Below the pieces are notes generated by a model. It was not told the origin of the DNA, did not search any database, and saw only the letters and a list, made by a program, of their open reading frames with translations. A stretch of DNA of 64,000 nucleotides from an uncultured Gammaproteobacteria bacterium (lineage in GTDB: Bacteria > Patescibacteriota > Microgenomatia > Levybacterales > GWA1-39-11): the NCBI GenBank assembly GCA_964425075.1, contig CAYRKM010000002.1, forward strand, positions 162,898-226,897, in the 5' to 3' direction. The position numbers and the translations under genes were made by a program. Positions 1 through 64,000 of the stretch are shown one piece after another. How positions within the stretch are numbered: position 1 is the first letter of the stretch; each line of letters opens with the position of its first letter.

Positions 1-934
1 TTAAATCATGCTCTGACTGAAGACGTCTAGCCTTTGTCCTCATCTCAGGAACTGAAAGTCCCGGGGTGTCATCAATATAAAGAGGGGCTTCCGCAAGCTG
101 CCCCATTGAAACGGACAATTTCTCAAAATCTTCATCTGATAATCGTCCTGTTTTTAACTTCCATGCATCAATATCACCAAGGCTTACAACAAGTCTATCT
201 GCAAGCTCTTCTTTACTCATTTCGAGAGAAAAAACTCCAACTGGCTGCTTATTAACAACAGCAGCATGAGCTGCAATATTAATAACAAAAGCCGTTTTTC
301 CCTGGCCGGGACGTGCAGCAAGAATAATAAGATTTGACTGCTGAAGACCTGATAATAAATTATCAAGATCAGTAAATCCTGTTTCAATTCCGCGAAGTCC
401 TTCACCGTTTCGCTGTAATTCTTCTATTCTGTCGAAACTCTCAGCAAGTGTTTCTTTAATATGTATAAATCCTTGCTTTATATGCTCTTGAGAAACCTTA
501 AATATCTCCTGCTCTGAATGAGACAATATTTCGTTTGCCTCTTTATCCTCAGTAAATGCATCTTCAGTTATCTGGCCACTTATTTGAATAAGAGAACGCC
601 TTACATATTTTTCTCTTATAATTTGTGCGTAATATTCACTATTTGCCGCAGTGGGAACTATGTTAGTAAGAGACGAAAGATAAGCACTCCCTCCTACCTT
701 ATCGTGCATTTTCTTTTTTTTAAGAAAACTAGTTATGGTCAGAAGGTCAATTGGTTTCCTTTCTTCATATAAAGTAAGCATCACATCATAAATTGCCTTA
801 TGTCTTTCGTCATAAAAGTTATCAGAAGAAACAAGTTGTGAAACAGAAATAATTGCATCCTTATCAATAAGAATTGCGCCTAAAACGGCCTGCTCTGCTT
901 CAATATCATGAGGAGGGATACGAACAACTGCCAT
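1..934 (-). CDS. dnaB: replicative DNA helicase DnaB (C-terminal part cut by window edge)
   Basis: Minus-strand ORF running off the window start, absent from the ORF track because it has no in-window stop. N-terminus MAVVRIPPHDIEAEQAVLGAIL; Walker A ARPGQGKTAF; DnaB N-domain architecture. Confidence 0.85.
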   Translation of the reverse strand, partial: MAVVRIPPHDIEAEQAVLGAILIDKDAIISVSQLVSSDNFYDERHKAIYDVMLTLYEERKPIDLLTITSFLKKKKMHDKVGGSAYLSSLTNIVPTAANSEYYAQIIREKYVRRSLIQISGQITEDAFTEDKEANEILSHSEQEIFKVSQEHIKQGFIHIKETLAESFDRIEELQRNGEGLRGIETGFTDLDNLLSGLQQSNLIILAARPGQGKTAFVINIAAHAAVVNKQPVGVFSLEMSKEELADRLVVSLGDIDAWKLKTGRLSDEDFEKLSVSMGQLAEAPLYIDDTPGLSVPEMRTKARRLQSEHDL

Positions 935-942
935 ACATTAAT

Positions 943-1025
943 TAGTAGTAAGTAGGTGGTAAATGGTAGAAAGAGATAAAAAATACTGCTGTTTCCTTGC
1001 TACTTACTACATTCTACATACTACC
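943..1025. repeat. TAG-rich inverted repeat pair (AGTAGTAAGTAG ... CTACTTACTAC, perfect 11-bp arms, loop about 45 nt) in the dnaB 5' region; member of a dispersed TAG-rich family
   Basis: Direct reading: 943-973 TAGTAGTAAGTAGGTGGTAAATGGTAGAAAG and 1000-1025 CTACTTACTACATTCTACATACTACC. The 15-mer CTTACTACATTCTAC recurs at 53651. Confidence 0.6.
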
Positions 1026-1027
1026 TG

Positions 1028-1543
1028 TCATTTCTTTACCAGATATACTATATTCGCGGGTAATTCTTCTTTTTTTCGAAGTGTTACTTTTGTAACTTTA
1101 TTTTCTTTTATTTTTTCTGGAATATTTCCCTCTTCTCCATACACAACTATAATGCCACTTGAAATAGAAGTTAGTTGAGATTCCTCAAGTGGTCCATTTG
1201 CCTTAACAATTACAACGTCAAAGTCATCCTCATCTGTTAATTTTGCAATAGAATCTGACAATACATGTAGTGCTCTTCCTTCTCCATTGTCTATTTCGTA
1301 CTTCGTTGATCCTTCCTGCCTATTACCCTTTACAATAATGCCTCCCGCTTCATATTCACCAGGTCCATAAATGCAAAGGACATCATCATCAAAAGAAGAA
1401 TCACTAGCATCATCAAGAACAATAATTTTTGCGTCGTCAGCTGTTTGAGGGTTAAAAAGAACATGGCCATTTTTGCCAGTAATTTTTAGTGTTTGTTGAT
1501 ACGGTACTGTAAGTTCCATAGAATGTGTCACTAATATTACCAC
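1028..1543 (-). CDS. hypothetical protein (171 aa)
   Basis: ORF with genome-typical composition, co-oriented with dnaB; no confident family match by eye. Confidence 0.45.
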   Translation of the reverse strand: MVILVTHSMELTVPYQQTLKITGKNGHVLFNPQTADDAKIIVLDDASDSSFDDDVLCIYGPGEYEAGGIIVKGNRQEGSTKYEIDNGEGRALHVLSDSIAKLTDEDDFDVVIVKANGPLEESQLTSISSGIIVVYGEEGNIPEKIKENKVTKVTLRKKEELPANIVYLVKK

Positions 1544-1646
1544 TAACCCTCATTCCTTGACAAGGAGAAAACAATCAACTATTATCGGTTAGGCGCATCA
1601 AGACACAAGAGATTTAGAAGTCATCCCCTGTCCGCACTTTATATAA

Positions 1647-2069
1647 ATGAAAGAACGTTTTGTCATAATAATTATTGCAATTGTTGCCGGTCTTTTTATA
1701 ACATCGGCTGGGTTTTTTATATATCAAGCTACCAAAAAGCCTGCAGATGAAAATATTTCAACCAATATAAACGCTTCACCAACAGAAACGCCAGAAAATT
1801 CTTTATACATAAAAATTACAGAGCCAGCAGATGAACTAATAACCAATAAAAGAACACTGCAAATAAAAGGTTCTACAAATCGCAATAATACAGTTATTGT
1901 TTCTACAAATCAGGAAGATGTAACCGGAAAACCAACAAATGACGGAGAATTTTCTATTACTATAGAAATTGATGCCGGTGCAAATATCGTTACGACCCGC
2001 GCGATTTCTCCAAGTGGAGACTCAGTTGAGGACAAAAGAACAATAACTTATTCATCCGAAGAATTTTAA
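1647..2069 (+). CDS. hypothetical membrane-anchored/secreted protein
   Basis: N-terminal TM helix IIIIAIVAGLFITSAGFFIY followed by a soluble beta-rich region. Confidence 0.5.
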   Translation: MKERFVIIIIAIVAGLFITSAGFFIYQATKKPADENISTNINASPTETPENSLYIKITEPADELITNKRTLQIKGSTNRNNTVIVSTNQEDVTGKPTNDGEFSITIEIDAGANIVTTRAISPSGDSVEDKRTITYSSEEF

Positions 2070-2074
2070 CCTAT

Positions 2075-2878
2075 ATGAAAAAAATAATATTCTTACTAAT
2101 AATTTTTCTTTTCCTAAATCAAAATATTGCTTTTGCCCAAAGTAAAACTCCCACTAAAAAACCGACTCCTACTCCTACCGCAAACACATCTCCCACAGAA
2201 AGCGAAGCGCTTGAAAAAATTCAAAGAATTAAAGATATTGTTGCCTCTAAAGTCGCAGAGCTTAATTTGGTAGAAAAAAGAGGAATTATAGGAACAATAA
2301 AACAAACATCTAGCACTCAGATAACAGTAAGGGATTTACACGATAGAAATAGAATTATTGATATCGATGAATTAACTAAGTTTGAAGGAAAAAATGATGA
2401 CAAAGATCTCGGTGTTTCTGATCTTAAAAAAGACACTAAATATTCTTTTGTGGGAATTTACAATAAGGACACTAAAAGGCTCCTTGCAAGAGTAATTTCT
2501 GAATCCTCAACTATTCCAGTGAGCATGCAGGGAGTTATTTCAAAAATTAACAAAGATGACTTTCAAATTGAGGTTATTGATGAAGAGGGGAAAAAGAAAA
2601 ACGTTGATATAGAACGCTCCACAAAAACTAGTGTTTACGATAAAGATGGAGAGCTTGCCAAATCAGGTTTCTCAGATTTTGAAATTAATACAAGAATTAT
2701 GATCGTAGGCTTTACTGATTCTGATGATAAAAATCTTATTGCAGCCACTCGCGTCATTCATTTTGAAAATTTACCCCCTTCAAAGAAAATGCAATCATTT
2801 GTAAGTCTTGGTGAAACTCCAATTTCAAGTGGTAGCGGAAAGAAGCTCGAAACTCGTACCCTTAAAGAAAGCAACTAA
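2075..2878 (+). CDS. hypothetical secreted protein with signal peptide and TPT-rich linker
   Basis: Signal peptide MKKIIFLLIIFLFLNQNIAFA-QS, then KTPTKKPTPTPTANTSPTE. Confidence 0.55.
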   Translation: MKKIIFLLIIFLFLNQNIAFAQSKTPTKKPTPTPTANTSPTESEALEKIQRIKDIVASKVAELNLVEKRGIIGTIKQTSSTQITVRDLHDRNRIIDIDELTKFEGKNDDKDLGVSDLKKDTKYSFVGIYNKDTKRLLARVISESSTIPVSMQGVISKINKDDFQIEVIDEEGKKKNVDIERSTKTSVYDKDGELAKSGFSDFEINTRIMIVGFTDSDDKNLIAATRVIHFENLPPSKKMQSFVSLGETPISSGSGKKLETRTLKESN

Positions 2879-4260
2879 ATCTTTTTAAAAACTTTTGGCT
2901 TCCCTTTTGGCTGATCCAAAATCTCATAACCCATTTTTTCAATTTTATGTCTCATTTGATCGGCAAGATGAAATTTGCCATCATTTCGAAGGCTTTGCCT
3001 TTCATCAACCATCTGCAGAATAGTTCCTGGAACTTGAGTCATCTCCACTGCATTATGAAAAATCTTTACTCCCAAAATCTCATCCATTCTTCCTAAAGCA
3101 GCTGCTTTCTGAGCATCTCCTACATTACTCCTTAACATCTCCCACATAATTGATAGTGCTTTTGGCATATTTAAGTCTTGATTTACTGCATGCAAAAAAT
3201 CCATTTCATATTTATCTGCTGCCCCCTGTGGTTCTGGCAATTTGGATGCTATCTCATATATTTTCTTAAGAGCAACTGAAGCAGCTTCTAAGGATTGCCA
3301 AGTAAAATTCATCTCGCTTCTGTAATGTGTTTGCAGGGTAAGATATCTAAATGCTAATGGTGAAAATCCCTTTTCCAAAAGATCATGAATTCTATAGGTA
3401 TTTTCCAAAGATTTACTCATCTTCGTTTCATTAACCCTTAGAAAACCATGATGCACCCAGTAATTTACGAATTTCTCACCAGTTGCGCATTCGGATTGGG
3501 CAATTTCATTTGTGTGATGAACAGGTATATGATCAGTTCCTCCAGTGTGAATATCAAAATGCAGCCCCAAATATTTCATTGACATTGCGCTACATTCAAT
3601 ATGCCATCCGGGAAAACCCTCTCCCCACGGAGATGGCCACCTAAGGAAGTGGTTTTCAAACCTACCTTTTGCAAAAAACCAAAGAGCGAAATCTTGAGGG
3701 TTTTTCTTATCCTTGTCTACCACCACACCCTCTCTTGAACCAACTTCTTTCTCGTCTAATTCTTGCCCCGAAAGTTTCGTGTAATCGGGAAATTTGCTAA
3801 CATCGAAATATATTGCTTGTGGGGTTTGGTATGTATACCCTTTTTCAATAAGTGTCTCAATGAGTGCAATCTGATCTTCAATATGCTCACTTGCCCTTGG
3901 TGCAACATCTGGTTTTATAGCATTTACCCTTTTTAAACTATCCCAAAAATCCTCTTCAAAAAACCGAGCTACCTCAATCGGCGTTTTTCCGTGTTTCTCT
4001 GCTCCTTTCTCTAATTTATCAATTCCTTCGTCATTGTCTGAAGTCAAATGTCCAACATCTGTTATATTCATTACGTGCTTAACTTCATAATCATTTGCTT
4101 TTAAAACTCGAACCAAAATATCATCTCCGATGTATTTTCGAAGGTGACCGATATGCGTAAAGTCATACACGGTTGGACCACAACAATATATTCCTACTTT
4201 TGCAGGGTTAATTGGAGAAAATTCCTCAAGCTTACGAGTTAATGAATTAAAGAGTTGCAC
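2875..4260 (-). CDS. cysS: cysteinyl-tRNA synthetase
   Basis: HIGH-type motif CGPTVYDFTHIGHLRKY, KMSKSLEN motif, class I CysRS architecture. Confidence 0.95.
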   Translation of the reverse strand: MQLFNSLTRKLEEFSPINPAKVGIYCCGPTVYDFTHIGHLRKYIGDDILVRVLKANDYEVKHVMNITDVGHLTSDNDEGIDKLEKGAEKHGKTPIEVARFFEEDFWDSLKRVNAIKPDVAPRASEHIEDQIALIETLIEKGYTYQTPQAIYFDVSKFPDYTKLSGQELDEKEVGSREGVVVDKDKKNPQDFALWFFAKGRFENHFLRWPSPWGEGFPGWHIECSAMSMKYLGLHFDIHTGGTDHIPVHHTNEIAQSECATGEKFVNYWVHHGFLRVNETKMSKSLENTYRIHDLLEKGFSPLAFRYLTLQTHYRSEMNFTWQSLEAASVALKKIYEIASKLPEPQGAADKYEMDFLHAVNQDLNMPKALSIMWEMLRSNVGDAQKAAALGRMDEILGVKIFHNAVEMTQVPGTILQMVDERQSLRNDGKFHLADQMRHKIEKMGYEILDQPKGKPKVFKKI

Positions 4261-4267
4261 AGCCTCA

Positions 4268-4273
4268 ATTGTA
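4268..4273 (-). promoter_or_regulatory. putative -10 box (TACAAT on minus strand) 7 nt upstream of the cysS ATG (leaderless arrangement)
   Basis: Minus-strand read: ...TACAATtgaggctATG. Confidence 0.3.
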
Positions 4274-4345
4274 CCAGAATGGAGATAAAGAAGAAAGACT
4301 TGGAGATTAAACTCCTAAACATTCCTTAAGAGTTGATTTGGGAAG

Positions 4346-5635
4346 TTATTTAGACAAAGATTTTACTGCTTCCAAAATTTGATTGTCCAAGTTATCTTTT
4401 AGCTTGCTGCTTTGAGTGGCATCAAATTTTATTTCTATGTCTGGTTTTAGTCCCTTTTCATGTACCCATGTGCCTTTTGGAGTTAGCCATTTAGCAATGG
4501 ACACATGCACGCTTCCACCACCATCAATATCTGCTGCTTGCTGAATAGTTCCTTTCCCAAAGGTATTCTCACCTATCAACTTAGCCCTGCTATAATCACG
4601 TAGAGCGCCTGATAAAATTTCAGAAGCTGAGGCTGATCCTTTATTTACAAGCACAACAAGTGGAATGTCTAAAAGCACTCCTCGTCTATTTACACGCAAA
4701 GGTTCTTGCCTCCCACTTCCATCTTCTTGAATAACAATAGGCCCATCCTTTATAAATTCTGAAGCTATATAAACAGCATCATTAAGATAGCCCCCTGGAT
4801 TGTTTCGAACATCCAGAATAATACCCTTGAAATTGGGGGCTTTCTGAATTTGAGGAACCAAGGAGTTAATAGCACTCATCCATTCATCATTTGTTTTGTC
4901 TCCAAATTGAGAAACTCTAATGTAGGCAATGCTTGCACAATTTTGGCAACTGGATGCTACCTGGCAAGAACTACCACTACAATTAAAATACTTTATCCAT
5001 GTAGTGACACTCTTTATCTGAATAACATCTCTTGTTATTGAAATGTCACGTGCATTTTTTTCATTCTCATGAATAATTGTAAGTGATACCTTTGTTCCTT
5101 TTGGTCCCCTTATCTTCTCGACTGCCTGAGCAACAGTCCAACCATAAGTCGTTTTTCCATCCACTTTCGTAATAACATCACCACTTTTTATTCCTGCTTT
5201 TATTGCAGGAGAACCGTCTAAAGGCGAAATCACCTCTACCTGATTTTGGTCGTTGATTGTAAGTTCTGCTCCTATTCCAGAGAATTCACCAGCAAGTTGG
5301 GTCTTAAAACTCTCATTTTCTTTAGGTGGAAAAAATGATGTATATGGATCAGAGAGACTCTGAAGCATTCCAGAAATTGCACCATACACCATTTTGTTTC
5401 CATCAATTTTTGATTTGTCATAGTAATCAGAATTGATTCGCTCGACAACATCATAAAAAAGGCGCATATCAAGCGTAGTTGTAGCTGGTGGAGATTGATT
5501 TTTGATTGCAACAATTGGACGATAATTCTTCCATTGCGCAGCGACTTTATAGTTTCCAAGCAAATATCCTATCCCAATGGATATAAAAATTACGATAAAA
5601 AGCTGAAAGACACGAATGGAAATCTTCTTTGACAT
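4346..5635 (-). CDS. ctpA: carboxyl-terminal processing protease (S41 family) with PDZ domain
   Basis: PDZ GIKSGDVITKVDGKTT; S41 catalytic region NKGSASASEILSGAL with upstream K. Start set to the internal ATG (MSKKISIRV) because the track start is TTG and a TATACT box lies 7 nt upstream of that ATG. Confidence 0.88.
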   Translation of the reverse strand: MSKKISIRVFQLFIVIFISIGIGYLLGNYKVAAQWKNYRPIVAIKNQSPPATTTLDMRLFYDVVERINSDYYDKSKIDGNKMVYGAISGMLQSLSDPYTSFFPPKENESFKTQLAGEFSGIGAELTINDQNQVEVISPLDGSPAIKAGIKSGDVITKVDGKTTYGWTVAQAVEKIRGPKGTKVSLTIIHENEKNARDISITRDVIQIKSVTTWIKYFNCSGSSCQVASSCQNCASIAYIRVSQFGDKTNDEWMSAINSLVPQIQKAPNFKGIILDVRNNPGGYLNDAVYIASEFIKDGPIVIQEDGSGRQEPLRVNRRGVLLDIPLVVLVNKGSASASEILSGALRDYSRAKLIGENTFGKGTIQQAADIDGGGSVHVSIAKWLTPKGTWVHEKGLKPDIEIKFDATQSSKLKDNLDNQILEAVKSLSK

Positions 5636-5739
5636 AGCATCTAGTATATCACCAAAAAAACACAAAATAAAAATAACGCGCTAAATGGAAAATAATTGAA
5701 GTGTCGTTTTGTTTTGACGAGCAAAAATTATAGCCCGCG

Positions 5740-5991
5740 CTATTCAGCGCGAACTATGAAGGGAAGAAAAGCCAATATTCGAGCTCTTTTGACTGCAACA
5801 GTCAATTTTCTCTGGTGCTTACTGCAAACCCCACTTCGTGAACGGCTGTGTATTTTCCCTCTTTCTGAAATAAATCTTTTCAAAATTTCGTACTCAAGAA
5901 AATCAGGATTCTTTTTCTCTTTGCAAAAGAAACACTCCTTTTTCACATCCATCTGTCTTGGTTTTCGTTGTATTGTTTTTCTTTTTGGCAT
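5740..5991 (-). CDS. rpsR: 30S ribosomal protein S18
   Basis: CFFCKEKKNPDFLEYEILKRFISERGKI...RKLTVAVKRARILAFLPF. Confidence 0.93.
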   Translation of the reverse strand: MPKRKTIQRKPRQMDVKKECFFCKEKKNPDFLEYEILKRFISERGKIHSRSRSGVCSKHQRKLTVAVKRARILAFLPFIVRAE

Positions 5992-5999
5992 ATTTTCTC

Positions 6000-6521
6000 C
6001 TAAAAAGGTATGTCATCAGGATTAATGTCTTCTGATGGCGCTTCCTCAGCTACTGCTTCTTCCTTTTTTACTGCTTTTTTTGCACTCTTAGAGTCCTCTT
6101 CCCTGGGTGCATCCTGAGAATAATCCTCATCTTTTACTGCTGAAGAGCCCTCTCTTTTTGAATCAAGAATAATCATGTCGTCAATAACAATTTCCGTTAA
6201 TGATTTTTGCTGACCATCTTGGGCTGTCCAACTACGAGTTGAAAGTCTTCCTTCAACATAAATTTTTCGGCCTTTTGTCAAAAGCTGAGAACATAATTCT
6301 GCAAGCTTGTTCCAAGCAATAATTCTGTGATATTCTACTTCTTCTTTCTTCTCTCCAGACTCAGTAGTCCATCCTCTATTCGTTGCAAGGCCAATAGTAA
6401 CCACTGCTGTTCCCTGAGGCGTATAACGCAACTCAGGATCTCTTGTTAAATTTCCAATTAATTGTACTCGATTAAGTGATCTTGCCATATTTCGAACTCT
6501 TCCGCAAGCTTTAGCTTGCAC
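6000..6521 (-). CDS. ssb: single-stranded DNA-binding protein
   Basis: OB-fold LNRVQLIGNLTRDPELRYTPQGTAV...; acidic tail ending DDIPF. Confidence 0.93.
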   Translation of the reverse strand: MQAKACGRVRNMARSLNRVQLIGNLTRDPELRYTPQGTAVVTIGLATNRGWTTESGEKKEEVEYHRIIAWNKLAELCSQLLTKGRKIYVEGRLSTRSWTAQDGQQKSLTEIVIDDMIILDSKREGSSAVKDEDYSQDAPREEDSKSAKKAVKKEEAVAEEAPSEDINPDDIPF

Positions 6522-6611
6522 TTAAAATACAAGTCATTCAGTGAGAAGTATACCGAAAGTCTCAGCTCAAATTGCCAGTTGGCTATTTGAGCAAGAGTTG
6601 TCGGTATAATT

Positions 6612-6887
6612 CTAATTTACTCTCACTAACAAATGTCTTAGTATACCGTCTTGAATTCTTGATTTATTCTCTAGCTCATCTGAAATTCTTTCGCTACCAA
6701 ACTCAACGAGAACATAATCTCCTTTTAAATTACCCTTTATTGGGTACGCAAATTTCTTCTCTCCAAGTTCGACAATTTTCTCTTTATCCAATTTTCCACC
6801 CCAAGAAACAACGTCTTTTAGAAGCTTTTCCTTGGCTTCTTTTTTAAGGTCGCTTTTCAAAATTAATACTAATTTATAATCACGCAT
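6612..6887 (-). CDS. rpsF: 30S ribosomal protein S6
   Basis: MRDYKLVLILKSDL...YVLVEFG; conserved rpsF-ssb-rpsR order. Confidence 0.9.
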   Translation of the reverse strand: MRDYKLVLILKSDLKKEAKEKLLKDVVSWGGKLDKEKIVELGEKKFAYPIKGNLKGDYVLVEFGSERISDELENKSRIQDGILRHLLVRVN

Positions 6888-6977
6888 AATGTTTTGAGCC
6901 CAAAAAAAACTATTTCCCTTTTGGATTCGTATGACGATGATACTAAAATATGCTCAAAATTACAATAGTCTTTTCTC

Positions 6978-7006
6978 TTGACTCAGAATTTAAGGTGTAC
7001 TAAACT
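6978..7006 (+). promoter_or_regulatory. sigma70-like promoter TTGACT-N17-TAAACT, 9 nt before the htrA ATG (leaderless or near-leaderless)
   Basis: Direct reading: ctcTTGACTcagaatttaaggtgtacTAAACTatttgacgtATG. Confidence 0.4.
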
Positions 7007-7015
7007 ATTTGACGT

Positions 7016-8140
7016 ATGAAAAGACTTGTTATTTCTCTCATAATAGTCTTCACATTGGCCCTCATTTGGGATACATTTTCAAATAATAATCTCCAAAACT
7101 TTTTTTCTTCAAAAATATCTCAAAATGGCGAAAGTGTAAATGTCGTAAAAGAAGAGTCAGCTGTCATTGACATCGTTAAAAAAGTAAGTCCATCTGTTAT
7201 TACAATTGCAGTAAAACAAAAAAAGACAACAGAAGATCCCTTTTCTATATTTTTTAATGAAACACCAGAAAACAATGAACCAATTCCTGAAGAACAATAT
7301 ATTGGCACAGGTTTTGTTGTCAGAAAAAATGGAGTTATTGTAACTAATAAACATGTTGTTTCAGACACCAGCGAAGATTATATTGTTGTTGATGAAAAAG
7401 GGAATAAATTCGATGTTGAAAATATTTACAAAGATCCGGTTAATGATATTGCTATCATTTCAATTAAGAACCCGCCCATCAATGGTCTACCGGTTATTAC
7501 TTTGGGCAGTTCAAAAAATCTACAAGTAGGGCAATTTGTTGTTGCTATCGGAACTGCTCTTGGAGAATTTAGAAATACAGTTACTACGGGAGTTGTTTCA
7601 GGACTTGGTCGCGGAATTACCGCAGGCAGCCCATATGAGAGATTTACGGAAAGACTTGATAACGTTATTCAGACTGATGCTGCAATAAATCCCGGTAATT
7701 CAGGTGGTCCTCTATTAAATTCTAAAGGTCAAGTAATTGGCGTTAACACTGCTGTTTCAAGTCAGGGTCAGAATATTGGCTTTGCAATTCCAATTGATAC
7801 TGTAAAAGAGTCTCTTAATAACTTCACCAAAACCGGTGAATTTGAGCGCCCATTTTTAGGTGTTTCATATAATCTCATCTCGCAACGTGCAGCACTCCTA
7901 AACGAAATGCCACAGGGAGCACTTGTTCAAGACGTTGTTAAGGATTCAGCGGCTGAGAATGCAGGAATCAAACCAGGAGATATTATTACAGAAATTGATG
8001 CACAGAAAATTAATGACACTGACAAAACAATTGCTGCTATTATTTCAAAGAAAAAAATTGGGGACACAATAAAAATTAAAATATATAGGGACAATAAAAC
8101 AGAAGAGGTTTCTGCTAAACTAAAAAAGGCAGAACTTTAA
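7016..8140 (+). CDS. htrA: HtrA/DegP-family serine protease with C-terminal PDZ domain
   Basis: His region TNKHVV, Asp DIAII, Ser GNSGGPLLN; PDZ GIKPGDIITEIDAQ; N-terminal TM. Confidence 0.92.
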   Translation: MKRLVISLIIVFTLALIWDTFSNNNLQNFFSSKISQNGESVNVVKEESAVIDIVKKVSPSVITIAVKQKKTTEDPFSIFFNETPENNEPIPEEQYIGTGFVVRKNGVIVTNKHVVSDTSEDYIVVDEKGNKFDVENIYKDPVNDIAIISIKNPPINGLPVITLGSSKNLQVGQFVVAIGTALGEFRNTVTTGVVSGLGRGITAGSPYERFTERLDNVIQTDAAINPGNSGGPLLNSKGQVIGVNTAVSSQGQNIGFAIPIDTVKESLNNFTKTGEFERPFLGVSYNLISQRAALLNEMPQGALVQDVVKDSAAENAGIKPGDIITEIDAQKINDTDKTIAAIISKKKIGDTIKIKIYRDNKTEEVSAKLKKAEL

Positions 8141-8141
8141 T

Positions 8142-8537
8142 ATGTCGGATAATGGAAGCATAATGAATGCCGTACTTGAGGGAATCAAGGATATTGGCAA
8201 AGGAGCAGTTGAACAAGTTACTGGAGTCTCTTCTGGATCAGGAAAAGTAATGCTTGATCAAATAACTGGAAAAAAAGAAGATACGGAGGAAGAACTAAAG
8301 AAAAAACAACAAAATGCGCAAGTGCATGCTAGTTCAATGCAAATAGACGCAAGGATACAACAAATAAGAAAACAAAAGGAAGAAGAAAGAATACAGCAAG
8401 TTCAACAAGAACTAAAAAGTGAATCCCCTCCCGCTACTCTTGAAGATTCGCCTAATCCTGGGCACACAAATAATATTGCACTTGAACGTGCTCAAACAAA
8501 AATGGAAAATGAATCAGCCCGCGCAGCAAAAGGATAA
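8142..8537 (+). CDS. hypothetical coiled-coil protein
   Basis: Charged K/E/Q-rich ORF immediately after htrA. Confidence 0.45.
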   Translation: MSDNGSIMNAVLEGIKDIGKGAVEQVTGVSSGSGKVMLDQITGKKEDTEEELKKKQQNAQVHASSMQIDARIQQIRKQKEEERIQQVQQELKSESPPATLEDSPNPGHTNNIALERAQTKMENESARAAKG

Positions 8538-8584
8538 CCCCTCCTCCACTATCAGCTAGCTTAAAAATGTTGTAAAATCTCTAT

Positions 8585-9808
8585 ATGTCAATTGTGCCCA
8601 AAACATTAAAAGGTTTTCGTGATTTTTTACCTGAAAAGGCTTCCAAGCGCGAATATGTAAGAAAAATTTTAAAAGAAACTTTTGTGTCATTTGGATTTGA
8701 ACCACTCGAAACTCCAAGTCTTGAATACGAGGAAGTTCTGCTTGGTAAATATGGAGAAGAAGGCGATAAATTAATGTACCGGTTTATGGATAATGGGGGT
8801 AGAAAAGTCGCGTTACGCTATGATCAAACAGTACCTCTTGCACGCGTTGTGGCACAATTTCAAAATGATATTCCACTACCCTTTAAAAGACATCAAATGC
8901 AAAATGTTTGGAGAGCTGAAAATACACAAAGAGGAAGATTTAGAGAATTTTTGCAGTGTGATATCGATACAGTTGGTGCATCATCCGCATTAACTGATGC
9001 TGAAATTATTGCGTGTGCCTATGAAGCTTATATTGCTTTGGGGTTTGATGATATAACATTTCTTGTAAATGACCGACTAATTTTTAATGAAGTTACTAAA
9101 GGCACCATAACATCAATAGATAAATTGAAAAAAATAGGTAGAGAGCGGGTTGTTGAAGAATTAGTTTCACGCGGTGAATACGACTCCTCTGAAACAGCTG
9201 AAAAGGTTCTGATAAAAATTGAACAATCAGAACCAACGCCTTGGATAAATGACGTCATAGAAACTGCAAAGAAATTAGGAGTCCCAGAACGAGCTATTCA
9301 ATTTTCTCCAACTCTTGCTCGAGGACTGGACTACTACACTTCTACTATTATTGAAGCAGTTACCCCATCTTATGAGGTTGGTTCATTGGGTGGAGGAGGA
9401 AGGTATGACAAACTTATTGGACTATTTTCAAATAAAGCGCTTCCTGCAGTTGGCTTTGCGTTTGGTTTTGATAGAGTAATTGAAGCAATGGAAGACCTTG
9501 GCCTTTTTCCTGAAGAATTAACACATGTAAAAGCGCTCGTTACCGTTTTTTCAGAAGAAACAAAAGACGCCTCACTTAAAGCAGTAAGAATTTTGCGACT
9601 TGGTAATATTTCTACAGATATTTATCTTGACGAAAATTACAAAATGGAGAAACAAATAAAATATGCCATAAAAAAACAAATTCCCTATATTGTAATAATC
9701 GGACCCGAAGAAAAGGCAAAAGGTGTTGCTGCTGTTAAAAATTTAAAAAGCGGACTTCAAACAACTATTCTCTTAGAGAATCTTACGGACGCAATTGAGG
9801 AAAACTAA
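8585..9808 (+). CDS. hisS: histidyl-tRNA synthetase
   Basis: Class II motifs LKGFRDFLP, YRFMDNGGRKVALRYDQTVPLAR, RFREFLQCDID; C-terminal anticodon-binding domain IVIIGPEEKAKGVAAVKNLKSG. Confidence 0.93.
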   Translation: MSIVPKTLKGFRDFLPEKASKREYVRKILKETFVSFGFEPLETPSLEYEEVLLGKYGEEGDKLMYRFMDNGGRKVALRYDQTVPLARVVAQFQNDIPLPFKRHQMQNVWRAENTQRGRFREFLQCDIDTVGASSALTDAEIIACAYEAYIALGFDDITFLVNDRLIFNEVTKGTITSIDKLKKIGRERVVEELVSRGEYDSSETAEKVLIKIEQSEPTPWINDVIETAKKLGVPERAIQFSPTLARGLDYYTSTIIEAVTPSYEVGSLGGGGRYDKLIGLFSNKALPAVGFAFGFDRVIEAMEDLGLFPEELTHVKALVTVFSEETKDASLKAVRILRLGNISTDIYLDENYKMEKQIKYAIKKQIPYIVIIGPEEKAKGVAAVKNLKSGLQTTILLENLTDAIEEN

Positions 9809-9862
9809 AATCTTAATACCCTCTGGATTTTAAATAAGAAACCTGCGTAGAATTAATATTGG

Positions 9863-10768
9863 ATGAAAAATACGCAAAAGGCCGTTTTTGCACTAATTCT
9901 TGCAAATTTTATTTGGGGAGCAGCTGCACCCATATTTAAGTGGTCGCTTGAAAGCACACCACCCTTCACGCTTGCCGTGCTTCGATTTGGAATTGCTTCA
10001 CTTATTTTTCTTCCTTTGGCCAAGAGACATTCCTTTTCAATAAAAAGCAAACATATTCTACTTCTTATCATTATGTCTTTTTTGGGAGTTTCACTTCATA
10101 TAAGCTTTTTCTTCTTGGGACTTGGATATACAGATAGTATCAATGCACCAATTATTGCCTCGTCAGGCCCCTTATTTATTATTCTTTTTGGTTTCTTATT
10201 TCTTAAGGACAAGATAAAAAAAAGAACAATGATTGGAGCATTTATTGGGCTTTTGGGAGTACTTGCTATCATTGTGCTTCCCGCTGTGGAGAAAGGTTTG
10301 GATGGATCTATAGTTGGAAACGTTTTTTTTGTAATAGCTATGCTTGCGGGAGTTATATACGCATTACTTTTAAAAAAACTCATGAATGGATATCATCCTT
10401 TTACTATAGCTTTTTGGACTTTCTTAATAGGAACAATAGGATTTCTTCCAATGTTTTTTGATGAAATTCAAAGAGTTGGTTTTTTGCCCATAATTAATAC
10501 TCAAGTTATTGTTGGGATTCTTTTTGGCGCCCTTCTATCTTCCTCTCTTGCATATGCACTACAAATGTGGGCGCTTCAAAAGATGTCCGTTGAGGATGTT
10601 GGTTTGTTTGCCTACGTTGACCCTGTTATTGCGGTTCTAATTGCCGCGCCGCTTTTGGGCGAACAACCAACATCTGTTTTCTTTGCTGGCTCCTTCTTTG
10701 TGTTTTTTGGAATTTATATTGCCGAAGGAAGAATACATTGGCACCCCATTCACAGACTCTTCAAATAA
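9863..10768 (+). CDS. EamA/DMT-family transporter (10 TM)
   Basis: Two EamA repeats, hydrophobic throughout. Confidence 0.8.
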
Positions 10769-10773
10769 TAATA

Positions 10774-10802
10774 TTGCAATTTGAGGCTTTTTCTAGTAAA
10801 AT
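10774..10802 (+). promoter_or_regulatory. promoter TTGCAA-N17-TAAAAT, 7 nt before the rpmE ATG
   Basis: ataTTGCAAtttgaggctttttctagTAAAATagacaaaATG. Confidence 0.35.
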
Positions 10803-10809
10803 AGACAAA

Positions 10810-11100
10810 ATGAAAGCTCAAATTCATCCACAATATTTTGAGAACGCACAAGTAACCTGCTCTTGCGGGAATTCTTTTACTGTGGGTTCAACCGTTGAGA
10901 AAATTCACATCGAGCTTTGCAATAATTGCCACCCATTCTATACAGGACAGCAAAAATTCGTTGATACAGCCTCCCGCATTGAGAAATTCCAGAAAAAAAT
11001 GGAATCAGCACGTCCTGTTATAAAGAAGGCTCAAAAGGAAGTAAAAGAGGACAAAGGCCCATTGACACTCCGGGAAATGCTTCAATCTCTCAAGAAATAG
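10810..11100 (+). CDS. rpmE: 50S ribosomal protein L31 (zinc-ribbon type) with C-terminal basic extension
   Basis: MKAQIHPQY...CSCGNSF...[10 protein letters not shown]; true start is the internal ATG of track ORF 10738..11100. Confidence 0.88.
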
Positions 11101-11115
11101 CTAGAGCCTTCCATA

Positions 11116-12045
11116 ATGGACAAAGATACACTCCTTGCACAACTATACGCTCTTGATTTTAAAATTGCAGAAGCAGAAAAATTAACCTCTGATCCTGAAT
11201 TATCCTCTATGGCTTATGAAGAAATTGCTTCATTGAAAAAGCAAAAGGAAGAACTTTCAAAGCTTGTCGATATGCCTACTTTTGAAAACTCCACTCAAGC
11301 TACAAAAGACAATGCTTCTTCCCTTGATATGCGTCCAGCTATTATTGAAGTAAAGGGTGCAGCTGGGGGAGATGAGGCCAATATTTTTGCGAGGGAACTT
11401 GTAAGACTTTATATGCGCTATGCCGAGAGAAAAGGTCTAAGGGCAGAAATGATGGACGAATATGCTCTTAAAATTTCGAATCATAAGGCTTTTGGTATTT
11501 TTAAATTCGAAGCAGGCGTACATAGGGTTCAAAGAGTGCCTGAAACTGAAAAGCGCGGAAGAGTTCATACGTCAACTGCAGTTGTTTCAGTTCTTCCTGA
11601 GCTTGCTGATATTGACCTTCACATTAGACCAGAAGAAATAGAATTTGACGCGTTTCGCTCAGGAGGACATGGAGGACAAAATGTAAATAAAGTTTCAACT
11701 GCGGTAAGACTTAAACATATCCCAACTGGTATTGTAGTAACCTGTCAAACAGAACGACATCAAGCACAAAATAGAGAAAACGCGATGGGAATGCTTCGTG
11801 CAAAATTGTGGGAGCTTGAAGTTGAAAAACAAAACAAGGAAGTTTCAGAACTTAAGTCTACTCAAGTTGGAAAAGGAATGCGAAATGAGAAGATCCGCAC
11901 ATATAACTTCCCACAAGATAGAGTTACTGACCATAGAATTGGAAAGTCTTATCATAACCTTCCCACTTTTATGGATGGGGATATCGACCAAATGCTAAAA
12001 GACCTCAAAGAATCAGAAACTTTAGCTACTACTCCCCAGGCTTAA
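11116..12045 (+). CDS. prfA: peptide chain release factor 1
   Basis: GGQ motif [13 protein letters not shown]; RF1-type tripeptide region RVPETEK; shortened N-terminus. Confidence 0.9.
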
Positions 12046-12373
12046 TTAACTCTGGCCAAGTACGATAATAATTCTCTTCATTACCCTCAGGCTTTTTTGC
12101 AAGCGGCACAACAAACACATTTCTACCGCCTTGACTCATCATTAAATCTCCAGATGCAACCAGTCCCTCCAAGCTTGCTTTTAAAATATGGGGATCAACT
12201 CTACCAGCAACCTCTTCTAGGGAATCGGACATAACCATATCGGTGAACCAGGGTGTTTTTGCCTCAGCAAAACCTCCTGCAATCTCAACAATTTGCCCTT
12301 GAATTTCCCTTGAAATCATGCGCTCCGACTGATGCGTTCCGCCAATTTTTCTTAAAAACTCTCGAAGTTCCAT
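12029..12373 (-). CDS. hypothetical protein (114 aa), possibly a PPC/DUF296-like fold
   Basis: Compositionally distinct ORF; weak resemblance only. Confidence 0.35.
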
Positions 12374-12440
12374 ATGCGTATTATAGGATTTAAATAAAGA
12401 AATTTCAATCGCTTTACCAACTTAAGAGGTAAATTCCAAA

Positions 12441-13385
12441 TTATTGATTTTGAAGAACTTCGACAACTTGGGACAAAGTAAGCTTTGTGCCATTCATTGT
12501 AGGATTTTTTGAGCTTCCATTAAGAAGCATGCGTTTGGAAGCATGAAGAAACCATGAGGCATCGGGATCCATTTTCTTGAGCTTTTTGTAATATGGAGTT
12601 AAATCAATTGTTTTGATAAGGTCTTGTTTCTTTTTCTCTTCTTCATTTTTAATTCCTAATTCTTCATTTTTACTTCTAACATCAGGTAGTGCTTTGATTC
12701 GAATGAATCCACCATTTGGGTCCTTTCGTACGGCCAAAACATACCCTCTCATCTGAGAAAGCTTAAGAACCTCATCATTTATTGTCTCGATTGCCAAAGA
12801 CTTGCCCCATTTTGAGGTAAATTCAATACCCTTCTTATTTATTTCCTCTTCTGCCCAAATTCTTGTTTCCAAACTATGAAGTGCAACATCCAAACACTCC
12901 ATAATAAAATTGACTAATTTTGCATCATCCTTTTGAAACATTAACTTATGCCCCTGAATCAACTCAACTATTCCTAACGCATAAATATCTTTATTGCTAT
13001 CTGGATAATAAACCTCCTGAAAATGATCATCATCAATCACTAACTCAACAATTCTTTCTACTGCTTCTTTCTTAACTTCATGCTTATGAAGGTTTGACTC
13101 AGGATTTTTGAGAATAAAATCCAAAGTTAATTTTGCACCACAAGTGTTATTATCTGAAGTTTGGTGGTGGTCAAGAGCTCCCATTCCCGTATCAACGTGT
13201 ATTGTTTCAACTCCATCTACTAATTCTATTGGATTACCCTCATTTTTATATTCACCTGGTAATCTGTCTCCAGCAGACACAAATTCCACCTCTGCCCCAT
13301 CCCAATCAGGGTAAAATCTCTTCAAAAGCCAAACAGAGGCAATTGCGTCAAGGTCAGAGCTTTTATGAGTTACTATTCTTCGCAT
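12441..13385 (-). CDS. DHH-family phosphoesterase (NrnA-like)
   Basis: Motifs HKSSDLDAIAS, DTGMGALDHHQ (DHH); start moved to the internal ATG MRRIVTHK to avoid a divergent overlap. Confidence 0.78.
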   Translation of the reverse strand: MRRIVTHKSSDLDAIASVWLLKRFYPDWDGAEVEFVSAGDRLPGEYKNEGNPIELVDGVETIHVDTGMGALDHHQTSDNNTCGAKLTLDFILKNPESNLHKHEVKKEAVERIVELVIDDDHFQEVYYPDSNKDIYALGIVELIQGHKLMFQKDDAKLVNFIMECLDVALHSLETRIWAEEEINKKGIEFTSKWGKSLAIETINDEVLKLSQMRGYVLAVRKDPNGGFIRIKALPDVRSKNEELGIKNEEEKKKQDLIKTIDLTPYYKKLKKMDPDASWFLHASKRMLLNGSSKNPTMNGTKLTLSQVVEVLQNQ

Positions 13386-13480
13386 AATATCAGTATATAT
13401 TAACTTTCCCTTAAAGTTGAGTAGTATATCCAAATCTATCAAGCTTGACAAGTATGAATATTTAACCCTACTATTAATGT

Positions 13481-13963
13481 ATGGATGGAAAGAAACAAAC
13501 AAATTTAACACCAGAACTTAAGGAAATATATGACAGAGTTATGAATACTTCTGCTGCACCAAAACCTGCAGCCTCCCCCCAATCACCATCATCTCCACTT
13601 GCCTCTCCAACGCCTCCCCCCACTCCAGCTTCACCTACCACACCTCCACCTACATCAGAGCCCACCATGGCACCTCTTGGTGCTTCACCCACCACTTCTC
13701 CACCCGGAATAGGAATGCCAAATACAAATACGGCTGAGGAGGCATTAACTTCTTCTCCTCCACGGCCAGTTTCTCAAGTGGACGGAACAAAACCTTTCTC
13801 CTTTAGCGGAACTGCATCAAGCACACCCGCTACAAAAGACACGAGTGCAAAGTCTTTAAAAAAACCTGTTATTTCTATGCCAATTTTGATAGTCCTTGGA
13901 ATTGCTTTTGTTGCAGTATGGGCTGTTTTCTGGCTCGTTATCTTGGGGTTTATTAGCCGTTAG
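13481..13963 (+). CDS. Pro/Thr/Ser-rich low-complexity protein with C-terminal TM anchor
   Basis: SPQSPSSPLASPTPPPTPASPTTPPPTSEPT... then C-terminal helix ILIVLGIAFVAVWAVFWLVILGF. Confidence 0.5.
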   Translation: MDGKKQTNLTPELKEIYDRVMNTSAAPKPAASPQSPSSPLASPTPPPTPASPTTPPPTSEPTMAPLGASPTTSPPGIGMPNTNTAEEALTSSPPRPVSQVDGTKPFSFSGTASSTPATKDTSAKSLKKPVISMPILIVLGIAFVAVWAVFWLVILGFISR

Positions 13964-15225
13964 GCAACTTTTTGGAGTAACTCTTCTTCAGAAATTATAC
14001 TTACTTCCGCTTCATTTCTTTTTTTAAGTTCCACTTTTCCTTCCAATTTTGAGGATAAAACCACCCGGTAAGGAATTCCTAAAAGATCACAGTCTGCAAA
14101 TTTCTCTCCAGGGGTTTTATCTTGTCTGTCATCAAACAGCACCTCAGCACCTTTATCAGTTAACTTTTTGTAAAGGCTGTCTGCTTCCTCATCTTTTCCA
14201 ATTGAAATAAGACAAAATGTATATGGCGCAATTTCCTCAGGCCAAATAATTCCTTTATCGTCATGTAATTTTTCTACGAGTACTCCCATTACACGAGATA
14301 TTCCCAAACCATAACATCCCATTATTGGAAATTGCTTATTGCCATCTTTATCTAAATATCCTAAGTCAAAATCTTTACTGTATTTCTGTCCAAGATCAAA
14401 AACATTACCCACTTCTGAAGCTCTTCCCATTTTCAAACCCGAAGTATTACATTTTGGACAATCATCTCCTTCTTTTAAATTGTCCGCAACTTCCACATTG
14501 ACGCAATAATCACAACTATTACAATATAAAATATCGTCTTCACCAGCATCGGTTAAAACCATGAATTCATATGAGATTTTTTTACTAAAACTTCCACCTG
14601 AGGCCTCAGTTGCTTTTGCGACAAGACCCAATCTTTCAAAAATTCTAATGTATGATTCTTTGACAATTTTGTAGTACCTATCAAAATCGTCCTGACTTTC
14701 ATGGAATGAATACATATCCTTCATATAAAATTCACGACCTCGTAAAATTCCTGATTTTGCACGGAGTTCGTCCCTATATTTCCAGTGTATTTGATAAACT
14801 GAAAGAGGAAGATCTTTGTAAGAATTAACGCGTGATAAAACCAAAGGAGTTACAACCTCCTCCTCAGACTGACCAATTGCATACTCCTTATCAGTTCTAC
14901 TTTTAACCTTGAATAAAACATCGATCCCATCCCATCCTCCAGTTTTTACCCAATTTTCTTTTGGATGAAGAACAGGCATCAGTAACTCATTGCCACCAAT
15001 AACATTCATTTCCTCCCTTACTACACCTTCTATTTTTCTAAGCACTCGAAGTCCGAGTGGAAGATAACTATAAACACCTGCCATAAGCTGCTCAACAAAT
15101 CCTGCTTGAGTTAGCAATTTATGATTTATTGTTTCTGCGTCCTTAGGTGCGTAACGCAGGGTTTTGCCAAAAAGTTGTGAATATCGCATGAGGATAGTAT
15201 ACCTCAGCGCTCGTCCGTTTTTCAA
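13960..15225 (-). CDS. proS: prolyl-tRNA synthetase, bacterial-type core lacking the INS editing domain
   Basis: MRYSQLFGKTLRYAPKDAE..., class II motifs; the INS position holds only about 20 aa with a CxxCxxC...CxxC cluster. Confidence 0.9.
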   Translation of the reverse strand: MKNGRALRYTILMRYSQLFGKTLRYAPKDAETINHKLLTQAGFVEQLMAGVYSYLPLGLRVLRKIEGVVREEMNVIGGNELLMPVLHPKENWVKTGGWDGIDVLFKVKSRTDKEYAIGQSEEEVVTPLVLSRVNSYKDLPLSVYQIHWKYRDELRAKSGILRGREFYMKDMYSFHESQDDFDRYYKIVKESYIRIFERLGLVAKATEASGGSFSKKISYEFMVLTDAGEDDILYCNSCDYCVNVEVADNLKEGDDCPKCNTSGLKMGRASEVGNVFDLGQKYSKDFDLGYLDKDGNKQFPIMGCYGLGISRVMGVLVEKLHDDKGIIWPEEIAPYTFCLISIGKDEEADSLYKKLTDKGAEVLFDDRQDKTPGEKFADCDLLGIPYRVVLSSKLEGKVELKKRNEAEVSIISEEELLQKVA

Positions 15226-15234
15226 CGAATGTTA

Positions 15235-15984
15235 CTACGCAACTTTTGATATTGGCGCCACATCTGCTCCCTTATCCTGGCGTTCCAACATTTTTCTCAA
15301 AAACTCGTCGTACTCTGTTATGTTACTTCCAGTTCTTTTGACAGGCTTTTTTCTTGCAACTGTTTGGTTGTATCCGTAATTTTCTTCCTCTGGTTTGGCA
15401 AGTGACTCCAACAGATTCCCCATCATCGCTACAAATATTTCAAGAAGCGATACCTTTTCTTTCTCATCTTCCTCTTTCTCTATGATTCTTCGTAAGAGCA
15501 CAGCCATTTGTTGCAATACTTCAAGAGATAACTGTAAGTTCTCGTTTGTACTCTTGAGTTGCTCAGCAAGTTGTTGATTCTTGCCTTCAAGATCTACAAC
15601 TTTAGCCTCAAGTTCATTAATTCTCTCAAGCACCATAATTTTCTCTATATCTTCTTCCTCAGTTTTTGGTTTATCGCGAGTTTCTTCCAAAACTTCTTCT
15701 TCCTCATCCTGAGTGTTATTATCACTTGTTGCCATTCCTTCTTCTGTTTCAGGTTCGTCTTCTCCCAAACTGATTAATGCCTCCTCCATGCCTTCATCTC
15801 TCACTCTATCCAAAAGCGCATCTGCATCATTTTTTCCTTCGTCTGATGCAATTATTTCGTCTTGAGCAGCGACTACAACGTTTTGCTGAGCAATTTCACT
15901 AAAATACCCCTCCTCATCAAAGTTCTGAGTAGAAGTAACTGCGGTTGGTGTGTTTGCTGTCATATTTATTCCTTCCATATACAT
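15235..15984 (-). CDS. hypothetical acidic coiled-coil protein
   Basis: D/E-rich N-terminus, central heptad region. Confidence 0.45.
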   Translation of the reverse strand: MYMEGINMTANTPTAVTSTQNFDEEGYFSEIAQQNVVVAAQDEIIASDEGKNDADALLDRVRDEGMEEALISLGEDEPETEEGMATSDNNTQDEEEEVLEETRDKPKTEEEDIEKIMVLERINELEAKVVDLEGKNQQLAEQLKSTNENLQLSLEVLQQMAVLLRRIIEKEEDEKEKVSLLEIFVAMMGNLLESLAKPEEENYGYNQTVARKKPVKRTGSNITEYDEFLRKMLERQDKGADVAPISKVA

Positions 15985-16038
15985 TCACCTCCCTTCGTCA
16001 GCTTTGCCTCCTCAGGGCAAGCCAATCTAATTTTCGTC

Positions 16039-16350
16039 TTATTTTTGTATGCTAGAAAAAGATTGATCCTGATTTATGCTATTTCTAACCATTGTTATTT
16101 TTCCCTTTAATGTAGCTTTTTCATACTCCCTAACTGTTTTTATGAATGCCTCTGTAATTTCTGGTGAATATTTGCAGGCTTTCTCAATACCCTTTAAAAA
16201 TTCATCGATATTTTCATTTTTAAAAAATGGAGTTACTATTTTTGCAATCAATTTAGCATTCTTCTTTGTAATTTTCCCTCGTCTCATATTAAGAATTATG
16301 AAAAATAAAAGCTCTCTTTGGAAATTTGTTTTTAGAGTTTTGTATTCCAT
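16039..16350 (-). CDS. hypothetical protein
   Basis: K/E-rich ORF on the same strand as the proS operon; the antisense + ORF is F/S/C-rich and implausible. Confidence 0.35.
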   Translation of the reverse strand: MEYKTLKTNFQRELLFFIILNMRRGKITKKNAKLIAKIVTPFFKNENIDEFLKGIEKACKYSPEITEAFIKTVREYEKATLKGKITMVRNSINQDQSFSSIQK

Positions 16351-16374
16351 AGTTTTTTTTATTGGTTTTAGTCG

Positions 16375-16692
16375 TTATCCGGTAAGTTCCGCTACTTTTT
16401 CATTTGTTTCTCGGCCTTTACGCTCTGCCTCTTCTTTTTTTTCATGTGCAGCTTGTGCGCTAAGCAATTCCATTTCAAGATTCAAAGCTTCCTCTTGTGC
16501 TTCTGCGGCCTCCATTTGCTCAATCTGTACCTTGATTTGCACATCTCGAACAATTTGTTCCATATTTACTTCTTTCGTTGCCCCTTTAATTGTTTCGCCA
16601 GTTATATTTTTCATATCCTGCGTAGTGTAGAACTTAAAACTAATTCGAACTTGATATCTTCCTTTTCTTTTCCTAACAAAGAGGTAACACAA
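16375..16692 (-). CDS. hypothetical protein
   Basis: Charged ORF; real start may be the internal Met. Confidence 0.3.
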   Translation of the reverse strand: MCYLFVRKRKGRYQVRISFKFYTTQDMKNITGETIKGATKEVNMEQIVRDVQIKVQIEQMEAAEAQEEALNLEMELLSAQAAHEKKEEAERKGRETNEKVAELTG

Positions 16693-16734
16693 AAAAATTT
16701 GACTAAAATTTGAGGCTGAAGTATACTACAAGAT

Positions 16735-17085
16735 ATGACTGCAGAAATTCCAAATGGCGTGCCGGATAACGTAACTCCTATTGCGCCTCATATAGAATTT
16801 TACACAAGTTTGGGAACAGGAGAAATCCCCGATAGGGCCCGTTTTGTGCTCAAAGAGGTGCTTCCGACACTTGGTCTTTACTGTCCACAGGGAGAAGAAG
16901 GTCAAATAATGGTTAGTAAGTTACTTTTGTGGTTAAGTCGGCATCCTAATGAACCAGAGGGTTATGCCCCCAATTCGTTAACCCAAACTAATGAAGGGCA
17001 ACTAACTCAAGCAAGAAGGTTTAGAGACATAGAAAGATTTGAGGAAAGAAGAGCTAGACCTCAAGATGGGAACCAATTAACTTAG
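16735..17085 (+). CDS. hypothetical protein
   Basis: ORF with R/E/G-rich atypical composition. Confidence 0.35.
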   Translation: MTAEIPNGVPDNVTPIAPHIEFYTSLGTGEIPDRARFVLKEVLPTLGLYCPQGEEGQIMVSKLLLWLSRHPNEPEGYAPNSLTQTNEGQLTQARRFRDIERFEERRARPQDGNQLT

Positions 17086-17959
17086 AAAGAGACAAAACCT
17101 CAAGCTTTTCAAATTTCTTCTCCTCCGGAATTGGCAAAGCGTCTGTTACAAAAACTTTCTTAACGTGTGAGTTTTGCAAAATTTCTGAGGCATTTCCCGA
17201 CAATAAGGGGTGAGTAGCAAAAGCATATATATTCTCTGCTCCGCCTTCGTGAAGCTTCTCAATTGCCTGAACCATTGTCTTTCCACTTGAAATCATATCG
17301 TCAATAATAAAACAAGTTTTCTTAATTTCTCCATGCACCGCTGAAGCCTTGATTGAACCACTATCATAATCTCTCTCTTTCTCAATTGAGGTAAATGGTA
17401 ACTTATCTAACATTTCAGATAGCTGCTCCATGCGTCTTAGTCCCCCCATATCAGGGCTTACGATAACGGAATTTTCCCTATCAAATCCAATTTCCTTAAT
17501 TTTTTCTGCGAAAAGCGGAAGGGCTGAGAGATTTACGACATCTATCTTGAACATTTCAGGCATTTTTATGGTGTGTGGGTCTACAAATATGATTTTTGTA
17601 AGACCAGCATTTTCAAGCAGATTAATTACAACTTCAAGAGGTACGGCCTCACCTGTGCGGAATACGTGATCGGCTCTGGAATACGGAATATATGGAATAA
17701 TTCCAGTTACAGAACTTGCTCCACTTCTTTTAATAGAATCTATTAAAAAAGCAGTTTCTATAAGATATGAGTCAAGGCTTGGGGTAACTGAAGCTGTTTT
17801 TACAAAAACCACATGCTCGTCCACTACCTCTTCAGTCAAACGAATACGCCTTTCCCCGTCCGCAAAAACAGTAACTTCAGGAAAATTTAGAGTCGTTTTA
17901 AGATTCGAGGCTAGACCTTCGGAAAGTGAAGCATTCTGTGGGTCCCCAAAAAACAACAT
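17054..17959 (-). CDS. prs: ribose-phosphate pyrophosphokinase
   Basis: PRPP synthetase N and C domains; PRPP-binding loop CFIIDDMISSGKT. Confidence 0.92.
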   Translation of the reverse strand: MLFFGDPQNASLSEGLASNLKTTLNFPEVTVFADGERRIRLTEEVVDEHVVFVKTASVTPSLDSYLIETAFLIDSIKRSGASSVTGIIPYIPYSRADHVFRTGEAVPLEVVINLLENAGLTKIIFVDPHTIKMPEMFKIDVVNLSALPLFAEKIKEIGFDRENSVIVSPDMGGLRRMEQLSEMLDKLPFTSIEKERDYDSGSIKASAVHGEIKKTCFIIDDMISSGKTMVQAIEKLHEGGAENIYAFATHPLLSGNASEILQNSHVKKVFVTDALPIPEEKKFEKLEVLSLSKLIGSHLEV

Positions 17960-18064
17960 AGAAATATAATTACAAATTGACCTAATTATTCTAATTTTCC
18001 TAATTCAATAACTTTATTAGAAATTAGATCAATTAGAAATTAGTCATTGCCTGGCAGAGGCCTT

Positions 18065-18352
18065 TTACTCTCCGCCACCACCAAATAATGAACTTAGTCC
18101 AGCTCCCATTGATTGCATTTTCATTGCACTCTTTTTTTGAGCCTTCTCAACCGCGTCATTTATGGCGTCTTTTACGTCCGACATTTCCTCACCATTTATC
18201 TCAATGGACTTTAATTTCATATTTCCATTCATGATAACTTTTGCTCTTCCCTTTTCGGTTTCTACCTCAATTTGCTCAAGTTCTCTTTGGATTTGTTTGG
18301 CAGTATCTCTTAGTTTTTTAAGTTCTCCTGCTTGTTTTAATGGATTAAACAT
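18065..18352 (-). CDS. ybaB: YbaB/EbfC nucleoid-associated protein
   Basis: MFNPLKQAGELKKL...GGGGE; typical length and motifs. Confidence 0.88.
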   Translation of the reverse strand: MFNPLKQAGELKKLRDTAKQIQRELEQIEVETEKGRAKVIMNGNMKLKSIEINGEEMSDVKDAINDAVEKAQKKSAMKMQSMGAGLSSLFGGGGE

Positions 18353-18391
18353 ACATTCACCCCCTTCACATCATTATACAGAATAATTCTT

Positions 18392-18901
18392 CTAAAGAAA
18401 GTCCTCACGAGACGCAACAAAATCATGATATCTTTCAATCTGTGTTCTTCTTCTTTGCTCCATTTCTTCATAAGTCATACCATGAAGTTCAGTTTGCAAA
18501 GCATTTCTAAAAGTGGTCATTCTTTCCGTAAGAATTCTTTGAATATTATCATTAAAAATAGCTCCATCAAACAATCTCTCGCTATGTCTTTTTGATTGAT
18601 GAGCACTCACAGCGTTAAACGCATCCATAAAGACCTGCCTTTCACTCTCAGTTAATGCTGCCCATCCCCCAGCCTCGCAACACTGCCTAATTAACCCCAT
18701 ATAATCTACCCCTTGATTAATAGCATACCATTCTAGTTTTATTACCTGCGCACCAAATGAACCGTAAGATCCGTCATGAGACTGAATATAAAAATCCATA
18801 AAATTAGCTCTTGTCAACGGGGCTCCTGAAATAAATGGCTCCATGCCGCCTTCTTCCTGCGACAAAGCAAATTCTATAGGAACTGGGGAACGGTTTTCCA
18901 T
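18392..18901 (-). CDS. hypothetical protein (169 aa), atypical R/E/G/W-rich composition
   Basis: No recognizable family by eye. Confidence 0.4.
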   Translation of the reverse strand: MENRSPVPIEFALSQEEGGMEPFISGAPLTRANFMDFYIQSHDGSYGSFGAQVIKLEWYAINQGVDYMGLIRQCCEAGGWAALTESERQVFMDAFNAVSAHQSKRHSERLFDGAIFNDNIQRILTERMTTFRNALQTELHGMTYEEMEQRRRTQIERYHDFVASREDFL

Positions 18902-19000
18902 AAAAAGAGCTTAAATTTTAATTCTTTCCTTAGTTTATGTCAACGTTCTCACACGAGTCTTCTGAAATTAATGAAACTTAAACAATCAGCACCCAAATGA

Positions 19001-19006
19001 TATAAT
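19001..19006 (+). promoter_or_regulatory. -10 box TATAAT 6 nt before the ispH ATG
   Basis: aaatgaTATAATtgcatcATG. Confidence 0.3.
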
Positions 19007-19012
19007 TGCATC

Positions 19013-20053
19013 ATGCCAACTGAAAGATTGTTCCAACCAAAAGTTGAAATTTCCCCACAATCGCCACTCGGACTTGAAGAAGTTTTGGTGGCAGGCAACA
19101 GAGGTACTTGTGGTGGAGTAAGAATGGCAATTGAAGCTGCTCAGCAGGTAGTAGATATTGTTGCAAAGCGAGAACCAATCTATATCAATTGGAACATTGT
19201 TAACAATAGATTAACCGCTCAACATTTCCAAGAACAAGGGGTTATTGATGTTGCCAACGATCTTAGCCTTGTCCCAGACGATTCGATTCTTCTTTTTTCA
19301 GCACATGGTGTTGCTCCTTCTTTTTACGAAGAGGCAGAAAGAAGAAATCTTCTTGCTATTGATGCGACTTGCCAATTGGTAGAAAGAGGACATTGGCTCG
19401 CTCGACGGGCTGCAGAACGTGGAGAACATGTATTCTATATTGGCGACGCCGCACACCCAGAAACTCAGGGGATAGTAGGTGAACTAAAAGAAGGAGAGTA
19501 TACTCTTCTTGAAAAACCTGAAGATGTAGATGCTGTATCTATTCCCGAAGGACCTAGTATTGTCCTTTCTAAGACAACACTTGGTGCTGCAGAAATTGTT
19601 CCCATAATTAAACCTCTCCATGATCGTGTAGGAGATAACTTAAAGGTTCCAACAAAACATGACACTTGTTTCGCCACTGACAACAGACAAGATGCAGTAA
19701 GGGATTTGATAGGTAGAACAAATGCTCTTCTTGTTGTTGGTTCAGGTCATAGCCACAACTCACAGCAGCTTAGATTAATTGGAGAAAAAAGTGGACTCCC
19801 ATCCTGGTCTGTAGATACCCCTGAAGAAATAGAGAGAAGTTGGTTTACGGATGAAATAAAAAAACTCGGGATCACCTCTGGAGCTTCTGTTGTAGGTCTT
19901 TACACTGAAAGAGTTCTTGATTACTTTAGAAACGAAGGAATTCCTATAACATATGTAGATCCAGTTGCAGAAGAGCCAGAAATCATGTTTAAATTACCCA
20001 TAGGCGACATCAATAAACTCAGGATGAGATATAATATGGATCCTATTCAATAA
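19013..20053 (+). CDS. ispH: 4-hydroxy-3-methylbut-2-enyl diphosphate reductase (IspH/LytB)
   Basis: NRGTCGGVRMAIEAA (first Cys motif), FSAHGVAPS, DATCQLV, VVGSGHSHNS. Confidence 0.88.
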   Translation: MPTERLFQPKVEISPQSPLGLEEVLVAGNRGTCGGVRMAIEAAQQVVDIVAKREPIYINWNIVNNRLTAQHFQEQGVIDVANDLSLVPDDSILLFSAHGVAPSFYEEAERRNLLAIDATCQLVERGHWLARRAAERGEHVFYIGDAAHPETQGIVGELKEGEYTLLEKPEDVDAVSIPEGPSIVLSKTTLGAAEIVPIIKPLHDRVGDNLKVPTKHDTCFATDNRQDAVRDLIGRTNALLVVGSGHSHNSQQLRLIGEKSGLPSWSVDTPEEIERSWFTDEIKKLGITSGASVVGLYTERVLDYFRNEGIPITYVDPVAEEPEIMFKLPIGDINKLRMRYNMDPIQ

Positions 20054-20056
20054 ACT

Positions 20057-20605
20057 ATGAATTCAAGTCCTTACTTAAAACTAAAACAAATGATTGCAAC
20101 TTGTGACAGAAAGGGCAATATCACGGGGGAAATTGAGAAATGGGAAGCACACAAAAAAGGAATTTTACACCGGGCTTTTACTGTAGCTATTATTTACAAA
20201 GGTAATTTGCTTGTTCAGCACAGAAAACACGTTGCTTTTGACGGGGTTTTGGACGTCACTATCTCTTCCCACCAATTGATGGTAAACGGTAAATTAGAAG
20301 ATACAATCCAGTCAACGCTTAATACTTTAAAACGTGAATGGAATATTTCAAAAAACGACTTGGTAAAACCCTTAAAAAATGAGGGGTTTGTTTATTACAA
20401 GGCAAAGGATAAATTTAGTGAATTTACCGAACATGAGGTTTGTGATCTTTTGGTAGCGGAAATAAAAACATTAAAAGAGCCAAATTTTGAATTCGCTTAC
20501 GGATATTCTCTTGTTATAAAAGAAGAATTAATGCGCAGGAATTCACGTCTATACAAAAATCTCGCTCCATGGGTAAAAGTAATGCTAAAGAAGAATCTTC
20601 TTTAG
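20057..20605 (+). CDS. idi: Nudix-fold isopentenyl-diphosphate delta-isomerase type 1-like protein (catalytic Cys position is Ser)
   Basis: AHKKGILHRAFTVAIIY and TEHEVCDLLVAE match IDI-1 motifs. The region corresponding to TNSVCGHP reads DVTISSHQ. Confidence 0.65.
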   Translation: MNSSPYLKLKQMIATCDRKGNITGEIEKWEAHKKGILHRAFTVAIIYKGNLLVQHRKHVAFDGVLDVTISSHQLMVNGKLEDTIQSTLNTLKREWNISKNDLVKPLKNEGFVYYKAKDKFSEFTEHEVCDLLVAEIKTLKEPNFEFAYGYSLVIKEELMRRNSRLYKNLAPWVKVMLKKNLL

Positions 20606-21978
20606 TTTGGAAGAACTTTCATTATCAATTTTACATTTTTTCCAAGTAATTTTTCCGCGGCTTTCTCAATGACACTACGGATTTGCTCACTCTTTAGTTT
20701 CTCAGCATGAATTGTAAAAGGAGTTGTAATAACTAAGGTGTCATCTACTATTTGCGCGTCTTTGCACGACTTAAGTAACGCTCCGCCTTGCTTACTATCA
20801 AGATTTACCTCTCCAACTAGTTTTAAAAGTAATTCATTGGTCATGATACTTGAAGCTTCTTTTTTCTGAATTGGTATTTCGGTTGTTGTTTTTGGTGTAT
20901 CTACTACTTGCTCAGATTTTACATCTTCACTCACTACTGTTCCAAGTTCACACCATTTTATGGTAACAAGTTCTAATGGAAGCTGGGGAATTACGGAATA
21001 TTTCAACTCAGAATATGCCTCATTTACCAATTCCAAGATCATACGAAGGTCAGATGGCGTAAAAGGTATGTCTTTCTCGTCACTTGGAATTCTACTACGC
21101 AACATTAAAATACCCCTTAGGTGATCTACAATTCTCTCGATAATCATTTTAAAATCATATCCGTTATCAGATAGCTTTTGAATAATAAGAAGTGCTTCTT
21201 TTGTTTCTTTTTTATGAAGAGATTTAAGATACGAATTTACTTCTTCTTTTATGCTATTTGTTTTATAAAGACTTTCCAATAATTTTGTGTCTATCTTTTC
21301 CCCTTTTGAGGCAAATGAGAGTTCCTCCAGAATTTTTGCTCCATCTCGAAAACTGCCTTCTGACATTTTGAAAATTTCCTCAAGAACACCTTTTTCTACA
21401 GATAATTTTTCTCCTTTTACTATTCGCTCAAGGGAAGAAACAAGTTCTTTTTGTGTTGGTTTTTCGAATTGTACTTGAAAAGTTCGAGATACTACTGTTG
21501 CGGGAAGTTTGTGAAGTTCTGTTGTTGCTAGCACAAAAACCACATGACTTGGCGGCTCCTCTAGTGTTTTTAAAAGGGCATTGAAGGCACCAGTGGAAAG
21601 CATGTGCACCTCGTCAATTATGTAAACTTTTTTGCTAAGCCCGGTGGAGGCAAATTTCACCCTTTCTCGCAGAGTTCGTATCTCATCTACTCCACCATTT
21701 GACGCAGCATCAATTTCCAAAACATCTATGTTTGATCCGTCAGTTATTGATTTGCACACATCACACTTGTTACATGGCTCGATCCCTTTTCTGTTTGGAC
21801 AATTTATGGCTTTTGCCAAAATCCTTGCACTAGAAGTTTTACCAAGTCCTTTAGAGCCCGTAAAAAGCAGAGCATGAGGAAGTTCTTTTGAAGAAAGAAT
21901 GGATGTTAATTTTTCACGAACAGCATCTAAGTCAAGTTCTGAAATTGTTTGAGGACGATATTTACGATAAAAAACCAT
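20602..21978 (-). CDS. dnaX: DNA polymerase III subunit gamma/tau
   Basis: YRKYRPQTISEL, Walker A GSKGLGKTS, Zn cluster CPNRKGIEPCNKCDVC, sensor ATVVSR. Confidence 0.92.
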   Translation of the reverse strand: MVFYRKYRPQTISELDLDAVREKLTSILSSKELPHALLFTGSKGLGKTSSARILAKAINCPNRKGIEPCNKCDVCKSITDGSNIDVLEIDAASNGGVDEIRTLRERVKFASTGLSKKVYIIDEVHMLSTGAFNALLKTLEEPPSHVVFVLATTELHKLPATVVSRTFQVQFEKPTQKELVSSLERIVKGEKLSVEKGVLEEIFKMSEGSFRDGAKILEELSFASKGEKIDTKLLESLYKTNSIKEEVNSYLKSLHKKETKEALLIIQKLSDNGYDFKMIIERIVDHLRGILMLRSRIPSDEKDIPFTPSDLRMILELVNEAYSELKYSVIPQLPLELVTIKWCELGTVVSEDVKSEQVVDTPKTTTEIPIQKKEASSIMTNELLLKLVGEVNLDSKQGGALLKSCKDAQIVDDTLVITTPFTIHAEKLKSEQIRSVIEKAAEKLLGKNVKLIMKVLPN

Positions 21979-21986
21979 GAAATGCT

Positions 21987-22080
21987 AGGATTAGTTATTA
22001 GGAATAGTTGTTAGTTTATACCCTAAAAAGAGAAAAGAATCAAACCACTCTAACTATTCCTGCTCCTGATAACTAATAAC
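21987..22080. repeat. inverted repeat (TTAGTTATTAGGAATAGTT ... AACTATTCC..TAACTAATAACTAA) between ybeY and dnaX
   Basis: Direct reading of both arms; could be the ybeY/rpsU terminator or a dnaX leader structure. Confidence 0.45.
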
Positions 22081-22087
22081 TAAAATC

Positions 22088-22474
22088 TTACCTGTGATGA
22101 AATCCAAGAAGATGCATGAGACTGTGCTCAACCAGTTCGTTTATCCTATCATCAATTAGCATATTGTCACGAGCGCACTCCTCTACCACTTTCGGGAAAC
22201 ACAAAACTATATCGCCAAGATAAAGTTTGTCGGGCGGCTGCACGGTTATGTCCCCTTCCGTTTGAGAAAAAGAGAGAACATTCGTAGACTTGTCTATGTC
22301 TCGGTATTTTTTATTAAGGGAGCGCATTTTACGAGACCCAATTATCGCAACCGAAACTTCAATTGGCCCATCAACTCGCTGTCTTTCAAGAACCTTATTC
22401 ACTGTCTCCTTAATTTTTTTACGGTTTACTTTATACCTACTTTCTATAAATATAGGGATAGACACAGCACTCAT
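22088..22474 (-). CDS. ybeY: rRNA maturation endoribonuclease YbeY
   Basis: HSLMHLLGFHH zinc-binding motif. Confidence 0.9.
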   Translation of the reverse strand: MSAVSIPIFIESRYKVNRKKIKETVNKVLERQRVDGPIEVSVAIIGSRKMRSLNKKYRDIDKSTNVLSFSQTEGDITVQPPDKLYLGDIVLCFPKVVEECARDNMLIDDRINELVEHSLMHLLGFHHR

Positions 22475-22517
22475 ATAAGATTAGTATAGGGATATTCTTG
22501 GCGTTCGTAAATAAGAA

Positions 22518-22700
22518 TTAGTAGTTATTAACTTTCATCTTACGAGCCAATTCTTTTCTAAATTTCTTAGCAAGTGAAGGTTTGAGATGAAATTCTCTTT
22601 TTTTCATCTCATGAATAATTCCCTCAGTCATTACTTTTCTAGAAAATTTTCTTATCATTGCATCAGGACTATCGCCTGGTTGTTTTTTAACAAAAACCAT
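22518..22700 (-). CDS. rpsU: 30S ribosomal protein S21
   Basis: MVFVKKQPGDSPDAMIRKFSRKV... Confidence 0.88.
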   Translation of the reverse strand: MVFVKKQPGDSPDAMIRKFSRKVMTEGIIHEMKKREFHLKPSLAKKFRKELARKMKVNNY

Positions 22701-22875
22701 AAAAAAACACCTCCTTTAGAATACTTTTTCAAACTTTATGAGCTTGAAATCTCGAATACTACGAGATATATAATCATACATTATAGTACAAACTTGGAAA
22801 AAAGAAAACTCCATAATGATTGCTATATCTAGTAAAAAGTGCTAAATTACGCCATACTAAATTAAGCTGGCACTT

Positions 22876-23664
22876 ATGGGAGCTGAAAAACTACCTGGTC
22901 ATAGTTTTCTAAATCAAGAAATAGATAGAAGAACTTTATTTAGGGGTGGGGCAAAAGTTGCAGCTGGACTTGCAACCGCTGCAGCTCTTTATGAAATAGA
23001 CAAACATGGCATAGCATTTGAGCTTCGTCCCCCGGATGAACCCCCATACCCCTTTAGCTTAGATCCTGGTGAGGAAATAATTTTTCCACCCGAATTTGCT
23101 CAAGGACGAGAAATGAGAATAACCAAACCAAAACCAGTTAAAAAAAAGGTCTTCACCCCAAATACACCTAACTATCTGGAGGAGAATCCTCAGGTACTTT
23201 GGGGACACAGGTGGGGCAATAATATTGAGAAAATGAATGAAGGATACGAAATGGGTGTGAGGATGTTTGATATTGACGCTAACATTGCTGACATTGGAGG
23301 CGAAAAAATATTTGCAGAACATGGAGATATAGTTACTTTCTGGGGAAAATTTATTGCAGTTGTCGATTGGAATGAGAGAGAATTACGAATTAGAGGAAAG
23401 CGTCCAAATACTGTTGAAGAGGTAGTGAATAATGCAAAAACACTGCCAGGCAGTTCGGTTACAATTGAGTGCAAAAGAGGAACTTTTACGAAAAGGTGGT
23501 TCAATAAATTGCTAGATATCATAGGAGATATGCCAGGCATAATTCAGGTAAGTACTTTTCAAGAGTTTGAGGTTGTACAAAACCTTATCACGGAAAGAAA
23601 TTCAGAATTTGTAACAGTGGCAATGTCACCAAATGCCCAAGAAGGATTTCAAATGGTAGCCTAA
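22876..23664 (+). CDS. hypothetical exported protein with twin-arginine-like signal
   Basis: N-terminus IDRRTLFRGGAKVAAGLATAAAL. Confidence 0.5.
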   Translation: MGAEKLPGHSFLNQEIDRRTLFRGGAKVAAGLATAAALYEIDKHGIAFELRPPDEPPYPFSLDPGEEIIFPPEFAQGREMRITKPKPVKKKVFTPNTPNYLEENPQVLWGHRWGNNIEKMNEGYEMGVRMFDIDANIADIGGEKIFAEHGDIVTFWGKFIAVVDWNERELRIRGKRPNTVEEVVNNAKTLPGSSVTIECKRGTFTKRWFNKLLDIIGDMPGIIQVSTFQEFEVVQNLITERNSEFVTVAMSPNAQEGFQMVA

Positions 23665-23676
23665 AGGATCAATTAA

Positions 23677-25491
23677 CTACGCAGCAAGTTTTGCGTCGAT
23701 TTCAGGTTTGATAATATCAATTGGCCTTTTTTCTGGAATCCAAACACTATCAATTGAAAATAGACCGTATCGGTGAAGCTGCGCAAGCATTTCAGCATTA
23801 ACTCCGGTCAAATAGAATAATTTTTCAAGCTTAGTACCTCTTATTTTTCGAGCTAAAACTTCACCCTCTAAATATTCCAGTGCCCCACTGTTGGTAAGGT
23901 TTCTTGAAGTGTCGTCTGTGTTTCCCCCAGTTCTAAAAAGCCTTAAGGTTCTATCTGTTGCATCTCTTGCAGCCTTCTGTTTATCTCCTCCGGGATTAGT
24001 TTGCATTGAAGAGTCATAAAATGCTTTAAAACAATCCCTAAATGTTCCACCTCTAAGTCTTACTGCCATGGCTTTTAAGTAATCTGTCACCACTGGTCTT
24101 ATCACTCCAAAATCTGTATACAAACAGTCTCTTTCTTTTTCAAGTCCTCCGCTTTCAGCATTAGTACCTGACCTATCCATTCCAACCCTATCAGTAATAG
24201 AAAGATTTTGTCTTTTTTTATTCTCGTGCTGAATTACATGTGTAATTTCATGAACAACTACGGGCACAGTACCAAGCCTTGCTGGTGCTAGAAATCGTGA
24301 AGCTGCAGGATTTTTAACTACTTGTTGCTTATTATCAGCTGCGAAAGAATTTCCTGAAGCGTCCACAACTTGCCATTTTTTATCAGCTGCAACTCCCACC
24401 CTGTCAGGGTCATAATCAGTTTGTGTGCTTAACAAACCATATTCTTTAAGTATTTTCTCAGTCATTTGTCTTCTCTCCTCCGATGTAATTTCCACCTGAC
24501 TGAACTTTGCCTTATCCACACCCTTAAATGTGTAATCACTGGGTGCCTGAACATCCTGACCTCTTTCTAAATCGTTTACTAATCTTATAGCCTGTTCTGA
24601 AAGCTGAGTGTAATTTTTACCATCTTTTACTCCAGCACCTCTAAAATATTTATCGAGTCTTGAGAAATTCTTCTGTGCCCGTCCGGAAGTCAATGCATTA
24701 ACCCCCTTCATTGCTTTCTGTAATCGTGGCAACAATTTAAAATCAACAGTGTGTTTTCGAGTATTTGCCTGAGTGGCATATGCAGCTGCTTCAGGATAAA
24801 GTTCTACCAACATCTCATTAAGTCTTCTTCTTGTCATCTCTACCATTAAGCGATTTGCTGCTGTTAAATTGTCCTCCCCAGTCAAGGTTTGACTGTATTT
24901 CCTAAGAACTGCCTTAAGTTTTCGTAATCCCTCAACTTTCTGTACCAATTTGTCAGGATTTCTTACTATTAGTAGTCTTGTGGGATTCATTACGCCTTCA
25001 GTAGATGCAAAATCCTTTTCTGCAAATTGACCTGCAACAGTTTCCGTTACATAATCCAAGCTAGCTTTTTGTAGCTTATCTGATGTTGGACCATCAATTT
25101 TTGAAACATCATGCTTTAAAAATAAAACCCTTACATCATCAACAGACTTTGCAGAATCAATTACATCCTTTGGTATTCCTGCTTTTACTGCTGCTTCTCT
25201 TCCTTCAGGGGTTAGGAAATATTCAAGATATAGTTGAGTAGTATTTACCTTGATTTCATAAATATTTTCAAGACCGGTTACGGGTTCTGGAGTGTTTATG
25301 CCCAATTTACTCCCTACATTGTCAGATTTTATAAGCACGTCAAGTACACCTCTCGCTTTTTCTTGTTCGGAAGCATTTAGAAGTCTGTCGGGCGGATTAT
25401 TTAGTATTTCTATATCCCTGTCCAGATCAGCCCCTCCTGGTCTTTCCGGATATAATCGTTGTGGTTCTCTTTCTGCGTTCATTTCGGCCAT
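23677..25491 (-). CDS. large hypothetical protein with HExxH zinc-metallopeptidase-like motif (DUF4157-like HEITHVIQHE)
   Basis: 604 aa, no signal peptide, R/E-rich; motif VVVHEITHVIQHEN. Confidence 0.55.
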   Translation of the reverse strand: MAEMNAEREPQRLYPERPGGADLDRDIEILNNPPDRLLNASEQEKARGVLDVLIKSDNVGSKLGINTPEPVTGLENIYEIKVNTTQLYLEYFLTPEGREAAVKAGIPKDVIDSAKSVDDVRVLFLKHDVSKIDGPTSDKLQKASLDYVTETVAGQFAEKDFASTEGVMNPTRLLIVRNPDKLVQKVEGLRKLKAVLRKYSQTLTGEDNLTAANRLMVEMTRRRLNEMLVELYPEAAAYATQANTRKHTVDFKLLPRLQKAMKGVNALTSGRAQKNFSRLDKYFRGAGVKDGKNYTQLSEQAIRLVNDLERGQDVQAPSDYTFKGVDKAKFSQVEITSEERRQMTEKILKEYGLLSTQTDYDPDRVGVAADKKWQVVDASGNSFAADNKQQVVKNPAASRFLAPARLGTVPVVVHEITHVIQHENKKRQNLSITDRVGMDRSGTNAESGGLEKERDCLYTDFGVIRPVVTDYLKAMAVRLRGGTFRDCFKAFYDSSMQTNPGGDKQKAARDATDRTLRLFRTGGNTDDTSRNLTNSGALEYLEGEVLARKIRGTKLEKLFYLTGVNAEMLAQLHRYGLFSIDSVWIPEKRPIDIIKPEIDAKLAA

Positions 25492-25518
25492 ATTATATCA
25501 CAAAACGTATACTCTAGG

Positions 25519-25893
25519 CTAGTTATGTAATTTGTGAGGACCAAAGAGATGAAAATGCAGATGAAAAATATCCTGTGCTCCGCCACCATTTACCTCAATT
25601 TTATACCCTTTTTTATCTAACCCAGTCTTTTCAATTAGATGCTTTATCGCATTTGAAATAGCGATATGAATTTTCTCATCACTAACCTCAAAAAAATCAG
25701 AAATATGCTCTTTTGGAATAATAATTAAATGAACAGGTGCAACTGGATTTATATCATCAAAAGCTAAAATGGTGTCATCCTCGTAAGCAAATTCCTTTGG
25801 AATTTCGCGCCTTGCAATTTTACAAAATATACAGTCTTTATTATCCATATTATTATTTAACCATTTTTTTAAATTCTCATTAAGCGTTTCCAC
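25519..25893 (-). CDS. HIT-family (histidine triad) protein
   Basis: CIFCKIARREIP ... HLHFHLFG. Confidence 0.88.
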   Translation of the reverse strand: METLNENLKKWLNNNMDNKDCIFCKIARREIPKEFAYEDDTILAFDDINPVAPVHLIIIPKEHISDFFEVSDEKIHIAISNAIKHLIEKTGLDKKGYKIEVNGGGAQDIFHLHFHLFGPHKLHN

Positions 25894-26318
25894 CCATTTC
25901 CCTCAAACCGTTCCTTTGCACTTGAAAATGATTTTCTTAACTGGTCTGTCCTATCAGGTAAAATCGTTTCTCCACAATTATAATAAACACAATTATAAGC
26001 TTCCATCATAGAGTCAACATCTGTTTGGGAAAGGGGAATTGAAGCTGAAAATTCTCGGCTATTTTTCAAACTCAAAAATCTATCCATAACTATTGGGGTC
26101 TGAGAATTCCAATATTCTTCAACCTCTTCCTTTCCTCCTAAATAAAAAGTAGGTGCGGTCATTTTTATTTCATGAAACCAAGAAAGAGTATCTCCCCAAA
26201 ATATAACTGCGTCTGTTGTAAGATTCACCAAGAATTGTTTCTCTCTTTGGGAAATATTTCCACCTTCTCGCTCTAGCATAATCCTATCGTCCGATTTTAA
26301 ATTCAATAACATCCCCAT
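25869..26318 (-). CDS. hypothetical protein (149 aa) between ychF and the HIT gene, with overlapping ends
   Basis: Overlaps ychF by about 35 nt and the HIT gene by 25 nt (operon coupling). Confidence 0.4.
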   Translation of the reverse strand: MGMLLNLKSDDRIMLEREGGNISQREKQFLVNLTTDAVIFWGDTLSWFHEIKMTAPTFYLGGKEEVEEYWNSQTPIVMDRFLSLKNSREFSASIPLSQTDVDSMMEAYNCVYYNCGETILPDRTDQLRKSFSSAKERFEGNGWKRLMRI

Positions 26319-27420
26319 CCTGCACTACATAATCCCTTCCCTCAAGCCGAGCACGTCCTTTGTCTCTTGCACCTTTCCACCCATTCGTCGTCGCTCCACT
26401 CATCATGGCAGGCCCACTTTCTCCTACAAAATCATTATATGACACTACTTCAGCTTTTATGAATTTGTTCATAAAATCGGTATGAATTTCACCACTTGCC
26501 TCAACGGCATTTGAACCCTTTTTTGTAGTCCAGGCTCTGACTTCTTTTTCTCCTGCAGTAAGAAAACTTATCAAACCCAATTTTTCATATGCTTTCTGAA
26601 TTAACCGCTCAAGCCCTGACTTTTGAATTCCCAATTCTTTTAAATATTCCCTAGCGTCATCTTCTCCTAATGAGGCAAGCTCACTTTCGATTTTTGCTGA
26701 AATAACTACAAAGTTTTGGCTATCAATTTCAAGTATCTCTGAAAATTCCTTTATTTTGTTTTTAATTATTTCCTCCGAATAATCCTGCTCAGCAACATTT
26801 AGAACTATTACTTCAGGTTTTGATGTAAGAAGTGACAAGGTTTTTACTACCTCTTGTTCTTTATCATTTAAAACAGCAGTCCTTGCTGTCCTTCCATCGC
26901 TTAAGTGACCCAAAAGTTTCTCAACTGCTGACTTTAGATTTTGATCAAGCCTCAAACTTTTATCATTTATCTTTCCCAATGTATCAAGATCGGCCAATAT
27001 AAGCTCGAGCTGGATAGTTTCATAATCAGATTTTGGGTCAACAGCGCCCTCTTTTATAACATCCTCGTCCTCAAAAGCACGCACAACATGTGCAATTACT
27101 TTTACTTCTCTGATGTGTGACAAGAATTTATTACCAAGTCCTGCTCCCTCTGCTGCGCCTTTTACAATTCCTGCAATATCTACGAATTCCACCATCGCAG
27201 GTTTTTTGGGCGGAAGATCATTCATTCCTACCTCTTCTTTTGTGATTTCTGCCAAGCGGTCAAGTCGCTCGTCCGGAACCGCAACTATCCCAACATTTGG
27301 CTCAATTGTCGCAAAAGGGTAATTTGCAGCCAAAGCTGCCTGTTTTTTAAGCAGTGCATTAAACAATGTAGACTTACCAACATTTGGAAGACCCACAATT
27401 CCAACGCTTAAATTCGCCAT
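26284..27420 (-). CDS. ychF: ribosome-binding ATPase YchF
   Basis: [19 protein letters not shown]-terminal domain. Confidence 0.93.
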
Positions 27421-27509
27421 ATCGCAAGATTATACCAAACTTGAACTTGATTCAAAATCAATTAATTACCTGAGTATTTATTCTTAGAATAAATCTGTTC
27501 ACTTTAATT

Positions 27510-27538
27510 TTGACTTCAGTTCTGATTAGGAGTATAAG
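27510..27538 (+). promoter_or_regulatory. promoter TTGACT-N17-TATAAG, 8 nt before a small-ORF ATG
   Basis: ttTTGACTtcagttctgattaggagTATAAGaaagttatATG. Confidence 0.35.
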
Positions 27539-27546
27539 AAAGTTAT

Positions 27547-27720
27547 ATGAATAAGTATCTAAAAGCAATTTTACTGCTTCTATTTTATTGGGCAATTGTC
27601 GGAACCGGAATAAGTATTATTTTGCATTTAATTGGATTCGATTTGGGTGGCGTGGGATCTGTAATCGGTTTTGCATTAGGTGTTTACTTTGCAACGACTA
27701 CAATCCGATTAAAAGATTAA
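27547..27720 (+). CDS. small hydrophobic protein (57 aa, 2 TM)
   Basis: MNKYLKAILLLLFYWAIVGTGISIILHLIGFDLGGVGSVIGFALGVYFATTTIRLKD, preceded by a consensus-like promoter; preferred over the overlapping track ORF 27588..27842. Confidence 0.4.
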   Translation: MNKYLKAILLLLFYWAIVGTGISIILHLIGFDLGGVGSVIGFALGVYFATTTIRLKD

Positions 27721-28006
27721 TAATAAATGGGATTATAAAATTATTATTTGGAGGGACAAAAAAATATGGGATTGCTTGTACTATCTGTAAAACTAGAGGA
27801 TTGATATTCAAAAAAGACAGTCACATAAAGGATTTTTTTTGAAATGTTTGGTAAAACACAGAATGGTAGTATAGAAATTAAGAGAATGTCCAAATTGCCA
27901 TTATCCACTTTCATATGACCCTAGCAAAACCAGTATCATCCTTGTCAATAAAAAATCAAAAAGTTTTTTTGACATTGCATCCGTATTATTTTATTCTGGA
28001 AGAGAC

Positions 28007-28465
28007 ATGAATTTATTTAGCCGAAGTTACGTAAAATATGGCCTTGTGATGGCTGGGGTCACTATCATTTGTCTTCTTTTGATGGAGATAACAGGGCAAA
28101 ATGAAAGCTTTGACAAATCCCCTATTGCAACTTTCTTTATATTTATTGCTCCGCTTATTGTTTGGTTTTTTGGAATCCGCGCTAAGAAAAAGAAATTGAA
28201 AAACAAATTGACCTTCAAAAAAGGTCTTGCTGAGGGATTTAGAATTTCTCTTGCTTATGCAATTATTTCACCTTTTATTTTTCTAATATATTATCTTGTG
28301 ATTAATCCAGATATTCTTACGTATGTAGGGCAAACTTATGGACTTCAAACCACATCAAAAGTATTGATAGTCTTAGTTGATATGATTGCGCAATTCATTG
28401 GTGCTATTGTTTTTGGAACAATTTATGCGGCCATTATCTCCTTTGCTCTAAAGTCAAAAAAATAG
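28007..28465 (+). CDS. hypothetical membrane protein (DUF4199-like, 4 TM)
   Basis: Hydropathy pattern and length. Confidence 0.45.
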   Translation: MNLFSRSYVKYGLVMAGVTIICLLLMEITGQNESFDKSPIATFFIFIAPLIVWFFGIRAKKKKLKNKLTFKKGLAEGFRISLAYAIISPFIFLIYYLVINPDILTYVGQTYGLQTTSKVLIVLVDMIAQFIGAIVFGTIYAAIISFALKSKK

Positions 28466-28630
28466 CTTATATTTAATTTTTCTTATTCTCATCATAATTT
28501 TATGGTAGAATATCCCATATTATGTTAGGCGGGAACATATTTGGAACATCTGCTTTTTTATTCTTGGGAAATTCTTCATTGAGTCAAACCCTTGGGAATA
28601 TTCTGATGTTTTTGGCAATATTCTCTGGAA

Positions 28631-29962
28631 TTGTTGTCATTACAAGTTTTATCACTACTCGCTTGCTTAAAACCCTTGTTCGCTAATTCTATGATTCAAA
28701 TACTTAGCATTATTGTAATTACAGTTGGTGTTATCAATTTACTGAGAATGGTAATGCTTTTGGTTGGTTCTGATATATATAACTTGGCTTTCCATATAAA
28801 AAAAAGAGGAAAAAAGGTTTTAAATTTTCCCACTATTAGCATAGTCATCCCTGCCTTCAATGAAGAAAAAACAATTATTCAGTGTGTCTCATCTATTCTA
28901 AGTAGCAATTATCCAAAGGAGAAAACCGAAATAATAGTGGTTGATGACGGCTCAAGCGATAAAACCGCATTGAAAGTCGAAAAATTTAAAAACCTTCATA
29001 ATATTAAAAATCTCATTGTAATAACTCAAAACAATCTCGGTAAAGCACATGCTTTAAATAATGGAATGATGAATTTTGCGTCAGGAGAATTAGTTATGTG
29101 TCTTGATGCTGACTCCAAGCTAAGTAAAGACGCCCTAAGTAAGGCATCCGTGTATTTTCAAGATGAAAAAGTAGTTGCCCTAGCAACAAATGTCAAAATA
29201 GATAAAAACAAGGGCCTTCTGAATCTATTGCAAATGTACGAGTACATCGTCTGTTATCAAACGAAGAGAGCTCAAACAATTTTTAATATTGAATATATTA
29301 TTGGTGGAATTGGTTCAATGTTTCGAAAAAGTTTCATTGAACAAATTGGATATTATGATGCTAATACTGTAACGGAAGATATCGATATAACCATGAAAAT
29401 TTTGCAAAACGGCAACAGGAAAGTAAAAGTTATGTATGCCGCAGACGTTATAACATATACCCAAGGGGCGCTTACTGTTTCTGATTTAATTAAGCAAAGA
29501 ACTCGATGGAAATGGGGAAGATATCAAACCTTCCTAAAAAATAAGTCGATGTTCTTCACGAATGACAAAAAATTTACCAAAGGATTAACGTGGCTATATT
29601 TGCCTTTTGCTCTATGGAACGATTTTGCATTTATTTTTGAGCCAATCATCATAACTTATATTGTTTTAATATCTATTATATTCCGTGACCCATTTACAAT
29701 TTTGTCAGCCTTTACTGTTTTAACCTTTTATTTAAGCATGAATATACTTGCTGAGAACACAATTCCATTGAAACTTAGATTAAAGCTTTTACTATTAACT
29801 CCTTTTATGTATGTACTTTTTTATGTTTTAAGTTATGTCGAATATGTTGCACTTATTAAATCTTTAGGTAATATTCATGCTCTTAAAAATAGCCTCACTA
29901 CTCAAAATAACACTTGGCATCCTATCAAACGCCCTAGCTACATAACTGATACAACCTACTAA
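28631..29962 (+). CDS. membrane glycosyltransferase family 2 (PgaC/cellulose-synthase-like)
   Basis: IVIPAFNEE...VVDDGSSDKT, DAD motif CLDADSKL, QRTRWKWG (QxxRW), C-terminal TM bundle; probable true start MIQILS at about 28691. Confidence 0.85.
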   Translation: MLSLQVLSLLACLKPLFANSMIQILSIIVITVGVINLLRMVMLLVGSDIYNLAFHIKKRGKKVLNFPTISIVIPAFNEEKTIIQCVSSILSSNYPKEKTEIIVVDDGSSDKTALKVEKFKNLHNIKNLIVITQNNLGKAHALNNGMMNFASGELVMCLDADSKLSKDALSKASVYFQDEKVVALATNVKIDKNKGLLNLLQMYEYIVCYQTKRAQTIFNIEYIIGGIGSMFRKSFIEQIGYYDANTVTEDIDITMKILQNGNRKVKVMYAADVITYTQGALTVSDLIKQRTRWKWGRYQTFLKNKSMFFTNDKKFTKGLTWLYLPFALWNDFAFIFEPIIITYIVLISIIFRDPFTILSAFTVLTFYLSMNILAENTIPLKLRLKLLLLTPFMYVLFYVLSYVEYVALIKSLGNIHALKNSLTTQNNTWHPIKRPSYITDTTY

Positions 29963-29969
29963 AAACCAA

Positions 29970-31100
29970 CTACTTCAAATACTTTTCAAAAAATTCCACA
30001 GTATTTTGCATTGCCCGGTTAAAACTCGCACCTGAAATGTTGTGCCCCCCACTCTCATACTCATTAAGCTGATGAGGAATTGACGTTTTGTTAAGAAGTG
30101 CATTCAAATCTCTACTGTAGCTTATGTCAACCACATCATCATTAACTGCGTGATCAAGCTGAATTGCGCCCTTTATATCAGTTAAATAATTGGTCATTGG
30201 TACTTGTTGCCAAAAAGGACTCTCTTTAGAAAATTGACCATATTTGTTGAATAATTCCGTCCTTCTTCTTTGCCTATTGGAATTATCCATTGGAGGTCTG
30301 TAGCTATTATCATTTAAACCATATTTACGTAAATCCTCATATGAATACCCGGCTCCTGCCCAAATAACGACTGCAGGAATTGTGGGTTTTACGGCTAAGC
30401 TTCTAGAAACAACATTGCCTGCCATGGAATGCCCCCAGAGGCCAATTTTCTCAGGGTTTACAAATTCCTGGCTTTGTAGTGCGCTATAAGCTGACAAAGT
30501 GTCTATAACATAGTCTGATGAGTAATACGCTCCACCAGGCTCACCCTCAGAGCTTCCATGACCTCTAAGATCAATTTTGAAAACAACAAATCCATTTCGA
30601 GCAAGGTAATCAACATAGTCTGAATAGTTTGAGGTCGTTTTGTAAAGGGTAGGCGGAATATATCCATGAACAAATACAATTGCGCTCCACCCCTCAAGAG
30701 GTCTGTCTCCTTTTGGAACAGTAAGATATCCATTAACCTTCAAACCGTCTGAAGTGAAACTCGTTAAATACCCACTATACTCTGCAAACTCATCAATTTG
30801 TTGCATCTCGCCCATTTTACTTTCATAACTCCTATTGCGAAGATATGGAACTGTCAATTCTTGAAAAGAAAATGGAGTCGGTGAGGGAGATATTGTTGTC
30901 GAATTTGAAATAACTGGCAATTCAGTTGAAAAACTAATTTTGTTTTTAAGCAAAAAAAAGGCAGAAGTTAACAGCAAAAGAATTATTAAAGCAGAAAAAA
31001 GCCATAATCTTTTATTATTTTTCTTTGGGACTGAGGGGAAATTATCCTCAGATATCGTAGTTACAGGTAAGGATTCAGGCATGATTTCAAGTATAAACAA
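29970..31100 (-). CDS. secreted alpha/beta hydrolase (prolyl-oligopeptidase/dienelactone-hydrolase-like)
   Basis: N-terminal TM; nucleophile elbow GLWGHSMAGN; downstream D and H. Confidence 0.78.
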   Translation of the reverse strand: MFILEIMPESLPVTTISEDNFPSVPKKNNKRLWLFSALIILLLLTSAFFLLKNKISFSTELPVISNSTTISPSPTPFSFQELTVPYLRNRSYESKMGEMQQIDEFAEYSGYLTSFTSDGLKVNGYLTVPKGDRPLEGWSAIVFVHGYIPPTLYKTTSNYSDYVDYLARNGFVVFKIDLRGHGSSEGEPGGAYYSSDYVIDTLSAYSALQSQEFVNPEKIGLWGHSMAGNVVSRSLAVKPTIPAVVIWAGAGYSYEDLRKYGLNDNSYRPPMDNSNRQRRRTELFNKYGQFSKESPFWQQVPMTNYLTDIKGAIQLDHAVNDDVVDISYSRDLNALLNKTSIPHQLNEYESGGHNISGASFNRAMQNTVEFFEKYLK

Positions 31101-31204
31101 CCCGCGACCTTACGGTCGAGGTAGTTAAAAAAACTTTTTTTAGCAAGATTAGAGAAGGAGAATGTCCTACACCCTCCTTCTCAACATTTTGTAATCAGAA
31201 GATG

Positions 31205-31624
31205 TTATTCGGTAGCTCCTGATTGATCGTCTCCAGGTTGGCCTTGTGGGGCGCCTGTTGGAGCAGTTCCTCCGGTTGGCATTGTGCCACCCATTGGGGT
31301 TTCTCCACCCAAAGGTGCACCAGTACCAGGAGCACCACTAGGTGCTGCTGGAGCTTCGGTTCCACCCAAAGGAGCAGTAGGTTCATTCATCCCGCCAGTC
31401 ACACCAGTGTCTTCCGTTGCAGGTGCAACGGGTGCAGTAGGCTCAGTGGGAACGACAGGTTCTGGTTGACCCATCCCTCCAGCTGGGGGAGTTTGCACTC
31501 CACCACCCATTCCAGTATCGGTTGGCATACCTCCTGGTTGCTGTGGCATACCTGGGGCCTGTGTTGGAGTTTGAACTCCATCTTGTTGAGTTCCGTTATT
31601 GTTTTGATTTGGATCCAAATTCAT
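31205..31624 (-). CDS. Pro/Gly/Thr-rich low-complexity protein
   Basis: GMPQQPGGMPTDTGMGGGVQTPPAGG...; the antisense + ORF is W/C/S-rich and rejected. Confidence 0.45.
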   Translation of the reverse strand: MNLDPNQNNNGTQQDGVQTPTQAPGMPQQPGGMPTDTGMGGGVQTPPAGGMGQPEPVVPTEPTAPVAPATEDTGVTGGMNEPTAPLGGTEAPAAPSGAPGTGAPLGGETPMGGTMPTGGTAPTGAPQGQPGDDQSGATE

Positions 31625-31741
31625 TCACCTCCCTTCTCTATCTTTATTTTAGTTGTCTTATTTTAAAAGATAGTATATTTGTAACACGTTCTGCATACTG
31701 CTTACAAGTATTTTTTTCTACTTTTTGAAAATCAAAATTTT

Positions 31742-32248
31742 GTGTACAATGGTTTCATGCCAAAACTTCATGAAGATTATTTACGTTCGCTAATGTTTGG
31801 TCTCCAAGATGGACTTGTTTCTACAACTGGTGTAGTTGTGGGAATTTCGGTTGGAACCAACAATAAACCCATTATTGTCCTTGCAGCGCTTGTTGCAGTT
31901 ATGGTTGAGGCAACCTCTATGGCTGCTGGGCAATATTCTTCTGAGAAAGCTGTCCACCAGATGGATAAAACAGGAAAACATACTGATAGCCTTATTCTGG
32001 GTGCATTAATTATGTTTTTTGCCTATCTTATCGGAGGAATGTTCTCCATTGTACCTACTATCTTCTTTGGACAGCCTGAAGCACAACTAATCGCTGTTCT
32101 TTCTGCCTTTGCTGGACTTTTCTTAGTAGGCTACATTAAAGGACAACTTGTAGAACACCACCCCTTAAGAAGTGCTGTTGAGCTCTTTATAATAGGTGCT
32201 GTTGCAACCGTGATTGGACTTGCTGTTGGACTATACCTTAAGGTTTAG
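31742..32248 (+). CDS. VIT1/CCC1-family (DUF125) membrane protein
   Basis: GLQDGLVSTTGVVVG motif, 5 TM. Confidence 0.78.
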   Translation: MYNGFMPKLHEDYLRSLMFGLQDGLVSTTGVVVGISVGTNNKPIIVLAALVAVMVEATSMAAGQYSSEKAVHQMDKTGKHTDSLILGALIMFFAYLIGGMFSIVPTIFFGQPEAQLIAVLSAFAGLFLVGYIKGQLVEHHPLRSAVELFIIGAVATVIGLAVGLYLKV

Positions 32249-34572
32249 GAAAGAAATGCACGAAGATAGGGCGTTGACATTACTATAAATTGAATAAGAA
32301 GCGTTATAAGAACTGAGAAAATAAGAAACCAACTTACTGGCCTAAATCCCCGACGTATAAGAAAAACGATCCCCATCTCGCCTATTATTAATGCATTAAA
32401 AACTACAAGTCGGGCGTTTTCATGTGGCATGTACTTTAGGCTTATGTAGTAAAGAACTAAAAGAAATAGGGCAAAAGGAACAGTTATTTTGGTAATTCTT
32501 ATAATCCTTTTAAGGCTTAAAATGTTTTCATTTACATTCCTTGGCTTCTTGAGCAATAAGTTCTTACCCTTCGTATCTGTTGAAAGAGCCAATGCAGGCA
32601 ATCCATCTCCTACTAAATTCACCCACAAAATCTGGGTCGCTGTAAGGGGAATAGGAAGTCCCAAAACAATACTTATGAAAATTAGTAAAAACTCTGTAAT
32701 ATTGGAGGACAAAAGGAAAACCACAACCTTCACAATGTTTTCAAATATCCCTCTTCCTTCCTCTACCGCTTTGACAATGGTATATAAATTGTCATCTGTT
32801 ATTACAACGTCAGACGCTTCCTTTGCTACATCAGTCCCACTCTTACCCATCGCAACCCCAATATGAGCCTCAGAAAGCGCTAATGCGTCATTTACCCCAT
32901 CCCCCGTTACGGCCACAACATAGCCTGCCTGCTTATAAAGTCTCACAAGACGCTGCTTATCCTCAGGCTTCATTCTTGCAAATATTCTTATGCTTGGAAG
33001 AATCCTCAACAATTCTTCATCCGTTGTTTTTTCCATCTCGTCTGTTGTAAATATCATTTCCCCATCTTTTATCAAACCCACTTCCTCAGCTATGAATTTT
33101 GCGGTTTGGGGGTTGTCTCCAGTTACCATAACCACCCTAATTCCAGCCTTATTTGCCTGAACTATGGCCTCTCTAGCCTCAATTCTTGGAGCATCATAAA
33201 TTCCCAATAACCCAATAAGGGCATATTCTTTTCCTTCTTTTGAAGCAAAAGCAATAACCCTAAGCCCAACGCTTGCCATTTTTTCCATTTTTTTAAATGC
33301 TTCTGTTTCTTTTGAATAACCTACAAGTTCAAATATGCTTTCGGGCGCGCCACGCACAAATTCCGTTTTCTTACCTTCATTTTCCCAAACAATATGAATT
33401 AATTTTGTCTCGGGGTCAAAAGGATCTTCGGATACAATTTTCCCCTCCTTTTGAAATTCTTCGAGGTTTTCTACCTTACCCTTTGCAAAAGAAAGCATTG
33501 CTCCATCAGTTTTGTCTCCTATAATTTCTATTTTCCCATCCTCTTCATCCACAAGGCTTGCAGTGTTTCCCAAAACACAGCTTCTAATAAGCAAAGGCAT
33601 TTTGCTATCAGCTACTAACCAATGCGACTTCACTGACATTTTATTCTGAGTGATAGTCCCTGTTTTATCAGACAAAACTGCAGTTGTTGCGCCCAATGTT
33701 TCAATTGCAGACATTTTACGCACGATGGTCTTTTGCTGCGCAAGCCGATGGGCCCCTACGGCCAAAGCAACAGTTACTACAAGAGGTAATCCCTCAGGAA
33801 TTACAGCAACTGCTACGCTAACAACGGTCAAAATAAGCTGCTGAAAATCTCTATTTTGAAGTATTCCAATCGGGATGAGTAATATTGCCAACAAAATTCC
33901 AAAAAATGCGAGTTTTTTACCTAATTCATCAATATTTTGAGCAAGAGGCGTTGGGGGGCGTTTTATTTTTTTTATAGCTGTAGCAATTTGTCCAAGTCGT
34001 GTTTTAAAACCCGTTGCCTCAATTTTAATCATTCCTTTTCCTTGTACGATAAAAGTTCCCATAAACATTGAGTCATTCAATTTCTTCTCAACAGACATCG
34101 ACTCTCCAGTGAGAAGAGACTCATCTATTTCAATAGGAACAGTAGTTAAAAGAATACCGTCAGCAGGAATTCTATCTCCCTCTCTTAACGAAACCATATC
34201 TCCTGGAACCAGCAACTTAGCCTCGATTTCGATCTCCTCACCGTCTCTTATAACTCTTGCTAATGGAGATGAGAGGTCTTTTAGTTTTTCAAGGGTTTTT
34301 TCAGCCCGAAATTGTTGAATAAAACCAAAAAGACCATTCAAAAGTAAAATAAGAAAAATGAAAAATGAGTCAGCTTTCTCTCCCAAAAACAAAGAAAAAA
34401 GACCCGCAAAGAACAATATTAACGTAATGATGTTGGTGTATTGTGAAATAAGAAGCCTAAAAATTGAGCTTGACTCTTTATCAGCTATCTCATTTTTCCC
34501 AAATTCCTTGAGCAATATATTTGCTTGCGACGAAGATATTCCCTGGTATTCTTGCTTCATAACAATTCTCAT
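32245..34572 (-). CDS. P-type cation-transporting ATPase (P2-type, Ca2+/Mg2+-like)
   Basis: DKTGTITQNKM, TGES, VTGDGVNDALALSEAHIGVAMG, 10 TM. Confidence 0.93.
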   Translation of the reverse strand: MRIVMKQEYQGISSSQANILLKEFGKNEIADKESSSIFRLLISQYTNIITLILFFAGLFSLFLGEKADSFFIFLILLLNGLFGFIQQFRAEKTLEKLKDLSSPLARVIRDGEEIEIEAKLLVPGDMVSLREGDRIPADGILLTTVPIEIDESLLTGESMSVEKKLNDSMFMGTFIVQGKGMIKIEATGFKTRLGQIATAIKKIKRPPTPLAQNIDELGKKLAFFGILLAILLIPIGILQNRDFQQLILTVVSVAVAVIPEGLPLVVTVALAVGAHRLAQQKTIVRKMSAIETLGATTAVLSDKTGTITQNKMSVKSHWLVADSKMPLLIRSCVLGNTASLVDEEDGKIEIIGDKTDGAMLSFAKGKVENLEEFQKEGKIVSEDPFDPETKLIHIVWENEGKKTEFVRGAPESIFELVGYSKETEAFKKMEKMASVGLRVIAFASKEGKEYALIGLLGIYDAPRIEAREAIVQANKAGIRVVMVTGDNPQTAKFIAEEVGLIKDGEMIFTTDEMEKTTDEELLRILPSIRIFARMKPEDKQRLVRLYKQAGYVVAVTGDGVNDALALSEAHIGVAMGKSGTDVAKEASDVVITDDNLYTIVKAVEEGRGIFENIVKVVVFLLSSNITEFLLIFISIVLGLPIPLTATQILWVNLVGDGLPALALSTDTKGKNLLLKKPRNVNENILSLKRIIRITKITVPFALFLLVLYYISLKYMPHENARLVVFNALIIGEMGIVFLIRRGFRPVSWFLIFSVLITLLIQFIVMSTPYLRAFLS

Positions 34573-34701
34573 GGTACCTGAAATTGCTTATTAAAAACAA
34601 GAACCCAAGTAGGAAATACTTTACTATATACATCTACCACTTGACATTTGGGCACAAGTAGTGTATATTACCGGACTAAGCTCTTAAACAGAGCTTTTTT
34701 T

Positions 34702-36012
34702 ATGAAAAAATTAATGAAGAAATTATTCTATTCTTTAGCAATTATTCTGTTGCTGGGGACCTTCGTATCTAAAGCATTCAACGCTGCTCCTGTAGTCCTT
34801 GCACAAGGCAACACAGATGTTACTATTTGTCACGCAACAGGAAGTTCTAGCAATCCCTACTCTAAAATTACAGTTGATGACGATGCTGTTGATGGAAATG
34901 GAAACAGCGACCACAACCGAAACGACCACCAAAATGGGGAAGATATTATTCCTCCAGGACCATGGGATTGGAATGGAAGAAATTGGGATACTACTGGTCA
35001 AGCAATTTGGAACAATAACTGTGTAGTACCTAATCCTTACTCTGTAGCAATTAACGAAGTCGCATTGAGCTGTGGATCTGGTCAAAAAACAATTACAGGT
35101 ACTGCTACTTTCGGCACAGATACTTCAACTACTCTACTTGTAAAAATTAACGGAACTACAGTTATTGATAGCGAAAGCGAAACTACTTCATGGAGCTTTA
35201 ATTACAACTTAACAGCAGGAACTAGCTACACTGTTACTGCAGCTGTATATGATAGTAGCAATCCAGACGTTACTGGATCACATCAAGATACACCTAAGGC
35301 TACTGATTCATGGACATTCACAGTAAACACCTGCGTTAATGACGTTTGTACTAATCTTGATGGAATTCAGGAATCATTACCAAATGGTTATTACTTTGCA
35401 AGTGCTGGAATTTGTGCTGAAAAAACTCCAGTGTGTACTGATGTAAATGCTTCAAACTATGATTCAGAAGTAACTGCTAACGAGTACAGCAACAATAATG
35501 TTTGCCAATACCCAATTGATGTATGTACCAATATTGATGGTACCCAAACCACATTGCCTGAAGGATATCATTATGCAGGTGAAGGTATTTGTGTGCAGGA
35601 TGAAGTAGAAACAACTCCTACTCCTACACCTACTCCAACCGATGAGTGTAGTGAATTTGATGAAAATGGAATTTGTATTGAATGTGACGGCGGTGGAGAA
35701 TGTGAAGTAGTTATTGGTGGCACACCAACTCCTACACCAACTCCAACTGAAACCGTAACACCAACTCCAACTCAACCTGCAAACGTAGGTGGAGCTGCTC
35801 CTGGAGGAGACGGACTTTCAGATGGACGTTCTGATGGAAGATCTGATGGACGAGGAGGACAAGCTCCTTCAGCAGGTCAAGTATTAGGTGCTAACACAAT
35901 GGGTGCAACTGGAGACTTTGGTTCACTTATCTCAAAAATGCTCTTCGCTTTAGGTCTTACTTTTACCACTCTTGCGAGTGCGGGCCATGCAAAAAAGAAA
36001 AAATTATCATAA
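34702..36012 (+). CDS. secreted Cys-rich, TP-repeat surface protein with C-terminal tripartite sorting signal (candidate sortase substrate)
   Basis: Signal peptide MKKLMKKLFYSLAIILLLGTFVSKAFNA; two tandem CTNxDGxQxxLPxGYxxAxxGIC modules; TPTPTPTPT linkers; SDGRSDGRSDGR; C-terminus LGANTMGATGDFGSLISKMLFALGLTFTTLASAGHAKKKKLS (motif, hydrophobic segment, then basic tail). Confidence 0.6.
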   Translation: MKKLMKKLFYSLAIILLLGTFVSKAFNAAPVVLAQGNTDVTICHATGSSSNPYSKITVDDDAVDGNGNSDHNRNDHQNGEDIIPPGPWDWNGRNWDTTGQAIWNNNCVVPNPYSVAINEVALSCGSGQKTITGTATFGTDTSTTLLVKINGTTVIDSESETTSWSFNYNLTAGTSYTVTAAVYDSSNPDVTGSHQDTPKATDSWTFTVNTCVNDVCTNLDGIQESLPNGYYFASAGICAEKTPVCTDVNASNYDSEVTANEYSNNNVCQYPIDVCTNIDGTQTTLPEGYHYAGEGICVQDEVETTPTPTPTPTDECSEFDENGICIECDGGGECEVVIGGTPTPTPTPTETVTPTPTQPANVGGAAPGGDGLSDGRSDGRSDGRGGQAPSAGQVLGANTMGATGDFGSLISKMLFALGLTFTTLASAGHAKKKKLS

Positions 36013-36598
36013 TTTTTTCTCCCGCAAAAAAATTCGCAAACTATCCAAAAAGATAACCGGGAGAATCACACGACTTAACAACCCCACAGTATTTTTTGCT
36101 TTGGGTCTTCTTTTCCTTGCCCTTTGGGGAATTCGGGAAGTACACATAGCAACAAGGCTTTCATTTAGTTCTACCGTTATAACAAATGAGCTAAGTGGAA
36201 ATATCATTCATCCAGTTAAAATTTCAATTCCCTCAATTAAAACTGACCTTCCAATTGAGGAAAAGCTGATTGAAAAAGGCATTTGGCAAATAAGCAACAA
36301 AGGAGTATCTCACCTAGCAACATCAGCATATCCTGGAAATCCTGGAAACATAATCATGTATGGACACAATACTGACGAAAGACTTGGAAGGTTGCAGTTT
36401 ATAAAAACGGGTGAAATTATAAAAATAACATCAACAAATGGAAGAGTATTTGAATATAAGGTAAAAACTGTAGAAGTAGTTAAGCCCACAGATATTGATA
36501 GGCTTATGTCATATTCTGGGGAAACCTTAACTATTTATACATGTATTGGATTTGCTGATCTTAAAAGAGTTTTGGTTAAGGCTGAAAGAGTAAGGTAA
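35972..36598 (+). CDS. sortase-family transpeptidase
   Basis: N-terminal TM; IPSIKTD; His-loop HLATSAYPGNPGNIIMYGHN; TLxTC-type LTIYTCIG; conserved Arg RVLVKAE; overlaps the upstream gene by 41 nt. Confidence 0.88.
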   Translation: MRVRAMQKRKNYHNFFSRKKIRKLSKKITGRITRLNNPTVFFALGLLFLALWGIREVHIATRLSFSSTVITNELSGNIIHPVKISIPSIKTDLPIEEKLIEKGIWQISNKGVSHLATSAYPGNPGNIIMYGHNTDERLGRLQFIKTGEIIKITSTNGRVFEYKVKTVEVVKPTDIDRLMSYSGETLTIYTCIGFADLKRVLVKAERVR

Positions 36599-36601
36599 CT
36601 T

Positions 36602-36817
36602 TCATTTTTTCCCATTAAGACACACCTTACACTCCCCCACATGGGTTGCTCCTATATATATTCCTGAAATTCCAACGAGAATGTAGAAAAAAGTCACGAA
36701 TCCTGGAATAAAAGCAAGTAAACTTTCTGCTAAATTAAGATTAAAAAGTCCCACAAGCCCCCAATTTATTGCTCCGATTAATACCAATAAAAAAGCTACA
36801 ATATGGATTCCTCGCAT
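36602..36817 (-). CDS. DUF378-family small membrane protein
   Basis: GAINWGLVGLFNLNLAE signature. Confidence 0.72.
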   Translation of the reverse strand: MRGIHIVAFLLVLIGAINWGLVGLFNLNLAESLLAFIPGFVTFFYILVGISGIYIGATHVGECKVCLNGKK

Positions 36818-36915
36818 AATTTCACCTCCTTCTTAGAAATTTAAGTGTGTCACGAAACAAAAAAAGAGTCAACACTAATTCTATTTGACCAAATTATGCC
36901 AACCCAATCTCTCTC

Positions 36916-36944
36916 TTGACTTGTGGATGGTAAGCCCTTACGAT
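36916..36944 (+). promoter_or_regulatory. promoter TTGACT-N17-TACGAT, 7 nt before the ATG (leaderless)
   Basis: ctctcTTGACTtgtggatggtaagccctTACGATtgattccATG; shares CTCTTGACT with the htrA promoter. Confidence 0.4.
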
Positions 36945-36951
36945 TGATTCC

Positions 36952-37494
36952 ATGTCAGAAACACCCGAAGCATGTCCAAAATGCGGCAATCCACTTGCTG
37001 AGATAACCACAACTCCAACTGGTAGGAAACTACAGAGATGCTCAACTGGATCCTGGGACAAAGAAACGAGAAAAAATGTTGGATGCGACTTCGTAAAATG
37101 GCTTGAAGTAGAACCGCAAGAACTTGAAGAAAAATGTCCCAAATGTGGTTCCCCCCTAATTCTTGTCGTATCCCGTTTTGGTAAAAAAATGAAGAAATGC
37201 TCAACCAACAAATGGGATAAGGAAACAAAAAAGTCGTCGGGATGCGACTATATTGAATGGATAAATGGAACAACTGAGGAACTTGATGAAGACTGCCCTA
37301 CTTGTGGCAACAAACTTGTTCTCTATACAACCGCTGCCGGTAAAAAAATGAAGAAATGCTCAACCTCCGGATGGGACAGCAAAACAAGAACCGCAACGGG
37401 ATGCACATATGTTGAATGGTTAAAGCCTGGTGAATATCCCGTCAAATTTGATAGCGGTGGCGAAGAATTCCTTCCTCCAGAACCTAAAGATTAA
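36952..37494 (+). CDS. standalone protein of three tandem topoisomerase-I-type C4 zinc ribbons
   Basis: Three repeats of CPKCG(N/S)PL...(K/R)(L/M)(Q/K)(R/K)CST..WDKETxK..GCD(F/Y)(V/I)(K/E)W(L/I); both antisense track ORFs rejected. Confidence 0.75.
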   Translation: MSETPEACPKCGNPLAEITTTPTGRKLQRCSTGSWDKETRKNVGCDFVKWLEVEPQELEEKCPKCGSPLILVVSRFGKKMKKCSTNKWDKETKKSSGCDYIEWINGTTEELDEDCPTCGNKLVLYTTAAGKKMKKCSTSGWDSKTRTATGCTYVEWLKPGEYPVKFDSGGEEFLPPEPKD

Positions 37495-37547
37495 TCTCAA
37501 ATTGATACTCTTGTAATTTATTTTTAAAATCTCTACGATATATCCCA

Positions 37548-38813
37548 ATGGATAGTCATTTGAAAAAAGGGCTCATAGAAAAAGCCAACGAAATTTTTGA
37601 GATAAATACAATCCAAGGACATTCCGACTGGAAAAATACGGATTACAAATTTATTGCTCCCGCAAATAAAGAATATGTCTATCAATGGTTGTGGGATACT
37701 TCCTTTCATGCAATTGTTCTTTCTCATTTTGATACTTCCTGGGCAAAAAATGAAATTAGAACATTGTTAATTGCTCAGTGGGAAAACGGTTTTTTACCAC
37801 ACATTATTTTTTGGGGCAAGAAAAGAAGACTGCCACACTGGGCATACATTGAAAGTGCGCTTTCTATAAGACCACGCAGTACTTCAATTACCCAACCACC
37901 AGTTATAGCGCTTGCTGTTGAAAGTATTTATACAAAGGATAAAGATAAAGAATTTTTGAGAGAAGTTTTACCAAAAATTGCTAATTTACATAGATGGCTA
38001 ATTGAGAATCGTGATATTGATAATGACAACCTTCTTTCTATTATTTCTCCAAATGAAAGTGGGATGGATGAACTACCTGTCTTTCAAGTAGCTGCAGGAT
38101 ACACTGGACTTAATACCACTAGGCTTCATTATATATACAGAAAAGGAGATTTTCTAAATCATAGATATAGATTTAACAACAAGAAAATTTTGGAAAAAGA
38201 TTATTTTAATGTCGAGGAATTATTGTTCAACACTGTTTTTGTAGAGAGTTCGCGTGCACTTTCAAGGCTTTTTAAAGAAATTGGGAATAATGAAGAATCT
38301 GATTATTTTAAAGAGGTAGCTAAAAAAAGCGAAAGTTCACTTCTTGAAAAATGCTGGGACGAAAAAGATGAGATATTCTACTCACTTTATTCAAAGAGTG
38401 AAAAATTCGCAAAAGTTAAAACAGTTGCCTCCCTTGTTCCCTTATTTCTTGAAGGGCTTAAAGGCGATAAGCTTGATAAATTAGTTAACAAACATCTATT
38501 AAATCCGGATGAATTTTATACACCCTACCCTTTTCCAAGTGTTTCAAAAGACGAACTTTATTATGAACCAGAAGACACTCCTCTTTATAAAATTAAGCTA
38601 GTTTGGCGAGGACCAACATGGATAGCTACAAATTGGCTGGTTGTAAAAGGCCTAAGGCGCCATGGATACAATAAAATCGCAGATGATGTTGTTAGAAAAA
38701 TGAGCGAGATGATACAGCGCGAAGGATTTCGGGAATACTACAATCCGGAGACGGGTGAAGGATATAGGCGTCACAACTTCGGCTGGAGTACTCTTATTGT
38801 TGATCTACTTTAA
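37548..38813 (+). CDS. (alpha/alpha)6-barrel glycoside-hydrolase-like protein (GH63/GH37/mannosylglycerate-hydrolase-like)
   Basis: WLWDTSFHAIVLSHFD, WENGFLPH, C-terminal YNPETGEGYRRHNFGWSTL. Confidence 0.6.
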   Translation: MDSHLKKGLIEKANEIFEINTIQGHSDWKNTDYKFIAPANKEYVYQWLWDTSFHAIVLSHFDTSWAKNEIRTLLIAQWENGFLPHIIFWGKKRRLPHWAYIESALSIRPRSTSITQPPVIALAVESIYTKDKDKEFLREVLPKIANLHRWLIENRDIDNDNLLSIISPNESGMDELPVFQVAAGYTGLNTTRLHYIYRKGDFLNHRYRFNNKKILEKDYFNVEELLFNTVFVESSRALSRLFKEIGNNEESDYFKEVAKKSESSLLEKCWDEKDEIFYSLYSKSEKFAKVKTVASLVPLFLEGLKGDKLDKLVNKHLLNPDEFYTPYPFPSVSKDELYYEPEDTPLYKIKLVWRGPTWIATNWLVVKGLRRHGYNKIADDVVRKMSEMIQREGFREYYNPETGEGYRRHNFGWSTLIVDLL

Positions 38814-38840
38814 ACATTGCTTTCTCCGGATTGAGCTTCT

Positions 38841-38911
38841 AATCCGGAGACAGGTGAAGGTTACCGGAGAAAAAACTTTGGCTGGTGCACGCTCCTAATT
38901 GACTTACTTTA
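38841..38911 (+). pseudogene. duplicated 3'-end fragment of the upstream glycosidase gene (encodes NPETGEGYRRKNFGWCTLLIDLL*)
   Basis: About 70 nt, about 75% identical to 38743-38813 and includes its own TAA; no start codon. Confidence 0.6.
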
Positions 38912-38930
38912 AGCTATGATTTGCCTTAAG

Positions 38931-39587
38931 CTAAACCCTCTTATTTAAAAGCTTTGCAACTATTATTATAAAAAGATCAATTCCTATTGGGATTAAAAGA
39001 AAATATACCCCCAACTTAACTACTGAGGGACTTATCAATTCTCCTAAGAAACCAAAACTTGCCATTCTTACGCCAACCAAAAACAAACCTCCTAAAATAA
39101 TCAAAATAAAAACAAAAAATTCTATCGCCCCTTCCATATCTTTTTTCGAAGAATACATCGAATTTGAAATAACAAAAATTAGATAAAGAAAAAGCCCGGT
39201 AATCAAATTTAAACCAATTAATTTATTATCAAACACATACCACATAGACACTAATAAAATACTTGTTCCTACAAAAAACGGAGCAACTCCTATAAAAAAA
39301 TTGCGGATAAAATCAGTCTTACCTACTTCAACACTTCCTAGTTTCAAACTATCGTCCGACATTTCCGGCATAAGTTCCATCTTGCCTACGTTGACAAAAA
39401 GCAGTTTTGCAACAATTGCATGAGACAATTCATGAATTAATGTTCCGGGTAAAAAAATAAGCGCAATCAAATATGTTGAAATAAATCTGCTTCTTGAAAC
39501 ACGATGGAAAAAAATTGAAAGTTCGCGGGTTAAAAATCTGGAAAGAATGAAAAGAAAAAAAAGCTCCAGGAAAAATATAAAAAGCAT
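38931..39587 (-). CDS. membrane HExxH protein (peptidase M50B/COG1994-like)
   Basis: PGTLIHELSHAIVAKLLF within a TM helix, 5-6 TM. Confidence 0.55.
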   Translation of the reverse strand: MLFIFFLELFFLFILSRFLTRELSIFFHRVSRSRFISTYLIALIFLPGTLIHELSHAIVAKLLFVNVGKMELMPEMSDDSLKLGSVEVGKTDFIRNFFIGVAPFFVGTSILLVSMWYVFDNKLIGLNLITGLFLYLIFVISNSMYSSKKDMEGAIEFFVFILIILGGLFLVGVRMASFGFLGELISPSVVKLGVYFLLIPIGIDLFIIIVAKLLNKRV

Positions 39588-39599
39588 AAATCTATCGTA

Positions 39600-40085
39600 T
39601 CATGCTTTACTGATAAAGCTTAGTAGGTAATCGGGCACTCTATCCTCCCATTTTTCTTTCTTATTCATTAATTGTCTGATCTGTACCCCTTCCCAAACGT
39701 GACGTTTCTTAAAACCTATCGCTATAGCAGGAATTCCATGTCTCTCAATAATCCCATTGTTCCATGGGTTATTTCCAATTGTTACATCAAATTGACCCGT
39801 CGCTTTTTGTAAATTTTGAAACCAAACATCATCGTCCGGATTATCAAATAGAGGAATAATGTCTTTTACATTTTTTTCCAATCCTTCGTGTTGTAAAAAT
39901 GTCTCTATAACCTTTTTCCTTTCTTCCCAACTCCAGGGATTTTTTTCATCACTCTTATTCGCACTCCCTATTCCAATAATTATTTTATCAGCAAGTTTTA
40001 ACGACTCTTCAATAAGATATTTGTGTCCCTTATGGAAAGGTTGAAATCGACCTATTATAAACCCTAATCTGTATTTTTTGCTCAT
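39600..40085 (-). CDS. nadM: nicotinamide-nucleotide adenylyltransferase, archaeal NadM-type cytidylyltransferase fold
   Basis: GRFQPFHKGH (HxGH), about 160 aa. Confidence 0.8.
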   Translation of the reverse strand: MSKKYRLGFIIGRFQPFHKGHKYLIEESLKLADKIIIGIGSANKSDEKNPWSWEERKKVIETFLQHEGLEKNVKDIIPLFDNPDDDVWFQNLQKATGQFDVTIGNNPWNNGIIERHGIPAIAIGFKKRHVWEGVQIRQLMNKKEKWEDRVPDYLLSFISKA

Positions 40086-40126
40086 GATATTTTTTGAAAA
40101 ATTAATGAAGTCTTGATATGAAAAAT

Positions 40127-40696
40127 TTATGAATTAGTCGAAACAGTTATTCCTACCTCAGGACTGTTTGCACACAAATCAATTAACGAAGAGTATGCTT
40201 CTATGTCCGAGGGAAGGGATGGTCTACTGGTAGCCGGACCATTAGGGTTGTGGCCTGGCCCAATTGGCGTAAAATCAGATATTGGGGTGTATGCTCTTGC
40301 TTTTGATTCAATGGTCGCCTGATAACCGCTTACTACCAATTGCTCGTCAAGGCCACTAAGTCCAACCTTAAATACTTCTTGTCCAATTCCGGTTCGTGAA
40401 GAACTTATTTTTACATCAATGCTTGAATCTTCAACTGGAATTCTGCAATCAACACTTAACTGTTCTAACCGTAGAGTTCGTGCTACTACAGACGCAACAA
40501 AATCTTCTCTTGTGGTATTGTCTTCTTCTAATTGTCCGTCATTGGTGTCTGGAAACTGAGCATCAATAAATCCTTTTATAGTTACTCTTAATTCGGGAAC
40601 CATTTCCTTAGCCTCTTGCACCAACTGATCGTGTTCCCTTTTTGACTGTAGATTGTCGTATGCTCGACCAATTAATAAATGCGTATCTCTATCCAT
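40127..40696 (-). CDS. hypothetical protein (189 aa), acidic with atypical composition
   Basis: No family recognized. Confidence 0.4.
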   Translation of the reverse strand: MDRDTHLLIGRAYDNLQSKREHDQLVQEAKEMVPELRVTIKGFIDAQFPDTNDGQLEEDNTTREDFVASVVARTLRLEQLSVDCRIPVEDSSIDVKISSSRTGIGQEVFKVGLSGLDEQLVVSGYQATIESKARAYTPISDFTPIGPGHNPNGPATSRPSLPSDIEAYSSLIDLCANSPEVGITVSTNS

Positions 40697-40742
40697 TGTT
40701 AATCAAAATTATATTCCAAAAAATATCTTTGTCAAATCAATA

Positions 40743-41468
40743 TCAAAACTGACCCCTAAGATATTTTTGACGGGTATCGGGCGGGAAATGCTCTATTGAA
40801 TACCTCAGCATAGTTCTTGGCATTGTTTTGTATCGAGTCAAAAGATATTTCTCTAATTCTTCTTTAGAAACTCTTTTTCCCACTTCTCTTAACATCCACC
40901 CCACAGCTTTTTGAATGAGATCATGCACTTGTCCTGAGCCTGTCGAAGGATCATTTAATAATAAATCCGCAATTTGAAAGGTATCCTTAAATTCTCTATT
41001 CCCAATAAACGCCGCAGTTGAGATAATTGCAATTCTTCTCTCCCAAAGATTATCTGACTTTACTAATTTGTACAAAATATTTCTATCACGATTTATTAAA
41101 TATTCTCCAACTATTTTATGCGCAGAACTGTCCACCAAATCCCAATTATTAATACACTTTGTGTTAGCCAAATAAAATTTATAAATTACTTCTTTTTCTT
41201 TATCATTTCCCTTCTCAAATTTAGAAACTAAAATAAAAAGAGCAACCAATCTTTCTTCATGAAATTCTGACTGAAGGAGTTTTTTAATTTCATCCAAACT
41301 AAGATCTTTATATTTTTGTGCAATTACCCGTTGCTCTGGAACTGTTACACCCAAAAATTTATCACCATAACCATACTGTCCTTTACCGGTTTTGAAAAAC
41401 CACGCATTTGCCTTAGCTTTCTTAGGAGTTGCAACTTTTCGAAGTTCTTGTTGAAGATTGATTATCAT
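40743..41468 (-). CDS. DNA alkylation repair protein (AlkD/AlkC HEAT-like repeat family)
   Basis: WFFKTGKGQYGYGDKFLGVTVP, WDLVD, ERRIAIIST. Confidence 0.8.
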   Translation of the reverse strand: MIINLQQELRKVATPKKAKANAWFFKTGKGQYGYGDKFLGVTVPEQRVIAQKYKDLSLDEIKKLLQSEFHEERLVALFILVSKFEKGNDKEKEVIYKFYLANTKCINNWDLVDSSAHKIVGEYLINRDRNILYKLVKSDNLWERRIAIISTAAFIGNREFKDTFQIADLLLNDPSTGSGQVHDLIQKAVGWMLREVGKRVSKEELEKYLLTRYKTMPRTMLRYSIEHFPPDTRQKYLRGQF

Positions 41469-42083
41469 CTAAAAAGAAAGAGTCATAAAGCCACCTTTAC
41501 CAATTTCTTGCCAACGATTAACATACAATACAGTTGCCATATTATCTCGTTGCCGCTCGCCGTCGTCGTCCTGTTGCTCACCATCGTCCTGCTGCCTACC
41601 GCTCTGCTCAAGAGTTTTGATGATTGAATATAATGCACCTACGTTCTCTTCATTTATTGGACTATTAACAATAGGACCCCTTCTAGGTTTTGCTCTGTAG
41701 GTGAAATCATTCTCGCGATCAATTACAGCCCTTCCATCATCAAGATCATAAAAAGCCACTGATTCATAAGTAAAATTCCCATTTCTTCTTAACCTATATT
41801 GGATTCCCATGTCATTATTACCGTCACTATCTGGTGGAATTGAAATTGTTATGTCCTCCAAATCTCCATTAACCCCCTCTTCAACATCGGTTGGAGTTCT
41901 TCCAAAATTTATCTTAACACCAGAGACTGGGAAACGTACTTCTACTGTTTCAAAACCGCTTGATATACCGGCAGGATTTCTCGGATCCACATCCAATGAT
42001 TTTATTTCAATTCCTAAACCGAGAACTCTATCTCTCAACATTTGTTTGTCCGCAGAAGACAATTGTTTTGGTTTCTCTAACAT
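41469..42083 (-). CDS. hypothetical protein (204 aa), acidic with QQDDGEQQDDDGERQRD tail region
   Basis: No family recognized. Confidence 0.4.
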   Translation of the reverse strand: MLEKPKQLSSADKQMLRDRVLGLGIEIKSLDVDPRNPAGISSGFETVEVRFPVSGVKINFGRTPTDVEEGVNGDLEDITISIPPDSDGNNDMGIQYRLRRNGNFTYESVAFYDLDDGRAVIDRENDFTYRAKPRRGPIVNSPINEENVGALYSIIKTLEQSGRQQDDGEQQDDDGERQRDNMATVLYVNRWQEIGKGGFMTLSF

Positions 42084-42132
42084 AATCTTTGGAACTTATA
42101 ACAGAACCGCCAGCTAACTGTCAATTGTAAAT

Positions 42133-43032
42133 TTAATGCACGGGGTTTTCTCTTTGTTTTTGCCTTAAATAGGTGCAACCATTTGGACAAATTTGTCCTG
42201 CCTCACTTATACATTTCTCACATAAAATAAAATGCCTATGGCAACCTACGGTATCGCAATTTATATAATGCTCTGAAGTTTCCATGCATCTTTCACATCT
42301 TCCAACCACTTCGTGTTTATCAGAGCTAGTATTAAACCCCATTAAAATTCTTCCATCAAAAACATATAGCTTCCCCTTGAAATGTTCATTTGGGTATTTT
42401 TCCATATAAGTTACAATTCCATTTTTAAGTTGATATACATCAGAAAATCCGTTTTTTACTAAAAACCCAGAAGCTTTTTCGCATCTCACTCCACCTGTAC
42501 AAACAGTTAACACCGTTTTGTCTTTAAGTGTTTCCAGGTGTGGTAAAAGCTCCGATAAATCTCTGAAATTACTAAATGGTGGCAAAATTGATCCTTCAAA
42601 GTATCCTGATTTGTGTTCATAATCATTTCGCATGTCTACGATAAAAAACTCTTTTCCCTCTTCAAACCATTTATGCAATTCCTCAGCCTCCAAATATTTT
42701 CCGGTAACCTGCCATGGTTTTATATCTTTGTCATGAAGATGTAGACTTACAATTTCTTCCCTAACTTTAACTTTGAGTTTTGGGAATGCATCTCCCGTAC
42801 CCTCTGATTTTTTCCAATCAATATCTGAGAACCTTGGGTCCCAAGACATTTCTTTTATATATTTTTCAGTATTTTCAATTGTTCCCTCTACCGTTCCATT
42901 AATACCTTCTTCTGCAAGAATAATGCGCCCTGTCAAACCTAATTTCTCACAAAGACGACGCTGTTCCCGCATTTCGTGAACCGGGTTGTCAATTGGTGTG
43001 TATTTGTAATACAAAAGAATTTGATATTTCAT
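42133..43032 (-). CDS. trhO: rhodanese-domain tRNA uridine(34) hydroxylase TrhO (UPF0176/YceA)
   Basis: MKYQILLYYKY, EGINGT, rhodanese active site CTGGVRCEKA, C-terminal Cys cluster. Confidence 0.85.
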   Translation of the reverse strand: MKYQILLYYKYTPIDNPVHEMREQRRLCEKLGLTGRIILAEEGINGTVEGTIENTEKYIKEMSWDPRFSDIDWKKSEGTGDAFPKLKVKVREEIVSLHLHDKDIKPWQVTGKYLEAEELHKWFEEGKEFFIVDMRNDYEHKSGYFEGSILPPFSNFRDLSELLPHLETLKDKTVLTVCTGGVRCEKASGFLVKNGFSDVYQLKNGIVTYMEKYPNEHFKGKLYVFDGRILMGFNTSSDKHEVVGRCERCMETSEHYINCDTVGCHRHFILCEKCISEAGQICPNGCTYLRQKQRENPVH

Positions 43033-43192
43033 ATTCTTTATTTTAACAGAAATGAGGCTAAAATTCTAACTGAATAAGCTAACTGTAAATCTTACAACAA
43101 GCCATAGTAACCCTATAGCCACAAAAAATAACCCAAGATAAAATGTGGCCTTATTGAATTCCTTCATCACTATATAATACCAAAATTGCCAG

Positions 43193-43519
43193 TTGAAACT
43201 TCTATTCCTTTTGGTAATATATTACCTTGTGGCAGCTAAATACCGACAACTATTTCTCCAGATGATTGAGGATAATAGAGACTTATTCCTCGACTTCAAA
43301 GAAATTCATGATAAATTTACAGAAGACCCCGAAAGCTTTAAGGATGAATTTAACGAGAAAGGTAAAGTGCTCGTTGAGATTATAAGAGAATATGAATTGA
43401 AGCTTACCGCCCAACAAAACAGGGGACAATATTCGAAGTTTTCTTCTAATTTGTCAGATAAGTTCTGGGACCAAATTAGAGGTTTCCTGCCAAAAATTGA
43501 TTTTGTTGGTGTTAAATAG
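43193..43519 (+). CDS. hypothetical protein
   Basis: Charged ORF; start may be the internal MIEDNRD. Confidence 0.35.
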   Translation: MKLLFLLVIYYLVAAKYRQLFLQMIEDNRDLFLDFKEIHDKFTEDPESFKDEFNEKGKVLVEIIREYELKLTAQQNRGQYSKFSSNLSDKFWDQIRGFLPKIDFVGVK

Positions 43520-43550
43520 GTAGAAAGTAGAATGTAGTATGTATCAAGTA
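43519..43550. repeat. TAG-rich repeat copy (GGTAGAAAGTAGAATGTAGTATG)
   Basis: Shares GTAGAATGTAGTA with copies at 53245, 53651 (reverse complement) and 1000 (reverse complement). Confidence 0.5.
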
Positions 43551-43766
43551 TTTTTTTTGATGCAATGGGGAGTTCCCTCCTCATTTTGAAAAGAACGCAT
43601 GAAACAGTGAGTGATTGAACGCCCGAAAAGCTGAAAAGCCCGAACAAAGTGAGCTGGCGAAGCTTTTAGTGAAAGATCGAACTGTTAAATGCATGAATTT
43701 TCAATTGAGGAGAGCTTCTGCTTCTCTTGTCGGCACAAGAGAAGAAAAAACTATATAATTAAAAAT

Positions 43767-44102
43767 ATGGATAAAATAACTGAACTTAAAATCGAGGACT
43801 TAGTTGAAGGAAATGGCCCAGAAGTAAAATCCGGCGATACCGTTGTCATGCACTACACTGGAACTTTCCAAGACGGTGAAAAATTTGACTCTTCATATGA
43901 TAGAGGGATGCCTTTTGAAACAAAAATTGGAGTAGGGAGAGTCATAGCCGGTTGGGACAAGGGCGTCCCTGGAATGAAAGTTGGAGGCAAAAGAAAATTA
44001 TATATTCCCTATACTCTAGCGTATGGCGAAGAAGGAGCTGGAGACGTCATTCCCCCACTTGAGGATTTGCTTTTTGAAGTTGAATTGGTTGCTATAAAAT
44101 AG
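43767..44102 (+). CDS. FKBP-type peptidyl-prolyl cis-trans isomerase
   Basis: VVMHYTGTFQDGEKFDSSYDRGMPFETKIGVGRVIAGWDKGVPGMKVGGKRKLYIPYTLAYGEEG ... LLFEVEL; start at the internal ATG. Confidence 0.88.
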   Translation: MDKITELKIEDLVEGNGPEVKSGDTVVMHYTGTFQDGEKFDSSYDRGMPFETKIGVGRVIAGWDKGVPGMKVGGKRKLYIPYTLAYGEEGAGDVIPPLEDLLFEVELVAIK

Positions 44103-44103
44103 A

Positions 44104-44132
44104 ACTAAACGCTAAATGCTAACCGCTAGACG
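44104..44132. repeat. ACTAAACGCTAAA-type short repeat at a convergent gene junction
   Basis: actaaacgctaaatgctaaccgctagacgc; relatives at 49192 and 50429. Confidence 0.45.
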
Positions 44133-44144
44133 CTTCTTCCCTTC

Positions 44145-45707
44145 TTACCCCAACTCTTCTCTTTTTGTATTTAGGAAGAAAAACCACTGATCAAAAAATC
44201 CGACAAGCCCCTTAAATGGTGTTTCTATAAGAAAGTCTAGTATAAACAAGAATATATTTATTTGAGAAATCCCTTCCGTTAAATATCTTCCAACACGAGC
44301 AATTGGCGTAAAGAAGAAGTCGATTAGAGGAGTAATAACTGTAAGACTTCGCTGGACTGTAAATTCACGCGCTGTGATACTAATCCGATACGCTAAGAAT
44401 GAAACAATAGCTAAGAAAAATATAAATACCATTTGAGAGACAGGATTAAATTTCAAAAGAGACAAAGTAAGAGTAATAGCACCAAAACTTAGAAGAAAAG
44501 CAAAAACCCACAATACACTAAATATTATCTCCAAAATAGTCATTGGGCGTTTTCTACTTTCAGGAAATAATAGTACTCGTCCAACTTTAGGATCAGGATC
44601 AAATAAAATTTTGCGAATCCTTTCAACAATAATTTGGGAATTTTTGCTTCCAGGTGGCCTTATCCATAGACCTGCCAAGATCATGATTAGAGTCGGAATG
44701 ATAATATTGAGTGAAAGACTTAACCACTGTATTTCTCCGTATACAATTTTCTCGTATGTTCCCTCCACAAAAAAAGCAAAGAAAACCTTAGACAACAGAA
44801 TAAAAATCACACTTCTTATAATTGCACGTCTAACTTTCTCAGAGATTGTTTTATATTTTCTTTTGCATGTTTCAATAATTTCATTAGTTAAAGCATGTTC
44901 GTCTTGCGAAAGCTCTTCAAAGTTCTCAGAATTTTTTATAATATCTTCCATAATAAGAAAAGGCGGAATTTGACGTTTGACGTATGAGAGAATTTTGTAT
45001 CTTGCTGGATGAGTCAGCTGTGCCTCAATAGTTTTGTGCGCTTTTGGAAATTCATCAATAATATCCTCCACTTTTTTTTCTGTCATTTTTCCAAAATATT
45101 GAGTAAATAATGCATGGTGCAAAAAGGCTATATCGTCTTTTGAGTATGCTTTACGAATTGCAATAAAAGTTTGAACATTTTTTTGCTCCTCGTGTTCCGG
45201 GGTGGACTCGATATTTTTTTCAAGAATGTAGAAAATAAAATTACTTAATGCATCCTCTACTTCATTTGGATTTATTTCCCCTTCAATTTCTGCAGAAAGA
45301 AGTTGGAACATCAGTGGACGAATTTTTGCCTCCTTCATCCCGTGAGATTTAACAACTCCACTTTTAACTTCAAGATAAAAATCAATTATTTTCTCAATTT
45401 TCTTAATTGACTCTTCTGTAAGAATGGCTTCCGGTAAATATCTTGCCCAAACCAACTCCTGAAGCAAATGCTTTGCAGTAGTCTCACCATTTCCACCCAA
45501 TGCAAGACGGCGTTTCAAAATTCTCTCAATTGAAGCTCTTAAAATTACTTCTTCATCCCTATACTCAATTGAATTTCTAAATTTTTCATACCAACTTGCA
45601 AGCTCCGCAACGAGAGGATTTACACCGGATGAGGAATCAGAAGTTAATTGTTTTGAATTGTTAACTAGAGAAACAATGTGCTGTGAGAATTTGTTGAGGG
45701 TTTGCAT
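44145..45707 (-). CDS. hypothetical membrane protein (520 aa; soluble N-terminal half, polytopic C-terminal half)
   Basis: Hydropathy; no family recognized. Confidence 0.5.
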   Translation of the reverse strand: MQTLNKFSQHIVSLVNNSKQLTSDSSSGVNPLVAELASWYEKFRNSIEYRDEEVILRASIERILKRRLALGGNGETTAKHLLQELVWARYLPEAILTEESIKKIEKIIDFYLEVKSGVVKSHGMKEAKIRPLMFQLLSAEIEGEINPNEVEDALSNFIFYILEKNIESTPEHEEQKNVQTFIAIRKAYSKDDIAFLHHALFTQYFGKMTEKKVEDIIDEFPKAHKTIEAQLTHPARYKILSYVKRQIPPFLIMEDIIKNSENFEELSQDEHALTNEIIETCKRKYKTISEKVRRAIIRSVIFILLSKVFFAFFVEGTYEKIVYGEIQWLSLSLNIIIPTLIMILAGLWIRPPGSKNSQIIVERIRKILFDPDPKVGRVLLFPESRKRPMTILEIIFSVLWVFAFLLSFGAITLTLSLLKFNPVSQMVFIFFLAIVSFLAYRISITAREFTVQRSLTVITPLIDFFFTPIARVGRYLTEGISQINIFLFILDFLIETPFKGLVGFFDQWFFFLNTKREELG

Positions 45708-45757
45708 GGGTGGATAGTATTGTATACCCCACAGCTAAAGTTGGCAAACAAATTTAG

Positions 45758-46366
45758 CTAAATCAAAAACATAACCAATCCCATGGCCGACATTAAAAGA
45801 TCTTCAGTAAGTGTAATTTTAGTCATCGGAAGTTTAAGTTTTGCACCAAGACATGCGCATTGAAATTTTCTGTTTGACTTCAAAGCTCCAAATACACCAA
45901 TTGCAGAAATCCCCATAATCAAAAAGGTGATAAGGCTTACGATTCTTATCTGAAATGAGAAAAGCAAACAAAAACCTAGTAATAATTCTATAAATGGATA
46001 AGAAAACGCATACAATCTGCTTCGTTTTGCAAGTAAGTCATATGTTTGATAGGCATCTGCAAAACCCTTTACGTCAAGTAATTTAAATCCCGAAAAAGTA
46101 AGGAAAAACCCACCCATAAAAATCTGCATTTGCTTATTCCATTGATCCAATCCAAGCACCATGCTTACAATAAATGTAAAAACAATCACACCAAAAATTA
46201 TTACAAAAAGCGGGAAGAGTTCTTTAAAGCTATCTATTCGATTATTCTTATGCGCTGTGTGCTTATTTTCGTCTCCTCTTCTCACCAAATTCATGCCACA
46301 TTTCGGACAATTTCCAGGTTTGTCGTCCTGTACTTCTGGATGCATTGGACAATAATATTTCTTCAT
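45758..46366 (-). CDS. fusion of an N-terminal heavy-metal-binding domain (CPMHPE...CPKCGM) with a MauE/DoxX-like membrane domain
   Basis: YYCPMHPEVQDDKPGNCPKCGMNL, then 4 TM with a CxC in the last helix (FQCACLGA). Confidence 0.68.
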   Translation of the reverse strand: MKKYYCPMHPEVQDDKPGNCPKCGMNLVRRGDENKHTAHKNNRIDSFKELFPLFVIIFGVIVFTFIVSMVLGLDQWNKQMQIFMGGFFLTFSGFKLLDVKGFADAYQTYDLLAKRSRLYAFSYPFIELLLGFCLLFSFQIRIVSLITFLIMGISAIGVFGALKSNRKFQCACLGAKLKLPMTKITLTEDLLMSAMGLVMFLI

Positions 46367-46429
46367 GTTTATATTCTACACCCTTTAATTTTCCTTTTTA
46401 TAAAAAAGTGGTACTATCGATAATACAAA

Positions 46430-47539
46430 ATGCAAAAAAACGCTATATTATCCAATTCAACACTACAACAACTTAAAAAATTAGCAAAAGAAATAATCGA
46501 GAACAAGAAAGAATTAAAACTTGGAACCACCTCTCTAACCCCAATAAATTACACAGAGGAGATGAATAAGTTTTTTAAATCAGATTCCTATAATCCAATT
46601 TTTAAGTATAGGAAAAATAAATTAGGGAATTTTAAAAAAAGAATTTCAGATTTGAAAAAACAAACCTACTCAACCCAAATGCCTGATGATATAAAAGAAC
46701 ATTTTTTAAGTATTTTGGATGAGCAAGAAATTTTATATCAGACGAAAAACTCGATTGGGAAAGAAAAGTTTTCAAATAATGCACATAAACTTTTTGACTG
46801 GGGAACAGATAGACTTGATACGCTACTTACAACAACTCCAAAAGTCACTTTTCATCTGTACACTTCACATATAATGCAAGATGCTCCAATTATTAAAAAA
46901 AGGTTTCAGGAAACTTTAAATGAATATGGGATTAAAAGTTTCAAACCAGAAATTGATTCGTTCACTACTCATATAATAGCTGTCGGATATAAAAAAATTA
47001 AAGTTGGAAGTGCCATAAAAAGATTTGAATGTAATGTAGATAGACTTATTGCTCATGAAATTGAAAGTCATGTTTTGCAGGTAGAAAATATAAAAAGAAG
47101 CCACAATCCTATCTTGGAACTTTCCAAATTTGGTAACGAGAAATTATTTACAGAAGGTCTTGCTGTTTATAATGAAATTACGACACGGGTTGTAACACCA
47201 AGCGCATTTGAAACTTACTACAATAGAATAAAAGCGGTAAGGCTTTTGAATAAAAGTTTTCGGGAAATATTTGAAACACTAGCACGCGATCTACCCCTAA
47301 AGAAAGCATATGTTATGACATATCGAGTCAAACGTGGACTACGCCACACCAAAGAACCTGGTGGATTCCCAAAGGACGCAGCATATCTTCTTGGGTTTCA
47401 CGAAGTGGAAAATTTGATAAATGAAGGGTTTGATAAAAAACTTTTATACGCTACTAAGTCACCAATCTTGACGCAAATTCTTAAGAAATATAATTTAATT
47501 GACGAAAAAAAAATTCTTACTCCTAAATTTCTACAATAG
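46430..47539 (+). CDS. DUF1704-like protein (HExxH plus QEGLA-type motif)
   Basis: IAHEIESHV and FTEGLAVYNE. Confidence 0.55.
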   Translation: MQKNAILSNSTLQQLKKLAKEIIENKKELKLGTTSLTPINYTEEMNKFFKSDSYNPIFKYRKNKLGNFKKRISDLKKQTYSTQMPDDIKEHFLSILDEQEILYQTKNSIGKEKFSNNAHKLFDWGTDRLDTLLTTTPKVTFHLYTSHIMQDAPIIKKRFQETLNEYGIKSFKPEIDSFTTHIIAVGYKKIKVGSAIKRFECNVDRLIAHEIESHVLQVENIKRSHNPILELSKFGNEKLFTEGLAVYNEITTRVVTPSAFETYYNRIKAVRLLNKSFREIFETLARDLPLKKAYVMTYRVKRGLRHTKEPGGFPKDAAYLLGFHEVENLINEGFDKKLLYATKSPILTQILKKYNLIDEKKILTPKFLQ

Positions 47540-47576
47540 ATTTTATTAAACCATTAATGTGTAGTACAATTGCCTC

Positions 47577-48323
47577 ATGAAAATACAGGCTGTAAAAACT
47601 CATAAAATAACCGAGGAAGACAAAGATATTTTTAAAATTATCGACAGATATATTTTGCGTCTTGAGGAAAATTCGATTCTTGTAATAACGTCAAAAATTG
47701 TTTCAATTTGTGAAGGAAGAATTGCAGGAATTGACGTAAGCAATAAAGATGAATTAGTAAAACAAGAGTCGGAATATTTCATAGACAAATCGGAAAACGC
47801 GTACGGATTTTATCTCACAATCACTCAAAACCTTCTTATCCCAACCGCAGGAATTGATGAGTCAAATGGTAATGGATATTATATTTTGTGGCCAAAAAAC
47901 CCCCAGGAAACCGCCAATAAAATTCGTGAGCATCTGACAAAAAAATTTAACTTAAAAAATATAGGAGTCATTATTACTGACAGCAAAACCACTCCGCTTC
48001 GCTGGGGAACAACAGGCGCTGCCATTGCACATTCCGGGTTTAACCCATTGATAAACTATATTGGAAAAAAAGATTTGTTTGAAAGAGAACTTAGATTTAC
48101 TCAATCTAACATTTTGGATGGTTTTGCGGCCGCCTCTGTTGCTATTATGGGTGAGGGAGACGAAGCAACTCCTTTAGCAATAATTACCGATATTCCTCGG
48201 ATAGAATTTCAAGATAGAAATCCTACGGAAAAAGAACTTTCTCATCTTCATATCGATCTTGACCATGATGTGTATGGATCTATTTTGAAAAAAGCCCCCT
48301 GGCAAAAGGGTAAAAAGTCTTGA
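47577..48323 (+). CDS. CofE-like (F420-0:gamma-glutamyl ligase family, PF01996) protein
   Basis: ITSKIVSICEGR, PTAGIDESN, IMGEGDEATP. Confidence 0.72.
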   Translation: MKIQAVKTHKITEEDKDIFKIIDRYILRLEENSILVITSKIVSICEGRIAGIDVSNKDELVKQESEYFIDKSENAYGFYLTITQNLLIPTAGIDESNGNGYYILWPKNPQETANKIREHLTKKFNLKNIGVIITDSKTTPLRWGTTGAAIAHSGFNPLINYIGKKDLFERELRFTQSNILDGFAAASVAIMGEGDEATPLAIITDIPRIEFQDRNPTEKELSHLHIDLDHDVYGSILKKAPWQKGKKS

Positions 48324-48355
48324 CAAGACAATTTATTTTCATGTAATGTATTTTT

Positions 48356-49183
48356 ATGGATCCAAACTTTAAAGAAGGACAACCTCCTGTTCAAAATCCA
48401 GGCCCAATGCCGGATGCTTCACACAATGCCCCTCTTCCACCAAGTTCAGCACCCACACCGCCTGCAGAAAAAAAAGGCTTATTTAGCTGGCTTAAGTTTG
48501 GGGGCGGCAAACCATCATCTCAAGGTGAAAAAATTGTTCCAACAGGACTTGATACTGAAAGTGTAACTGCTATGGGTGCGGTTCGAGAGGAACGAAATGC
48601 AGCCAAAACAGGTGGAGAGCAAGTTGTTACCGAACCCAATCCAGGTCTTACGCCAATTGGGACAACCGCAGCTGAACAACCGCCAACTTTTGGGATTAAT
48701 TCCTTTACTGGCCCAGCTGCTACTCCAACCACAAATTTAGGAAATCAAAGCGGACCTAGAGAAAACGAAAGGCCTCCTGTCACTACTGAACCAAGAGTTA
48801 CTGTTACACCACCTGCACCAACCGAAGCAAAATTAACTGATGCATCATCAGTGGAAGTGGACGCGGCAACAAATCTTTCAAGTCAAAGAGAACTTGAAAC
48901 ACCAGGTTGGGATCCTAAAACTCCAAAATCTCCAACCCCCGGCTTACCAGACACCAAACCAGCTGCCCCGACATCTGGTTCTCTCCCAACAGCTGAAGAA
49001 ACAGTTTCTGTAGCGGAAGATGTCGCAGCCGCAGCTTGGGATAAAACAGAACCAAAAGTACCTGCTGATGCAACTCTGCAACCATTAGGTGTAGGAACGG
49101 CAGCGGGAAACTCTATTGAAACAAGTTCTGGTGATACTAGTGGAAATACCGGTGGAACCTCTGGCGGTGCCCCAACTGTTTAA
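48356..49183 (+). CDS. Pro/Thr/Ala-rich low-complexity protein
   Basis: 275 aa, no TM, PT/PA-rich throughout. Confidence 0.45.
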   Translation: MDPNFKEGQPPVQNPGPMPDASHNAPLPPSSAPTPPAEKKGLFSWLKFGGGKPSSQGEKIVPTGLDTESVTAMGAVREERNAAKTGGEQVVTEPNPGLTPIGTTAAEQPPTFGINSFTGPAATPTTNLGNQSGPRENERPPVTTEPRVTVTPPAPTEAKLTDASSVEVDAATNLSSQRELETPGWDPKTPKSPTPGLPDTKPAAPTSGSLPTAEETVSVAEDVAAAAWDKTEPKVPADATLQPLGVGTAAGNSIETSSGDTSGNTGGTSGGAPTV

Positions 49184-49191
49184 AATCTTCA

Positions 49192-49226
49192 ACTAAACAC
49201 TAAAAGCTAATTTTCAAACCGCTAAA
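49192..49226. repeat. ACTAAAC(A/G)CTAAA-type repeat at the 3' end of recR
   Basis: actaaacactaaaagctaattttcaaaccgctaaa. Confidence 0.4.
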
Positions 49227-49227
49227 T

Positions 49228-49833
49228 TTAGTATTCACGTCGCCCTTCAAGAGCTCGTCCAAGTGTCACTTCATCAGCATATTCTATATCTGCACCTACT
49301 GGTAAACCACGCCCAATCCGGGTTACTTTAATCTGAGGAAATTCTTTTTGTAGTTCCTTTGCAATATACATAGCGGTTGCCTCCCCCTCCATTGTGGGAT
49401 TGGTTGACATAATTATTTCAGTTATTCTATTGTCGTCTCTTAATCTTTTCAAAAGTTGAGGTATGAAGATATCCTCAGGTCCTATCGAATTTAGTGGATC
49501 AATTACTCCATGCAAAACATGATACACACCCTGATATTTTCCACTTCTTTCAAAAGCCACCACATCCAAAGCGTCCTCAACAATACATACCATCGATGTA
49601 TCACGCTGATTATCTCGACACACTTCACATTCTTCCTCGTTACCTATGTTAAAACAAGTAGAGCACATTTTTGTGTTTTTTTTAAGCTCTTCTAATGAAT
49701 TTGCAAATTCATCCAAGTCACTTTGAGGAACATGAAGCAAATAAAATCCAAGTCTTTGCGCTGACTTTGGACCAATTCCTGGAAGCCTTTCAAAACTTTC
49801 AATAACGCGTTCAACTGCTTTTGGAATACGCAT
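49228..49833 (-). CDS. recR: recombination protein RecR
   Basis: HhH LPGIGPKSAQRL, C4 zinc finger CSTCFNIGNEEECEVC, Toprim domain. Confidence 0.93.
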   Translation of the reverse strand: MRIPKAVERVIESFERLPGIGPKSAQRLGFYLLHVPQSDLDEFANSLEELKKNTKMCSTCFNIGNEEECEVCRDNQRDTSMVCIVEDALDVVAFERSGKYQGVYHVLHGVIDPLNSIGPEDIFIPQLLKRLRDDNRITEIIMSTNPTMEGEATAMYIAKELQKEFPQIKVTRIGRGLPVGADIEYADEVTLGRALEGRREY

Positions 49834-49843
49834 AAAGGAGGAC

Positions 49844-50428
49844 TTATACTGTCATTAATTCTTTCTCTTTTAGCTTTTCAACTTCATCAATTTTCTCGGT
49901 AAATTCATCTGTTAACTTTTGAATTTCTTTCTCCCATCTCTCAACTTCGTCTTCTGAAATATGTCCTTCTTTATTGAGTTTGTCTATGTCATTTTTTGCT
50001 TCTTGTCTTACCTGACGAATCATAATTTTTCCATTCTCAGCTTTTTGATGAACTAATTTTACAAATTCCTCTCGTCTCTCCTGAGTCAACGGTGGTATGG
50101 TTACACGAATAAGGTTCCCATCAACTGCAAGCCCCAAACCCATTTGGCTATCGGAAATTCCCCTTTCAATTTCTCCCAAAACGCTTTGGTCAAAAGGAGT
50201 TATAATTATTGTTTGTGGGTCTTGAACATGAATGGTTGAAAGCTCCATAACCTTAAGTCGTGCACTACCTCCATATGCATTTATCACGACACTTTCTACA
50301 AGTTGTGGATTAGCTTTACCAGTCTTAACTGTTCCAAAATCATCCTTAAGCACTTCGAGTGCTTTTTCCATTTTTGACTTTGTTTGTAAGATGATTTGAT
50401 TGCCGTCCATGTTTGTAAAAGATACCAA
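49844..50428 (-). CDS. frr: ribosome recycling factor
   Basis: Full-length RRF similarity. Confidence 0.93.
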   Translation of the reverse strand: MVSFTNMDGNQIILQTKSKMEKALEVLKDDFGTVKTGKANPQLVESVVINAYGGSARLKVMELSTIHVQDPQTIIITPFDQSVLGEIERGISDSQMGLGLAVDGNLIRVTIPPLTQERREEFVKLVHQKAENGKIMIRQVRQEAKNDIDKLNKEGHISEDEVERWEKEIQKLTDEFTEKIDEVEKLKEKELMTV

Positions 50429-50460
50429 AACTAAACGCTAAACGCTAGTGGCTAAGCGCT
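50429..50460. repeat. ACTAAACGCTAAACGCTAG-type repeat/hairpin between frr and rseP
   Basis: actaaacgctaaacgctagtggctaagcgctg (imperfect palindrome AGCGCTAG/CTAAGCGCT). Confidence 0.45.
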
Positions 50461-50464
50461 GTAT

Positions 50465-51568
50465 TCACGGTAATATACTTTTTCCCTGAATGAGGCGTGT
50501 TACGTCAAGTGCTGTAATTAAGGCCATAAGACCCAAAAGAACTATCAATCCTACACCATGTGCTATCGCCTCATATCTAGGACTTACTTTCTTTCTAGTT
50601 ATCATTTCAATAACCATAAAGAAAAATCTTCCCCCATCAAGAGCCGGAATTGGCAAAATGTTAAGCACTGCTAAATTAAGAGATAAAAGGGCAGCAAACC
50701 ACAATACTGCCGCTACACCCACTTTTACAGCTTCACCTGTGAGCTGCGCAACACCAATTGGCCCTGCTACTCCTTCAGGTTTTGCGCCTGTTGTTGCAAA
50801 ATCCATAACCATTTGACCCAACCCTTGCGCAATTAATAAAGAAAGCTTCCCAGCCTCTAAAGTTCCGTAAAATGGAGCCTCCCACCAAGTGTATTTTTTA
50901 ATTTCAATATTACTTATTGAAACCCCCATGGCTCCCTCGCCTTTTGGAGGGTTCTCTCGAGGAATAAGAGTAACCACACGGCTTTCTCCATTTCTCAAAA
51001 CCGTTATTTCAACCTGCTTTCCTTTATGTTTTTGCGTTTCGGAAATGAAGGTTTCAGGAGTTGTAATATTTGCTCCATTAATTTTTACGATCTGGTCATC
51101 TTTCTTAATACCTGCTTTTTCTGCTGGAGAATTTTTTGCAACTTCGCTTATAGATACTTTCTCTGTGGGAAGTGCAACTCCCTGAGTTGCAAATAGTGAG
51201 GAAATAATAACTACAGCAAGAATAAAATTCATGATAACCCCAGAAGTCACCACCAACATCCGCTGCCACAATGGTCTTGCAAAAAACGCACGACTTATAT
51301 CCCCCGCAACATTTCCTCCTCCACCTATCTTTCCACCACCCGCACTATCCTCTCCATATAACTTCACAAATCCTCCAATTGGAAGCAAATTAACAGAATA
51401 GAGGGTTTCACCAATTTTTTTTCCAAATACTCTTGGGGGGAATCCAATACCAAATTCCTCAACTTTTATACCAAGTTTTTTTGCAGTCAAAAAATGACCC
51501 AATTCATGTATAAGAACCAGGACTGAAAGAACAAGAAGAAAAGAAATTACAGTAAGTATCATCAGCAA
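50465..51568 (-). CDS. rseP: RIP metalloprotease RseP (site-2 protease, M50, with PDZ)
   Basis: LIHELGHFLTAK, PDZ, LDGG motif; TGA stop. Confidence 0.9.
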   Translation of the reverse strand: MLMILTVISFLLVLSVLVLIHELGHFLTAKKLGIKVEEFGIGFPPRVFGKKIGETLYSVNLLPIGGFVKLYGEDSAGGGKIGGGGNVAGDISRAFFARPLWQRMLVVTSGVIMNFILAVVIISSLFATQGVALPTEKVSISEVAKNSPAEKAGIKKDDQIVKINGANITTPETFISETQKHKGKQVEITVLRNGESRVVTLIPRENPPKGEGAMGVSISNIEIKKYTWWEAPFYGTLEAGKLSLLIAQGLGQMVMDFATTGAKPEGVAGPIGVAQLTGEAVKVGVAAVLWFAALLSLNLAVLNILPIPALDGGRFFFMVIEMITRKKVSPRYEAIAHGVGLIVLLGLMALITALDVTRLIQGKSILP

Positions 51569-51612
51569 CTTATTATATTGGAAAACTATAAAAATGGAAA
51601 GTGAGGGAATTG

Positions 51613-51843
51613 CTATTTGCTTGGCTGGGTGGGCTCCTGAGGAGTTATTGACGTCGCTCCGTTCACTGTTGGGTTTGATGCTTCAAAAATGACTTGACTT
51701 TCCACATTAGCAGAATTTGGTGGGATCGGAACAGGATTATGCACAATTCCTCTTGCTTCATCCTGTCTTCTTAGCTTACGCGCATTATCTTGAGCATCCT
51801 TCCTGACTTTGTTGGAACCAGAATCACCTTGGTCTTCCATCAT
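51613..51843 (-). CDS. hypothetical small protein
   Basis: 76-aa ORF between rseP and tsf. Confidence 0.3.
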   Translation of the reverse strand: MMEDQGDSGSNKVRKDAQDNARKLRRQDEARGIVHNPVPIPPNSANVESQVIFEASNPTVNGATSITPQEPTQPSK

Positions 51844-51885
51844 TGAAGTTAGTATGTAATATTATTGTAAAACTGTCAAGAGATT

Positions 51886-52338
51886 TTAAATTTCAGATCT
51901 GAGGAATTCTTTGAGGCGAATGTTCTCTCCAACCTTTGCAATTGTTTCTTTAATAAGCTCATCAATTGTCTTTGAACCATCTCTTATGTATTCTTGTTTT
52001 AAAAGACTTTCGTTGTCTTTTGGATTCATTGCTGCCACCTGCATAGCAATTTCATGGGCTAAAGTCTTGAATTCATCTGTTCTTGCCACAAAGTCTGTTT
52101 CACAAAGCAAAGAAACAAGAACTCCAACTTTACCTGTTTGGTGTACATAACTTTCAACTAATCCTTGACCAGTTTCTCTATCAGATTTTTTTGCGGCTTT
52201 TTCAAATCCCTTTTTTCTTAAAATCTCTTCTGCCTTTTTCATATCTCCCTTAGCCTCATCAAGCGCTGTTTTACAATCAGCAAAACCAGCCTGAGTTAGT
52301 TCTCTAAGTTCTTTGATTTGAGATGCTGAAATTGGCAT
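51886..52338 (-). CDS. tsf: elongation factor Ts (short form)
   Basis: UBA-like N-terminus ISASQIKELRELTQAGFADCKTAL, core YVHQTGKVGVLV. Confidence 0.88.
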   Translation of the reverse strand: MPISASQIKELRELTQAGFADCKTALDEAKGDMKKAEEILRKKGFEKAAKKSDRETGQGLVESYVHQTGKVGVLVSLLCETDFVARTDEFKTLAHEIAMQVAAMNPKDNESLLKQEYIRDGSKTIDELIKETIAKVGENIRLKEFLRSEI

Positions 52339-52350
52339 AGTAATTTAAAA

Positions 52351-53124
52351 TTAAGCTTTTTTTGTTGCGGCTTTTGCGGCAGCTTTTGAAGCCTCTTCGG
52401 CTTCCTTTGCGTCTTTTTTACCTTTGTCCTTAGACCCTTCAAGCCATGCATCGATAAGATATGTAGTTATAAGCTTGATAGAACCTACAGCATCATCATT
52501 TGCAGGAATTGAGTAATTCACTTCAGATGGATCGGCATTTGTATCAGTAATTCCTACTGTTGTAATTCCAACTCTATTTGCTTCTCTTACTGCTGTTTTT
52601 TCGTGATGAGTATCGATAATAAACACAGCACTTGGTGCTTGCTGAAGATCTTTTATTCCTCCGTAGAACATTTTAAGTTTGACAAGTTCCTTTTCGAAAA
52701 GTACAACTTCTCTTTTTGTATATCCGCCGCGATCCTCAGAATTAACAATTTTTTCAAGCTCACTAAGTCTTCTGAAATTTTTCTTAACTTCTTCAAAATT
52801 TGTAATAATTCCACCAATCCAACGAGTTGTTACCATGTGAATTGATAGCGGTGTTACTTCCCTCGCCCTTGTAACTTCTTCCTTTACAATTTGCTGTGCC
52901 TGTCTTTTGGTTCCAACAACTACCAAGCTTCCACCACGGGACGCAAGTTCTTTGATGTATTCTGCAGCCTTAATAAGCCCTTTTTGGGTGTCTTCAAGAT
53001 TGATGATATTTACCCCACTTCGGGCTTCAAAAATGTATCGATTTGCTTTTGGATTTCGGCGATTAACCTGATGTCCAAAATGACAACCTGCTTCCAATAA
53101 TTCTTCAAGAGTTATTTGTCTCAT
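52351..53124 (-). CDS. rpsB: 30S ribosomal protein S2
   Basis: LLEAGCHFGHQVNRRNPK ... with K/A-rich tail. Confidence 0.93.
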   Translation of the reverse strand: MRQITLEELLEAGCHFGHQVNRRNPKANRYIFEARSGVNIINLEDTQKGLIKAAEYIKELASRGGSLVVVGTKRQAQQIVKEEVTRAREVTPLSIHMVTTRWIGGIITNFEEVKKNFRRLSELEKIVNSEDRGGYTKREVVLFEKELVKLKMFYGGIKDLQQAPSAVFIIDTHHEKTAVREANRVGITTVGITDTNADPSEVNYSIPANDDAVGSIKLITTYLIDAWLEGSKDKGKKDAKEAEEASKAAAKAATKKA

Positions 53125-53244
53125 AATTTATGCTTTGAAACTAAAATCGCTTTTGCGATAGTAATCCTTTTTTCCTCTGTTCTTGTGGCGTTTACAGCCA
53201 GGATGTATTCAAGAACATGTGTAATGAGGGTATTATACTAAATA

Positions 53245-53277
53245 TAGTAGAATGTAGCAAGTAGAAGGCAGAAAGGT
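53245..53277. repeat. TAG-rich repeat (left arm flanking the four-helix-bundle gene)
   Basis: atagtagaatgtagcaagtagaaggcagaaagg; contains a TAGAAT -10-like hexamer. Confidence 0.55.
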
Positions 53278-53646
53278 ATGAGAATTCAAAACTTCACAGA
53301 CTTAGAAGTATGGAAAAAAGGGCATGAATTGTTTATTCAAATTTATACTGTCACAAAACATTTTCCGAACAGTGAACTTTTCGGATTCACTTCACAATTA
53401 AGGAGAGCCTCTTTGTCTATCACGTCTAATATTGCTGAAGGTTTTGGAAGAAGCTCAAGAAAAGAGAAGGTGCAATTCTATTATATTGCACATGGTTCTC
53501 TACTCGAACTCCAAAACCAGATACTTGCCGCTAAAGATGTCACTCTTATTAAAGAGGAGGAATTTGAACAATTATGGGAACTGACAATTACCGTACAAAA
53601 GTTAATCAATGGCCTCATCCGGAGCATAAAAAACTCATATTCCTAA
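53278..53646 (+). CDS. four-helix-bundle protein (23S rRNA intervening-sequence protein family, TIGR02436)
   Basis: FTDLEVWKKGHELFIQIY...SQLRRASLSITSNIAEGFGR...YIAHGSLLEL. Confidence 0.85.
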   Translation: MRIQNFTDLEVWKKGHELFIQIYTVTKHFPNSELFGFTSQLRRASLSITSNIAEGFGRSSRKEKVQFYYIAHGSLLELQNQILAAKDVTLIKEEEFEQLWELTITVQKLINGLIRSIKNSYS

Positions 53647-53650
53647 TTTT

Positions 53651-53679
53651 CTTACTACATTCTACCTGCTACTTACTAC
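53651..53679. repeat. TAG-rich repeat, inverted orientation (right arm flanking the four-helix-bundle gene)
   Basis: cttactacattctacctgctacttactac, the reverse complement of the GTAGAATGTAG/GTAGTAAGTAG motifs. Confidence 0.55.
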
Positions 53680-53722
53680 TTTAAAATTGACTTTTGTCAA
53701 TTTCAGTGGCTACACTTAGGAC

Positions 53723-54559
53723 ATGGGACAAAGAAGACGTGGCGGATTTATGTTTTTTAATATTACCTCCTCAGGTAATATGTTCGTTATTACTTTTGTT
53801 TCTTTAGTTGTCATATCAAGCCTACTTCTTGCTCGTGGTTTCTTCCCCAAATCTACTCTAACTGATCCAAAGGATAACACTCAATACGAGCTTGATGATC
53901 AGGAACAAACAGATTCTGCAACGGGTCTTCAGCTTAGAACGCTAAAGCTTAAAGAGTGCAAAAATGCTGTTGCTGTTGATATGCTTTTGGACCGATCAGC
54001 TTCAATGCAAGAACAAAACAAAATGACAAAACTAAAAGAAGCAGCAAATGGATTTACCTCAAATCTAAGCGATAACTCACTTATTGGAATACAATCATTT
54101 AGCTCCACTGGAATTAGTAATGATGTACCCATATCGCTCTATGCAAGCGTCAAACCCCTAGTTGGAAGTGCAATTAACGGCCTTAGACCCTCAGGTGCTA
54201 CACCTACAAAAGACGCCCTCGAATTCACACAAAAAATACTTGCAGATGCTGTCCAAAAATATCCCGGAAAAAATTTTGTATTAATTTTTGTCTCAGATGG
54301 AGCCCCTTGTCCAGGAATCGGATGCCCCGAAGCACCAGGAGCTAACCAGGACCCGGCCCTTTACACACCAAACCCAGCAAGTGAAATAAAAAGTCTTGGG
54401 GTTACAATTTATACAATTGCAATAGGTTCCGACCCACTTAATAGCGTAATGAGCGGTATTGCATCAAGCCCTGACACGATGTTTAGCGCCCCCACAGGAG
54501 CCGAACTTAAGGGAATATATGATAAGATTGCAACACGGCTTTGCAACAAAGTAAACTAA
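53723..54559 (+). CDS. von Willebrand factor A domain protein, N-terminally membrane-anchored
   Basis: MIDAS DRSASM, ...SDGAP... Confidence 0.78.
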   Translation: MGQRRRGGFMFFNITSSGNMFVITFVSLVVISSLLLARGFFPKSTLTDPKDNTQYELDDQEQTDSATGLQLRTLKLKECKNAVAVDMLLDRSASMQEQNKMTKLKEAANGFTSNLSDNSLIGIQSFSSTGISNDVPISLYASVKPLVGSAINGLRPSGATPTKDALEFTQKILADAVQKYPGKNFVLIFVSDGAPCPGIGCPEAPGANQDPALYTPNPASEIKSLGVTIYTIAIGSDPLNSVMSGIASSPDTMFSAPTGAELKGIYDKIATRLCNKVN

Positions 54560-54563
54560 TTCT

Positions 54564-54800
54564 ATGAATATTCTAAATCAAAAAGGGAATGCTTCAGTTG
54601 TTGTTATTTTTATACTAATTGTAATTTTTAGTATTTACCTTGCAGGAGGTCCTGGTTTGCTTCTTTCCGGGGAAACTCCAAAACCAGAAATTCCTATTTC
54701 AGGCACACTACCAGGCGGCAATGCAAGTCCAATCGCCTCACCATCGGCAAGCCCCATCTCTTCTCTTTCTGCAACCATTGCACCTTCACCAACTAGATAA
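54564..54800 (+). CDS. small membrane protein with Ser/Pro-rich tail
   Basis: TM helix VVVIFILIVIFSIYLAGG then SPIASPSASPISS. Confidence 0.4.
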   Translation: MNILNQKGNASVVVIFILIVIFSIYLAGGPGLLLSGETPKPEIPISGTLPGGNASPIASPSASPISSLSATIAPSPTR

Positions 54801-54835
54801 TTTGCTATTGGTAACGTTTCCCTTCTCCCTTCTAC

Positions 54836-54864
54836 TTGCTACTCTCTACTTCCTACTTTATACT
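54836..54864 (+). promoter_or_regulatory. promoter TTGCTA-N17-TATACT embedded in a TAG-rich repeat, 6 nt before the glyA ATG
   Basis: tctacTTGCTActctctacttcctacttTATACTattcgcATG. Confidence 0.35.
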
Positions 54865-54870
54865 ATTCGC

Positions 54871-56211
54871 ATGTTAAGCTCTGATGATCCACAGCTTTAT
54901 TCTATTCTTAAAAAGGAAGATAAAAGACAACGAGATACCATTACACTAATCCCTTCAGAAAACTATGCTTCACTCACCGTTAGAAGCACACTTTCGTCCG
55001 TTTTAACCAACAAATATTCAGAAGGTTATGCGAAAAAACGGTACTATCAGGGAAATAAAAATGCAGACGACGCAGAACTTTTAGCAATTGAGAGGGCAAA
55101 AAAACTTTTCAGAGTAGCACACGTTAATGTTCAACCATACTCAGGCTCACCCGCAAATACTGCGGTTTATTTTGCGCTACTTAGACCCCTCGAGGACAAA
55201 ATAATGGGGCTTGCCCTTTCATCAGGCGGTCATTTAACCCATGGCTCACCAGTATCTTTTTCTGGAAAATATTTTAAAACCGTTTCTTTCCCAACAACCC
55301 GCGACGGACTCTTAGATTATGATGAAATTGAAAAGCTTGCAATTAAAGAGAAGCCTCAAATTATAGTATGCGGGTTTACGGCATATCCTCGAGTTATTGA
55401 TTTTAAAAGGTTCGGGGAAATTGCAGATAAAGTAAATGCATATTTGTTGGCCGACATCTCACATATTTCAGGGCTTATTGTTGGAGGTGCTCACCCTTCA
55501 CCATCTTTAGACGCTCATATTCTAATGACAACAACACATAAATCTTTGCGTGGACCCCGTGGCGCGATGTTAATGGTAACTGAAAAAGGCTTGAAAAAAG
55601 ATGCTGAACTTGCAGAAAAATTAGATAAAGCTGTTTTTCCTGGTCTTCAGGGGGGGCCACATGACAACCAAACCGCAGCAATTGCAGCAGCACTAAATGA
55701 AGCATTAAATCCCAAATTTAGAACCTACGCTCAGCAAATTGTAAAAAACTCAAAAGCTTTAGCTGCTACACTTACCTCTTTTGGATTTGAACTAACAACT
55801 GGTGGAACCGAAAATCATTTGATGGTTATAGATCTTACCAACAAAGGCGTAAATGGTGCCCTTGCTTCATATGCCCTAGAGCAAGCAGGAATAATAGTTA
55901 ACAAAAATACCATTCCTTATGACACAATGCCTCCATTTTATCCATCTGGAATAAGGATTGGAACGCCAGCTGCCACAACGCGAGGCATGAAAGAAAAAGA
56001 CATGCAAAAACTTGGAGAATGGATGCATCAAGTAATTGAAGAGGTAAAAAATTACAGTCTTCCAAAGGAAAAAACTGGATTCGGCAAGCTCACCACAAGC
56101 GAACGGCAACTATTCTTCAGAAAATTTAGAGATGAAGTCAAAAAGAATAAAAAGCTTCTTGCAATTGCAAAAGATGTTCAAAAATACATGAGAGAATTCC
56201 CTCTTCCATAA
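54871..56211 (+). CDS. glyA: serine hydroxymethyltransferase
   Basis: MLSSDD...IPSENYAS, SGGHLTHGS, PLP-Lys TTHKSLRGPRG; the track ORF start at 54640 is an upstream in-frame artefact. Confidence 0.93.
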   Translation: MLSSDDPQLYSILKKEDKRQRDTITLIPSENYASLTVRSTLSSVLTNKYSEGYAKKRYYQGNKNADDAELLAIERAKKLFRVAHVNVQPYSGSPANTAVYFALLRPLEDKIMGLALSSGGHLTHGSPVSFSGKYFKTVSFPTTRDGLLDYDEIEKLAIKEKPQIIVCGFTAYPRVIDFKRFGEIADKVNAYLLADISHISGLIVGGAHPSPSLDAHILMTTTHKSLRGPRGAMLMVTEKGLKKDAELAEKLDKAVFPGLQGGPHDNQTAAIAAALNEALNPKFRTYAQQIVKNSKALAATLTSFGFELTTGGTENHLMVIDLTNKGVNGALASYALEQAGIIVNKNTIPYDTMPPFYPSGIRIGTPAATTRGMKEKDMQKLGEWMHQVIEEVKNYSLPKEKTGFGKLTTSERQLFFRKFRDEVKKNKKLLAIAKDVQKYMREFPLP

Positions 56212-56371
56212 AGGACTTTAAAAATCTTCTAAAAAATGCAATAATTGCACCATAATCCCTCAAATTTATTTTAAGCCGCGAAGAAGGTAATTGTATAAAG
56301 CGAAGTTATATTTTTTGCAAACCTATAATACTTAGGCTATAATGTGCCCTAACGTATAATTCTAATTACAT

Positions 56372-57217
56372 ATGGAAGGAACATCAACACATACACAACC
56401 GGAGCCTGATAATCATGTAGGGTCTCCAGACGGAAGTCCAACCCAGACTGGGGGGTTATCTTCTGCAGATCCAGTACTTGGAGAAAGAAGTGAATGGATA
56501 CCAGAGGAGGAAATCGCAACGCTTTTTCCATTAAGCGTGCCCCAACCTGAAGGTAGTTTTGACCCTGAGAAAGAAAAACAAAGACAAACAGTTACCGAGG
56601 TAAAAGAAATTGGGGTAAGAAATATCAGAATGCGCAGAGCTTTTGCAACTGTTTACTTAGATCAACTAAACCTTCCCTCAAATCGACCCCACTTTACAGA
56701 TATACCTACTAGCGTTAAAGACATGGAAAATAGACTTAGACAGAAAAACGCTCATGGGTTAGCAGTTTACAATGCACTTGGTGAGGTTGTCGGTTTTGCA
56801 GTAATTAGAGATCCAGAAACAGACCAAAATGACAGCTGGCTTGAAAAGATGGTTATTGTTGAAAATCTACAAAGTAAGGAAAAAGACCAAAAAGACTCGG
56901 CGCACGTTGGAACTCAAGCTCTAGACAGAATTGTTGAATGGGCTTTTTCAACTCCTACACATGATAAACGAGAAAGAACTAATCTTCATGCTGCTGTTGT
57001 TATGTTTGTAAAAGACTGGGAAAGAATGGACCATCTTTTAACTGGGCATGGCTTCGAGGCAAGGATGAGACTACACCATCAAGCAATTGTGACTCTAGAG
57101 GATGGCACCAAAGAAACAAAAGACGTCCAACGGTTTGAGCTATCTCGAAGAGCATGGGAAAGCAGACAGGCCCTACAAACTGAAATGGAAAGAGACGTTC
57201 CAAATATCATTACCTGA
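56372..57217 (+). CDS. hypothetical protein with C-terminal GNAT-like acetyltransferase fold
   Basis: GLAVYNALGEVVGFAVI...ALDRIVEWAF; atypical composition. Confidence 0.45.
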   Translation: MEGTSTHTQPEPDNHVGSPDGSPTQTGGLSSADPVLGERSEWIPEEEIATLFPLSVPQPEGSFDPEKEKQRQTVTEVKEIGVRNIRMRRAFATVYLDQLNLPSNRPHFTDIPTSVKDMENRLRQKNAHGLAVYNALGEVVGFAVIRDPETDQNDSWLEKMVIVENLQSKEKDQKDSAHVGTQALDRIVEWAFSTPTHDKRERTNLHAAVVMFVKDWERMDHLLTGHGFEARMRLHHQAIVTLEDGTKETKDVQRFELSRRAWESRQALQTEMERDVPNIIT

Positions 57218-57280
57218 TTCTGCTTGATATTTGGAATTTTGAATGTTAAAGTTAGCTAGGTTTTTGAGAATATTTAAGAT

Positions 57281-58534
57281 ATGAAAGTTGCGGATGTCAT
57301 GTCAAAGCAGGTTGACCACGTTTCGCCAGAAACAAAAGTCAAAGAAGTTTGTAGACTCATTTTTGGTGCTGGTATAAATGGCGTTCCCGTTCAGGAAAAG
57401 AAAAAGGTTGTTGGATTTATAACCGAAAAAGATATTCTCGCACTCTTTTTTCCCACAATTTCCGACTATATTCAAGACCCCTTTCGAGCAAGTGATTTTG
57501 AGGCAATGGAATTGAATGTGAATGACATTCTTAACCTTCCAGTTAAAAGAGTCATGAGCAAAGAGCCTACAACTATTAATGCCGCAACTCCAGTTTTACG
57601 CGCCCAATCTTTAATGATGGTAAAAAAAGTTGGGAGACTTCCAGTTGTCGACGATGATAATAATATCGTTGGAATTATTTCTAGAGGCGATATTTTCAGG
57701 GCTGTTGTTGGAGACAAATTACCATTCACCTCAGAAGAAGAATATCATGATTGGCTTTCAAAGCATTACGACTTAGTGGTTGATTGGAATAGACGGCTTG
57801 GCAACGAAATACCTGATCTAAGAAAGTTATTTCATAAACACAATATTAAAAAGGTCTTAGATGTTGGATTTGGAACAGGCGAGCACGACATTGCGCTTGT
57901 AAAAAATGGGTTTAATGTTCTAGGAATTGAAGCAAGTCTGTTAATGACAAAAGCGGCTAATGCTAAGCGTGAAAAACTGCCAGAAGACCTAATTGATAAA
58001 ATCGAGTTTTTAAGAGGCAACTATCCAGAGCTCTTAGCTAATAAAAAAGGCCAATTTGATGCTGCTATATTTATGGGAAATGCTTTGGGACATACTGCCG
58101 AACAATATCAAAAAGTGATTGCATCAACTGCAAGTGCCCTAAAGGCTAAAAATTCAGTGATGGTTTTGCAATTGGTAAATTATCATAAAGTCTTTGCAGT
58201 ACATAACGGATTTGTAGGCATAAATTTCGCAGACGCAAAAAATGGGCCAGAGAAAAAATATGTTTTTATAGAATTTTATGATACTGGAGCAAAACCGGGT
58301 GATATTCTAACACTTAATATGGAAATTATAGATAATGATGGTAAAAAATGGAAACATCGATCGCTTAATTCTTCAAGAGTTACATATATTAACCAAGCAA
58401 TTATTACAAGGCTCCTAAAAAAGAACGGGTTTAATAAAATTTCAATTTATGGAAGCAGATATAAAGATCCTCTATTTGAGCAAAGCCTTGACGAACGTGA
58501 GCATGACTGGATTAACATAATTGCAACTCGATAG
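57281..58534 (+). CDS. CBS-pair domain fused to a class I SAM-dependent methyltransferase
   Basis: Two CBS motifs (GINGVPV..., GRLPVVDDDNNIVGIISRGDI), then motif I VLDVGFGTGEHD. Confidence 0.78.
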   Translation: MKVADVMSKQVDHVSPETKVKEVCRLIFGAGINGVPVQEKKKVVGFITEKDILALFFPTISDYIQDPFRASDFEAMELNVNDILNLPVKRVMSKEPTTINAATPVLRAQSLMMVKKVGRLPVVDDDNNIVGIISRGDIFRAVVGDKLPFTSEEEYHDWLSKHYDLVVDWNRRLGNEIPDLRKLFHKHNIKKVLDVGFGTGEHDIALVKNGFNVLGIEASLLMTKAANAKREKLPEDLIDKIEFLRGNYPELLANKKGQFDAAIFMGNALGHTAEQYQKVIASTASALKAKNSVMVLQLVNYHKVFAVHNGFVGINFADAKNGPEKKYVFIEFYDTGAKPGDILTLNMEIIDNDGKKWKHRSLNSSRVTYINQAIITRLLKKNGFNKISIYGSRYKDPLFEQSLDEREHDWINIIATR

Positions 58535-58553
58535 AAACTCTTTTTCTTTCCCC

Positions 58554-58582
58554 TTGACTCGAAGCGTAAATTTTTCTAGTAT
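58554..58582 (+). promoter_or_regulatory. promoter TTGACT-N17-TAGTAT upstream of the first dockerin gene
   Basis: cccCTTGACTcgaagcgtaaatttttcTAGTAT. Confidence 0.35.
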
Positions 58583-58597
58583 GGATATATACCGTTT

Positions 58598-59809
58598 GTG
58601 CGGCTATTGTTAATGGATTCGATTAAGAAGCTTTATTCAACTCTATTTCAGCATTCTTTAAAAAGAACTATATATGTCATAGGTGGTCTTATCGTCGCCC
58701 TTTCCCTTCCTATTACTATTATCCTCACTCAACAACAGCAAGATCTTCGACAAAGAGCTACTTTTAATAACTATCCTTATACTGGCGGAGAAGGCGGAAT
58801 CACGGATAGGAGCTGTTTGTGGCAATCAGAAAGAGCAAATAGTTGTTCCTGCACTTCAAACAGCCAATGTTTAAGCAAAAATTGCACATTTAACAAATGC
58901 CAACCAAATCCTACAGCAACCCTAACACCTACGACTCCCCCTTCATCAACATTAACACCAACACCTACACGCACACCTACAAACAGCCCTAGCCCAACTG
59001 GAACAGCAAGTTGTAGTTCTTTCACCAACAAACCTGCTTCATGTACTTGTTATCTTGATTATCAATGTGCGTCAGGCAAATGTAATAAAACCAGTACTTA
59101 TTCAGGAACTTGTTCTGGACCAAGCATATCTCCCTCTCCCTCACCGTCTACGAGTTGTGGACTAACTAATCGCTCAGCAGGATGTGCTTGTGAGCAATCC
59201 ACACAATGCCAATCTGGGTTAACCTGCACCAACAATTCCTGTAGTGGTGCAAATCCTCTATCCCCAACACCCACGAATGGAGCAAATGAAACAAGAATAC
59301 TTTTGTCAGTATCCCTTCCTGGAATAAGCAACAGAACTGGAAGTGCTGCAGCTTCACCCAAAAGAATTGCTCGAGAAACCAAAGTAGAAATCTACAACTC
59401 CTCTAACCAGAAGGTAAGTGACAAAACCGGAAATCTTATCTATGACACAGCCTCAAAATTATACAAAGGCACAATAAGCTTAGGAGATGGATTTACGACT
59501 GGACAATATATTGTAAAAGTAAGAATGGATAATTCATTGTGGAGAAGAGTTCCGGGGATTGTTACAATTACTGCAAATACTGATAATAATCCAACACAAC
59601 AAATTCAACTTGTTACAGGTGACCTTGACCAAAACAACAGCTTAACAGTCATTGACTATACAAATTTCGTAAAGTGCTTTAAGGATGAATCAACCTGTAC
59701 TAGCGCGATGAAGATTCTAGCTGATTTGGATGATGATGGAACTGCCAAAGACGATTTGGATGACTTAACTATTTTACAAAAAGGATTTGCAGTAAGAGAC
59801 GGAGATTAG
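58598..59809 (+). CDS. secreted/anchored Cys-rich protein with C-terminal dockerin-like module (cassette 1, large subunit)
   Basis: TM helix, then QQQQDLRQRA; three CxCx(4-5)QCxSGxC knots; TP/SP linkers; about 100-aa beta domain; C-terminus GDLDQNNSLTVIDYTNFVKCF...DLDDDGTAKDDLDDLTILQKGF (two EF-hand/dockerin Ca-loops). The track start is GTG; ATG at 58613. Confidence 0.6.
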   Translation: MRLLLMDSIKKLYSTLFQHSLKRTIYVIGGLIVALSLPITIILTQQQQDLRQRATFNNYPYTGGEGGITDRSCLWQSERANSCSCTSNSQCLSKNCTFNKCQPNPTATLTPTTPPSSTLTPTPTRTPTNSPSPTGTASCSSFTNKPASCTCYLDYQCASGKCNKTSTYSGTCSGPSISPSPSPSTSCGLTNRSAGCACEQSTQCQSGLTCTNNSCSGANPLSPTPTNGANETRILLSVSLPGISNRTGSAAASPKRIARETKVEIYNSSNQKVSDKTGNLIYDTASKLYKGTISLGDGFTTGQYIVKVRMDNSLWRRVPGIVTITANTDNNPTQQIQLVTGDLDQNNSLTVIDYTNFVKCFKDESTCTSAMKILADLDDDGTAKDDLDDLTILQKGFAVRDGD

Positions 59810-59884
59810 ACAAGAAACTATTATGGTTATAATAGAGAGATTGACAAGAAAAATAATATACTTAATACTTAATTCCTAACTTTT

Positions 59885-60523
59885 ATGAACCTGCCTAGAA
59901 AAACAACAATACTTATAATCATACTCGCGGTTGTTACAGCCCTCTTGATATTTCTTGCCGTAACTAGTGAAACTACTCAGCAGATGCTAATTACCGATGA
60001 GCCACAACCCACTATCCCCACAGAAACAGTTGTTGAACCCTACGCTACTTTTAGCTTTTCCTCCCCTATTATTGATATAGTAAACACTCCAAGCGCAACC
60101 CAGTCGGTAGATATTGTGCTTGATACTGCAGGAAAGGGAGTTTTTGGAGCTCAAGTTGAGCTTCAATACGACCCTGCTCTTTTATTTAATGTGTCAATTA
60201 AACAACCCGCTCAGAACGCTCTGTTTGGAAATAATACTTCAGTGCTAATTAATGAAGTAAATTCCTCCCAGGGAAGAATTTCGTATGCAATAGCACTTAA
60301 CCCAAATGAAGATGAAAAAATTGGACGAGGTACAATTGCAACACTTACCTTTACGCCAAATAGGAACAGTACTACTCCAAGTACAACCGTTTCATTTCTA
60401 CCAAAGTCAGCTGTAACAACGATTGCGGGCAGCGGATCCGTTTTGAAAAACTCTACCCCACTCACAGTTATACTATCTACTCCTATTTCTCCAACGCCCA
60501 CACTGCAGCCCCCAGGTTTGTAA
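59885..60523 (+). CDS. membrane-anchored cohesin-like domain protein (cassette 1, small subunit)
   Basis: N-terminal TM; SVDIVLDTAGKGVFGAQVELQYDPALLFNVSIK...GRGTIATLTFTPN matches the cohesin beta-sandwich pattern (x-L-x-YDP-x-L). Confidence 0.6.
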   Translation: MNLPRKTTILIIILAVVTALLIFLAVTSETTQQMLITDEPQPTIPTETVVEPYATFSFSSPIIDIVNTPSATQSVDIVLDTAGKGVFGAQVELQYDPALLFNVSIKQPAQNALFGNNTSVLINEVNSSQGRISYAIALNPNEDEKIGRGTIATLTFTPNRNSTTPSTTVSFLPKSAVTTIAGSGSVLKNSTPLTVILSTPISPTPTLQPPGL

Positions 60524-60538
60524 CTTGTTTGTTGACAT

Positions 60539-62467
60539 TTGTGCTCATTTAAACCTAATATTAGAGAAAGGTTTAATTCTCTAATGAAGAAATTATTAAG
60601 AAAAATTCATCGTTATTTCTCTAAATCCAGTCTCCGGGTTATTTCTCTTCTTGGCATTACTTTTGCACTGGTTGTAACAGCTACTCTTGCCCAACAGCAA
60701 CAAGATATACGACAACGCGCAGCAGGGGATCCTGGCGGCACAGGAGATACTAAAATAAACGGCTATTACGGAAACTCAAATAATCCCGCTGTATGTTCAC
60801 CAGAAAATGGAACATCACGTACATTTGTTCACCGTTATGCCGGGTCAACCTTCGGACCCAAACTTTTTGAATGCCCATTTCAGTCAGCATGCAAACAAAT
60901 AGACGCAGATACAATTCAATGCGCAGCAACCTACGGGACAGATATAAAGTGCGGCAATTCAGTTTGTGATGCCAGCAAGCAAACTTGTGTTCTAAATCAT
61001 TTTGATAATTCGGCGGTCTGCGTTACAAAAGGAAGCGGACCGGATGGCGCTGACTGTGATAACCCCAATGGAACTCCAAATTCTGAAGTATGCAAATCCG
61101 GTATGTGTGGGGCTGATTTGAAATGTGCTTCTTCTGCAGTGGTCACTCCATCACCTAGCTCGGGCGGTTCTAGTAGCTGTATACCAACAGGCACTGTTCC
61201 TTGTGGAAATGCTTGCCAATATTGTGATGCCGGTTGGACTTGCGGGACAGACAAACAGTGTTATCCTCCAAACACAGGCGGCAGCACAGGAGGAACAGCT
61301 ATATGTACCGGTAGTGATTTTGCCTGCAATGGAAAATGTTACAGCTGTTCAAATGGAGGAAAATGCACTAATAATAATGCTTTCTGTAATTGCCCTACGG
61401 GTTTTGTGGATGGTGGTAGTAATGTCTGTTGTCCAACAAATGCTCCTAAATATTGTTCTGATGGATATTGCAGGGCAGATTGTAACCCGCCTACAACCAC
61501 TCCTGACCCTCGACCTTCTACTTTTACACTCACAACCCCCAATATGGACTGCAACAGCGCTTATCTTTCATGGGGAACTTCCACAGGCGCAACTAGTTAC
61601 TCAATAGAAACCTATATAGACCCTTCCCAAGCACCAATTGCCTCACTTTCAAAAAGCAATTTACCGCTAAACCCAACGACTTATAAGGTGACAGGCCTTG
61701 CTCCAAGCACTATTTATTATTTCGGGATTGTTGCAAATGGAACAGGAACACTAAAAAGAACGCTTGTTGTAAATGGTATAACAACTGCAACTTGTCCGAC
61801 AGCAGGTGGAGGAACCACGTCTACCGCAAAAAAAACACCTACAGCCTCAACTAGTAACACTGTCACCACACCGGTTCCACCCAAAACCGCTTCTCCTACA
61901 ATTACTACCACTATTACATCCTCTCCTGCGATAACGGGTTCTAATTCCACCGCAAATATTTCCCTTATCCTCACTCTCCCTGGCATTGGTTCGTCTTCAG
62001 ACAGCAAGAATTCCAATCCAGCAAGAAGTACAAGAACCGTTAATGTTGGATTAGTAAATTCAAATGGCGCAATTACTTCGTCCCAAGGGGATGTGAGTTT
62101 TGATAGTTCTTCAAATTCTTTTAAAGGAACTGTCAATGTGCCAAATCTAGCTTCCGGTACGTACACTGTAAAGGTACGGCTTGATAATACATTGTGGAAA
62201 AATCTCAGCAGCTCTATAACAATTGTAAGCGGTTCAAATAACCCAACAACAAGCACTGTACGGTTGGTTTCAGGTGACCTTGACCAAAACAATAGCCTAA
62301 CTATTGCTGATTACACAAATTTTGTAAAATGTTATAAGTCCCTTGCAACATGCACTGATACACTTCATACATTGTCTGACCTTGATGACGATGGGGTTGT
62401 AAAAGACGACTTGGATGATTTAACAATTTTGCAACAAGGATTTAATACACAACAACAGGGAGACTAA
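60539..62467 (+). CDS. secreted/anchored Cys-rich, FN3-containing protein with C-terminal dockerin-like module (cassette 2, large subunit)
   Basis: TM helix, then QQQQDIRQRAAG; EGF-like Cys-rich region; FN3-like YLSWGTSTGATSYSIETY...YYFGIVANG; TA/TP linker; C-terminus GDLDQNNSLTIADYTNFVKCY...DLDDDGVVKDDLDDLTILQQGF. Confidence 0.6.
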   Translation: MCSFKPNIRERFNSLMKKLLRKIHRYFSKSSLRVISLLGITFALVVTATLAQQQQDIRQRAAGDPGGTGDTKINGYYGNSNNPAVCSPENGTSRTFVHRYAGSTFGPKLFECPFQSACKQIDADTIQCAATYGTDIKCGNSVCDASKQTCVLNHFDNSAVCVTKGSGPDGADCDNPNGTPNSEVCKSGMCGADLKCASSAVVTPSPSSGGSSSCIPTGTVPCGNACQYCDAGWTCGTDKQCYPPNTGGSTGGTAICTGSDFACNGKCYSCSNGGKCTNNNAFCNCPTGFVDGGSNVCCPTNAPKYCSDGYCRADCNPPTTTPDPRPSTFTLTTPNMDCNSAYLSWGTSTGATSYSIETYIDPSQAPIASLSKSNLPLNPTTYKVTGLAPSTIYYFGIVANGTGTLKRTLVVNGITTATCPTAGGGTTSTAKKTPTASTSNTVTTPVPPKTASPTITTTITSSPAITGSNSTANISLILTLPGIGSSSDSKNSNPARSTRTVNVGLVNSNGAITSSQGDVSFDSSSNSFKGTVNVPNLASGTYTVKVRLDNTLWKNLSSSITIVSGSNNPTTSTVRLVSGDLDQNNSLTIADYTNFVKCYKSLATCTDTLHTLSDLDDDGVVKDDLDDLTILQQGFNTQQQGD

Positions 62468-62469
62468 AA

Positions 62470-62504
62470 TAGTTAGTAGTTTGTAGAAGGTAGTTGGTAG
62501 AAAG
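62470..62504. repeat. TAG-rich repeat upstream of the second cohesin gene
   Basis: tagttagtagtttgtagaaggtagttggtagaaag. Confidence 0.45.
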
Positions 62505-62519
62505 AAATATGAACAAAAT

Positions 62520-63086
62520 ATGAATCAAAGAAAAATATTATTTCCAGCAATTATTATCGTTTTGGCCTTAATAACAGTGGCTCTTATAATCTCTGCTGTT
62601 ACTACGCCTACTAAGAATAAGGCAGGTCTCAATCCCACACCTGCTACAAAACCTTATGCCTCTCTTTCATTTTCACCTGAAAAACTTTCCCCTACAGATA
62701 CAGCTTCACAAACCGCAGACATTGTAATTGACACTAATGGTAAAGGTGTTTTTGGTGCGCAAATTGAACTTCAGTATGACCCCAACATTATTTCCAATCT
62801 CACCATAGATTTGCCTGAGAACTCTTTTTTTGGTAAAAGTAGTACTGAGCTTATAAAGCATGTCTCTCAAGAAGAAGGGCGCGCAACTTTTGCAGTTGGA
62901 GTTGGGCCAAATGACGAAGAAAAAAAAGGACGAGGAACAATTGCAACTATAAAGTTTCAAATAAACCCCTCCTCTGAGAATAAAACTGAGATTACCATTC
63001 TACCGATTTCCTCAATAAATAACTTGGTAGATGAGGGCTCAGTCTTGCTTAATTCAACCACCCTACCAATAACATTTGCTCGCTAG
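62520..63086 (+). CDS. membrane-anchored cohesin-like domain protein (cassette 2, small subunit)
   Basis: N-terminal TM; TADIVIDTNGKGVFGAQIELQYDPNIISNLTID...GRGTIATIKFQIN; paralog of 59885..60523. Confidence 0.6.
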   Translation: MNQRKILFPAIIIVLALITVALIISAVTTPTKNKAGLNPTPATKPYASLSFSPEKLSPTDTASQTADIVIDTNGKGVFGAQIELQYDPNIISNLTIDLPENSFFGKSSTELIKHVSQEEGRATFAVGVGPNDEEKKGRGTIATIKFQINPSSENKTEITILPISSINNLVDEGSVLLNSTTLPITFAR

Positions 63087-63089
63087 CTA

Positions 63090-63476
63090 TTGATTTTTTC
63101 ATCATTCCTCGCTCATAATGATTACATGGCTGACCTACCTTCTTCTTCCTTCCAAGGACCACTTGCTCCCAAAATGGGCCTAGGTGATTCCTTTAAGAGT
63201 CCACTCCATGAAAATCAACAGAACTCACCGCCTCCAAAATCCAGTGGAAGAAATCTGGGACGACTCATACCATATGGGGCAATTGCTGTAGCGCTTCTCG
63301 TCCTTCCTTTAACCATAAGTCAATTAAATCAGCAGCAAGATATACGACAACGGGCATCAGAGCCTATTCCAACTATTATTCTTCCTACGGAAACCCCACC
63401 AAGTACTCCTTCACCTACTGAAGAGGTTGCAAGCCCCTCAGCCACACCTGAGGAGCCAGCAGCAGATATTTTTTAG
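63090..63476 (+). CDS. short paralog carrying only the TM plus QQQDIRQRA N-terminal module and a TP-rich tail (possible truncated family member)
   Basis: LIPYGAIAVALLVLPLTISQLNQQQDIRQRASEP then PTETPPSTPSPTEE; TTG start in the track, internal ATG available. Confidence 0.4.
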   Translation: MIFSSFLAHNDYMADLPSSSFQGPLAPKMGLGDSFKSPLHENQQNSPPPKSSGRNLGRLIPYGAIAVALLVLPLTISQLNQQQDIRQRASEPIPTIILPTETPPSTPSPTEEVASPSATPEEPAADIF

Positions 63477-63487
63477 TTTTTTGAGGG

Positions 63488-63652
63488 TTAAATAATTTTT
63501 CTCCTAGATTTTAATTTGCTCCTTCTATATGACCTCATACCCTCCTCAAAAAAGTACTTGCCCAAAATTTCAGCCGGCGGCTTAAGGATTGCAAAAGTTA
63601 CTTTTGTGCCGGTTTTAATTTCCCTTATTGCAGGCTTTTGTAATCGTTCCAT
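63488..63652 (-). CDS. small basic hypothetical protein (54 aa)
   Basis: MERLQKPAIREIKTGTKVTFAILKPPAEILGKYFFEEGMRSYRRSKLKSRRKII; below the ORF-track size cutoff. Confidence 0.3.
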   Translation of the reverse strand: MERLQKPAIREIKTGTKVTFAILKPPAEILGKYFFEEGMRSYRRSKLKSRRKII

Positions 63653-63789
63653 AGAAAAATTCTAATTTTTAGAACAGACTCTAGCTTGAGAAAAATATAA
63701 CAACATCCTAACAGTTTTTTATTTAATGCCTTTATTGGCTAATATTTATAGCTTTTTACCTCAAATTTTGATAAACTCTACAGGTAAAT

Positions 63790-63836
63790 GGCGCGGTGGC
63801 GAAGTGAGTTCGACACTCCGCCGAAGCACAAAACAA
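63790..63836 (+). pseudogene. truncated tRNA-like fragment: first 17 nt identical to tRNA-Cys, then a T-arm-like AGTTCGACACTCCGCC
   Basis: GGCGCGGTGGCGAAGTG|AGTTCGACACTCCGCC, lying immediately 5' of the intact tRNA. Confidence 0.45.
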
Positions 63837-63838
63837 AT

Positions 63839-63912
63839 GGCGCGGTGGCGAAGTGGTAACGCGGGGGTCTGCAAAACCTCTATGCGAGGGTTCGATTCCC
63901 TTCCGCGCCTCA
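63839..63912 (+). tRNA. tRNA-Cys (anticodon GCA)
   Basis: Hand-folded cloverleaf: acceptor GGCGCGG/CCGCGCC; D-arm GCGA-AGTGGTAA-CGC; anticodon stem GGGGT/ACCTC with loop CTGCAAA; T-arm GAGGG-TTCGATT-CCCTT; discriminator U73 typical of tRNA-Cys; CCA not encoded. Confidence 0.85.
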
Positions 63913-64000
63913 CAGTTTTACTCCTGCAATCAAACTATCAAAAGTATGGATAAATACGCATATCTGATAGGCAACTTCCTTATTCTTATACCTTTGGCTA

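Follow-up and report, generated by a model that had tools for sequence, protein, structure and literature searches.

Promoters placed at start codons and sparse Shine-Dalgarno sites suggest frequent leaderless mRNAs in a Levybacteria genome region

Genes and promoters of the window

The window, a single stretch of 64,000 nucleotides, was placed taxonomically from its glyA product. The best phylum-named matches of GlyA are metagenome-assembled genomes of Levyibacteriota/Levybacteria (L001, with 78% amino acid identity, and L008, L009, L012, L015 and L022), followed at 55–66% by Daviesbacteria, WWE3, Roizmanbacteria and Woesebacteria. On the similarity of this single marker the window is assigned to an ultra-small bacterium of Candidatus Levybacteria (Microgenomates, CPR/Patescibacteria). 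No public assembly gave an exact match to the HtrA protein of the window. Rfam and ARAGORN returned one tRNA-Cys from the window and nothing else; since no rRNA is present, the anti-Shine-Dalgarno (anti-SD) sequence was taken from the 16S rRNA of the close relative L004, which retains CCUCCU. Gene starts were assigned by a crude first-ATG rule, which mis-called glyA and cysS, and the main statistic was the occurrence of TANNNT at a spacer of 6–9 nt from the start in the 70 ORFs of the window. Thirty related CPR loci (Levybacteria, other Microgenomates and other CPR) and AT-rich non-CPR controls were handled identically.

The 31 units in which a putative promoter adjoins the start codon, 30 with ATG and one (cysS) with GTG, are as follows; the last number in each layout is the spacer in nt between the -10 box and the start codon.

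4258..4297, minus strand: cysS; TGgTACAAT-7-GTG, extended -10 with a weak -35
5633..5671, minus strand: ctpA/prc; TGaTATACT-7-ATG
6978..7018, plus strand: htrA, 374-aa HtrA/Do-family protease (NCBIfam); TTGACT-17-TAAACT-9-ATG, the spacer of 9 allowing a leader of 0–3 nt
8549..8587, plus strand: hisS; TAAAAT-6-ATG
9824..9865, plus strand: DMT transporter; TAGAAT-9-ATG
10774..10812, plus strand: rpmE (L31); TTGCAA-17-TAAAAT-7-ATG
12371..12408, minus strand: 114-aa ORF; TTGAAA-17-TATAAT-6-ATG, 11/12 consensus match
13383..13420, minus strand: 314-aa ORF; TATACT-6-ATG, with a second promoter TTGTCA-17-TATACT 37 nt upstream
13445..13483, plus strand: 160-aa ORF; TTGACA-18-TACTAT-6-ATG
15187..15225, minus strand: proS; TTGAAA-18-TATACT-6-ATG
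16699..16737, plus strand: 116-aa ORF; TTGACT-17-TATACT-7-ATG
18979..19015, plus strand: ispH; TAAACA-16-TGaTATAAT-6-ATG, the protein having a 21-aa N-terminal extension relative to profiles
22472..22511, minus strand: ybeY; TTTACG-17-TATACT-8-ATG
22839..22878, plus strand: 262-aa ORF; TAAGCT-7-ATG, weak
27418..27457, minus strand: ychF; TGgTATAAT-8-ATG
27510..27549, plus strand: 57-aa ORF, small-membrane-protein-like; TTGACT-17-TATAAG-8-ATG
27969..28009, plus strand: 152-aa ORF, membrane-protein-like; TTGACA-17-TATTCT-9-ATG
31080..31119, minus strand: alpha/beta hydrolase; TCGACC-18-TATACT-7-ATG
31723..31759, plus strand: 163-aa ORF; TACAAT-6-ATG
36916..36954, plus strand: zinc-ribbon protein; TTGACT-17-TACGAT-7-ATG
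37511..37550, plus strand: glycoside hydrolase; TTGTAA-17-TACGAT-8-ATG, with an overlapping TTGATA-17-TAAAAT at spacer 17
39585..39623, minus strand: 218-aa ORF; TGaTACGAT-6-ATG, just 12 nt past the upstream gene
43030..43069, minus strand: trhO; TGtTAAAAT-7-ATG
46364..46402, minus strand: 202-aa ORF; TAGAAT-6-ATG
47542..47579, plus strand: CofE-like gamma-glutamate ligase; TACAAT-6-ATG, orthologues in L011 and L015 having TAAAAT-6-ATG/GTG
48320..48358, plus strand: 275-aa ORF; TTGACA-18-TAATGT-6-ATG
50408..50448, minus strand: frr; TGgTATCTT-8-ATG, within a CGTTTAG heptamer array
51560..51600, minus strand: rseP; TTTCCA-17-TATAAT-9-ATG
51841..51879, minus strand: 76-aa ORF; TTGACA-17-CATACT-7-ATG
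53687..53725, plus strand: 278-aa ORF; TTGACT-18-TACACT-6-ATG, orthologues in L004, L005 and L011 keeping the -35 and the box at spacer 5–6
54836..54873, plus strand: glyA; TTGCTA-17-TATACT-6-ATG, same layout in L003 and L022

The sequence-only reading had pointed to several of these boxes as a sign of widespread leaderless mRNAs. Its htrA promoter is exactly as described, with the ATG at 7016, and regular-expression searches returned without change those of the zinc-ribbon gene, the small ORF at 27510–27549, glyA, rpmE, ispH (box to ATG, 19001–19015) and ctpA (5648–5633, minus strand). For cysS the TACAAT box and its spacing of 7 nt hold, preceded by tgG in the extended form, and the proposed ATG was rejected, because position 2 of the CysRS profiles falls on the minus-strand GTG at 4260. 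NCBIfam profile alignments confirm eight of the starts to within a few residues: residue 1 falls on profile position 1 in ProS, RpmE and the CofE-like protein, residue 3 on position 2 in YchF, residues 5 and 6 on position 1 in TrhO and GlyA, respectively, and residue 7 on position 2 in HisS, with the cysS GTG as the eighth. The spacers of all eight are 6–8 nt.

Position and character of the -10 box

The box is concentrated at gene starts. At spacer 6–9 the 70 ORFs have 33 matches, where the upstream background predicts 10.4 (P = 2e-8); this is 46% of first ATGs, and internal in-frame ATGs reach 6%. By chance, about 15% of genes would bear the box. The spacing has its maximum at 6 nt (15 genes), which makes the A of the ATG the seventh base past the -10 hexamer, the usual position of the transcription start (PMC12641261). 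A pyrimidine occupies position -1 in 23/25 genes (92%), whereas positions -2 to -4 have one in 56% and internal ATGs in 37%, and this preference, the Y-1/R+1 signature of start sites, fits initiation on the A of the ATG. Over the window as a whole TANNNT-N6-ATG is not over-represented (50 occurrences against 47.9 ± 6.6 in shuffled sequence); we discarded this comparison as a test of the leaderless hypothesis since it is blind to where the matches fall, and 16 of the 50 coincide with the ATG that opens a long ORF, either its first or one validated by homology, against an expectation of about 2. The box also depends on gene arrangement: it precedes 18–20% of same-strand genes lying less than 25 nt from their neighbour, in the window and in its relatives, and 59% (window) or 36% (relatives) of those 25–100 nt away. 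It thus goes with transcription units and not with every start codon.

By several features the boxes behave as sigma-70 (housekeeping) promoters in which an extended -10 offsets a weak -35. A match of at least 5/6 to TTGACA lies 16–18 nt upstream of 10 of 34 boxes, compared with 2.2% of all TANNNT hexamers (P = 2.6e-9). Overall, TGn is found at 21% against 6%, and it is distributed as such an exchange would predict, in 6/13 promoters with a weak -35 (≤3/6) and in 1/18 with a good one (≥4/6). When promoters were defined loosely as TTGNNN-16-18-TANNNT, the 64 kb contained 227 of them, mostly noise, with only a modest peak; this definition was dropped, and full promoters were scored instead at consensus matches of ≥9/12 and ≥10/12. 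At ≥9/12 they are about ten times denser at spacer 5–9 than at 26–70, whereas in the AT-rich non-CPR controls spacer 5–9 is the emptiest bin. A consensus scan over 60 kb found 208 promoter-like sites against 172 in shuffles, so that the totals, barely above shuffles, are uninformative and only position relative to starts is of use. Intrinsic terminators showed no clear excess over shuffles in the 60-kb scan of the window.

Shine-Dalgarno use and conservation in relatives

SD pairing is at or below background in all gene classes, though the relative L004 keeps the anti-SD. In the window a duplex energy of ≤-6 kcal/mol with the anti-SD is reached at 4% of starts and 14% of internal ATGs, whereas in the non-CPR controls, processed in the same way, the figures are 32–34% and 10–12%. 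An SD motif occurs at 3% of starts, under the internal-ATG controls. It is present at none of the 11 tightly packed genes of the window, and at 12% of those of the relatives, not above internal ATGs (12–17%). Only two genes of the window have a classical or clear SD, and these are given below with the other exceptions and with two promoters set slightly further from the start.

15982..15995, minus strand: 249-aa ORF; classical SD GGAGGTGA immediately 5' of the ATG at 15984
18350..18380, minus strand: 95-aa ORF, putatively leadered; TGTATAAT-20-ATG with a AAGGGGGTG SD within the leader
53122..53260, minus strand: rpsB-tsf; TTGCTA-17-TATAAT about 107 nt upstream of the ATG at 53124, with a leader hairpin at 53159–53146
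18899..18943, minus strand: 169-aa ORF; TTGACA-17-TAAAAT at spacer 13, implied leader about 6 nt
40694..40735, minus strand: 189-aa ORF; perfect TTGACA-16-TATAAT at spacer 11, implied leader about 4 nt

The same spacer peak is found in the 30 related CPR loci, again with no SD signal, and the AT-rich non-CPR controls give the opposite result. Enrichment at spacer 6–9 is 2.3–3.9-fold in Levybacteria, other Microgenomates and other CPR loci (each P ≤ 2.5e-5), with a peak that is broader and lower than in the window (25–33 matches per 100 genes against 47) and, in the Levybacteria loci, with enrichment of the 10–15 nt bin too. The box is kept in 28/55 orthologues of genes that have the signature and in 11/48 orthologues of those that do not. 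The rseP -10 is conserved while its flanks have diverged, (TG)TATAAT standing at spacer 6–9 in 4/5 orthologues; glyA has boxes at spacer 6–9 in many CPR orthologues; and between orthologous promoters the spacer varies from 6 to 9 nt.

Initiation mode, alternatives and known systems

Where transcription starts is inferred from promoter geometry, and how ribosomes are recruited is likewise an inference. Where the promoter runs right up to the start codon, in about half of the genes, and with almost no ribosome-binding sites, the mRNAs are most likely leaderless, and we hold it to be highly probable that some 40–50% of genes have no leader or one of at most ~5 nt, each with its own sigma-70-type promoter at the start codon and no SD. 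RNA polymerase would start at, or a few nucleotides from, the first base of the start codon, an A or occasionally a G; a transcript with so short a leader has no SD site, and to begin translation the ribosome would recognise the 5'-terminal AUG directly, the route established for leaderless mRNAs in other organisms. The short intergenic spacers, typically 32–67 nt, would hold little besides the -35/-10 promoter of the gene that follows, and many same-strand neighbours thus look like separate leaderless units. All the sequence-based tests made agree with leaderless or near-leaderless transcripts lacking an SD. "Widespread" is nevertheless to be read with the same 40–50% in mind, for about half of the genes are without the signature; dnaX, ssb and prs are among them, and for these three profile alignment confirms the start. 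These others would be tightly packed operon-internal genes and a leadered minority, mostly without an SD as well; clearly leadered genes, such as rpsB, are few.

The distance from promoter to start bears on how strictly leaderless these transcripts would be. Several of the strongest promoters have spacers of 9–15 nt, and some of the best lie 11–15 nt from the ATG (40696, 18901, 59885), implying leaders of 4–8 nt; these and the spacer-9 cases, including htrA, are just as likely to have a leader of several nucleotides as to have no leader. If this were the rule, transcription would usually start 3–8 nt upstream of the ATG and recruitment would depend on the 5' end while tolerating a leader. The enriched 10–15 nt bin in Levybacteria loci and the 6–9 nt range of orthologous promoters lean this way, but the modal spacer of 6 nt, the 6–8 nt at every homology-validated start and the pyrimidine at -1 followed by a purine at +1 favour a start on the A of the ATG, and we regard the short-leader form as improbable. 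It differs from the leaderless one in degree only, and in mycobacterial work leaders of ≤5 nt are by convention counted as leaderless.

A larger departure would be for TAnnnT to serve leadered mRNAs as a ribosome-binding or enhancer motif that is A/U-rich and not an SD, in the style of the Bacteroidetes "group B", with the transcription start further upstream. The upstream regions are AT-rich (32% GC) and, as in Bacteroidetes, the SD goes unused while a close relative keeps the anti-SD. The TTGACA-like boxes at 16–18 nt and the TGn at weak -35 elements, however, follow the logic of RNA polymerase and not of the ribosome, the pyrimidine preference is restricted to position -1, and the box becomes scarce at tight operon-internal genes, unlike group B motifs, which stand before every gene (PMC6028130); this reading is quite unlikely, somewhat more so than the short leader. 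Least probable of all, and largely refuted, is that the pattern arises from chance matches in AT-rich intergenic DNA and mis-called starts. The equal frequency of TANNNT-6-ATG in shuffled sequence and the crudeness of the first-ATG rule can be said for it, but it is countered by the sharp positional peak over the upstream background, by the lack of a peak in controls that are yet more AT-rich (upstream GC 28%, ratio 0.9), by the co-occurring -35 boxes, by the profile-validated starts and by conservation of the box in orthologues.

Leaderless initiation is well known elsewhere. The closest likeness is to the Actinobacteria and Deinococcus-Thermus of "group C" (Mycobacterium tuberculosis, Deinococcus deserti), in which a Pribnow box lies 6–8 nt from the starts of first genes, starts are ATG or GTG, leaderless genes lack an SD and the leaderless share is comparable: GeneMarkS-2 predicts 25–50% of units as leaderless in group C genomes, with ~40% of M. 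tuberculosis operons and 167/262 mapped D. deserti genes (PMC6028130). Leadered and operon-internal genes bear a clear SD there, unlike here, where the SD does not exceed background anywhere; our putative promoters also have well-developed -35 boxes and sit in same-strand spacers of about 40–60 nt, and the host is a CPR/Microgenomates bacterium of low GC and small genome. Archaea of "group D" (Haloferax, Sulfolobus/Saccharolobus) likewise start most units at the start codon and make little use of the SD, but with TATA/BRE elements ~26 nt upstream and archaeal machinery in place of a bacterial sigma-70 -35/-10. Bacteroidetes share the presence of CCUCC (here in the 16S of the close relative) with no SD enrichment upstream, their anti-SD being retained but sequestered according to Jha et al. 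2021 as cited in PMC9723584; their genes are leadered, with a motif before all of them including operon-internal ones (PMC6028130), whereas here the motif would be a promoter set directly against the start codon, and tight operon-internal genes have it less often.

Within the CPR, Tsurumaki et al. 2022 describe ribosomes that are reduced and report that some Parcubacteria have lost the anti-SD motif (PMC9297842), which points to non-standard initiation in the CPR. Their study covers rRNA and ribosomal proteins and not upstream regions, and leaderless mRNAs are unmentioned; unlike those Parcubacteria, the Levybacteria relative L004 retains its anti-SD. For the Levybacteria lineage we found no report of leaderless genes, nor an account in the literature on CPR, Patescibacteria, Saccharibacteria, Microgenomates or TM7x, although a mention in the GeneMarkS-2 supplement or in PMID 35975994 is possible; co-mentions of leaderless or SD and CPR were either citations in reference lists or asides where the subject was another one, such as YchF or an Omnitrophota giant gene. 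It may well be, though it is somewhat less likely than not, that leaderless gene-by-gene transcription with near-total disuse of the SD, in spite of a retained anti-SD, is the default in Microgenomates and possibly in much of the CPR/Patescibacteria. If so, leaderless genomes would characterise a third large lineage of bacteria, one that, unlike Actinobacteria and Deinococcus, has no SD back-up. This mode may be connected with the reduced ribosomes of the CPR.

The probable leaderless share, together with an SD unused despite the anti-SD, offers a concrete and testable picture of translation initiation in the CPR, and brings a deep-branching lineage into the debate over leaderless initiation as the ancestral mode. 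Because nearly all CPR genomes are known only as metagenome bins, the annotation of start codons matters: a gene finder built around the SD can place CPR starts wrongly, and a start model anchored on the -10 box would improve the predicted proteomes. For the few tractable CPR strains, the predicted design of an expression construct is a promoter joined to the ATG with no ribosome-binding site. We also observed that heptanucleotide tandem arrays crowd the intergenic spacers; these could belong to the transcription punctuation, either by supplying pieces of promoters or by insulating transcripts.

Placement of the -10 boxes at gene starts

A sequence-only reading of the window had claimed that -10 boxes recur 6–9 nt before the ATG of its genes, with leaderless mRNAs that carry no Shine–Dalgarno (SD) sequence. 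The observation as a whole is confirmed by the motif positions and by the statistics of their placement in the window. The arrangements that it cited are present as follows, the last in altered form.

6978-7018 (+): htrA, TTGACT-17-TAAACT-9-ATG; the ATG at 7016 starts a 374-aa Do/HtrA-family protease
36916-36954: zinc-ribbon gene, TTGACT-17-TACGAT-7-ATG
27547: 57-aa ORF resembling a small membrane protein, TTGACT-17-TATAAG-8-ATG
54836-54873: glyA, TTGCTA-17-TATACT-6-ATG
10774-10812: rpmE, TTGCAA-17-TAAAAT-7-ATG
19001-19015: ispH, TATAAT-6-ATG
5648-5633 (-): ctpA, TATACT-7-ATG
4260 (-): cysS, TACAAT-7-GTG

For cysS the TACAAT box and the 7-nt spacing stand but the ATG does not: TACAAT-7-ATG has no match anywhere on the minus strand of the window, and the alignment of CysRS profiles begins at the GTG at 4260, with tgGTACAAT and 7 nt ahead of it.

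The motif TANNNT-N6-ATG is not over-represented across the window (50 matches over the two strands; dinucleotide shuffles give 47.9 ± 6.6); the non-random feature is where the motif falls, not its total count. Gene starts were taken as the first in-frame ATG of 70–74 long non-overlapping ORFs, a rule blind to the upstream sequence. TANNNT at a spacer of 6–9 nt between hexamer and start codon is found at 46% of these genes, compared with rates of 6% at internal in-frame ATGs and 11% at ATGs overall in the window, and the 33 matches at gene starts exceed the 10.4 expected from the rate at positions 14–49 upstream of these genes (P = 2e-8). A spacer of 6 is the commonest (15 genes), and 16 of the 50 spacer-6 matches lie on gene starts where ~2 are expected. 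After subtraction of a chance rate of ~14%, at least ~37% of the genes have a genuine box, or ~43% of the units that are not tightly spaced. Extra cases, beyond the TANNNT-ATG count, are the non-canonical hexamers CATACT (before 51843) and TATAAG (before 27547) and the GTG starts.

The window has a GC content of 37%. Among GlyA matches named at phylum level, the top ones come from Candidatus Levyibacteriota/Levybacteria MAGs (best 78% amino-acid identity), followed by Daviesbacteria, WWE3, Roizmanbacteria and Woesebacteria at 55–66%; all five are Microgenomates, inside the Candidate Phyla Radiation (CPR)/Patescibacteria. This search supplied 30 CPR comparison loci (~560 kb) and ~50 non-CPR controls. 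Among its hits, MAG records titled 'uncultured Gammaproteobacteria' (L002-L006, L011, L014, L018, L020, L025, L028 and possibly L039) have GlyA 50–78% identical to that of the window and rank amid Levybacteria, Daviesbacteria, Roizmanbacteria and Woesebacteria. Since they rank among Microgenomates names, their titles look wrong; several of the closest are plainly of the same lineage as the window, and L039, used as a non-CPR control, may be mislabelled as well.

Promoter character and the probable site of transcription start

Four observations agree that the TANNNT element is a promoter and not a ribosome signal. Of 34 such hexamers, 10 have a TTGACA match of ≥5/6 at 16–18 nt upstream, whereas the rate for TANNNT in the window as a whole is 2.2% (P = 2.6e-9); a threshold of ≥4/6 gives 50% and 14%. 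Among units whose -35 is poor, 6 of 13 have the TGn extended -10; among those with a good one, 1 of 18 does. This is the classical compensation of sigma-70 promoters. Bipartite promoters of ≥9/12 are ~10x denser at spacer 5–9 than at 26–70 nt, a peak shared by the window, 15 Levybacteria loci and 11 other Microgenomates loci; AT-rich non-CPR controls have almost nothing in the 5–9 bin, their promoters being placed at 16–70 nt, as expected for leadered genes. Finally, the box precedes 18% of same-strand genes less than 25 nt from their neighbour (20% in relatives) and is most frequent at gene distances of 25–100 nt (59% and 36%, respectively); being rare before tightly spaced genes, it belongs to transcription units, not to every start codon.

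Same-strand spacers of 32–67 nt are almost filled by the -35/-10 of the next gene (e.g. 8538-8584, 10769-10809, 47540-47576, 48324-48355), with no space left for an intrinsic terminator. The number of terminator-like hairpins, 57 over 60 kb, does not clearly exceed the 45 expected from shuffles.

With a spacer of 6, the A of the ATG is the seventh base after the hexamer, the usual start position; start sites are centred 7 bp downstream of the -10 (PMC12641261). Among window genes with a box at spacer 6–8, 23/25 have a pyrimidine just ahead of the ATG, compared with 56% at -2 to -4, 67% at -1 in box-less genes, 37% before internal ATGs and 38–46% before starts in non-CPR controls. This bias, limited to -1, matches the preference of RNA polymerase for Y(-1)R(+1), and we infer that transcription starts on the start codon. 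Eight start codons were checked by profile alignment, and all have spacers of 6–8 nt.

Table. Start codons aligned to NCBIfam profiles (protein residue = profile position)
proS: residue 1 = position 1
rpmE: residue 1 = position 1
CofE-like ligase: residue 1 = position 1
ychF: residue 3 = position 2
trhO: residue 5 = position 1
glyA: residue 6 = position 1
hisS: residue 7 = position 2
cysS: GTG = position 2

IspH is 21 residues longer at its N-terminus than the profiles, an extension that a 5'-terminal ATG may have enforced.

Shine–Dalgarno sequences, relatives and proposed mechanism

GGAG, GAGG or AGGA occurs at -17 to -5 of 3% of window starts, below the controls (11% in the -57 to -45 stretch of these genes, 12% at internal ATGs). 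A duplex with ACCUCCUUA of ≤-6 kcal/mol is possible at 4% of window starts; for internal ATGs the share is 14%. The CPR groups are like the window (7–12% of starts); non-CPR controls under the identical crude start rule give 32–34% against 10–12%. The claimed lack of SD thus holds, no enrichment being found at starts in the window or the 30 CPR loci. In the window just two genes show a convincing SD.

ATG 15984 (-): GGAGGTGA before the ATG
ATG 18352: AAGGGGGTG in a ~14-nt leader, downstream of TGTATAAT

The Levybacteria relative L004 (GlyA 77% identity) contains a 16S rRNA gene (20179-21314 (-), Rfam RF00177) whose 3' end, GGATCACCTCCTTTCT, has an intact anti-SD, so that SD disuse does not come from anti-SD loss. 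Reduced anti-SD detection is described only in a Parcubacteria subgroup (PMC9297842).

The box is enriched in every CPR group of the 30 loci (each P ≤ 2.5e-5), which bears out the proposed recurrence across the lineage.

Table. Enrichment of TANNNT at spacer 6–9 and of SD
Close Levybacteria: box 2.3-fold; SD none
Distant Levybacteria: box 2.6-fold; SD none
Other Microgenomates: box 2.4-fold; SD none
Four Peregrinibacteria/Parcubacteria loci: box 3.9-fold; SD none
Non-CPR loci <45% GC (upstream GC 28%): box 0.9-fold; SD 35% vs 8%

With orthologue starts placed by homology to window proteins, a box at spacer 5–9 is found in 28/55 orthologues of genes that have the box in the window and in 11/48 of those that do not. 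The (TG)TATAAT of rseP is kept at spacer 6–9 in 4/5 relatives while its flanks diverge; TATACT-6-ATG of glyA is kept in the related loci L003 and L022, and the glyA orthologues of Woesebacteria, Peregrinibacteria and Parcubacteria have boxes at spacer 6–9. The signal in relatives is lower and broader than in the window, the 10–15 nt bin being enriched too in Levybacteria loci.

Sequence statistics and comparative evidence thus support the leaderless, SD-free interpretation and a probable leaderless organisation in the window. The sigma-70 holoenzyme would bind promoters filling the 32–67 nt intergenic spacers, initiation would fall on the A/G of the start codon, and ribosomes would read the 5'-terminal AUG in the leaderless manner established for E. 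coli cI, mycobacteria, Deinococcus and archaea. For tight operon-internal genes, coupling or re-initiation would account for translation; the few genes with a leader would depend on a route independent of SD. With starts read from sequence, the window fits the definition of GeneMarkS-2 'group C' genomes (Pribnow box 6–8 nt from gene starts, 25–50% leaderless transcripts), which are frequent in Actinobacteria (90%) and Deinococcus-Thermus (97%) (PMC6028130). Unlike group C, its non-leaderless genes show no SD; in this they resemble Bacteroidetes-type genomes, where, however, the motif stands before every gene and the mRNAs have leaders. A full-text search of open-access articles brought up no account of leaderless genes in CPR (GeneMarkS-2 supplementary tables lay outside its scope). 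A well-known mechanism would here be extended to a new lineage, with freedom from SD as the twist. The ychF gene, 26284-27457 (-), is itself a promoter-on-ATG gene (TGgTATAAT-8-ATG); YchF has been described as promoting leaderless-mRNA translation and as retained in CPR (PMC12641178).

Leadered genes, heptamer arrays and shortened proteins

Approximately half of the genes are without the signature; dnaX, ssb and prs are among them, and profile alignment validates the starts of these three. The htrA spacer is 9, and some of the best promoters lie 11–15 nt from the ATG, implying leaders of 4–8 nt.

Before 40696: perfect TTGACA-16-TATAAT
Before 18901: TTGACA-17-TAAAAT
Before 59885: TTGACA-17-AATACT

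The clearest leadered unit is rpsB-tsf, 53122-53260 (-), with a promoter ~107 nt upstream and a leader hairpin at 53159-53146. This may be an S2-type autoregulatory leader; an Rfam scan of the window gave no match for it. AAGGAAT, ~8–12 nt before the rpsB ATG, is conserved in relatives (L004, L005, L006, L009, L011 and L022 compared) and missing there in the window. At 34641-34704 (+), the near-consensus promoter TTGACA-17-TATATT (11/12) is followed by a hairpin and T-run (34678-34696) ending 5 nt before the ATG at 34702 of a 436-aa ORF, with a sortase-family gene next; this ORF is leadered, without SD, and possibly attenuated.

Heptanucleotide tandem repeats of ~2–8 copies, the unit varying by site, crowd the intergenic spacers of the window (1000-1024, 18016-18043, 44105-44134, 50431-50447, 53246-53275, 53651-53681, 54819-54864, 59858-59873, 62476-62502) and occur in the related loci L001, L003-L006, L013 and L028; L039 is also rich in them. 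Period 7 accounts for 8/13 intergenic TRF arrays in the window (10.6 per 10 kb intergenic against 0.7 coding) and 45/74 arrays in Levybacteria loci (13.7 against 0.9). Densities per 10 kb are 28 in convergent, 22 in tandem and 9.5 in divergent spacers. Of 65 array edges, 26 are no more than 14 nt away from a start codon, so that some promoters (glyA, frr) are built from the arrays. At the orthologous glyA site the unit varies among relatives (CTACTTC, ATACTTG, TTCTTAA, ACTATTG). The arrays are reminiscent of cyanobacterial STRR heptamers.

In the 10810-12045 (+) region the rpmE ORF has 96 aa and L31 profiles stop at residue 66; prfA, with its ATG at 11116, 15 nt past the rpmE stop, aligns only from ~position 51–60 of RF1 profiles, so that RF1 apparently lacks ~40–45 N-terminal residues. 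Possible reasons are a truncated RF1 of CPR type and a frameshift at the rpmE-prfA junction. Two further translation proteins are shortened. EF-Ts, 51886-52338 (-), has 150 aa and matches only positions 2–142 of the 293-position tsf profile. ProS, 13960-15189 (-), has 409 aa, and its two-stretch alignment to 560-aa bacterial profiles suggests a form without the insertion (editing) domain.

What the first reader, a model, noticed from the sequence alone, without database searches (positions are those of the whole stretch)
34702..36598. Sortase translationally coupled to a surface protein with a non-LPXTG tripartite sorting signal
The sortase (35972-36598) has a clear His-loop, a TLxTC-type LTIYTC catalytic Cys and the conserved Arg. 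It overlaps the 3' end of a large secreted Cys-rich, TPTPTP-linker protein.

That protein ends with LGANTMGATGDFG, then a hydrophobic stretch SLISKMLFALGLTFTTLASAG, then HAKKKKLS. This has the motif, TM, positive-tail layout of a cell-wall sorting signal but no LPXTG. The recognition motif of this CPR-type sortase may therefore differ, with LGANT or GATGD as candidates.

The substrate also carries two tandem Cys-containing modules of about 40 aa and an SDGRSDGRSDGR repeat.
Basis: partly seen in the sequence, partly recalled or inferred. Interest (0 to 1): 0.65.

Follow-up and report, generated by a model that had tools for sequence, protein, structure and literature searches.

The report
Patescibacterial sortase with MAxTG-type substrate
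This is a two-gene unit from a candidate-phyla-radiation bacterium, a membrane sortase and the surface protein it most likely anchors; the sorting signal is a diverged relative of LPXTG (M-G-A-T-G here, [M/L]-A-x-T-G in the family), which is useful for annotation but not a new kind of system.

Summary
A 436-aa secreted, Cys-rich protein (34702-36012) overlaps by 26 nt a 203-aa sortase (35987-36598) that has the His/Cys/Arg catalytic residues.

The "no LPXTG" reading holds only literally. Next to sortase homologues of this clade, 45 of 51 tabulated upstream genes (two more seen later) carry [L/M/F/Y]-[A/G/P]-x-T-G about 31 residues from the C-terminus. Ala fills position 2 in 46 of 51, and T and G are near-invariant. 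The background rate for other ORFs is at most 2 in 571.

The window's pentapeptide is therefore M400-G-A-T403|G404 (nt 35899-35913). It is not LGANT or GATGD. VLGA[N/S]T is a frequent upstream accessory box, but it is missing in two relatives of this clade that keep MAxTG.

The signal resembles the LAXTG signal of class E sortases. The enzyme, however, reaches no NCBIfam class cut-off (best 47.7 bits against 165) and lacks the class C lid and second membrane segment.

A 45-position profile of the signal finds 646 representative proteins, and the 150 best listed all match at their C-terminal end. Standard LPXTG models miss the window's tail.

Most likely function: dedicated cell-wall anchoring of a modular surface protein. 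Verdict: new variant of a known kind, moderate interest.

The parts
34641..34669 (+). Sigma-70-type promoter of the two-gene unit (TTGACA, 17 nt spacer, TATATT, with TG just upstream of the -10 element).
   Evidence: Matches 11 of 12 consensus positions. Both hexamers and the GTGTATATTACCGGA block are invariant in L001, L003 and L004, although the proteins are only 47-74% identical.
34678..34696 (+). Short hairpin in the 5' leader, followed by a T-run that abuts the start codon. Its function is unknown, and it may sequester a weak Shine-Dalgarno sequence.
   Evidence: The terminator-like scan found a 7-bp stem. L001 and L003 have a related hairpin that contains GAGG. Its role is inferred only.
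34702..36012 (+). Substrate gene: a 436-aa secreted, Cys-rich modular surface protein with a C-terminal sorting signal. An alternative start lies at 34714.
   Evidence: ORF. Orthologues lie next to sortase orthologues. No Pfam or NCBIfam family matches. The AlphaFold2 model has mean pLDDT 74.
34702..34803 (+). N-terminal Sec-type signal peptide (MKKLMKKLFYSLAIILLLGTFVSKAFNAAPVVLA; the cleavage site is approximate).
   Evidence: Hydrophobic windows cover residues 4-34. The model shows a helix at residues 2-25. The cleavage site is inferred.
34807..35037 (+). Head domain, residues 36-112 (VTICHATGSSSNPY...NGEDIIPPG...NNNC), of unknown function.
   Evidence: It is 64% identical to the N-termini of ~270-aa secreted proteins that lack an anchor. 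No Pfam hit. Orthologues L001 and L004 carry a different head.
35038..35331 (+). FN3/Ig-like beta-sandwich domain, residues ~113-210.
   Evidence: The model shows strands at residues 114-207. The best Foldseek PDB hits are the C. thermocellum CbhA FN3-like modules, E=2.9e-4.
35344..35592 (+). Cys modules in A-B-A order: A = residues 215-238, B = 244-268, A' = 274-297.
   Evidence: Regex coordinates. The same modules are seen in L003, L004, P0022 and P0029.
35614..35745 (+). Stalk: TPTPTPTP linker, 4-Cys knot (CSEFDENGICIECDGGGEC, 35647-35703), then a second TPTPTPTP linker.
   Evidence: Coordinates. The linkers have low pLDDT. The knot is conserved in all orthologues and in the sortase fusions.
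35818..35853 (+). SDGRSDGRSDGR repeat, part of a conserved GDGLSDGRSDG(R/L) box upstream of the signal.
   Evidence: Coordinates. Conserved in orthologues and in many family members. The region is disordered in the model. Function unknown.
35881..35898 (+). VLGANT, the accessory 'VLGxST' box directly upstream of the pentapeptide.
   Evidence: A VLG box lies within 8 residues upstream of the motif in 37 of 51 sortase-adjacent substrates and within 10 residues in 125 of 129 top representatives. It is absent in L004 and L064.
35899..35913 (+). Sorting pentapeptide M400-G-A-T403-G404. The predicted sortase cleavage is between T403 and G404.
   Evidence: Register taken, where T and G are invariant or near-invariant. 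TIGR01167 aligns in the same register in relatives. The cleavage itself is inferred.
35923..35985 (+). Hydrophobic membrane-retention segment, residues 408-428 (SLISKMLFALGLTFTTLASAG).
   Evidence: The model shows a helix at residues 406-435. Hydrophobicity. One Gly, 14 residues after the T-G, is invariant.
35986..36009 (+). Positively charged tail, HAKKKKLS.
   Evidence: Lys residues at 431-434.
35987..36012 (+). 26-nt overlap between the end of the substrate gene and the start of the sortase gene.
   Evidence: Overlaps of 26, 20, 23 and 23 nt are seen in L001, L003, L004 and L064. The DNA is almost identical in the window, L001 and L003.
35987..36598 (+). Sortase gene: 203 aa, with an N-terminal basic region, one membrane anchor and a catalytic domain.
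   Evidence: Pfam PF04203 E=1e-20. TIGR01076 scores above its cut-off. The AlphaFold2 model has pLDDT 79. Foldseek returns sortase structures at E~1e-11.
36086..36133 (+). N-terminal membrane anchor of the sortase (TVFFALGLLFLALWGI, residues 34-49).
   Evidence: This is the only hydrophobic window in the protein. The model shows a helix at residues 33-57.
36359..36370 (+). His loop YGHN (catalytic His127).
   Evidence: Invariant in alignment A1. It aligns with S. aureus SrtA H120.
36527..36544 (+). LTIYTC (catalytic Cys186).
   Evidence: Invariant in alignment A1. It aligns with the SrtA LTLITC motif, C184.
36563..36583 (+). KRVLVKA (conserved Arg194).
   Evidence: Arg194 is invariant in alignment A1.

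Best explanation
This is a dedicated sortase-substrate operon of a Patescibacteria (Microgenomatia-type) bacterium.

**Proposed steps**
1. One conserved promoter transcribes both genes.
2. The 436-aa protein is exported by its Sec signal peptide. Its 14 Cys residues form disulfides outside the cell.
3. Its C-terminal hydrophobic segment and KKKK tail hold it in the membrane.
4. The sortase is anchored next to it by an N-terminal membrane segment. It recognises M-G-A-T-G, the local version of the clade's [M/L]-A-x-T-G signal. The upstream VLGxST box possibly helps recognition.
5. The sortase cuts between T403 and G404 with Cys186, assisted by His127 and Arg194, and forms a thioacyl intermediate.
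6. It transfers the protein to an amine of the peptidoglycan precursor. The modular head (unknown domain, FN3-like domain, Cys modules) then sits on a TPTP/SDGR stalk, covalently attached to the cell wall.

**Shown here:** the gene pair and its conservation, sortase family membership with the catalytic residues, and the position and conservation of the pentapeptide.

**Inferred:** the cleavage site, the nucleophile, wall attachment, translational coupling and an adhesin-like role.
For: **Enzyme.** Pfam and TIGR01076 scores are above their cut-offs. His127, Cys186 and Arg194 are invariant in 16 homologues. They align to SrtA H120 and C184. The model has a sortase fold with a single N-terminal membrane helix.

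**Pairing.** In 51 tabulated loci with a sortase of this clade, the same-strand gene immediately upstream ends in a sorting signal. Of these, 45 have [LMFY][AGP]xTG 22-39 residues (median 31) from the C-terminus. Two further loci, L064 and L065, show the same. Among 615 ORFs of at least 100 aa in all fetched DNA, 44 have this feature and 42 of them are the sortase-adjacent gene.

**Register.** T and G are invariant in a 42-tail alignment. In 129 further representatives, Ala fills position 2 in 124, and T and G are present in all 129. In relatives, TIGR01167 places its LPXTG on this pentapeptide.

**Family size.** The signal profile finds 646 representatives at E<=1e-3, and the 150 best all match at the C-terminus.

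**Fusions.** Three natural proteins join the stalk and LAxTG motif directly to a sortase catalytic domain.

**Operon.** The promoter is conserved and the overlap is conserved.

**Background.** Sortases are reported as near-ubiquitous in Microgenomates (PMC6744442). CPR genomes carry peptidoglycan synthesis genes (PMC7143001).
Against: - There is no biochemical evidence. The cleavage site, the nucleophile and wall attachment are extrapolated from class A and class E sortases.
- The window's own motif has Gly where the family has Ala and the paradigm has Pro. Gly at this position is rare: 2 of 51 and 4 of 129.
- The window's tail is not recognised by the TIGR01167 or PF00746 models.
- Five sortase-adjacent relatives depart from T-G or from Ala at position 2 (LAGTS, LAATS, LAAAS, LSYTS, LSYTG), so the recognition rule is not uniform.
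- Only 64 kb of the source genome was visible. It is unknown whether this sortase has other substrates or paralogues.
Confidence: 0.72

Rival explanations
1. Pilus-type (class C-like) polymerising sortase. The enzyme would join copies of the adjacent protein head-to-tail through a lysine to build a surface fibre, rather than anchoring single molecules to the wall.
For: The best Foldseek PDB matches of the sortase model are class C pilus sortases, E about 3e-11. Several of the best PDB sequence hits are also class C. A sortase encoded next to its substrate is typical of pilus loci (established knowledge).
Against: - The class C NCBIfam model scores 45.4 bits against a cut-off of 160.
- There is no DP[W/F/Y] lid motif and no C-terminal membrane segment.
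- Class A and class E structures match almost as well, at E about 1e-9.
- The substrate has no YPKN-type pilin motif, and there is no Lys in the conserved stalk.
- Orthologues exchange their N-terminal heads, so no conserved nucleophile lysine is available.
- There is only one substrate gene, with no tip or base pilins.
Confidence: 0.08
2. The recognition or cleavage element is the VLGA[N/S]T box, and xAxTG is only a spacer.
For: The Leu of VLG is at least 90% conserved in the tail alignment. A VLG box is present in 125 of 129 top representatives and is often duplicated. A sub-variant, 'VLGLSTTS(G/D)', keeps the box but lacks a clear xAxTG.
Against: - Two relatives of this sortase clade (47-48% identical), each next to its sortase, lack the box but keep MAxTG: L004 ESYTMAPTG and L064 PAKAMASTG.
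- Only 37 of 51 sortase-adjacent substrates have the box, against 45 of 51 with the pentapeptide.
- T and G are invariant in the tail alignment, whereas the box residues vary.
- The LPXTG model aligns to the pentapeptide.
- In compressed variants, VLG abuts the pentapeptide directly (VLG-LADTG, VLG-LAETG, VLG-FADTG).
Confidence: 0.1
3. The tail is only a membrane anchor, or is handled by some other sorting system. On this view the sortase next door acts on other proteins, or the sortase releases the protein rather than attaching it.
For: Standard sorting-signal models do not recognise the window's tail. No experiment links the two proteins.
Against: The adjacency of a sortase with an xAxTG-type tail recurs in about 47 of 53 loci, against a background of at most 2 in 571 ORFs. 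The genes overlap. Natural fusions of the motif-bearing stalk to the sortase domain exist. No exosortase, archaeosortase or rhombosortase gene was seen among the neighbours examined.
Confidence: 0.07

Closest known systems
Class E sortases and their LAXTG signal (Streptomyces coelicolor SrtE1/SrtE2 with chaplins; PMC5148588)
   Same: The sorting signal has Ala instead of Pro at the second position and keeps T-G, followed by a hydrophobic segment and a basic tail. The enzyme has an N-terminal membrane anchor. SrtE1 also accepts LPETG, which parallels the occasional LPATG substrates seen next to sortases of this clade (L029, L010).
   Different: - The sortase scores 28.4 bits on the class E model against a cut-off of 160.
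- SrtE1 (5cuw) is a weak PDB sequence hit, E=2.6e-4, compared with 1.7e-15 for a class D enzyme.
- There is no conserved Tyr at the position aligned to SrtA A104 / SrtE1 Y229; an invariant Leu preceded by His sits there.
- The first motif position is mostly Met.
- There is an extra VLGxST box.
- The host is Patescibacteria, not Actinobacteria.
Staphylococcus aureus SrtA and the canonical LPXTG cell-wall sorting signal (TIGR01167, PF00746)
   Same: The tripartite signal, the His-Cys-Arg catalytic residues, the beta-barrel fold and the type II membrane anchoring are shared. The predicted cleavage between T and G is the same.
   Different: Motif positions 1 and 2 differ (M-G here, M/L-A in the family). 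The curated signal models miss the window's tail. The sortase gene overlaps a single substrate gene, unlike a housekeeping enzyme with many scattered substrates.
Class D sortases (Clostridium perfringens SrtD, PDB 4d70) and class C pilus sortases
   Same: These are the best sequence match (4d70, E=1.7e-15) and the best fold matches (class C, E about 1e-11). The NCBIfam class D and class C models are the best-scoring class models.
   Different: Scores are far below both class cut-offs (47.7 against 165; 45.4 against 160). There is no lid, no C-terminal membrane segment and no pilin-type substrate. The cognate motif is not LPNTA or LPQTGS.
Dedicated sortase-target pairs such as the class GN ('marine') sortase TIGR03784 with its single adjacent target (own knowledge of the TIGRFAMs description)
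   Same: One sortase is encoded next to one cognate target that carries a non-canonical motif.
   Different: TIGR03784 scores only 37.4 bits against a cut-off of 158. The motif and the target protein are different, and the envelope is monoderm-type.
CPR sortase family fam000526 (Meheust et al. 2019, PMC6744442)
   Same: This is probably the same enzyme family. It is reported in more than half of CPR genomes and as near-ubiquitous in Microgenomates.
   Different: The passages of that paper retrieved by searching for 'sortase' do not mention a cognate sorting signal or substrate pairing. The paper was not read in full. The motif consensus and the adjacency were derived here.

Membership tests
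Sortase superfamily (Pfam PF04203 / TIGR01076) | Profile score above the curated cut-off | tested here: met
   PF04203 scores 74.1 bits against 26.6. TIGR01076 scores 56.8 bits against 39.35. All 16 homologues match TIGR01076 at E<=0.001.
Sortase superfamily (Pfam PF04203 / TIGR01076) | Catalytic His, the Cys of the TLxTC motif, and a downstream Arg | tested here: met
   His127, Cys186 (LTIYTC) and Arg194 are invariant in alignment A1. His and Cys align with SrtA H120 and C184.
Sortase superfamily (Pfam PF04203 / TIGR01076) | Sortase beta-barrel fold with a membrane anchor | tested here: met
   The catalytic domain of the AlphaFold2 model has pLDDT about 82-96. Foldseek PDB gives 115 matches at E<=0.001, and all 50 listed are sortases. 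There is one N-terminal hydrophobic helix.
Sortase superfamily (Pfam PF04203 / TIGR01076) | Transpeptidase activity on a sorting signal | not testable with these tools
   This needs a cleavage or ligation assay with recombinant enzyme.
Class E sortase | NCBIfam NF033747 score of at least 160 bits | tested here: not met
   28.4 bits. Across the 16 homologues the best E-value is 4.2e-13, which is far weaker than a score at the 160-bit cut-off would give; bit scores for the other members were not listed.
Class E sortase | Cognate signal with Ala at the second motif position (LAXTG) | tested here: met
   Ala is found in 46 of 51 sortase-adjacent substrates and in 124 of 129 representatives. The window itself has Gly (MGATG).
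Class E sortase | Conserved Tyr in the beta3/beta4 loop (SrtE1 Y229, equivalent to SrtA A104; PMC5148588) | tested here: inconclusive
   In the profile alignment to SrtA, A104 falls on the invariant Leu110, preceded by the near-invariant His109. No conserved Tyr is nearby. No structural superposition on 5cuw was possible.
Class C (pilus) sortase | NF033745 score of at least 160 bits, a DP[W/F/Y] lid, a C-terminal membrane segment and a pilin substrate with a YPKN lysine | tested here: not met
   45.4 bits. There is no lid motif, only one N-terminal hydrophobic segment, and no pilin motif in the substrate.
Class D sortase | NF033746 score of at least 165 bits, or NF058671 of at least 140 bits | tested here: not met
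   47.7 and 44.7 bits.
LPXTG-type cell-wall sorting signal | Tripartite layout: pentapeptide, then a hydrophobic segment of about 20 residues, then a basic tail at the extreme C-terminus | tested here: met
   MGATG at residues 400-404, hydrophobic segment at 408-428, and HAKKKKLS at 429-436. There are 32 residues after the motif, against a family median of 31.
LPXTG-type cell-wall sorting signal | Recognition by TIGR01167 or PF00746 above the cut-off | tested here: not met
   The window's tail gives no hit at E<=10. Relatives are hit in the same register: the LANTG tail scores 23.1 bits and the LPATG tail 16.6 bits against a cut-off of 15.9, and other tails fall below it.
LPXTG-type cell-wall sorting signal | Literal L-P-x-T-G | tested here: not met
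   The window has M-G-A-T-G. T and G are retained, but L and P are not.
LPXTG-type cell-wall sorting signal | Cleavage between T and G, and amide linkage to peptidoglycan | not testable with these tools
   This needs peptide cleavage mapping or muropeptide mass spectrometry.

The most novel reading that the evidence does not exclude
These enzymes form a distinct, so far unnamed class of Patescibacteria sortases. Each works one-to-one with an adjacent, overlapping substrate gene and reads a bipartite signal: a VLGxST box plus [M/L]-A-x-T-G. The VLGxST box would be a second recognition element with no counterpart in classes A-F. The constant stalk-and-signal cassette would display rapidly exchanged head domains used for attachment to host cells. 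Natural stalk-motif-sortase fusions would be self-processing versions of the system.
Probability: 0.25. Interest if true: 0.55.

Novelty: new variant of a known kind. Interest (0 to 1): 0.38.

Why it matters
Patescibacteria (CPR) are thought to live attached to other cells, but their covalently displayed surface proteins are largely unannotated. The sorting signal derived here is [M/L/Y/F]-A-x-T-G, about 31 residues from the C-terminus and usually preceded by VLGxST.

The curated LPXTG models miss this signal in the window protein and score most of the other tails tested below their cut-offs. A dedicated profile could therefore list candidate wall-anchored proteins across Microgenomatia genomes; at least 646 representative clusters were already found here. 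That list would point to candidate host-binding proteins.

The result also shows that an LAXTG-like specificity occurs outside class E sortases and outside Actinobacteria. This is a useful comparison for work on how sortases read the second motif position, and possibly for orthogonal sortase-ligation tools.

It does not change the general picture of how sortases work.

Tried and rejected
**Motif candidates**
1. LGANT and GATGD as the pentapeptide were rejected by the alignments, and by the box-less orthologues.

**Sortase class**
2. Class E membership, suggested by the LAXTG-like motif, was rejected by HMM score and PDB ranking.
3. Class C (pilus) membership, suggested by the fold-search ranking, was rejected because there is no lid, no second membrane segment and no pilin motif.
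4. I looked for a specificity determinant by aligning to SrtA A104. It falls on an invariant Leu next to a near-invariant His. This is suggestive at best and is not claimed.

**Substrate function**
5. Pfam and NCBIfam scans of the substrate found nothing above noise. Foldseek of the substrate model recognised only an FN3-like sandwich. The head-domain function remains unknown.

**Other substrates and context**
6. No other sorting-signal protein was found in the 64-kb window. The rest of the source genome could not be reached: the best hit in the species-representative genome collection is only 41% identical, and the only other contig with the identical sortase is 4.8 kb.
7. Rfam found one tRNA in the window and nothing relevant to the locus. 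Neighbouring genes (P-type ATPase, VIT1, DUF378, Zn-ribbon protein, GH63-like hydrolase) are not conserved partners beyond close relatives.

**Literature**
8. Five full-text searches found no description of a CPR sorting signal: sortase with Patescibacteria; with candidate phyla radiation and sorting signal; with LAXTG; with Microgenomates; and with Saccharibacteria and LPXTG. Only statements that CPR genomes encode sortases turned up. The library does not cover subscription journals.
Full report
**1. What is in the sequence**

The region holds two same-strand genes, flanked by genes on the opposite strand.
- Upstream lies a P-type ATPase at 32245-34572 on the minus strand (Pfam families on the L001 and L003 orthologues).
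- Downstream lies a DUF378 protein at 36602-36817 on the minus strand.

The first gene (34702-36012) encodes a 436-aa protein with the following parts.
- An N-terminal signal peptide.
- 14 cysteines.
- Two TPTPTPTP linkers.
- An SDGR x3 repeat.
- The tail ...VLGANTMGATGDFG-SLISKMLFALGLTFTTLASAG-HAKKKKLS.

The second gene encodes a sortase.
- Pfam PF04203 scores 74.1 bits against a cut-off of 26.6.
- TIGR01076 scores 56.8 bits against 39.35.
- It has one N-terminal membrane helix.
- It carries YGHN (His127), LTIYTC (Cys186) and KRVLVKA (Arg194).
- The database gene call and all orthologues start at the ATG at 35987 (203 aa), not at the TTG at 35972.
- With the ATG start, the overlap with the substrate gene is 26 nt.

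The one correction concerns the 'two tandem 40-aa Cys modules'. They are two 24-aa copies (residues 215-238 and 274-297) with a different Cys module between them.

**2. The pair is conserved**

Only 17 close homologues of the sortase exist in 5.8 billion clustered proteins. On every contig examined, the sortase is preceded by a substrate-type gene that overlaps it by 20-26 nt. These contigs are L001, L003, L004 and L064.
- The overlapping DNA is nearly identical among the window, L001 and L003.
- A strong sigma-70-type promoter (TTGACA, 17 nt, TATATT; 34641-34669) is invariant in the relatives.

A profile of the sortase found 54 loci in species-representative genomes. Those whose records name a specific taxon are Patescibacteria of the Microgenomates type or related groups: Levy-, Roizman-, Woese-, Gottesman-, Curtiss-, Davies- and Pacebacteria, plus one Saccharimonadia. 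Many other records carry 'uncultured Gammaproteobacteria' or 'Pseudomonadales' titles, which look like mislabels. The best of these loci is only 41% identical to the window's sortase, so the window's own lineage is not represented closely.

**3. Deriving the motif**

For each locus I took the same-strand gene ending just upstream of the sortase.
- Of the 51 tabulated, 45 carry [L/M/F/Y]-[A/G/P]-x-T-G.
- The motif sits 22-39 residues (median 31) from the C-terminus.
- Position 1 is L 29, Y 8, M 7, F 6.
- Position 2 is Ala in 46. Position 4 is Thr in 49. Position 5 is Gly in 46.
- Only one locus has LPATG.
- L064 (MASTG) and L065 (LAATG) add two more.

As a background check, 615 ATG-started ORFs of at least 100 aa in all fetched DNA contain 44 with this feature. 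Of those, 42 are the sortase-adjacent gene. One is a second genuine LPVTG protein and one is a false positive.

Homologues of the substrate point the same way.
- 60 of 120 end with the signal.
- In a MAFFT alignment of 42 tails, the only invariant columns are the T and G of the pentapeptide and one Gly 14 residues later, inside the hydrophobic segment.
- A 45-position profile of this alignment, run against 1.84 billion representative proteins, found 646 hits at E<=1e-3. The 150 best all match at the very C-terminus.
- Among 130 new representatives, 129 have the motif. Position 1 is Met in 111, position 2 is Ala in 124, and the last position is Gly in all 129.

The archetype is (Q)VLGAST-MAxTG-(T/V)F(E)(D). 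The window's version is VLGANT-MGATG-DF. The pentapeptide is M400-G-A-T403-G404, nt 35899-35913.

**4. Which element is recognised**

- GATGD is one residue out of register with the conserved block.
- LGANT corresponds to the VLGxST box. The box is common: 37 of 51 sortase-adjacent substrates and 125 of 129 representatives. It is often duplicated (36 of 129).

The box is dispensable in two relatives of the window's own sortase clade (47-48% identical).
- L004 has ...TIESYTMAPTGSF.
- L064 has ...VPAKAMASTGSF.
- Both sit next to their sortases.

In compressed variants, VLG directly abuts the pentapeptide: VLG-LADTG, VLG-LAETG and VLG-FADTG.

The curated LPXTG-anchor model TIGR01167 does not detect the window's tail at E<=10. 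It does align its LPXTG positions to the xAxTG pentapeptide in relatives.
- A LANTG tail scores 23.1 bits and an LPATG tail 16.6 bits, against a cut-off of 15.9.
- PF00746 gives sub-threshold hits in the same register.

The signal is therefore a diverged member of the LPXTG continuum, not a different kind of signal. The VLGxST box may still be an auxiliary recognition element. This could not be tested.

**5. What class of sortase**

- No NCBIfam class model comes near its cut-off:

| NCBIfam class model | Score (bits) | Cut-off (bits) |
|---|---|---|
| D | 47.7 | 165 |
| C | 45.4 | 160 |
| GN | 37.4 | 158 |
| F | 31.0 | 166 |
| E | 28.4 | 160 |

- By sequence, the best solved relative is C. 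perfringens SrtD (4d70, 1.7e-15), followed by class C and class A enzymes. SrtE1 (5cuw) is weak at 2.6e-4.
- The AlphaFold2 model has mean pLDDT 79, and about 82-96 in the catalytic domain.
- The model matches class C sortases best (E about 3e-11). Class A and E structures follow closely at about 1e-9.
- The protein has no DP[W/F/Y] lid and no C-terminal membrane segment.

Class E enzymes are the ones known to use LAXTG. They are proposed to read the Ala through a conserved Tyr in the beta3/beta4 loop, equivalent to SrtA A104 (PMC5148588). In the profile alignment to SrtA, that position is an invariant Leu preceded by a near-invariant His, with no conserved Tyr nearby. The enzyme works like a class E sortase in motif preference, but it fails the membership tests for class E and for every other named class.

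**6. The substrate**

The AlphaFold2 model has mean pLDDT 74. It shows the following regions.
- A signal helix.
- A head domain at residues 36-112.
- A beta-sandwich at about 113-210.
- Small disulfide modules.
- Disordered TPTP and SDGR regions (residues 358-401 have pLDDT below 50).
- A terminal helix at residues 406-435.

Foldseek recognises only the sandwich, as FN3-like (CbhA modules, E=2.9e-4).

The head domain is 64% identical to the N-termini of about 270-aa secreted proteins that have no anchor. Orthologous substrates next to orthologous sortases carry different heads. They keep the last ~110 residues: the Cys knot, TPTP linkers, the GDGLSDGRSDG box and the signal. This is the pattern of a constant display cassette with exchangeable heads. 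An adhesin-type role is an inference only.

There is no pilin motif and no Lys in the conserved stalk. This argues against pilus polymerisation.

**7. Extra support from fusions**

Three protein clusters consist of a signal peptide, the same stalk, a VLGxST-LAxTG motif and then directly a sortase catalytic domain. Neither the substrate's membrane tail nor the sortase's membrane anchor is present. The clusters are P0076, P0110 and P0116, and P0076 and P0116 were confirmed as intact ORFs on independent contigs. These Rosetta-stone fusions link the motif-bearing stalk to the enzyme. How such fusions function is unknown.

**8. Mechanism and confidence**

The most likely sequence of events is as follows.
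1. Sec export of the substrate.
2. Membrane retention by the hydrophobic segment and the KKKK tail.
3. Cleavage between T403 and G404 by Cys186.
4. Transfer to a peptidoglycan precursor amine.

CPR genomes encode peptidoglycan synthesis (PMC7143001). Sortases are reported as near-ubiquitous in Microgenomates (PMC6744442). The gene pairing, the motif register and sortase family membership are shown here. Cleavage, the nucleophile and translational coupling are inferred. Overall confidence is 0.72.

**9. Novelty**

Sortases in CPR are known, and LAXTG-type signals are known from Actinobacteria. Five full-text searches found no description of the cognate signal of the CPR sortases. No NCBIfam or Pfam model captures it.

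I rate this as a new variant of a known kind. It combines an unclassified sortase clade, a Met/Ala (here Met/Gly) form of the pentapeptide, an upstream VLGxST box and a one-to-one overlapping gene pair. It is useful for annotating CPR surface proteomes, but it would not surprise a sortase specialist. Interest: 0.38.

Noticed in passing
L061:4001-4909 (P0116), L062:4001-5155 (P0076); P0110: These are natural fusion proteins. Each has a signal peptide, a substrate-type stalk (Cys knot, TPTP linkers, SDGRSDG) and a VLGxST-LAxTG motif, followed directly by a sortase catalytic domain. Both the substrate's C-terminal membrane tail and the sortase's N-terminal anchor are missing. They could be self-processing forms. 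No separate substrate gene lies next to them.
   Followed up: partly
L045, L049, L050, L053, L055 (genes just upstream of the sortase match); P0079, P0099, P0122, P0124, P0128: Variant signals depart from the [LMFY][AGP]xTG rule: VLGLSYTG, VLGLSYTS, STLAGTSS, STLAATSS, TTLAAASS and 'VLGLSTTS(G/D)'. All but VLGLSYTG also lack the T-G pair. This may be a second specificity group within the same sortase clade.
   Followed up: no
window 35818-35853 and homologues (for example P0060, P0073, P0081, L012, L015, L017, L030): A conserved box, GDG(L/R)SDGRSDG(R/L), lies 15-30 residues upstream of the signal. In many relatives it is followed by SSCPxCTxAP. It is disordered in the model and its function is unknown. 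It is reminiscent of the Ser-Asp repeat regions upstream of LPXTG in staphylococcal Sdr/Clf proteins (own knowledge).
   Followed up: no
tails of P0033, P0050, P0083, L048, L035 and others: The VLGxST box is often duplicated a few residues apart (for example QVLGASTGKVLGASTMAGTG). This occurs in 36 of 129 top representatives.
   Followed up: partly
alignment A4, column of window residue Gly418 (nt 35953-35955): One Gly inside the hydrophobic segment, 14 residues after the T-G, is invariant in all 42 aligned tails.
   Followed up: no
window 34807-35037; P0025, P0027, P0028 and about 30 similar proteins: The head domain (VTICHATGSxxNPY...DHN...NGEDIIPPG...GRNWD...NNNC) is shared at about 60% identity with ~270-aa secreted proteins. 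Those proteins lack any anchor and end in a conserved ...GCAVG..S..FDP..P module. No Pfam family matches.
   Followed up: partly
L001:5169-6026 and L004:2391-3563 compared with window 34702-36012: Orthologous substrates next to orthologous sortases have exchanged their N-terminal head domains. They keep the last ~110 residues (stalk and signal).
   Followed up: partly
window 34641-34696: The promoter and the GTGTATATTACCGGA block are invariant across relatives whose proteins are only 47-74% identical. A small leader hairpin followed by a T-run ends 5 nt before the start codon.
   Followed up: partly
L007, L009, L010, L012, L014, L015 and others (record titles): Many MAG records carrying these Patescibacteria-type sortase loci are titled 'uncultured Gammaproteobacteria' or 'uncultured Pseudomonadales'. 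These are probably placeholder or wrong taxonomic labels.
   Followed up: no
L044 (1013-aa ORF on the + strand ending ...ALPVTGPADW...); L010:1-1938 and 3042-3893: Canonical LPXTG-type tails (LPVTG, VLPATG) occur in the same loci as xAxTG tails. Some of these genomes therefore mix both motif forms.
   Followed up: no
window 36952-37494 (+): A 180-aa protein is made of three repeats of a Top1-type C4 zinc ribbon. It is conserved downstream of the pair in L003 and L063. Its function is unknown.
   Followed up: no

Follow-up and report, generated by a model that had tools for sequence, protein, structure and literature searches.

A four-helix-bundle gene of the 23S rRNA intervening-sequence family set between inverted heptamer arrays at an rpsB–vWA locus

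Results

The four-helix-bundle gene between rpsB and vWA

The window, that is, the whole 64-kb stretch of DNA that was analysed, encodes one four-helix-bundle (4HB) protein of the family named after 23S rRNA intervening sequences (IVSs; 23S rRNA IVS protein, or S23p, family). The 4HB gene (53278-53646, plus strand) specifies 122 amino acids and has as its neighbours rpsB (52351-53124, minus strand) and a vWA-domain gene (53723-54559, plus strand). The product matches the Pfam profile PF05635 (23S_rRNA_IVP) with an E-value of 7.4e-38 and 129.5 bits against a cutoff of 33.8, aligned over profile positions 2-106 of 106, and TIGR02436 with an E-value of 3e-36 and 123.9 bits against a cutoff of 24. 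A preliminary description of this DNA had proposed a TIGR02436-type gene lying between rpsB and a vWA gene and outside any rRNA, and both parts of that assignment are borne out. Rfam detects no rRNA in the 64 kb, where a tRNA-Cys is its sole match, and known RNA families are absent, at or near threshold, from positions 53000-53800.

On the basis of sequence similarity alone, the closest solved structure to the 122-residue protein is XCC0516 (PDB 2GSC, E-value 1.5e-16). XCC0516 is itself a member of the PF05635 family and forms a homopentameric toroid of four-helix bundles (PMC4990558). The family carries a polar motif, GxxRxxxSxxxNxxE (PMC3936711). Inspection of a 38-sequence alignment revealed that Arg43, Ser47, Asn51 and Glu54 of this motif are present and invariant, while the first position is occupied by Gln40 instead of glycine. 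We also considered Avd, the accessory protein of diversity-generating retroelements (DGRs), whose fold is a distantly related four-helix bundle and which gives weak matches with the 122-residue protein. The Avd assignment was ruled out, with scores of 21.6 bits for NF033474 (DivGenRetAVD; cutoff 80, E-value 2.1e-4) and 23 bits for PF22296 (bAvd; cutoff 40, E-value 1.2e-4). Neither a reverse transcriptase nor a template/variable repeat pair lies beside the 4HB gene, whose immediate neighbours are rpsB and vWA, and the PADLOC defence-system models gave no meaningful match.

Inverted heptamer arrays flank the gene

The 4HB gene is bracketed by two arrays of 7-nt units. The left arm (53243-53275, plus strand; TRF period 7, 4.3 copies) contains, from 53247, the successive units GTAGAAT, GTAGCAA, GTAGAAG and GCAGAAA. 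This array spans 53247-53274, with perfect GTAG units over 53247-53264, and leads into a Shine-Dalgarno-like GAAAGG at 53271-53276. The right arm (53651-53683, minus strand; TRF period 7, 4.4 copies) is a GTAG-N3 array that appears on the plus strand as CTAC at 53655, 53662, 53669 and 53676, and it begins 5 nt past the stop codon. The arms are inverted, 33 nt each and 79% complementary, and in another register a 15-nt stretch reaches 93%. No direct repeat indicative of a target-site duplication flanks the arms. Within the window, the pattern GTAGN3GTAGN3GTAG occurs 10 times, distributed over 7 arrays, compared with 0.00 for 100 dinucleotide shuffles, and GTAGAATGTAG, allowing at most one mismatch, gives 7 matches where 0.81 are expected.

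The TAG-rich inverted repeats noted in the preliminary description are therefore real, but the description was incomplete, since it did not recognize them as phased 7-nt arrays and overlooked the rpsB -35 element in the left one; nor are they private to the gene, as five further arrays lie in the window. The minimum free energy fold of 53235-53700 contains the long-range stem anticipated there, with both arrays paired around the ORF (-108.4 kcal/mol, z -3.45). The arms taken as a duplex (RNAduplex) give -24.2 kcal/mol (z -3.0).

The locus is ancient and conserved

The names carried by homologues point to a Patescibacteria (CPR) genome as the origin of the window. Orthologues with 88, 67 and 63% protein identity occupy the same site, divergent from rpsB and adjoining the vWA gene, which is inverted in the most distant of the three. 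GTAG-type arrays upstream and CTAC-type arrays downstream are kept in all of them, with differences in the order and number of units. The arm duplexes of the 67% orthologue (-30.2 kcal/mol, z -4.6) and the 63% orthologue (-36.7 kcal/mol, z -5.8) are predicted to be stable, and in the latter a perfect pairing joins GUAGAAAGG, just ahead of the ATG, to CCUUUCUAC, just beyond the stop codon. Comparison of the 4HB gene with its 88% orthologue yielded a dN/dS of 0.054 at a dS of 1.06. The array-containing flanks are 82-95% identical between the same two loci (approximately 95% in the left arm), and the rest of the rpsB-side spacer is unalignable. The low dN/dS, together with flanks that are conserved despite a dS of 1.06, indicates that the gene and the arrays are both under purifying selection. 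A scan of metagenomes for the presence or absence of the gene beside a vWA neighbour found one distant locus, at 28% identity.

From the same-site orthologues with their arrays, the dN/dS of about 0.05 and the conserved flanks, it is a well-supported conclusion that the locus is an ancient, fixed and vertically inherited copy of the module and has not been recently mobile. By the standard set in the preliminary description itself, this tells against its proposal that an element had moved to a protein-coding locus, because the rpsB–vWA synteny extends to all three relatives. By itself, the locus is an unexceptional, conserved representative of its family. For the annotation of the window the message is modest: a conserved resident gene with structured flanks, one of which overlaps the rpsB promoter.

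The layout recurs across the family

To describe the family more broadly, a pattern search in one genome per GTDB species gave 80 loci, nearly all from Patescibacteria, and a set of 81 further 4HB loci, mostly from Patescibacteria, was used for quantitative comparison. At nearly every scanned locus a heptamer array reaches the ATG and its reverse complement begins past the stop codon. The unit type is specific to the locus (GAAT-N3, GTAT-N3, GTAG-N3, GAAG-N3 or GATT-N3) and is matched between both arms; it varies even among syntenic orthologues, and the arms remain matched. The median arm complementarity score over the 81 loci was 13.5 for arms of the same locus, 7.0 for arms of different loci and 6.0 for shuffled arms, and 86% of the loci lay above the 95th percentile of shuffles. 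Similarly, the median duplex energy was -23.3 kcal/mol within loci compared to -12.7 kcal/mol across loci (median z -3.35). The preliminary description had suggested looking for the same repeat beside the family elsewhere; what recurs is the heptamer array, with a unit type that changes from locus to locus.

The arrays keep a phase to the gene they enclose, with a 7-nt period of A at 0, -7, -14, -21 and -28 relative to the start codon and of TTC at +1, +8 and +15 relative to the stop codon. The upstream side is richer in G than in C, and the downstream side richer in C than in G, at 69 of the 81 loci. This fixed polarity speaks for a function tied to the orientation of the ORF, consistent with a role at the transcript level. 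Using a strict detector, we found two-sided arrays at 19% of the 4HB genes; for 1084 control genes taken from these loci the figure was 1.5%, a difference of approximately 13-fold. One contig (L037) carries four cassettes, three GTAT-type and one GTAG-type, with the arms matched in each, and a deeply syntenic group of loci (L066, L071, L080 and L085) keeps the layout with differing unit types. Both cases indicate that drift in sequence leaves the match between the arms intact. A further syntenic group, with a pyruvate-oxidoreductase-like neighbourhood, was recognized by eye from the flanks.

Simple-sequence repeats made by slippage and without function would also produce heptamer arrays. Heptamers have been described as the most abundant long repeat class in many bacteria, with slippage proposed as their source (PMC4679880, PMC4692102), and in our loci such arrays are also frequent where no 4HB gene adjoins them (252 in 1.31 Mb, about one per 5 kb of Patescibacteria flanks). 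The array type at the glyA site, described below, turns over between close relatives, as slippage would allow. We nevertheless regard neutrality as very improbable, given flanks that stay 82-95% identical where synonymous sites are saturated, the matched and polar arms in most of the 81 loci, the enrichment of two-sided arrays at 4HB genes and the recurrence of the layout across five phyla.

Arrays elsewhere in the window and overlap with predicted promoters

GTAG-type arrays unaccompanied by a 4HB gene number five, at four other places in the window, and all are intergenic. Upstream of dnaB lies an inverted pair without an ORF (934-1027, minus strand; 945-955(+) / 1000-1024(-)), in which the minus strand reads four GTAG units (1024-1000), a spacer of approximately 30 nt and four CTAC-type units (about 983-945). 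When this pair is folded, pairing is confined to the 4-nt cores, with the N3 positions bulged out, and the hairpin is no stabler than shuffles (z -0.13). Solo arrays are found at the stop codon of the ORF at 43193-43519 (43520-43537, plus strand), upstream of glyA (54832-54856, minus strand, CTAC on the plus strand) and, with four GTAG units, between the ORF at 60539-62467 and an ORF starting at 62520 (62476-62500, plus strand). Behind the array at 43520, a motif-like 'QLRRASASL' encoded at 43702-43746 was examined as the remnant of a decayed 4HB gene and rejected because its tblastn E-value is 10. The window also holds a second family of arrays with a TAG-containing core, GCTA-N3, at 44105-44134 and 50431-50447.

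The left array overlaps a promoter-like site for rpsB (53232-53260, minus strand), which scores 10 of 12 matches and consists of a -35 hexamer TTGCTA (53260-53255), a 17-nt spacer and a -10 hexamer TATAAT (53237-53232). The -35 hexamer lies inside the array unit GTAGCAA. Both hexamers are positionally conserved across four orthologues, where the -35 reads TTGCTA or TTGATA, and are followed by a conserved leader. The glyA array presents the same arrangement, with TTGCTA (54836-54841), 17 nt and TATACT (54859-54864) ahead of an ATG at 54871. In the 88% relative another array, of TTGATTC type, stands at the glyA site, and TTGATT is again found 17 nt before TATACT. From the rpsB and glyA promoter-like sites, the C-rich face of the array is predicted to double as a -35 element in the lineage of this locus. 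On the other side of the 4HB gene, a vWA promoter-like site, TTGACT-N18-TACACT (53687-53716, plus strand), begins just beyond the right array and has 29 of 30 bases in common with the 88% orthologue. The vWA ATG at 53723 is only 7 nt past the -10 hexamer, which suggests a start of the leaderless type.

These overlaps raise the possibility that the arrays are promoter or operator DNA supplying -35 or UP-like elements, with their inversion reflecting two promoters that face outwards. The rpsB -35 hexamer 17 nt from a conserved TATAAT fits this explanation, as do the two different glyA arrays that offer TTGCTA or TTGATT at the same distance from TATACT. However, the right array falls outside the predicted vWA promoter, so the repeats are not wholly promoters, and the -35 box takes just one unit of the left array. 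Most unit types at other loci lack the TTG motif, the phase is set by the start and stop codons of the 4HB gene and not by the neighbouring genes, and IVSs inside rRNA, where a promoter is unneeded, bear the same arrays. We consider it improbable that promoter function accounts for the arrays.

The layout extends beyond Patescibacteria and into rRNA intervening sequences

Plasmid-borne family members with inverted heptamer arrays are present in Calothrix (GGGTGTA / CTACACC), Nostoc (GGGAAAA-type), Stanieria and Riemerella (GGTTTAA / TTGAACC). In Pseudanabaena, a 4HB copy situated between cas6 and cas4 has long arrays that are direct, not inverted. An Azospirillum ORF of the family lies inside 23S rRNA (Rfam LSU at 1292-4490 of locus L096), and this IVS contains GGACAGA/GGACGGA units upstream of the ORF and their complement (TCTGTCC) downstream. 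Ahead of the S23p start codon, the Coxiella IVS has three tandem GACAGAT heptamers together with a single degenerate unit; the number of repeats is variable among strains, the terminal stem is 28 bp long and a 5' processing site of RNase III maps to the first repeat (PMC4990558).

Hence it is well supported that a PF05635 ORF is set exactly between inverted 7-nt arrays and that the same module also exists inside rRNA IVSs. The IVS-like architecture put forward in the preliminary description stands, both for the pairing of the arrays in the predicted fold and for the layout shared with the Coxiella and Azospirillum IVSs. The layout was seen in Patescibacteria, cyanobacteria, Bacteroidota and Proteobacteria. 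Its generality across phyla, inside and outside rRNA, as a gene between phased, polar and matched heptamer arrays, appears to be new. In the literature searched, the Coxiella paper alone brings 4HB/IVS proteins together with heptamer repeats, as a local detail. The text and supplement passages searched in the heptamer-array papers do not link the arrays to 4HB/IVS proteins.

The range of settings could instead reflect a selfish mobile cassette, in which the ORF and its inverted arrays constitute a transposable or homing unit, or the descendant of one, and array pairs without an ORF are MITE-like derivatives or preferred insertion targets. The arrays abut the boundaries of the ORF exactly, each cassette has its own matched arm type, and the contexts are unrelated, including rRNA helices, cas operons, por operons and sites beside pilin genes. 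Inverted pairs without an ORF are common, in Xanthomonas as well (PMC4692102). Such a cassette is distinctly unlikely in our judgement. It is at odds with the deep synteny of the rpsB locus, of the pyruvate-oxidoreductase-like group and of L066, L071, L080 and L085, with the single copy in the 64 kb and with the strong purifying selection on the protein, and neither a transposase, a target-site duplication nor near-identical dispersed copies were seen.

Discussion

Proposed mechanism

We favor an IVS-type module in which the arrays pair in the transcript, enclose the ORF, occlude the Shine-Dalgarno sequence and probably form a substrate of RNase III, and we hold this model with moderate confidence, giving it an even chance of being right. 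According to the model, the arrays would be transcribed together with the ORF, and the G-rich, C-poor 5' array would pair with the C-rich, G-poor 3' array in a long-range stem of approximately 30 bp that has the ORF as its loop. The stem would hide the Shine-Dalgarno and start region, as suggested by 3' flanks that start UUUUCU or CCUUUC and face GAAAGG, and its double-stranded RNA may be cut by RNase III, for which the Coxiella IVS is an experimental precedent. Through pairing and processing, the stem would determine how stable the 4HB mRNA is and how well it is translated, and would keep it apart from neighbouring transcripts. In the lineage of this locus, the outer face of the left array would have been co-opted as the -35 region of rpsB. 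The heptamer periodicity itself is unaccounted for by an RNase III stem. The model is also opposed by the dnaB pair, whose hairpin does not surpass shuffles in stability, by the direct arrays of the Pseudanabaena cassette and by the abundance of heptamer arrays apart from 4HB genes.

Several properties of the arms bear on how the pairing could act. The preliminary description had offered a stem-bounded transcript as one possibility; the predicted fold does close the ORF with the arrays, but the following observations on the arms fall short of establishing a role at the RNA level. There is no excess of G:U over A:C mismatches in the arms (27 compared to 44) and no folding advantage of the sense strand over the antisense strand (38 of 81 loci). 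Since duplex energies are equal for the two strands, the pairing could equally act in DNA. Complementarity is undiminished when the heptamer units within the 3' array are permuted (18.2 compared to 17.9, p 0.48), indicating that covariation operates at the level of the unit type and not of the individual base pair. A pairing register fixed relative to the start and stop codons was rejected, the preference for 0 mod 7 being just modest (Watson-Crick fraction 0.39 compared to 0.29).

The arrays could alternatively be protein-binding sites, in which GUAG cores every 7 nt are recognized by an oligomeric protein, perhaps the 4HB protein as a pentamer. Each unit would then be bound by one subunit, resulting in autoregulation at the 4HB gene and in regulation wherever else in the genome the arrays stand. 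HutP recognizes UAG-N4 repeats, whose period is likewise 7 nt; CspB recognizes heptamer units, and bAvd is a nucleic-acid-binding protein. In favour of such sites, it is the periodicity of the arrays that is conserved and not their sequence, the N3 positions are free and the cores alone pair in the hairpin without an ORF, and complementarity is indifferent to unit order. The arrays have 3-5 units, and XCC0516, of the same family, assembles as a homopentameric toroid (PMC4990558). Same-type arrays are found again at further intergenic sites in the window and are somewhat enriched within a locus, where 19 of 44 loci share the type compared to 12.0 +/- 2.7. This sharing is weak, however, and with two array types on the L037 contig we rejected a trans-factor model of one array type per genome. 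Other observations also count against binding: the cores diverge widely among loci that encode proteins of 50-60% identity, GTAT-type and GTAG-type cassettes coexist in one genome, and binding alone leaves the inverted, matched arms unexplained. We therefore consider binding, as the explanation of the arrays, to be unlikely.

A wider reading, to which we attach tentative weight and which we think less probable than the IVS-type module in the transcript, is that the 4HB protein and the inverted heptamer arrays constitute one multi-phylum module, in which the protein may bind, process or propagate the array hairpins. If so, this would explain the origin of ORF-bearing rRNA IVSs, the role of the large orphan PF05635 family and the over-representation of heptamers in Xanthomonas, cyanobacteria, Bacteroidota and Patescibacteria. 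The rpsB–vWA locus has in any case exposed a pairing of the large orphan family PF05635/TIGR02436 with a long-noted class of heptamer arrays. Should the link be functional, two questions merge into one, namely whether the protein or RNase III acts on the array stem.

Comparison with known systems

RNA-binding systems of the HutP/TRAP type read phased UAG or GAG triplets. The left array would resemble their targets in having UAG cores at 7-nt intervals (UAG-N4) towards the 5' end of the transcript, by analogy; it differs in that no homologue was identified here and in that the core sequences vary by locus. MITEs and REP elements are likewise short, dispersed, intergenic inverted repeats that are able to form hairpins. 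In contrast to these, the arms described here are tandem heptamer arrays and not unique terminal inverted repeats, no target-site duplication was seen and the locus is syntenic in relatives.

Intergenic heptamer arrays are known as GGGAATC in Xanthomonas, GGGGAYT in Nostoc, TAACTGA in Beggiatoaceae and cyanobacteria, and the STRR sequences of cyanobacteria (PMC4679880, PMC4692102). In these accounts the arrays likewise have 2-6 or more tandem 7-nt units, often at start codons and often as convergent inverted pairs, of which Xanthomonas GGGAATC arrays form 70-75 (PMC4692102). One GGGAATC array of four units overlaps the start codon of XCC0516 in the supplement of the latter paper, where, in the passages searched, the protein family passes unremarked. 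The GTAG-N3 arrays differ in being AT-rich, in containing no G-quadruplex former and in bracketing a 4HB ORF, to whose start and stop codons they are phased.

The nearest relatives are the ORF-bearing 23S IVSs of Coxiella burnetii, Leptospira, Brucella and the Xanthomonas-type S23p, although the rpsB-locus gene lies between protein-coding genes and not in a 23S or 16S helix. With its Shine-Dalgarno-like GAAAGG and the strong purifying selection on it, this gene contrasts with the Coxiella ORF, which is reported to be in decay and probably not translated. In the Coxiella IVS, processing by RNase III has been mapped, and at the rpsB locus the stem is a predicted one. The ORF-bearing IVSs encode the same protein family as the gene described here, and their terminal inverted repeats enclose the ORF as the arms do at 53243-53683. 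The stem closes beside the Shine-Dalgarno and start region, and heptamers lie directly upstream of each start codon, GACAGAT in Coxiella, GGACAGA in the Azospirillum IVS and GTAG-N3 at the rpsB locus.

Conserved leader and start regions in the window

Downstream of the TATAAT box, the -10 of the promoter-like site that faces rpsB, lies a conserved rpsB 5' leader (53125-53231, minus strand). The leader is alignable across four orthologues and contains the conserved blocks CTTCATTACACA...GGATTACTTCCTGGCTG...CAGAGGAAAAAAGG, and the spacer around it is not alignable. A search of this leader against Rfam gave no match; a possible role is autoregulation by S2.

The start regions of the vWA gene (53687-53725) and glyA (54836-54873) share an arrangement. 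In both, a -10-like hexamer ends 6-7 nt ahead of the ATG, and a Shine-Dalgarno sequence is absent before either start codon. Together, these features suggest that the source organism of the window has leaderless mRNAs.

Heptamer arrays elsewhere in the window

Upstream of glyA, the window contains an array of CTAC-N3 units (54832-54856), whereas the equivalent position in L001 (about 3840-3890) is occupied by TTGATTC units. The two are relatives with 88% identity in the four-helix-bundle (4HB) protein, and their heptamer units at this site are unlike. The presence of an array persists upstream of glyA, while the unit type turns over.

A non-coding stretch of about 150 nt (43538-43688) separates a solo GTAG array from the gene for an FKBP-type isomerase. 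No convincing ORF was found within it, and an Rfam search at the gathering threshold returned no match. The window also contains a second family of arrays, with a GCTA core (44105-44134 and 50431-50447), consisting of CTAAACG units that read as TAGC-N3 on the opposite strand. One is placed between convergent genes; the other is located between the stop of an rseP-like gene and the start of the next minus-strand gene. In common with the GTAG arrays, this family presents TAG every 7 nt.

4HB loci in other genomes

Several MAGs with 4HB loci (L011, L020, L036 and others) carry the record title 'uncultured Gammaproteobacteria'. L011 has the rpsB-side flank sequence and the flanking heptamer arrays in common with L005, a Patescibacteria-type relative of the window, and many further arrays lie at equivalent offsets in the two. 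The labels on these MAGs look wrong.

Locus L037 contains four 4HB cassettes within 4.5 kb (5900-10400). The arrays beside three of them are of GTAT type, and those beside the remaining one are of GTAG type. An early stop interrupts one of the four. Interleaved with the cassettes are ORFs that appear pilin-like by eye, as judged from their N-termini.

On Azospirillum lipoferum 4B plasmid AZO_p2 (L096, NC_016586.1 11892-17239), a 4HB ORF interrupts the gene for 23S rRNA at a point roughly 1.2 kb along the LSU model, and inverted GGACAGA-type heptamers bracket the ORF. The ORF is unannotated, being missing from the gene table of the record. This insertion is a bona fide ORF-bearing IVS.

An exception to the inverted-array rule of 4HB loci is L094, on a Pseudanabaena galeata plasmid (NZ_CP112875.1 45865-47018), where the arrays are direct and long. 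The upstream array, (AAAGCTA)n, has 15 units or more, and the downstream one is (AAAGCCA)n. Here, the 4HB gene lies between cas6 and cas4, in agreement with the reported association of the family with cas loci (PMC3936711).
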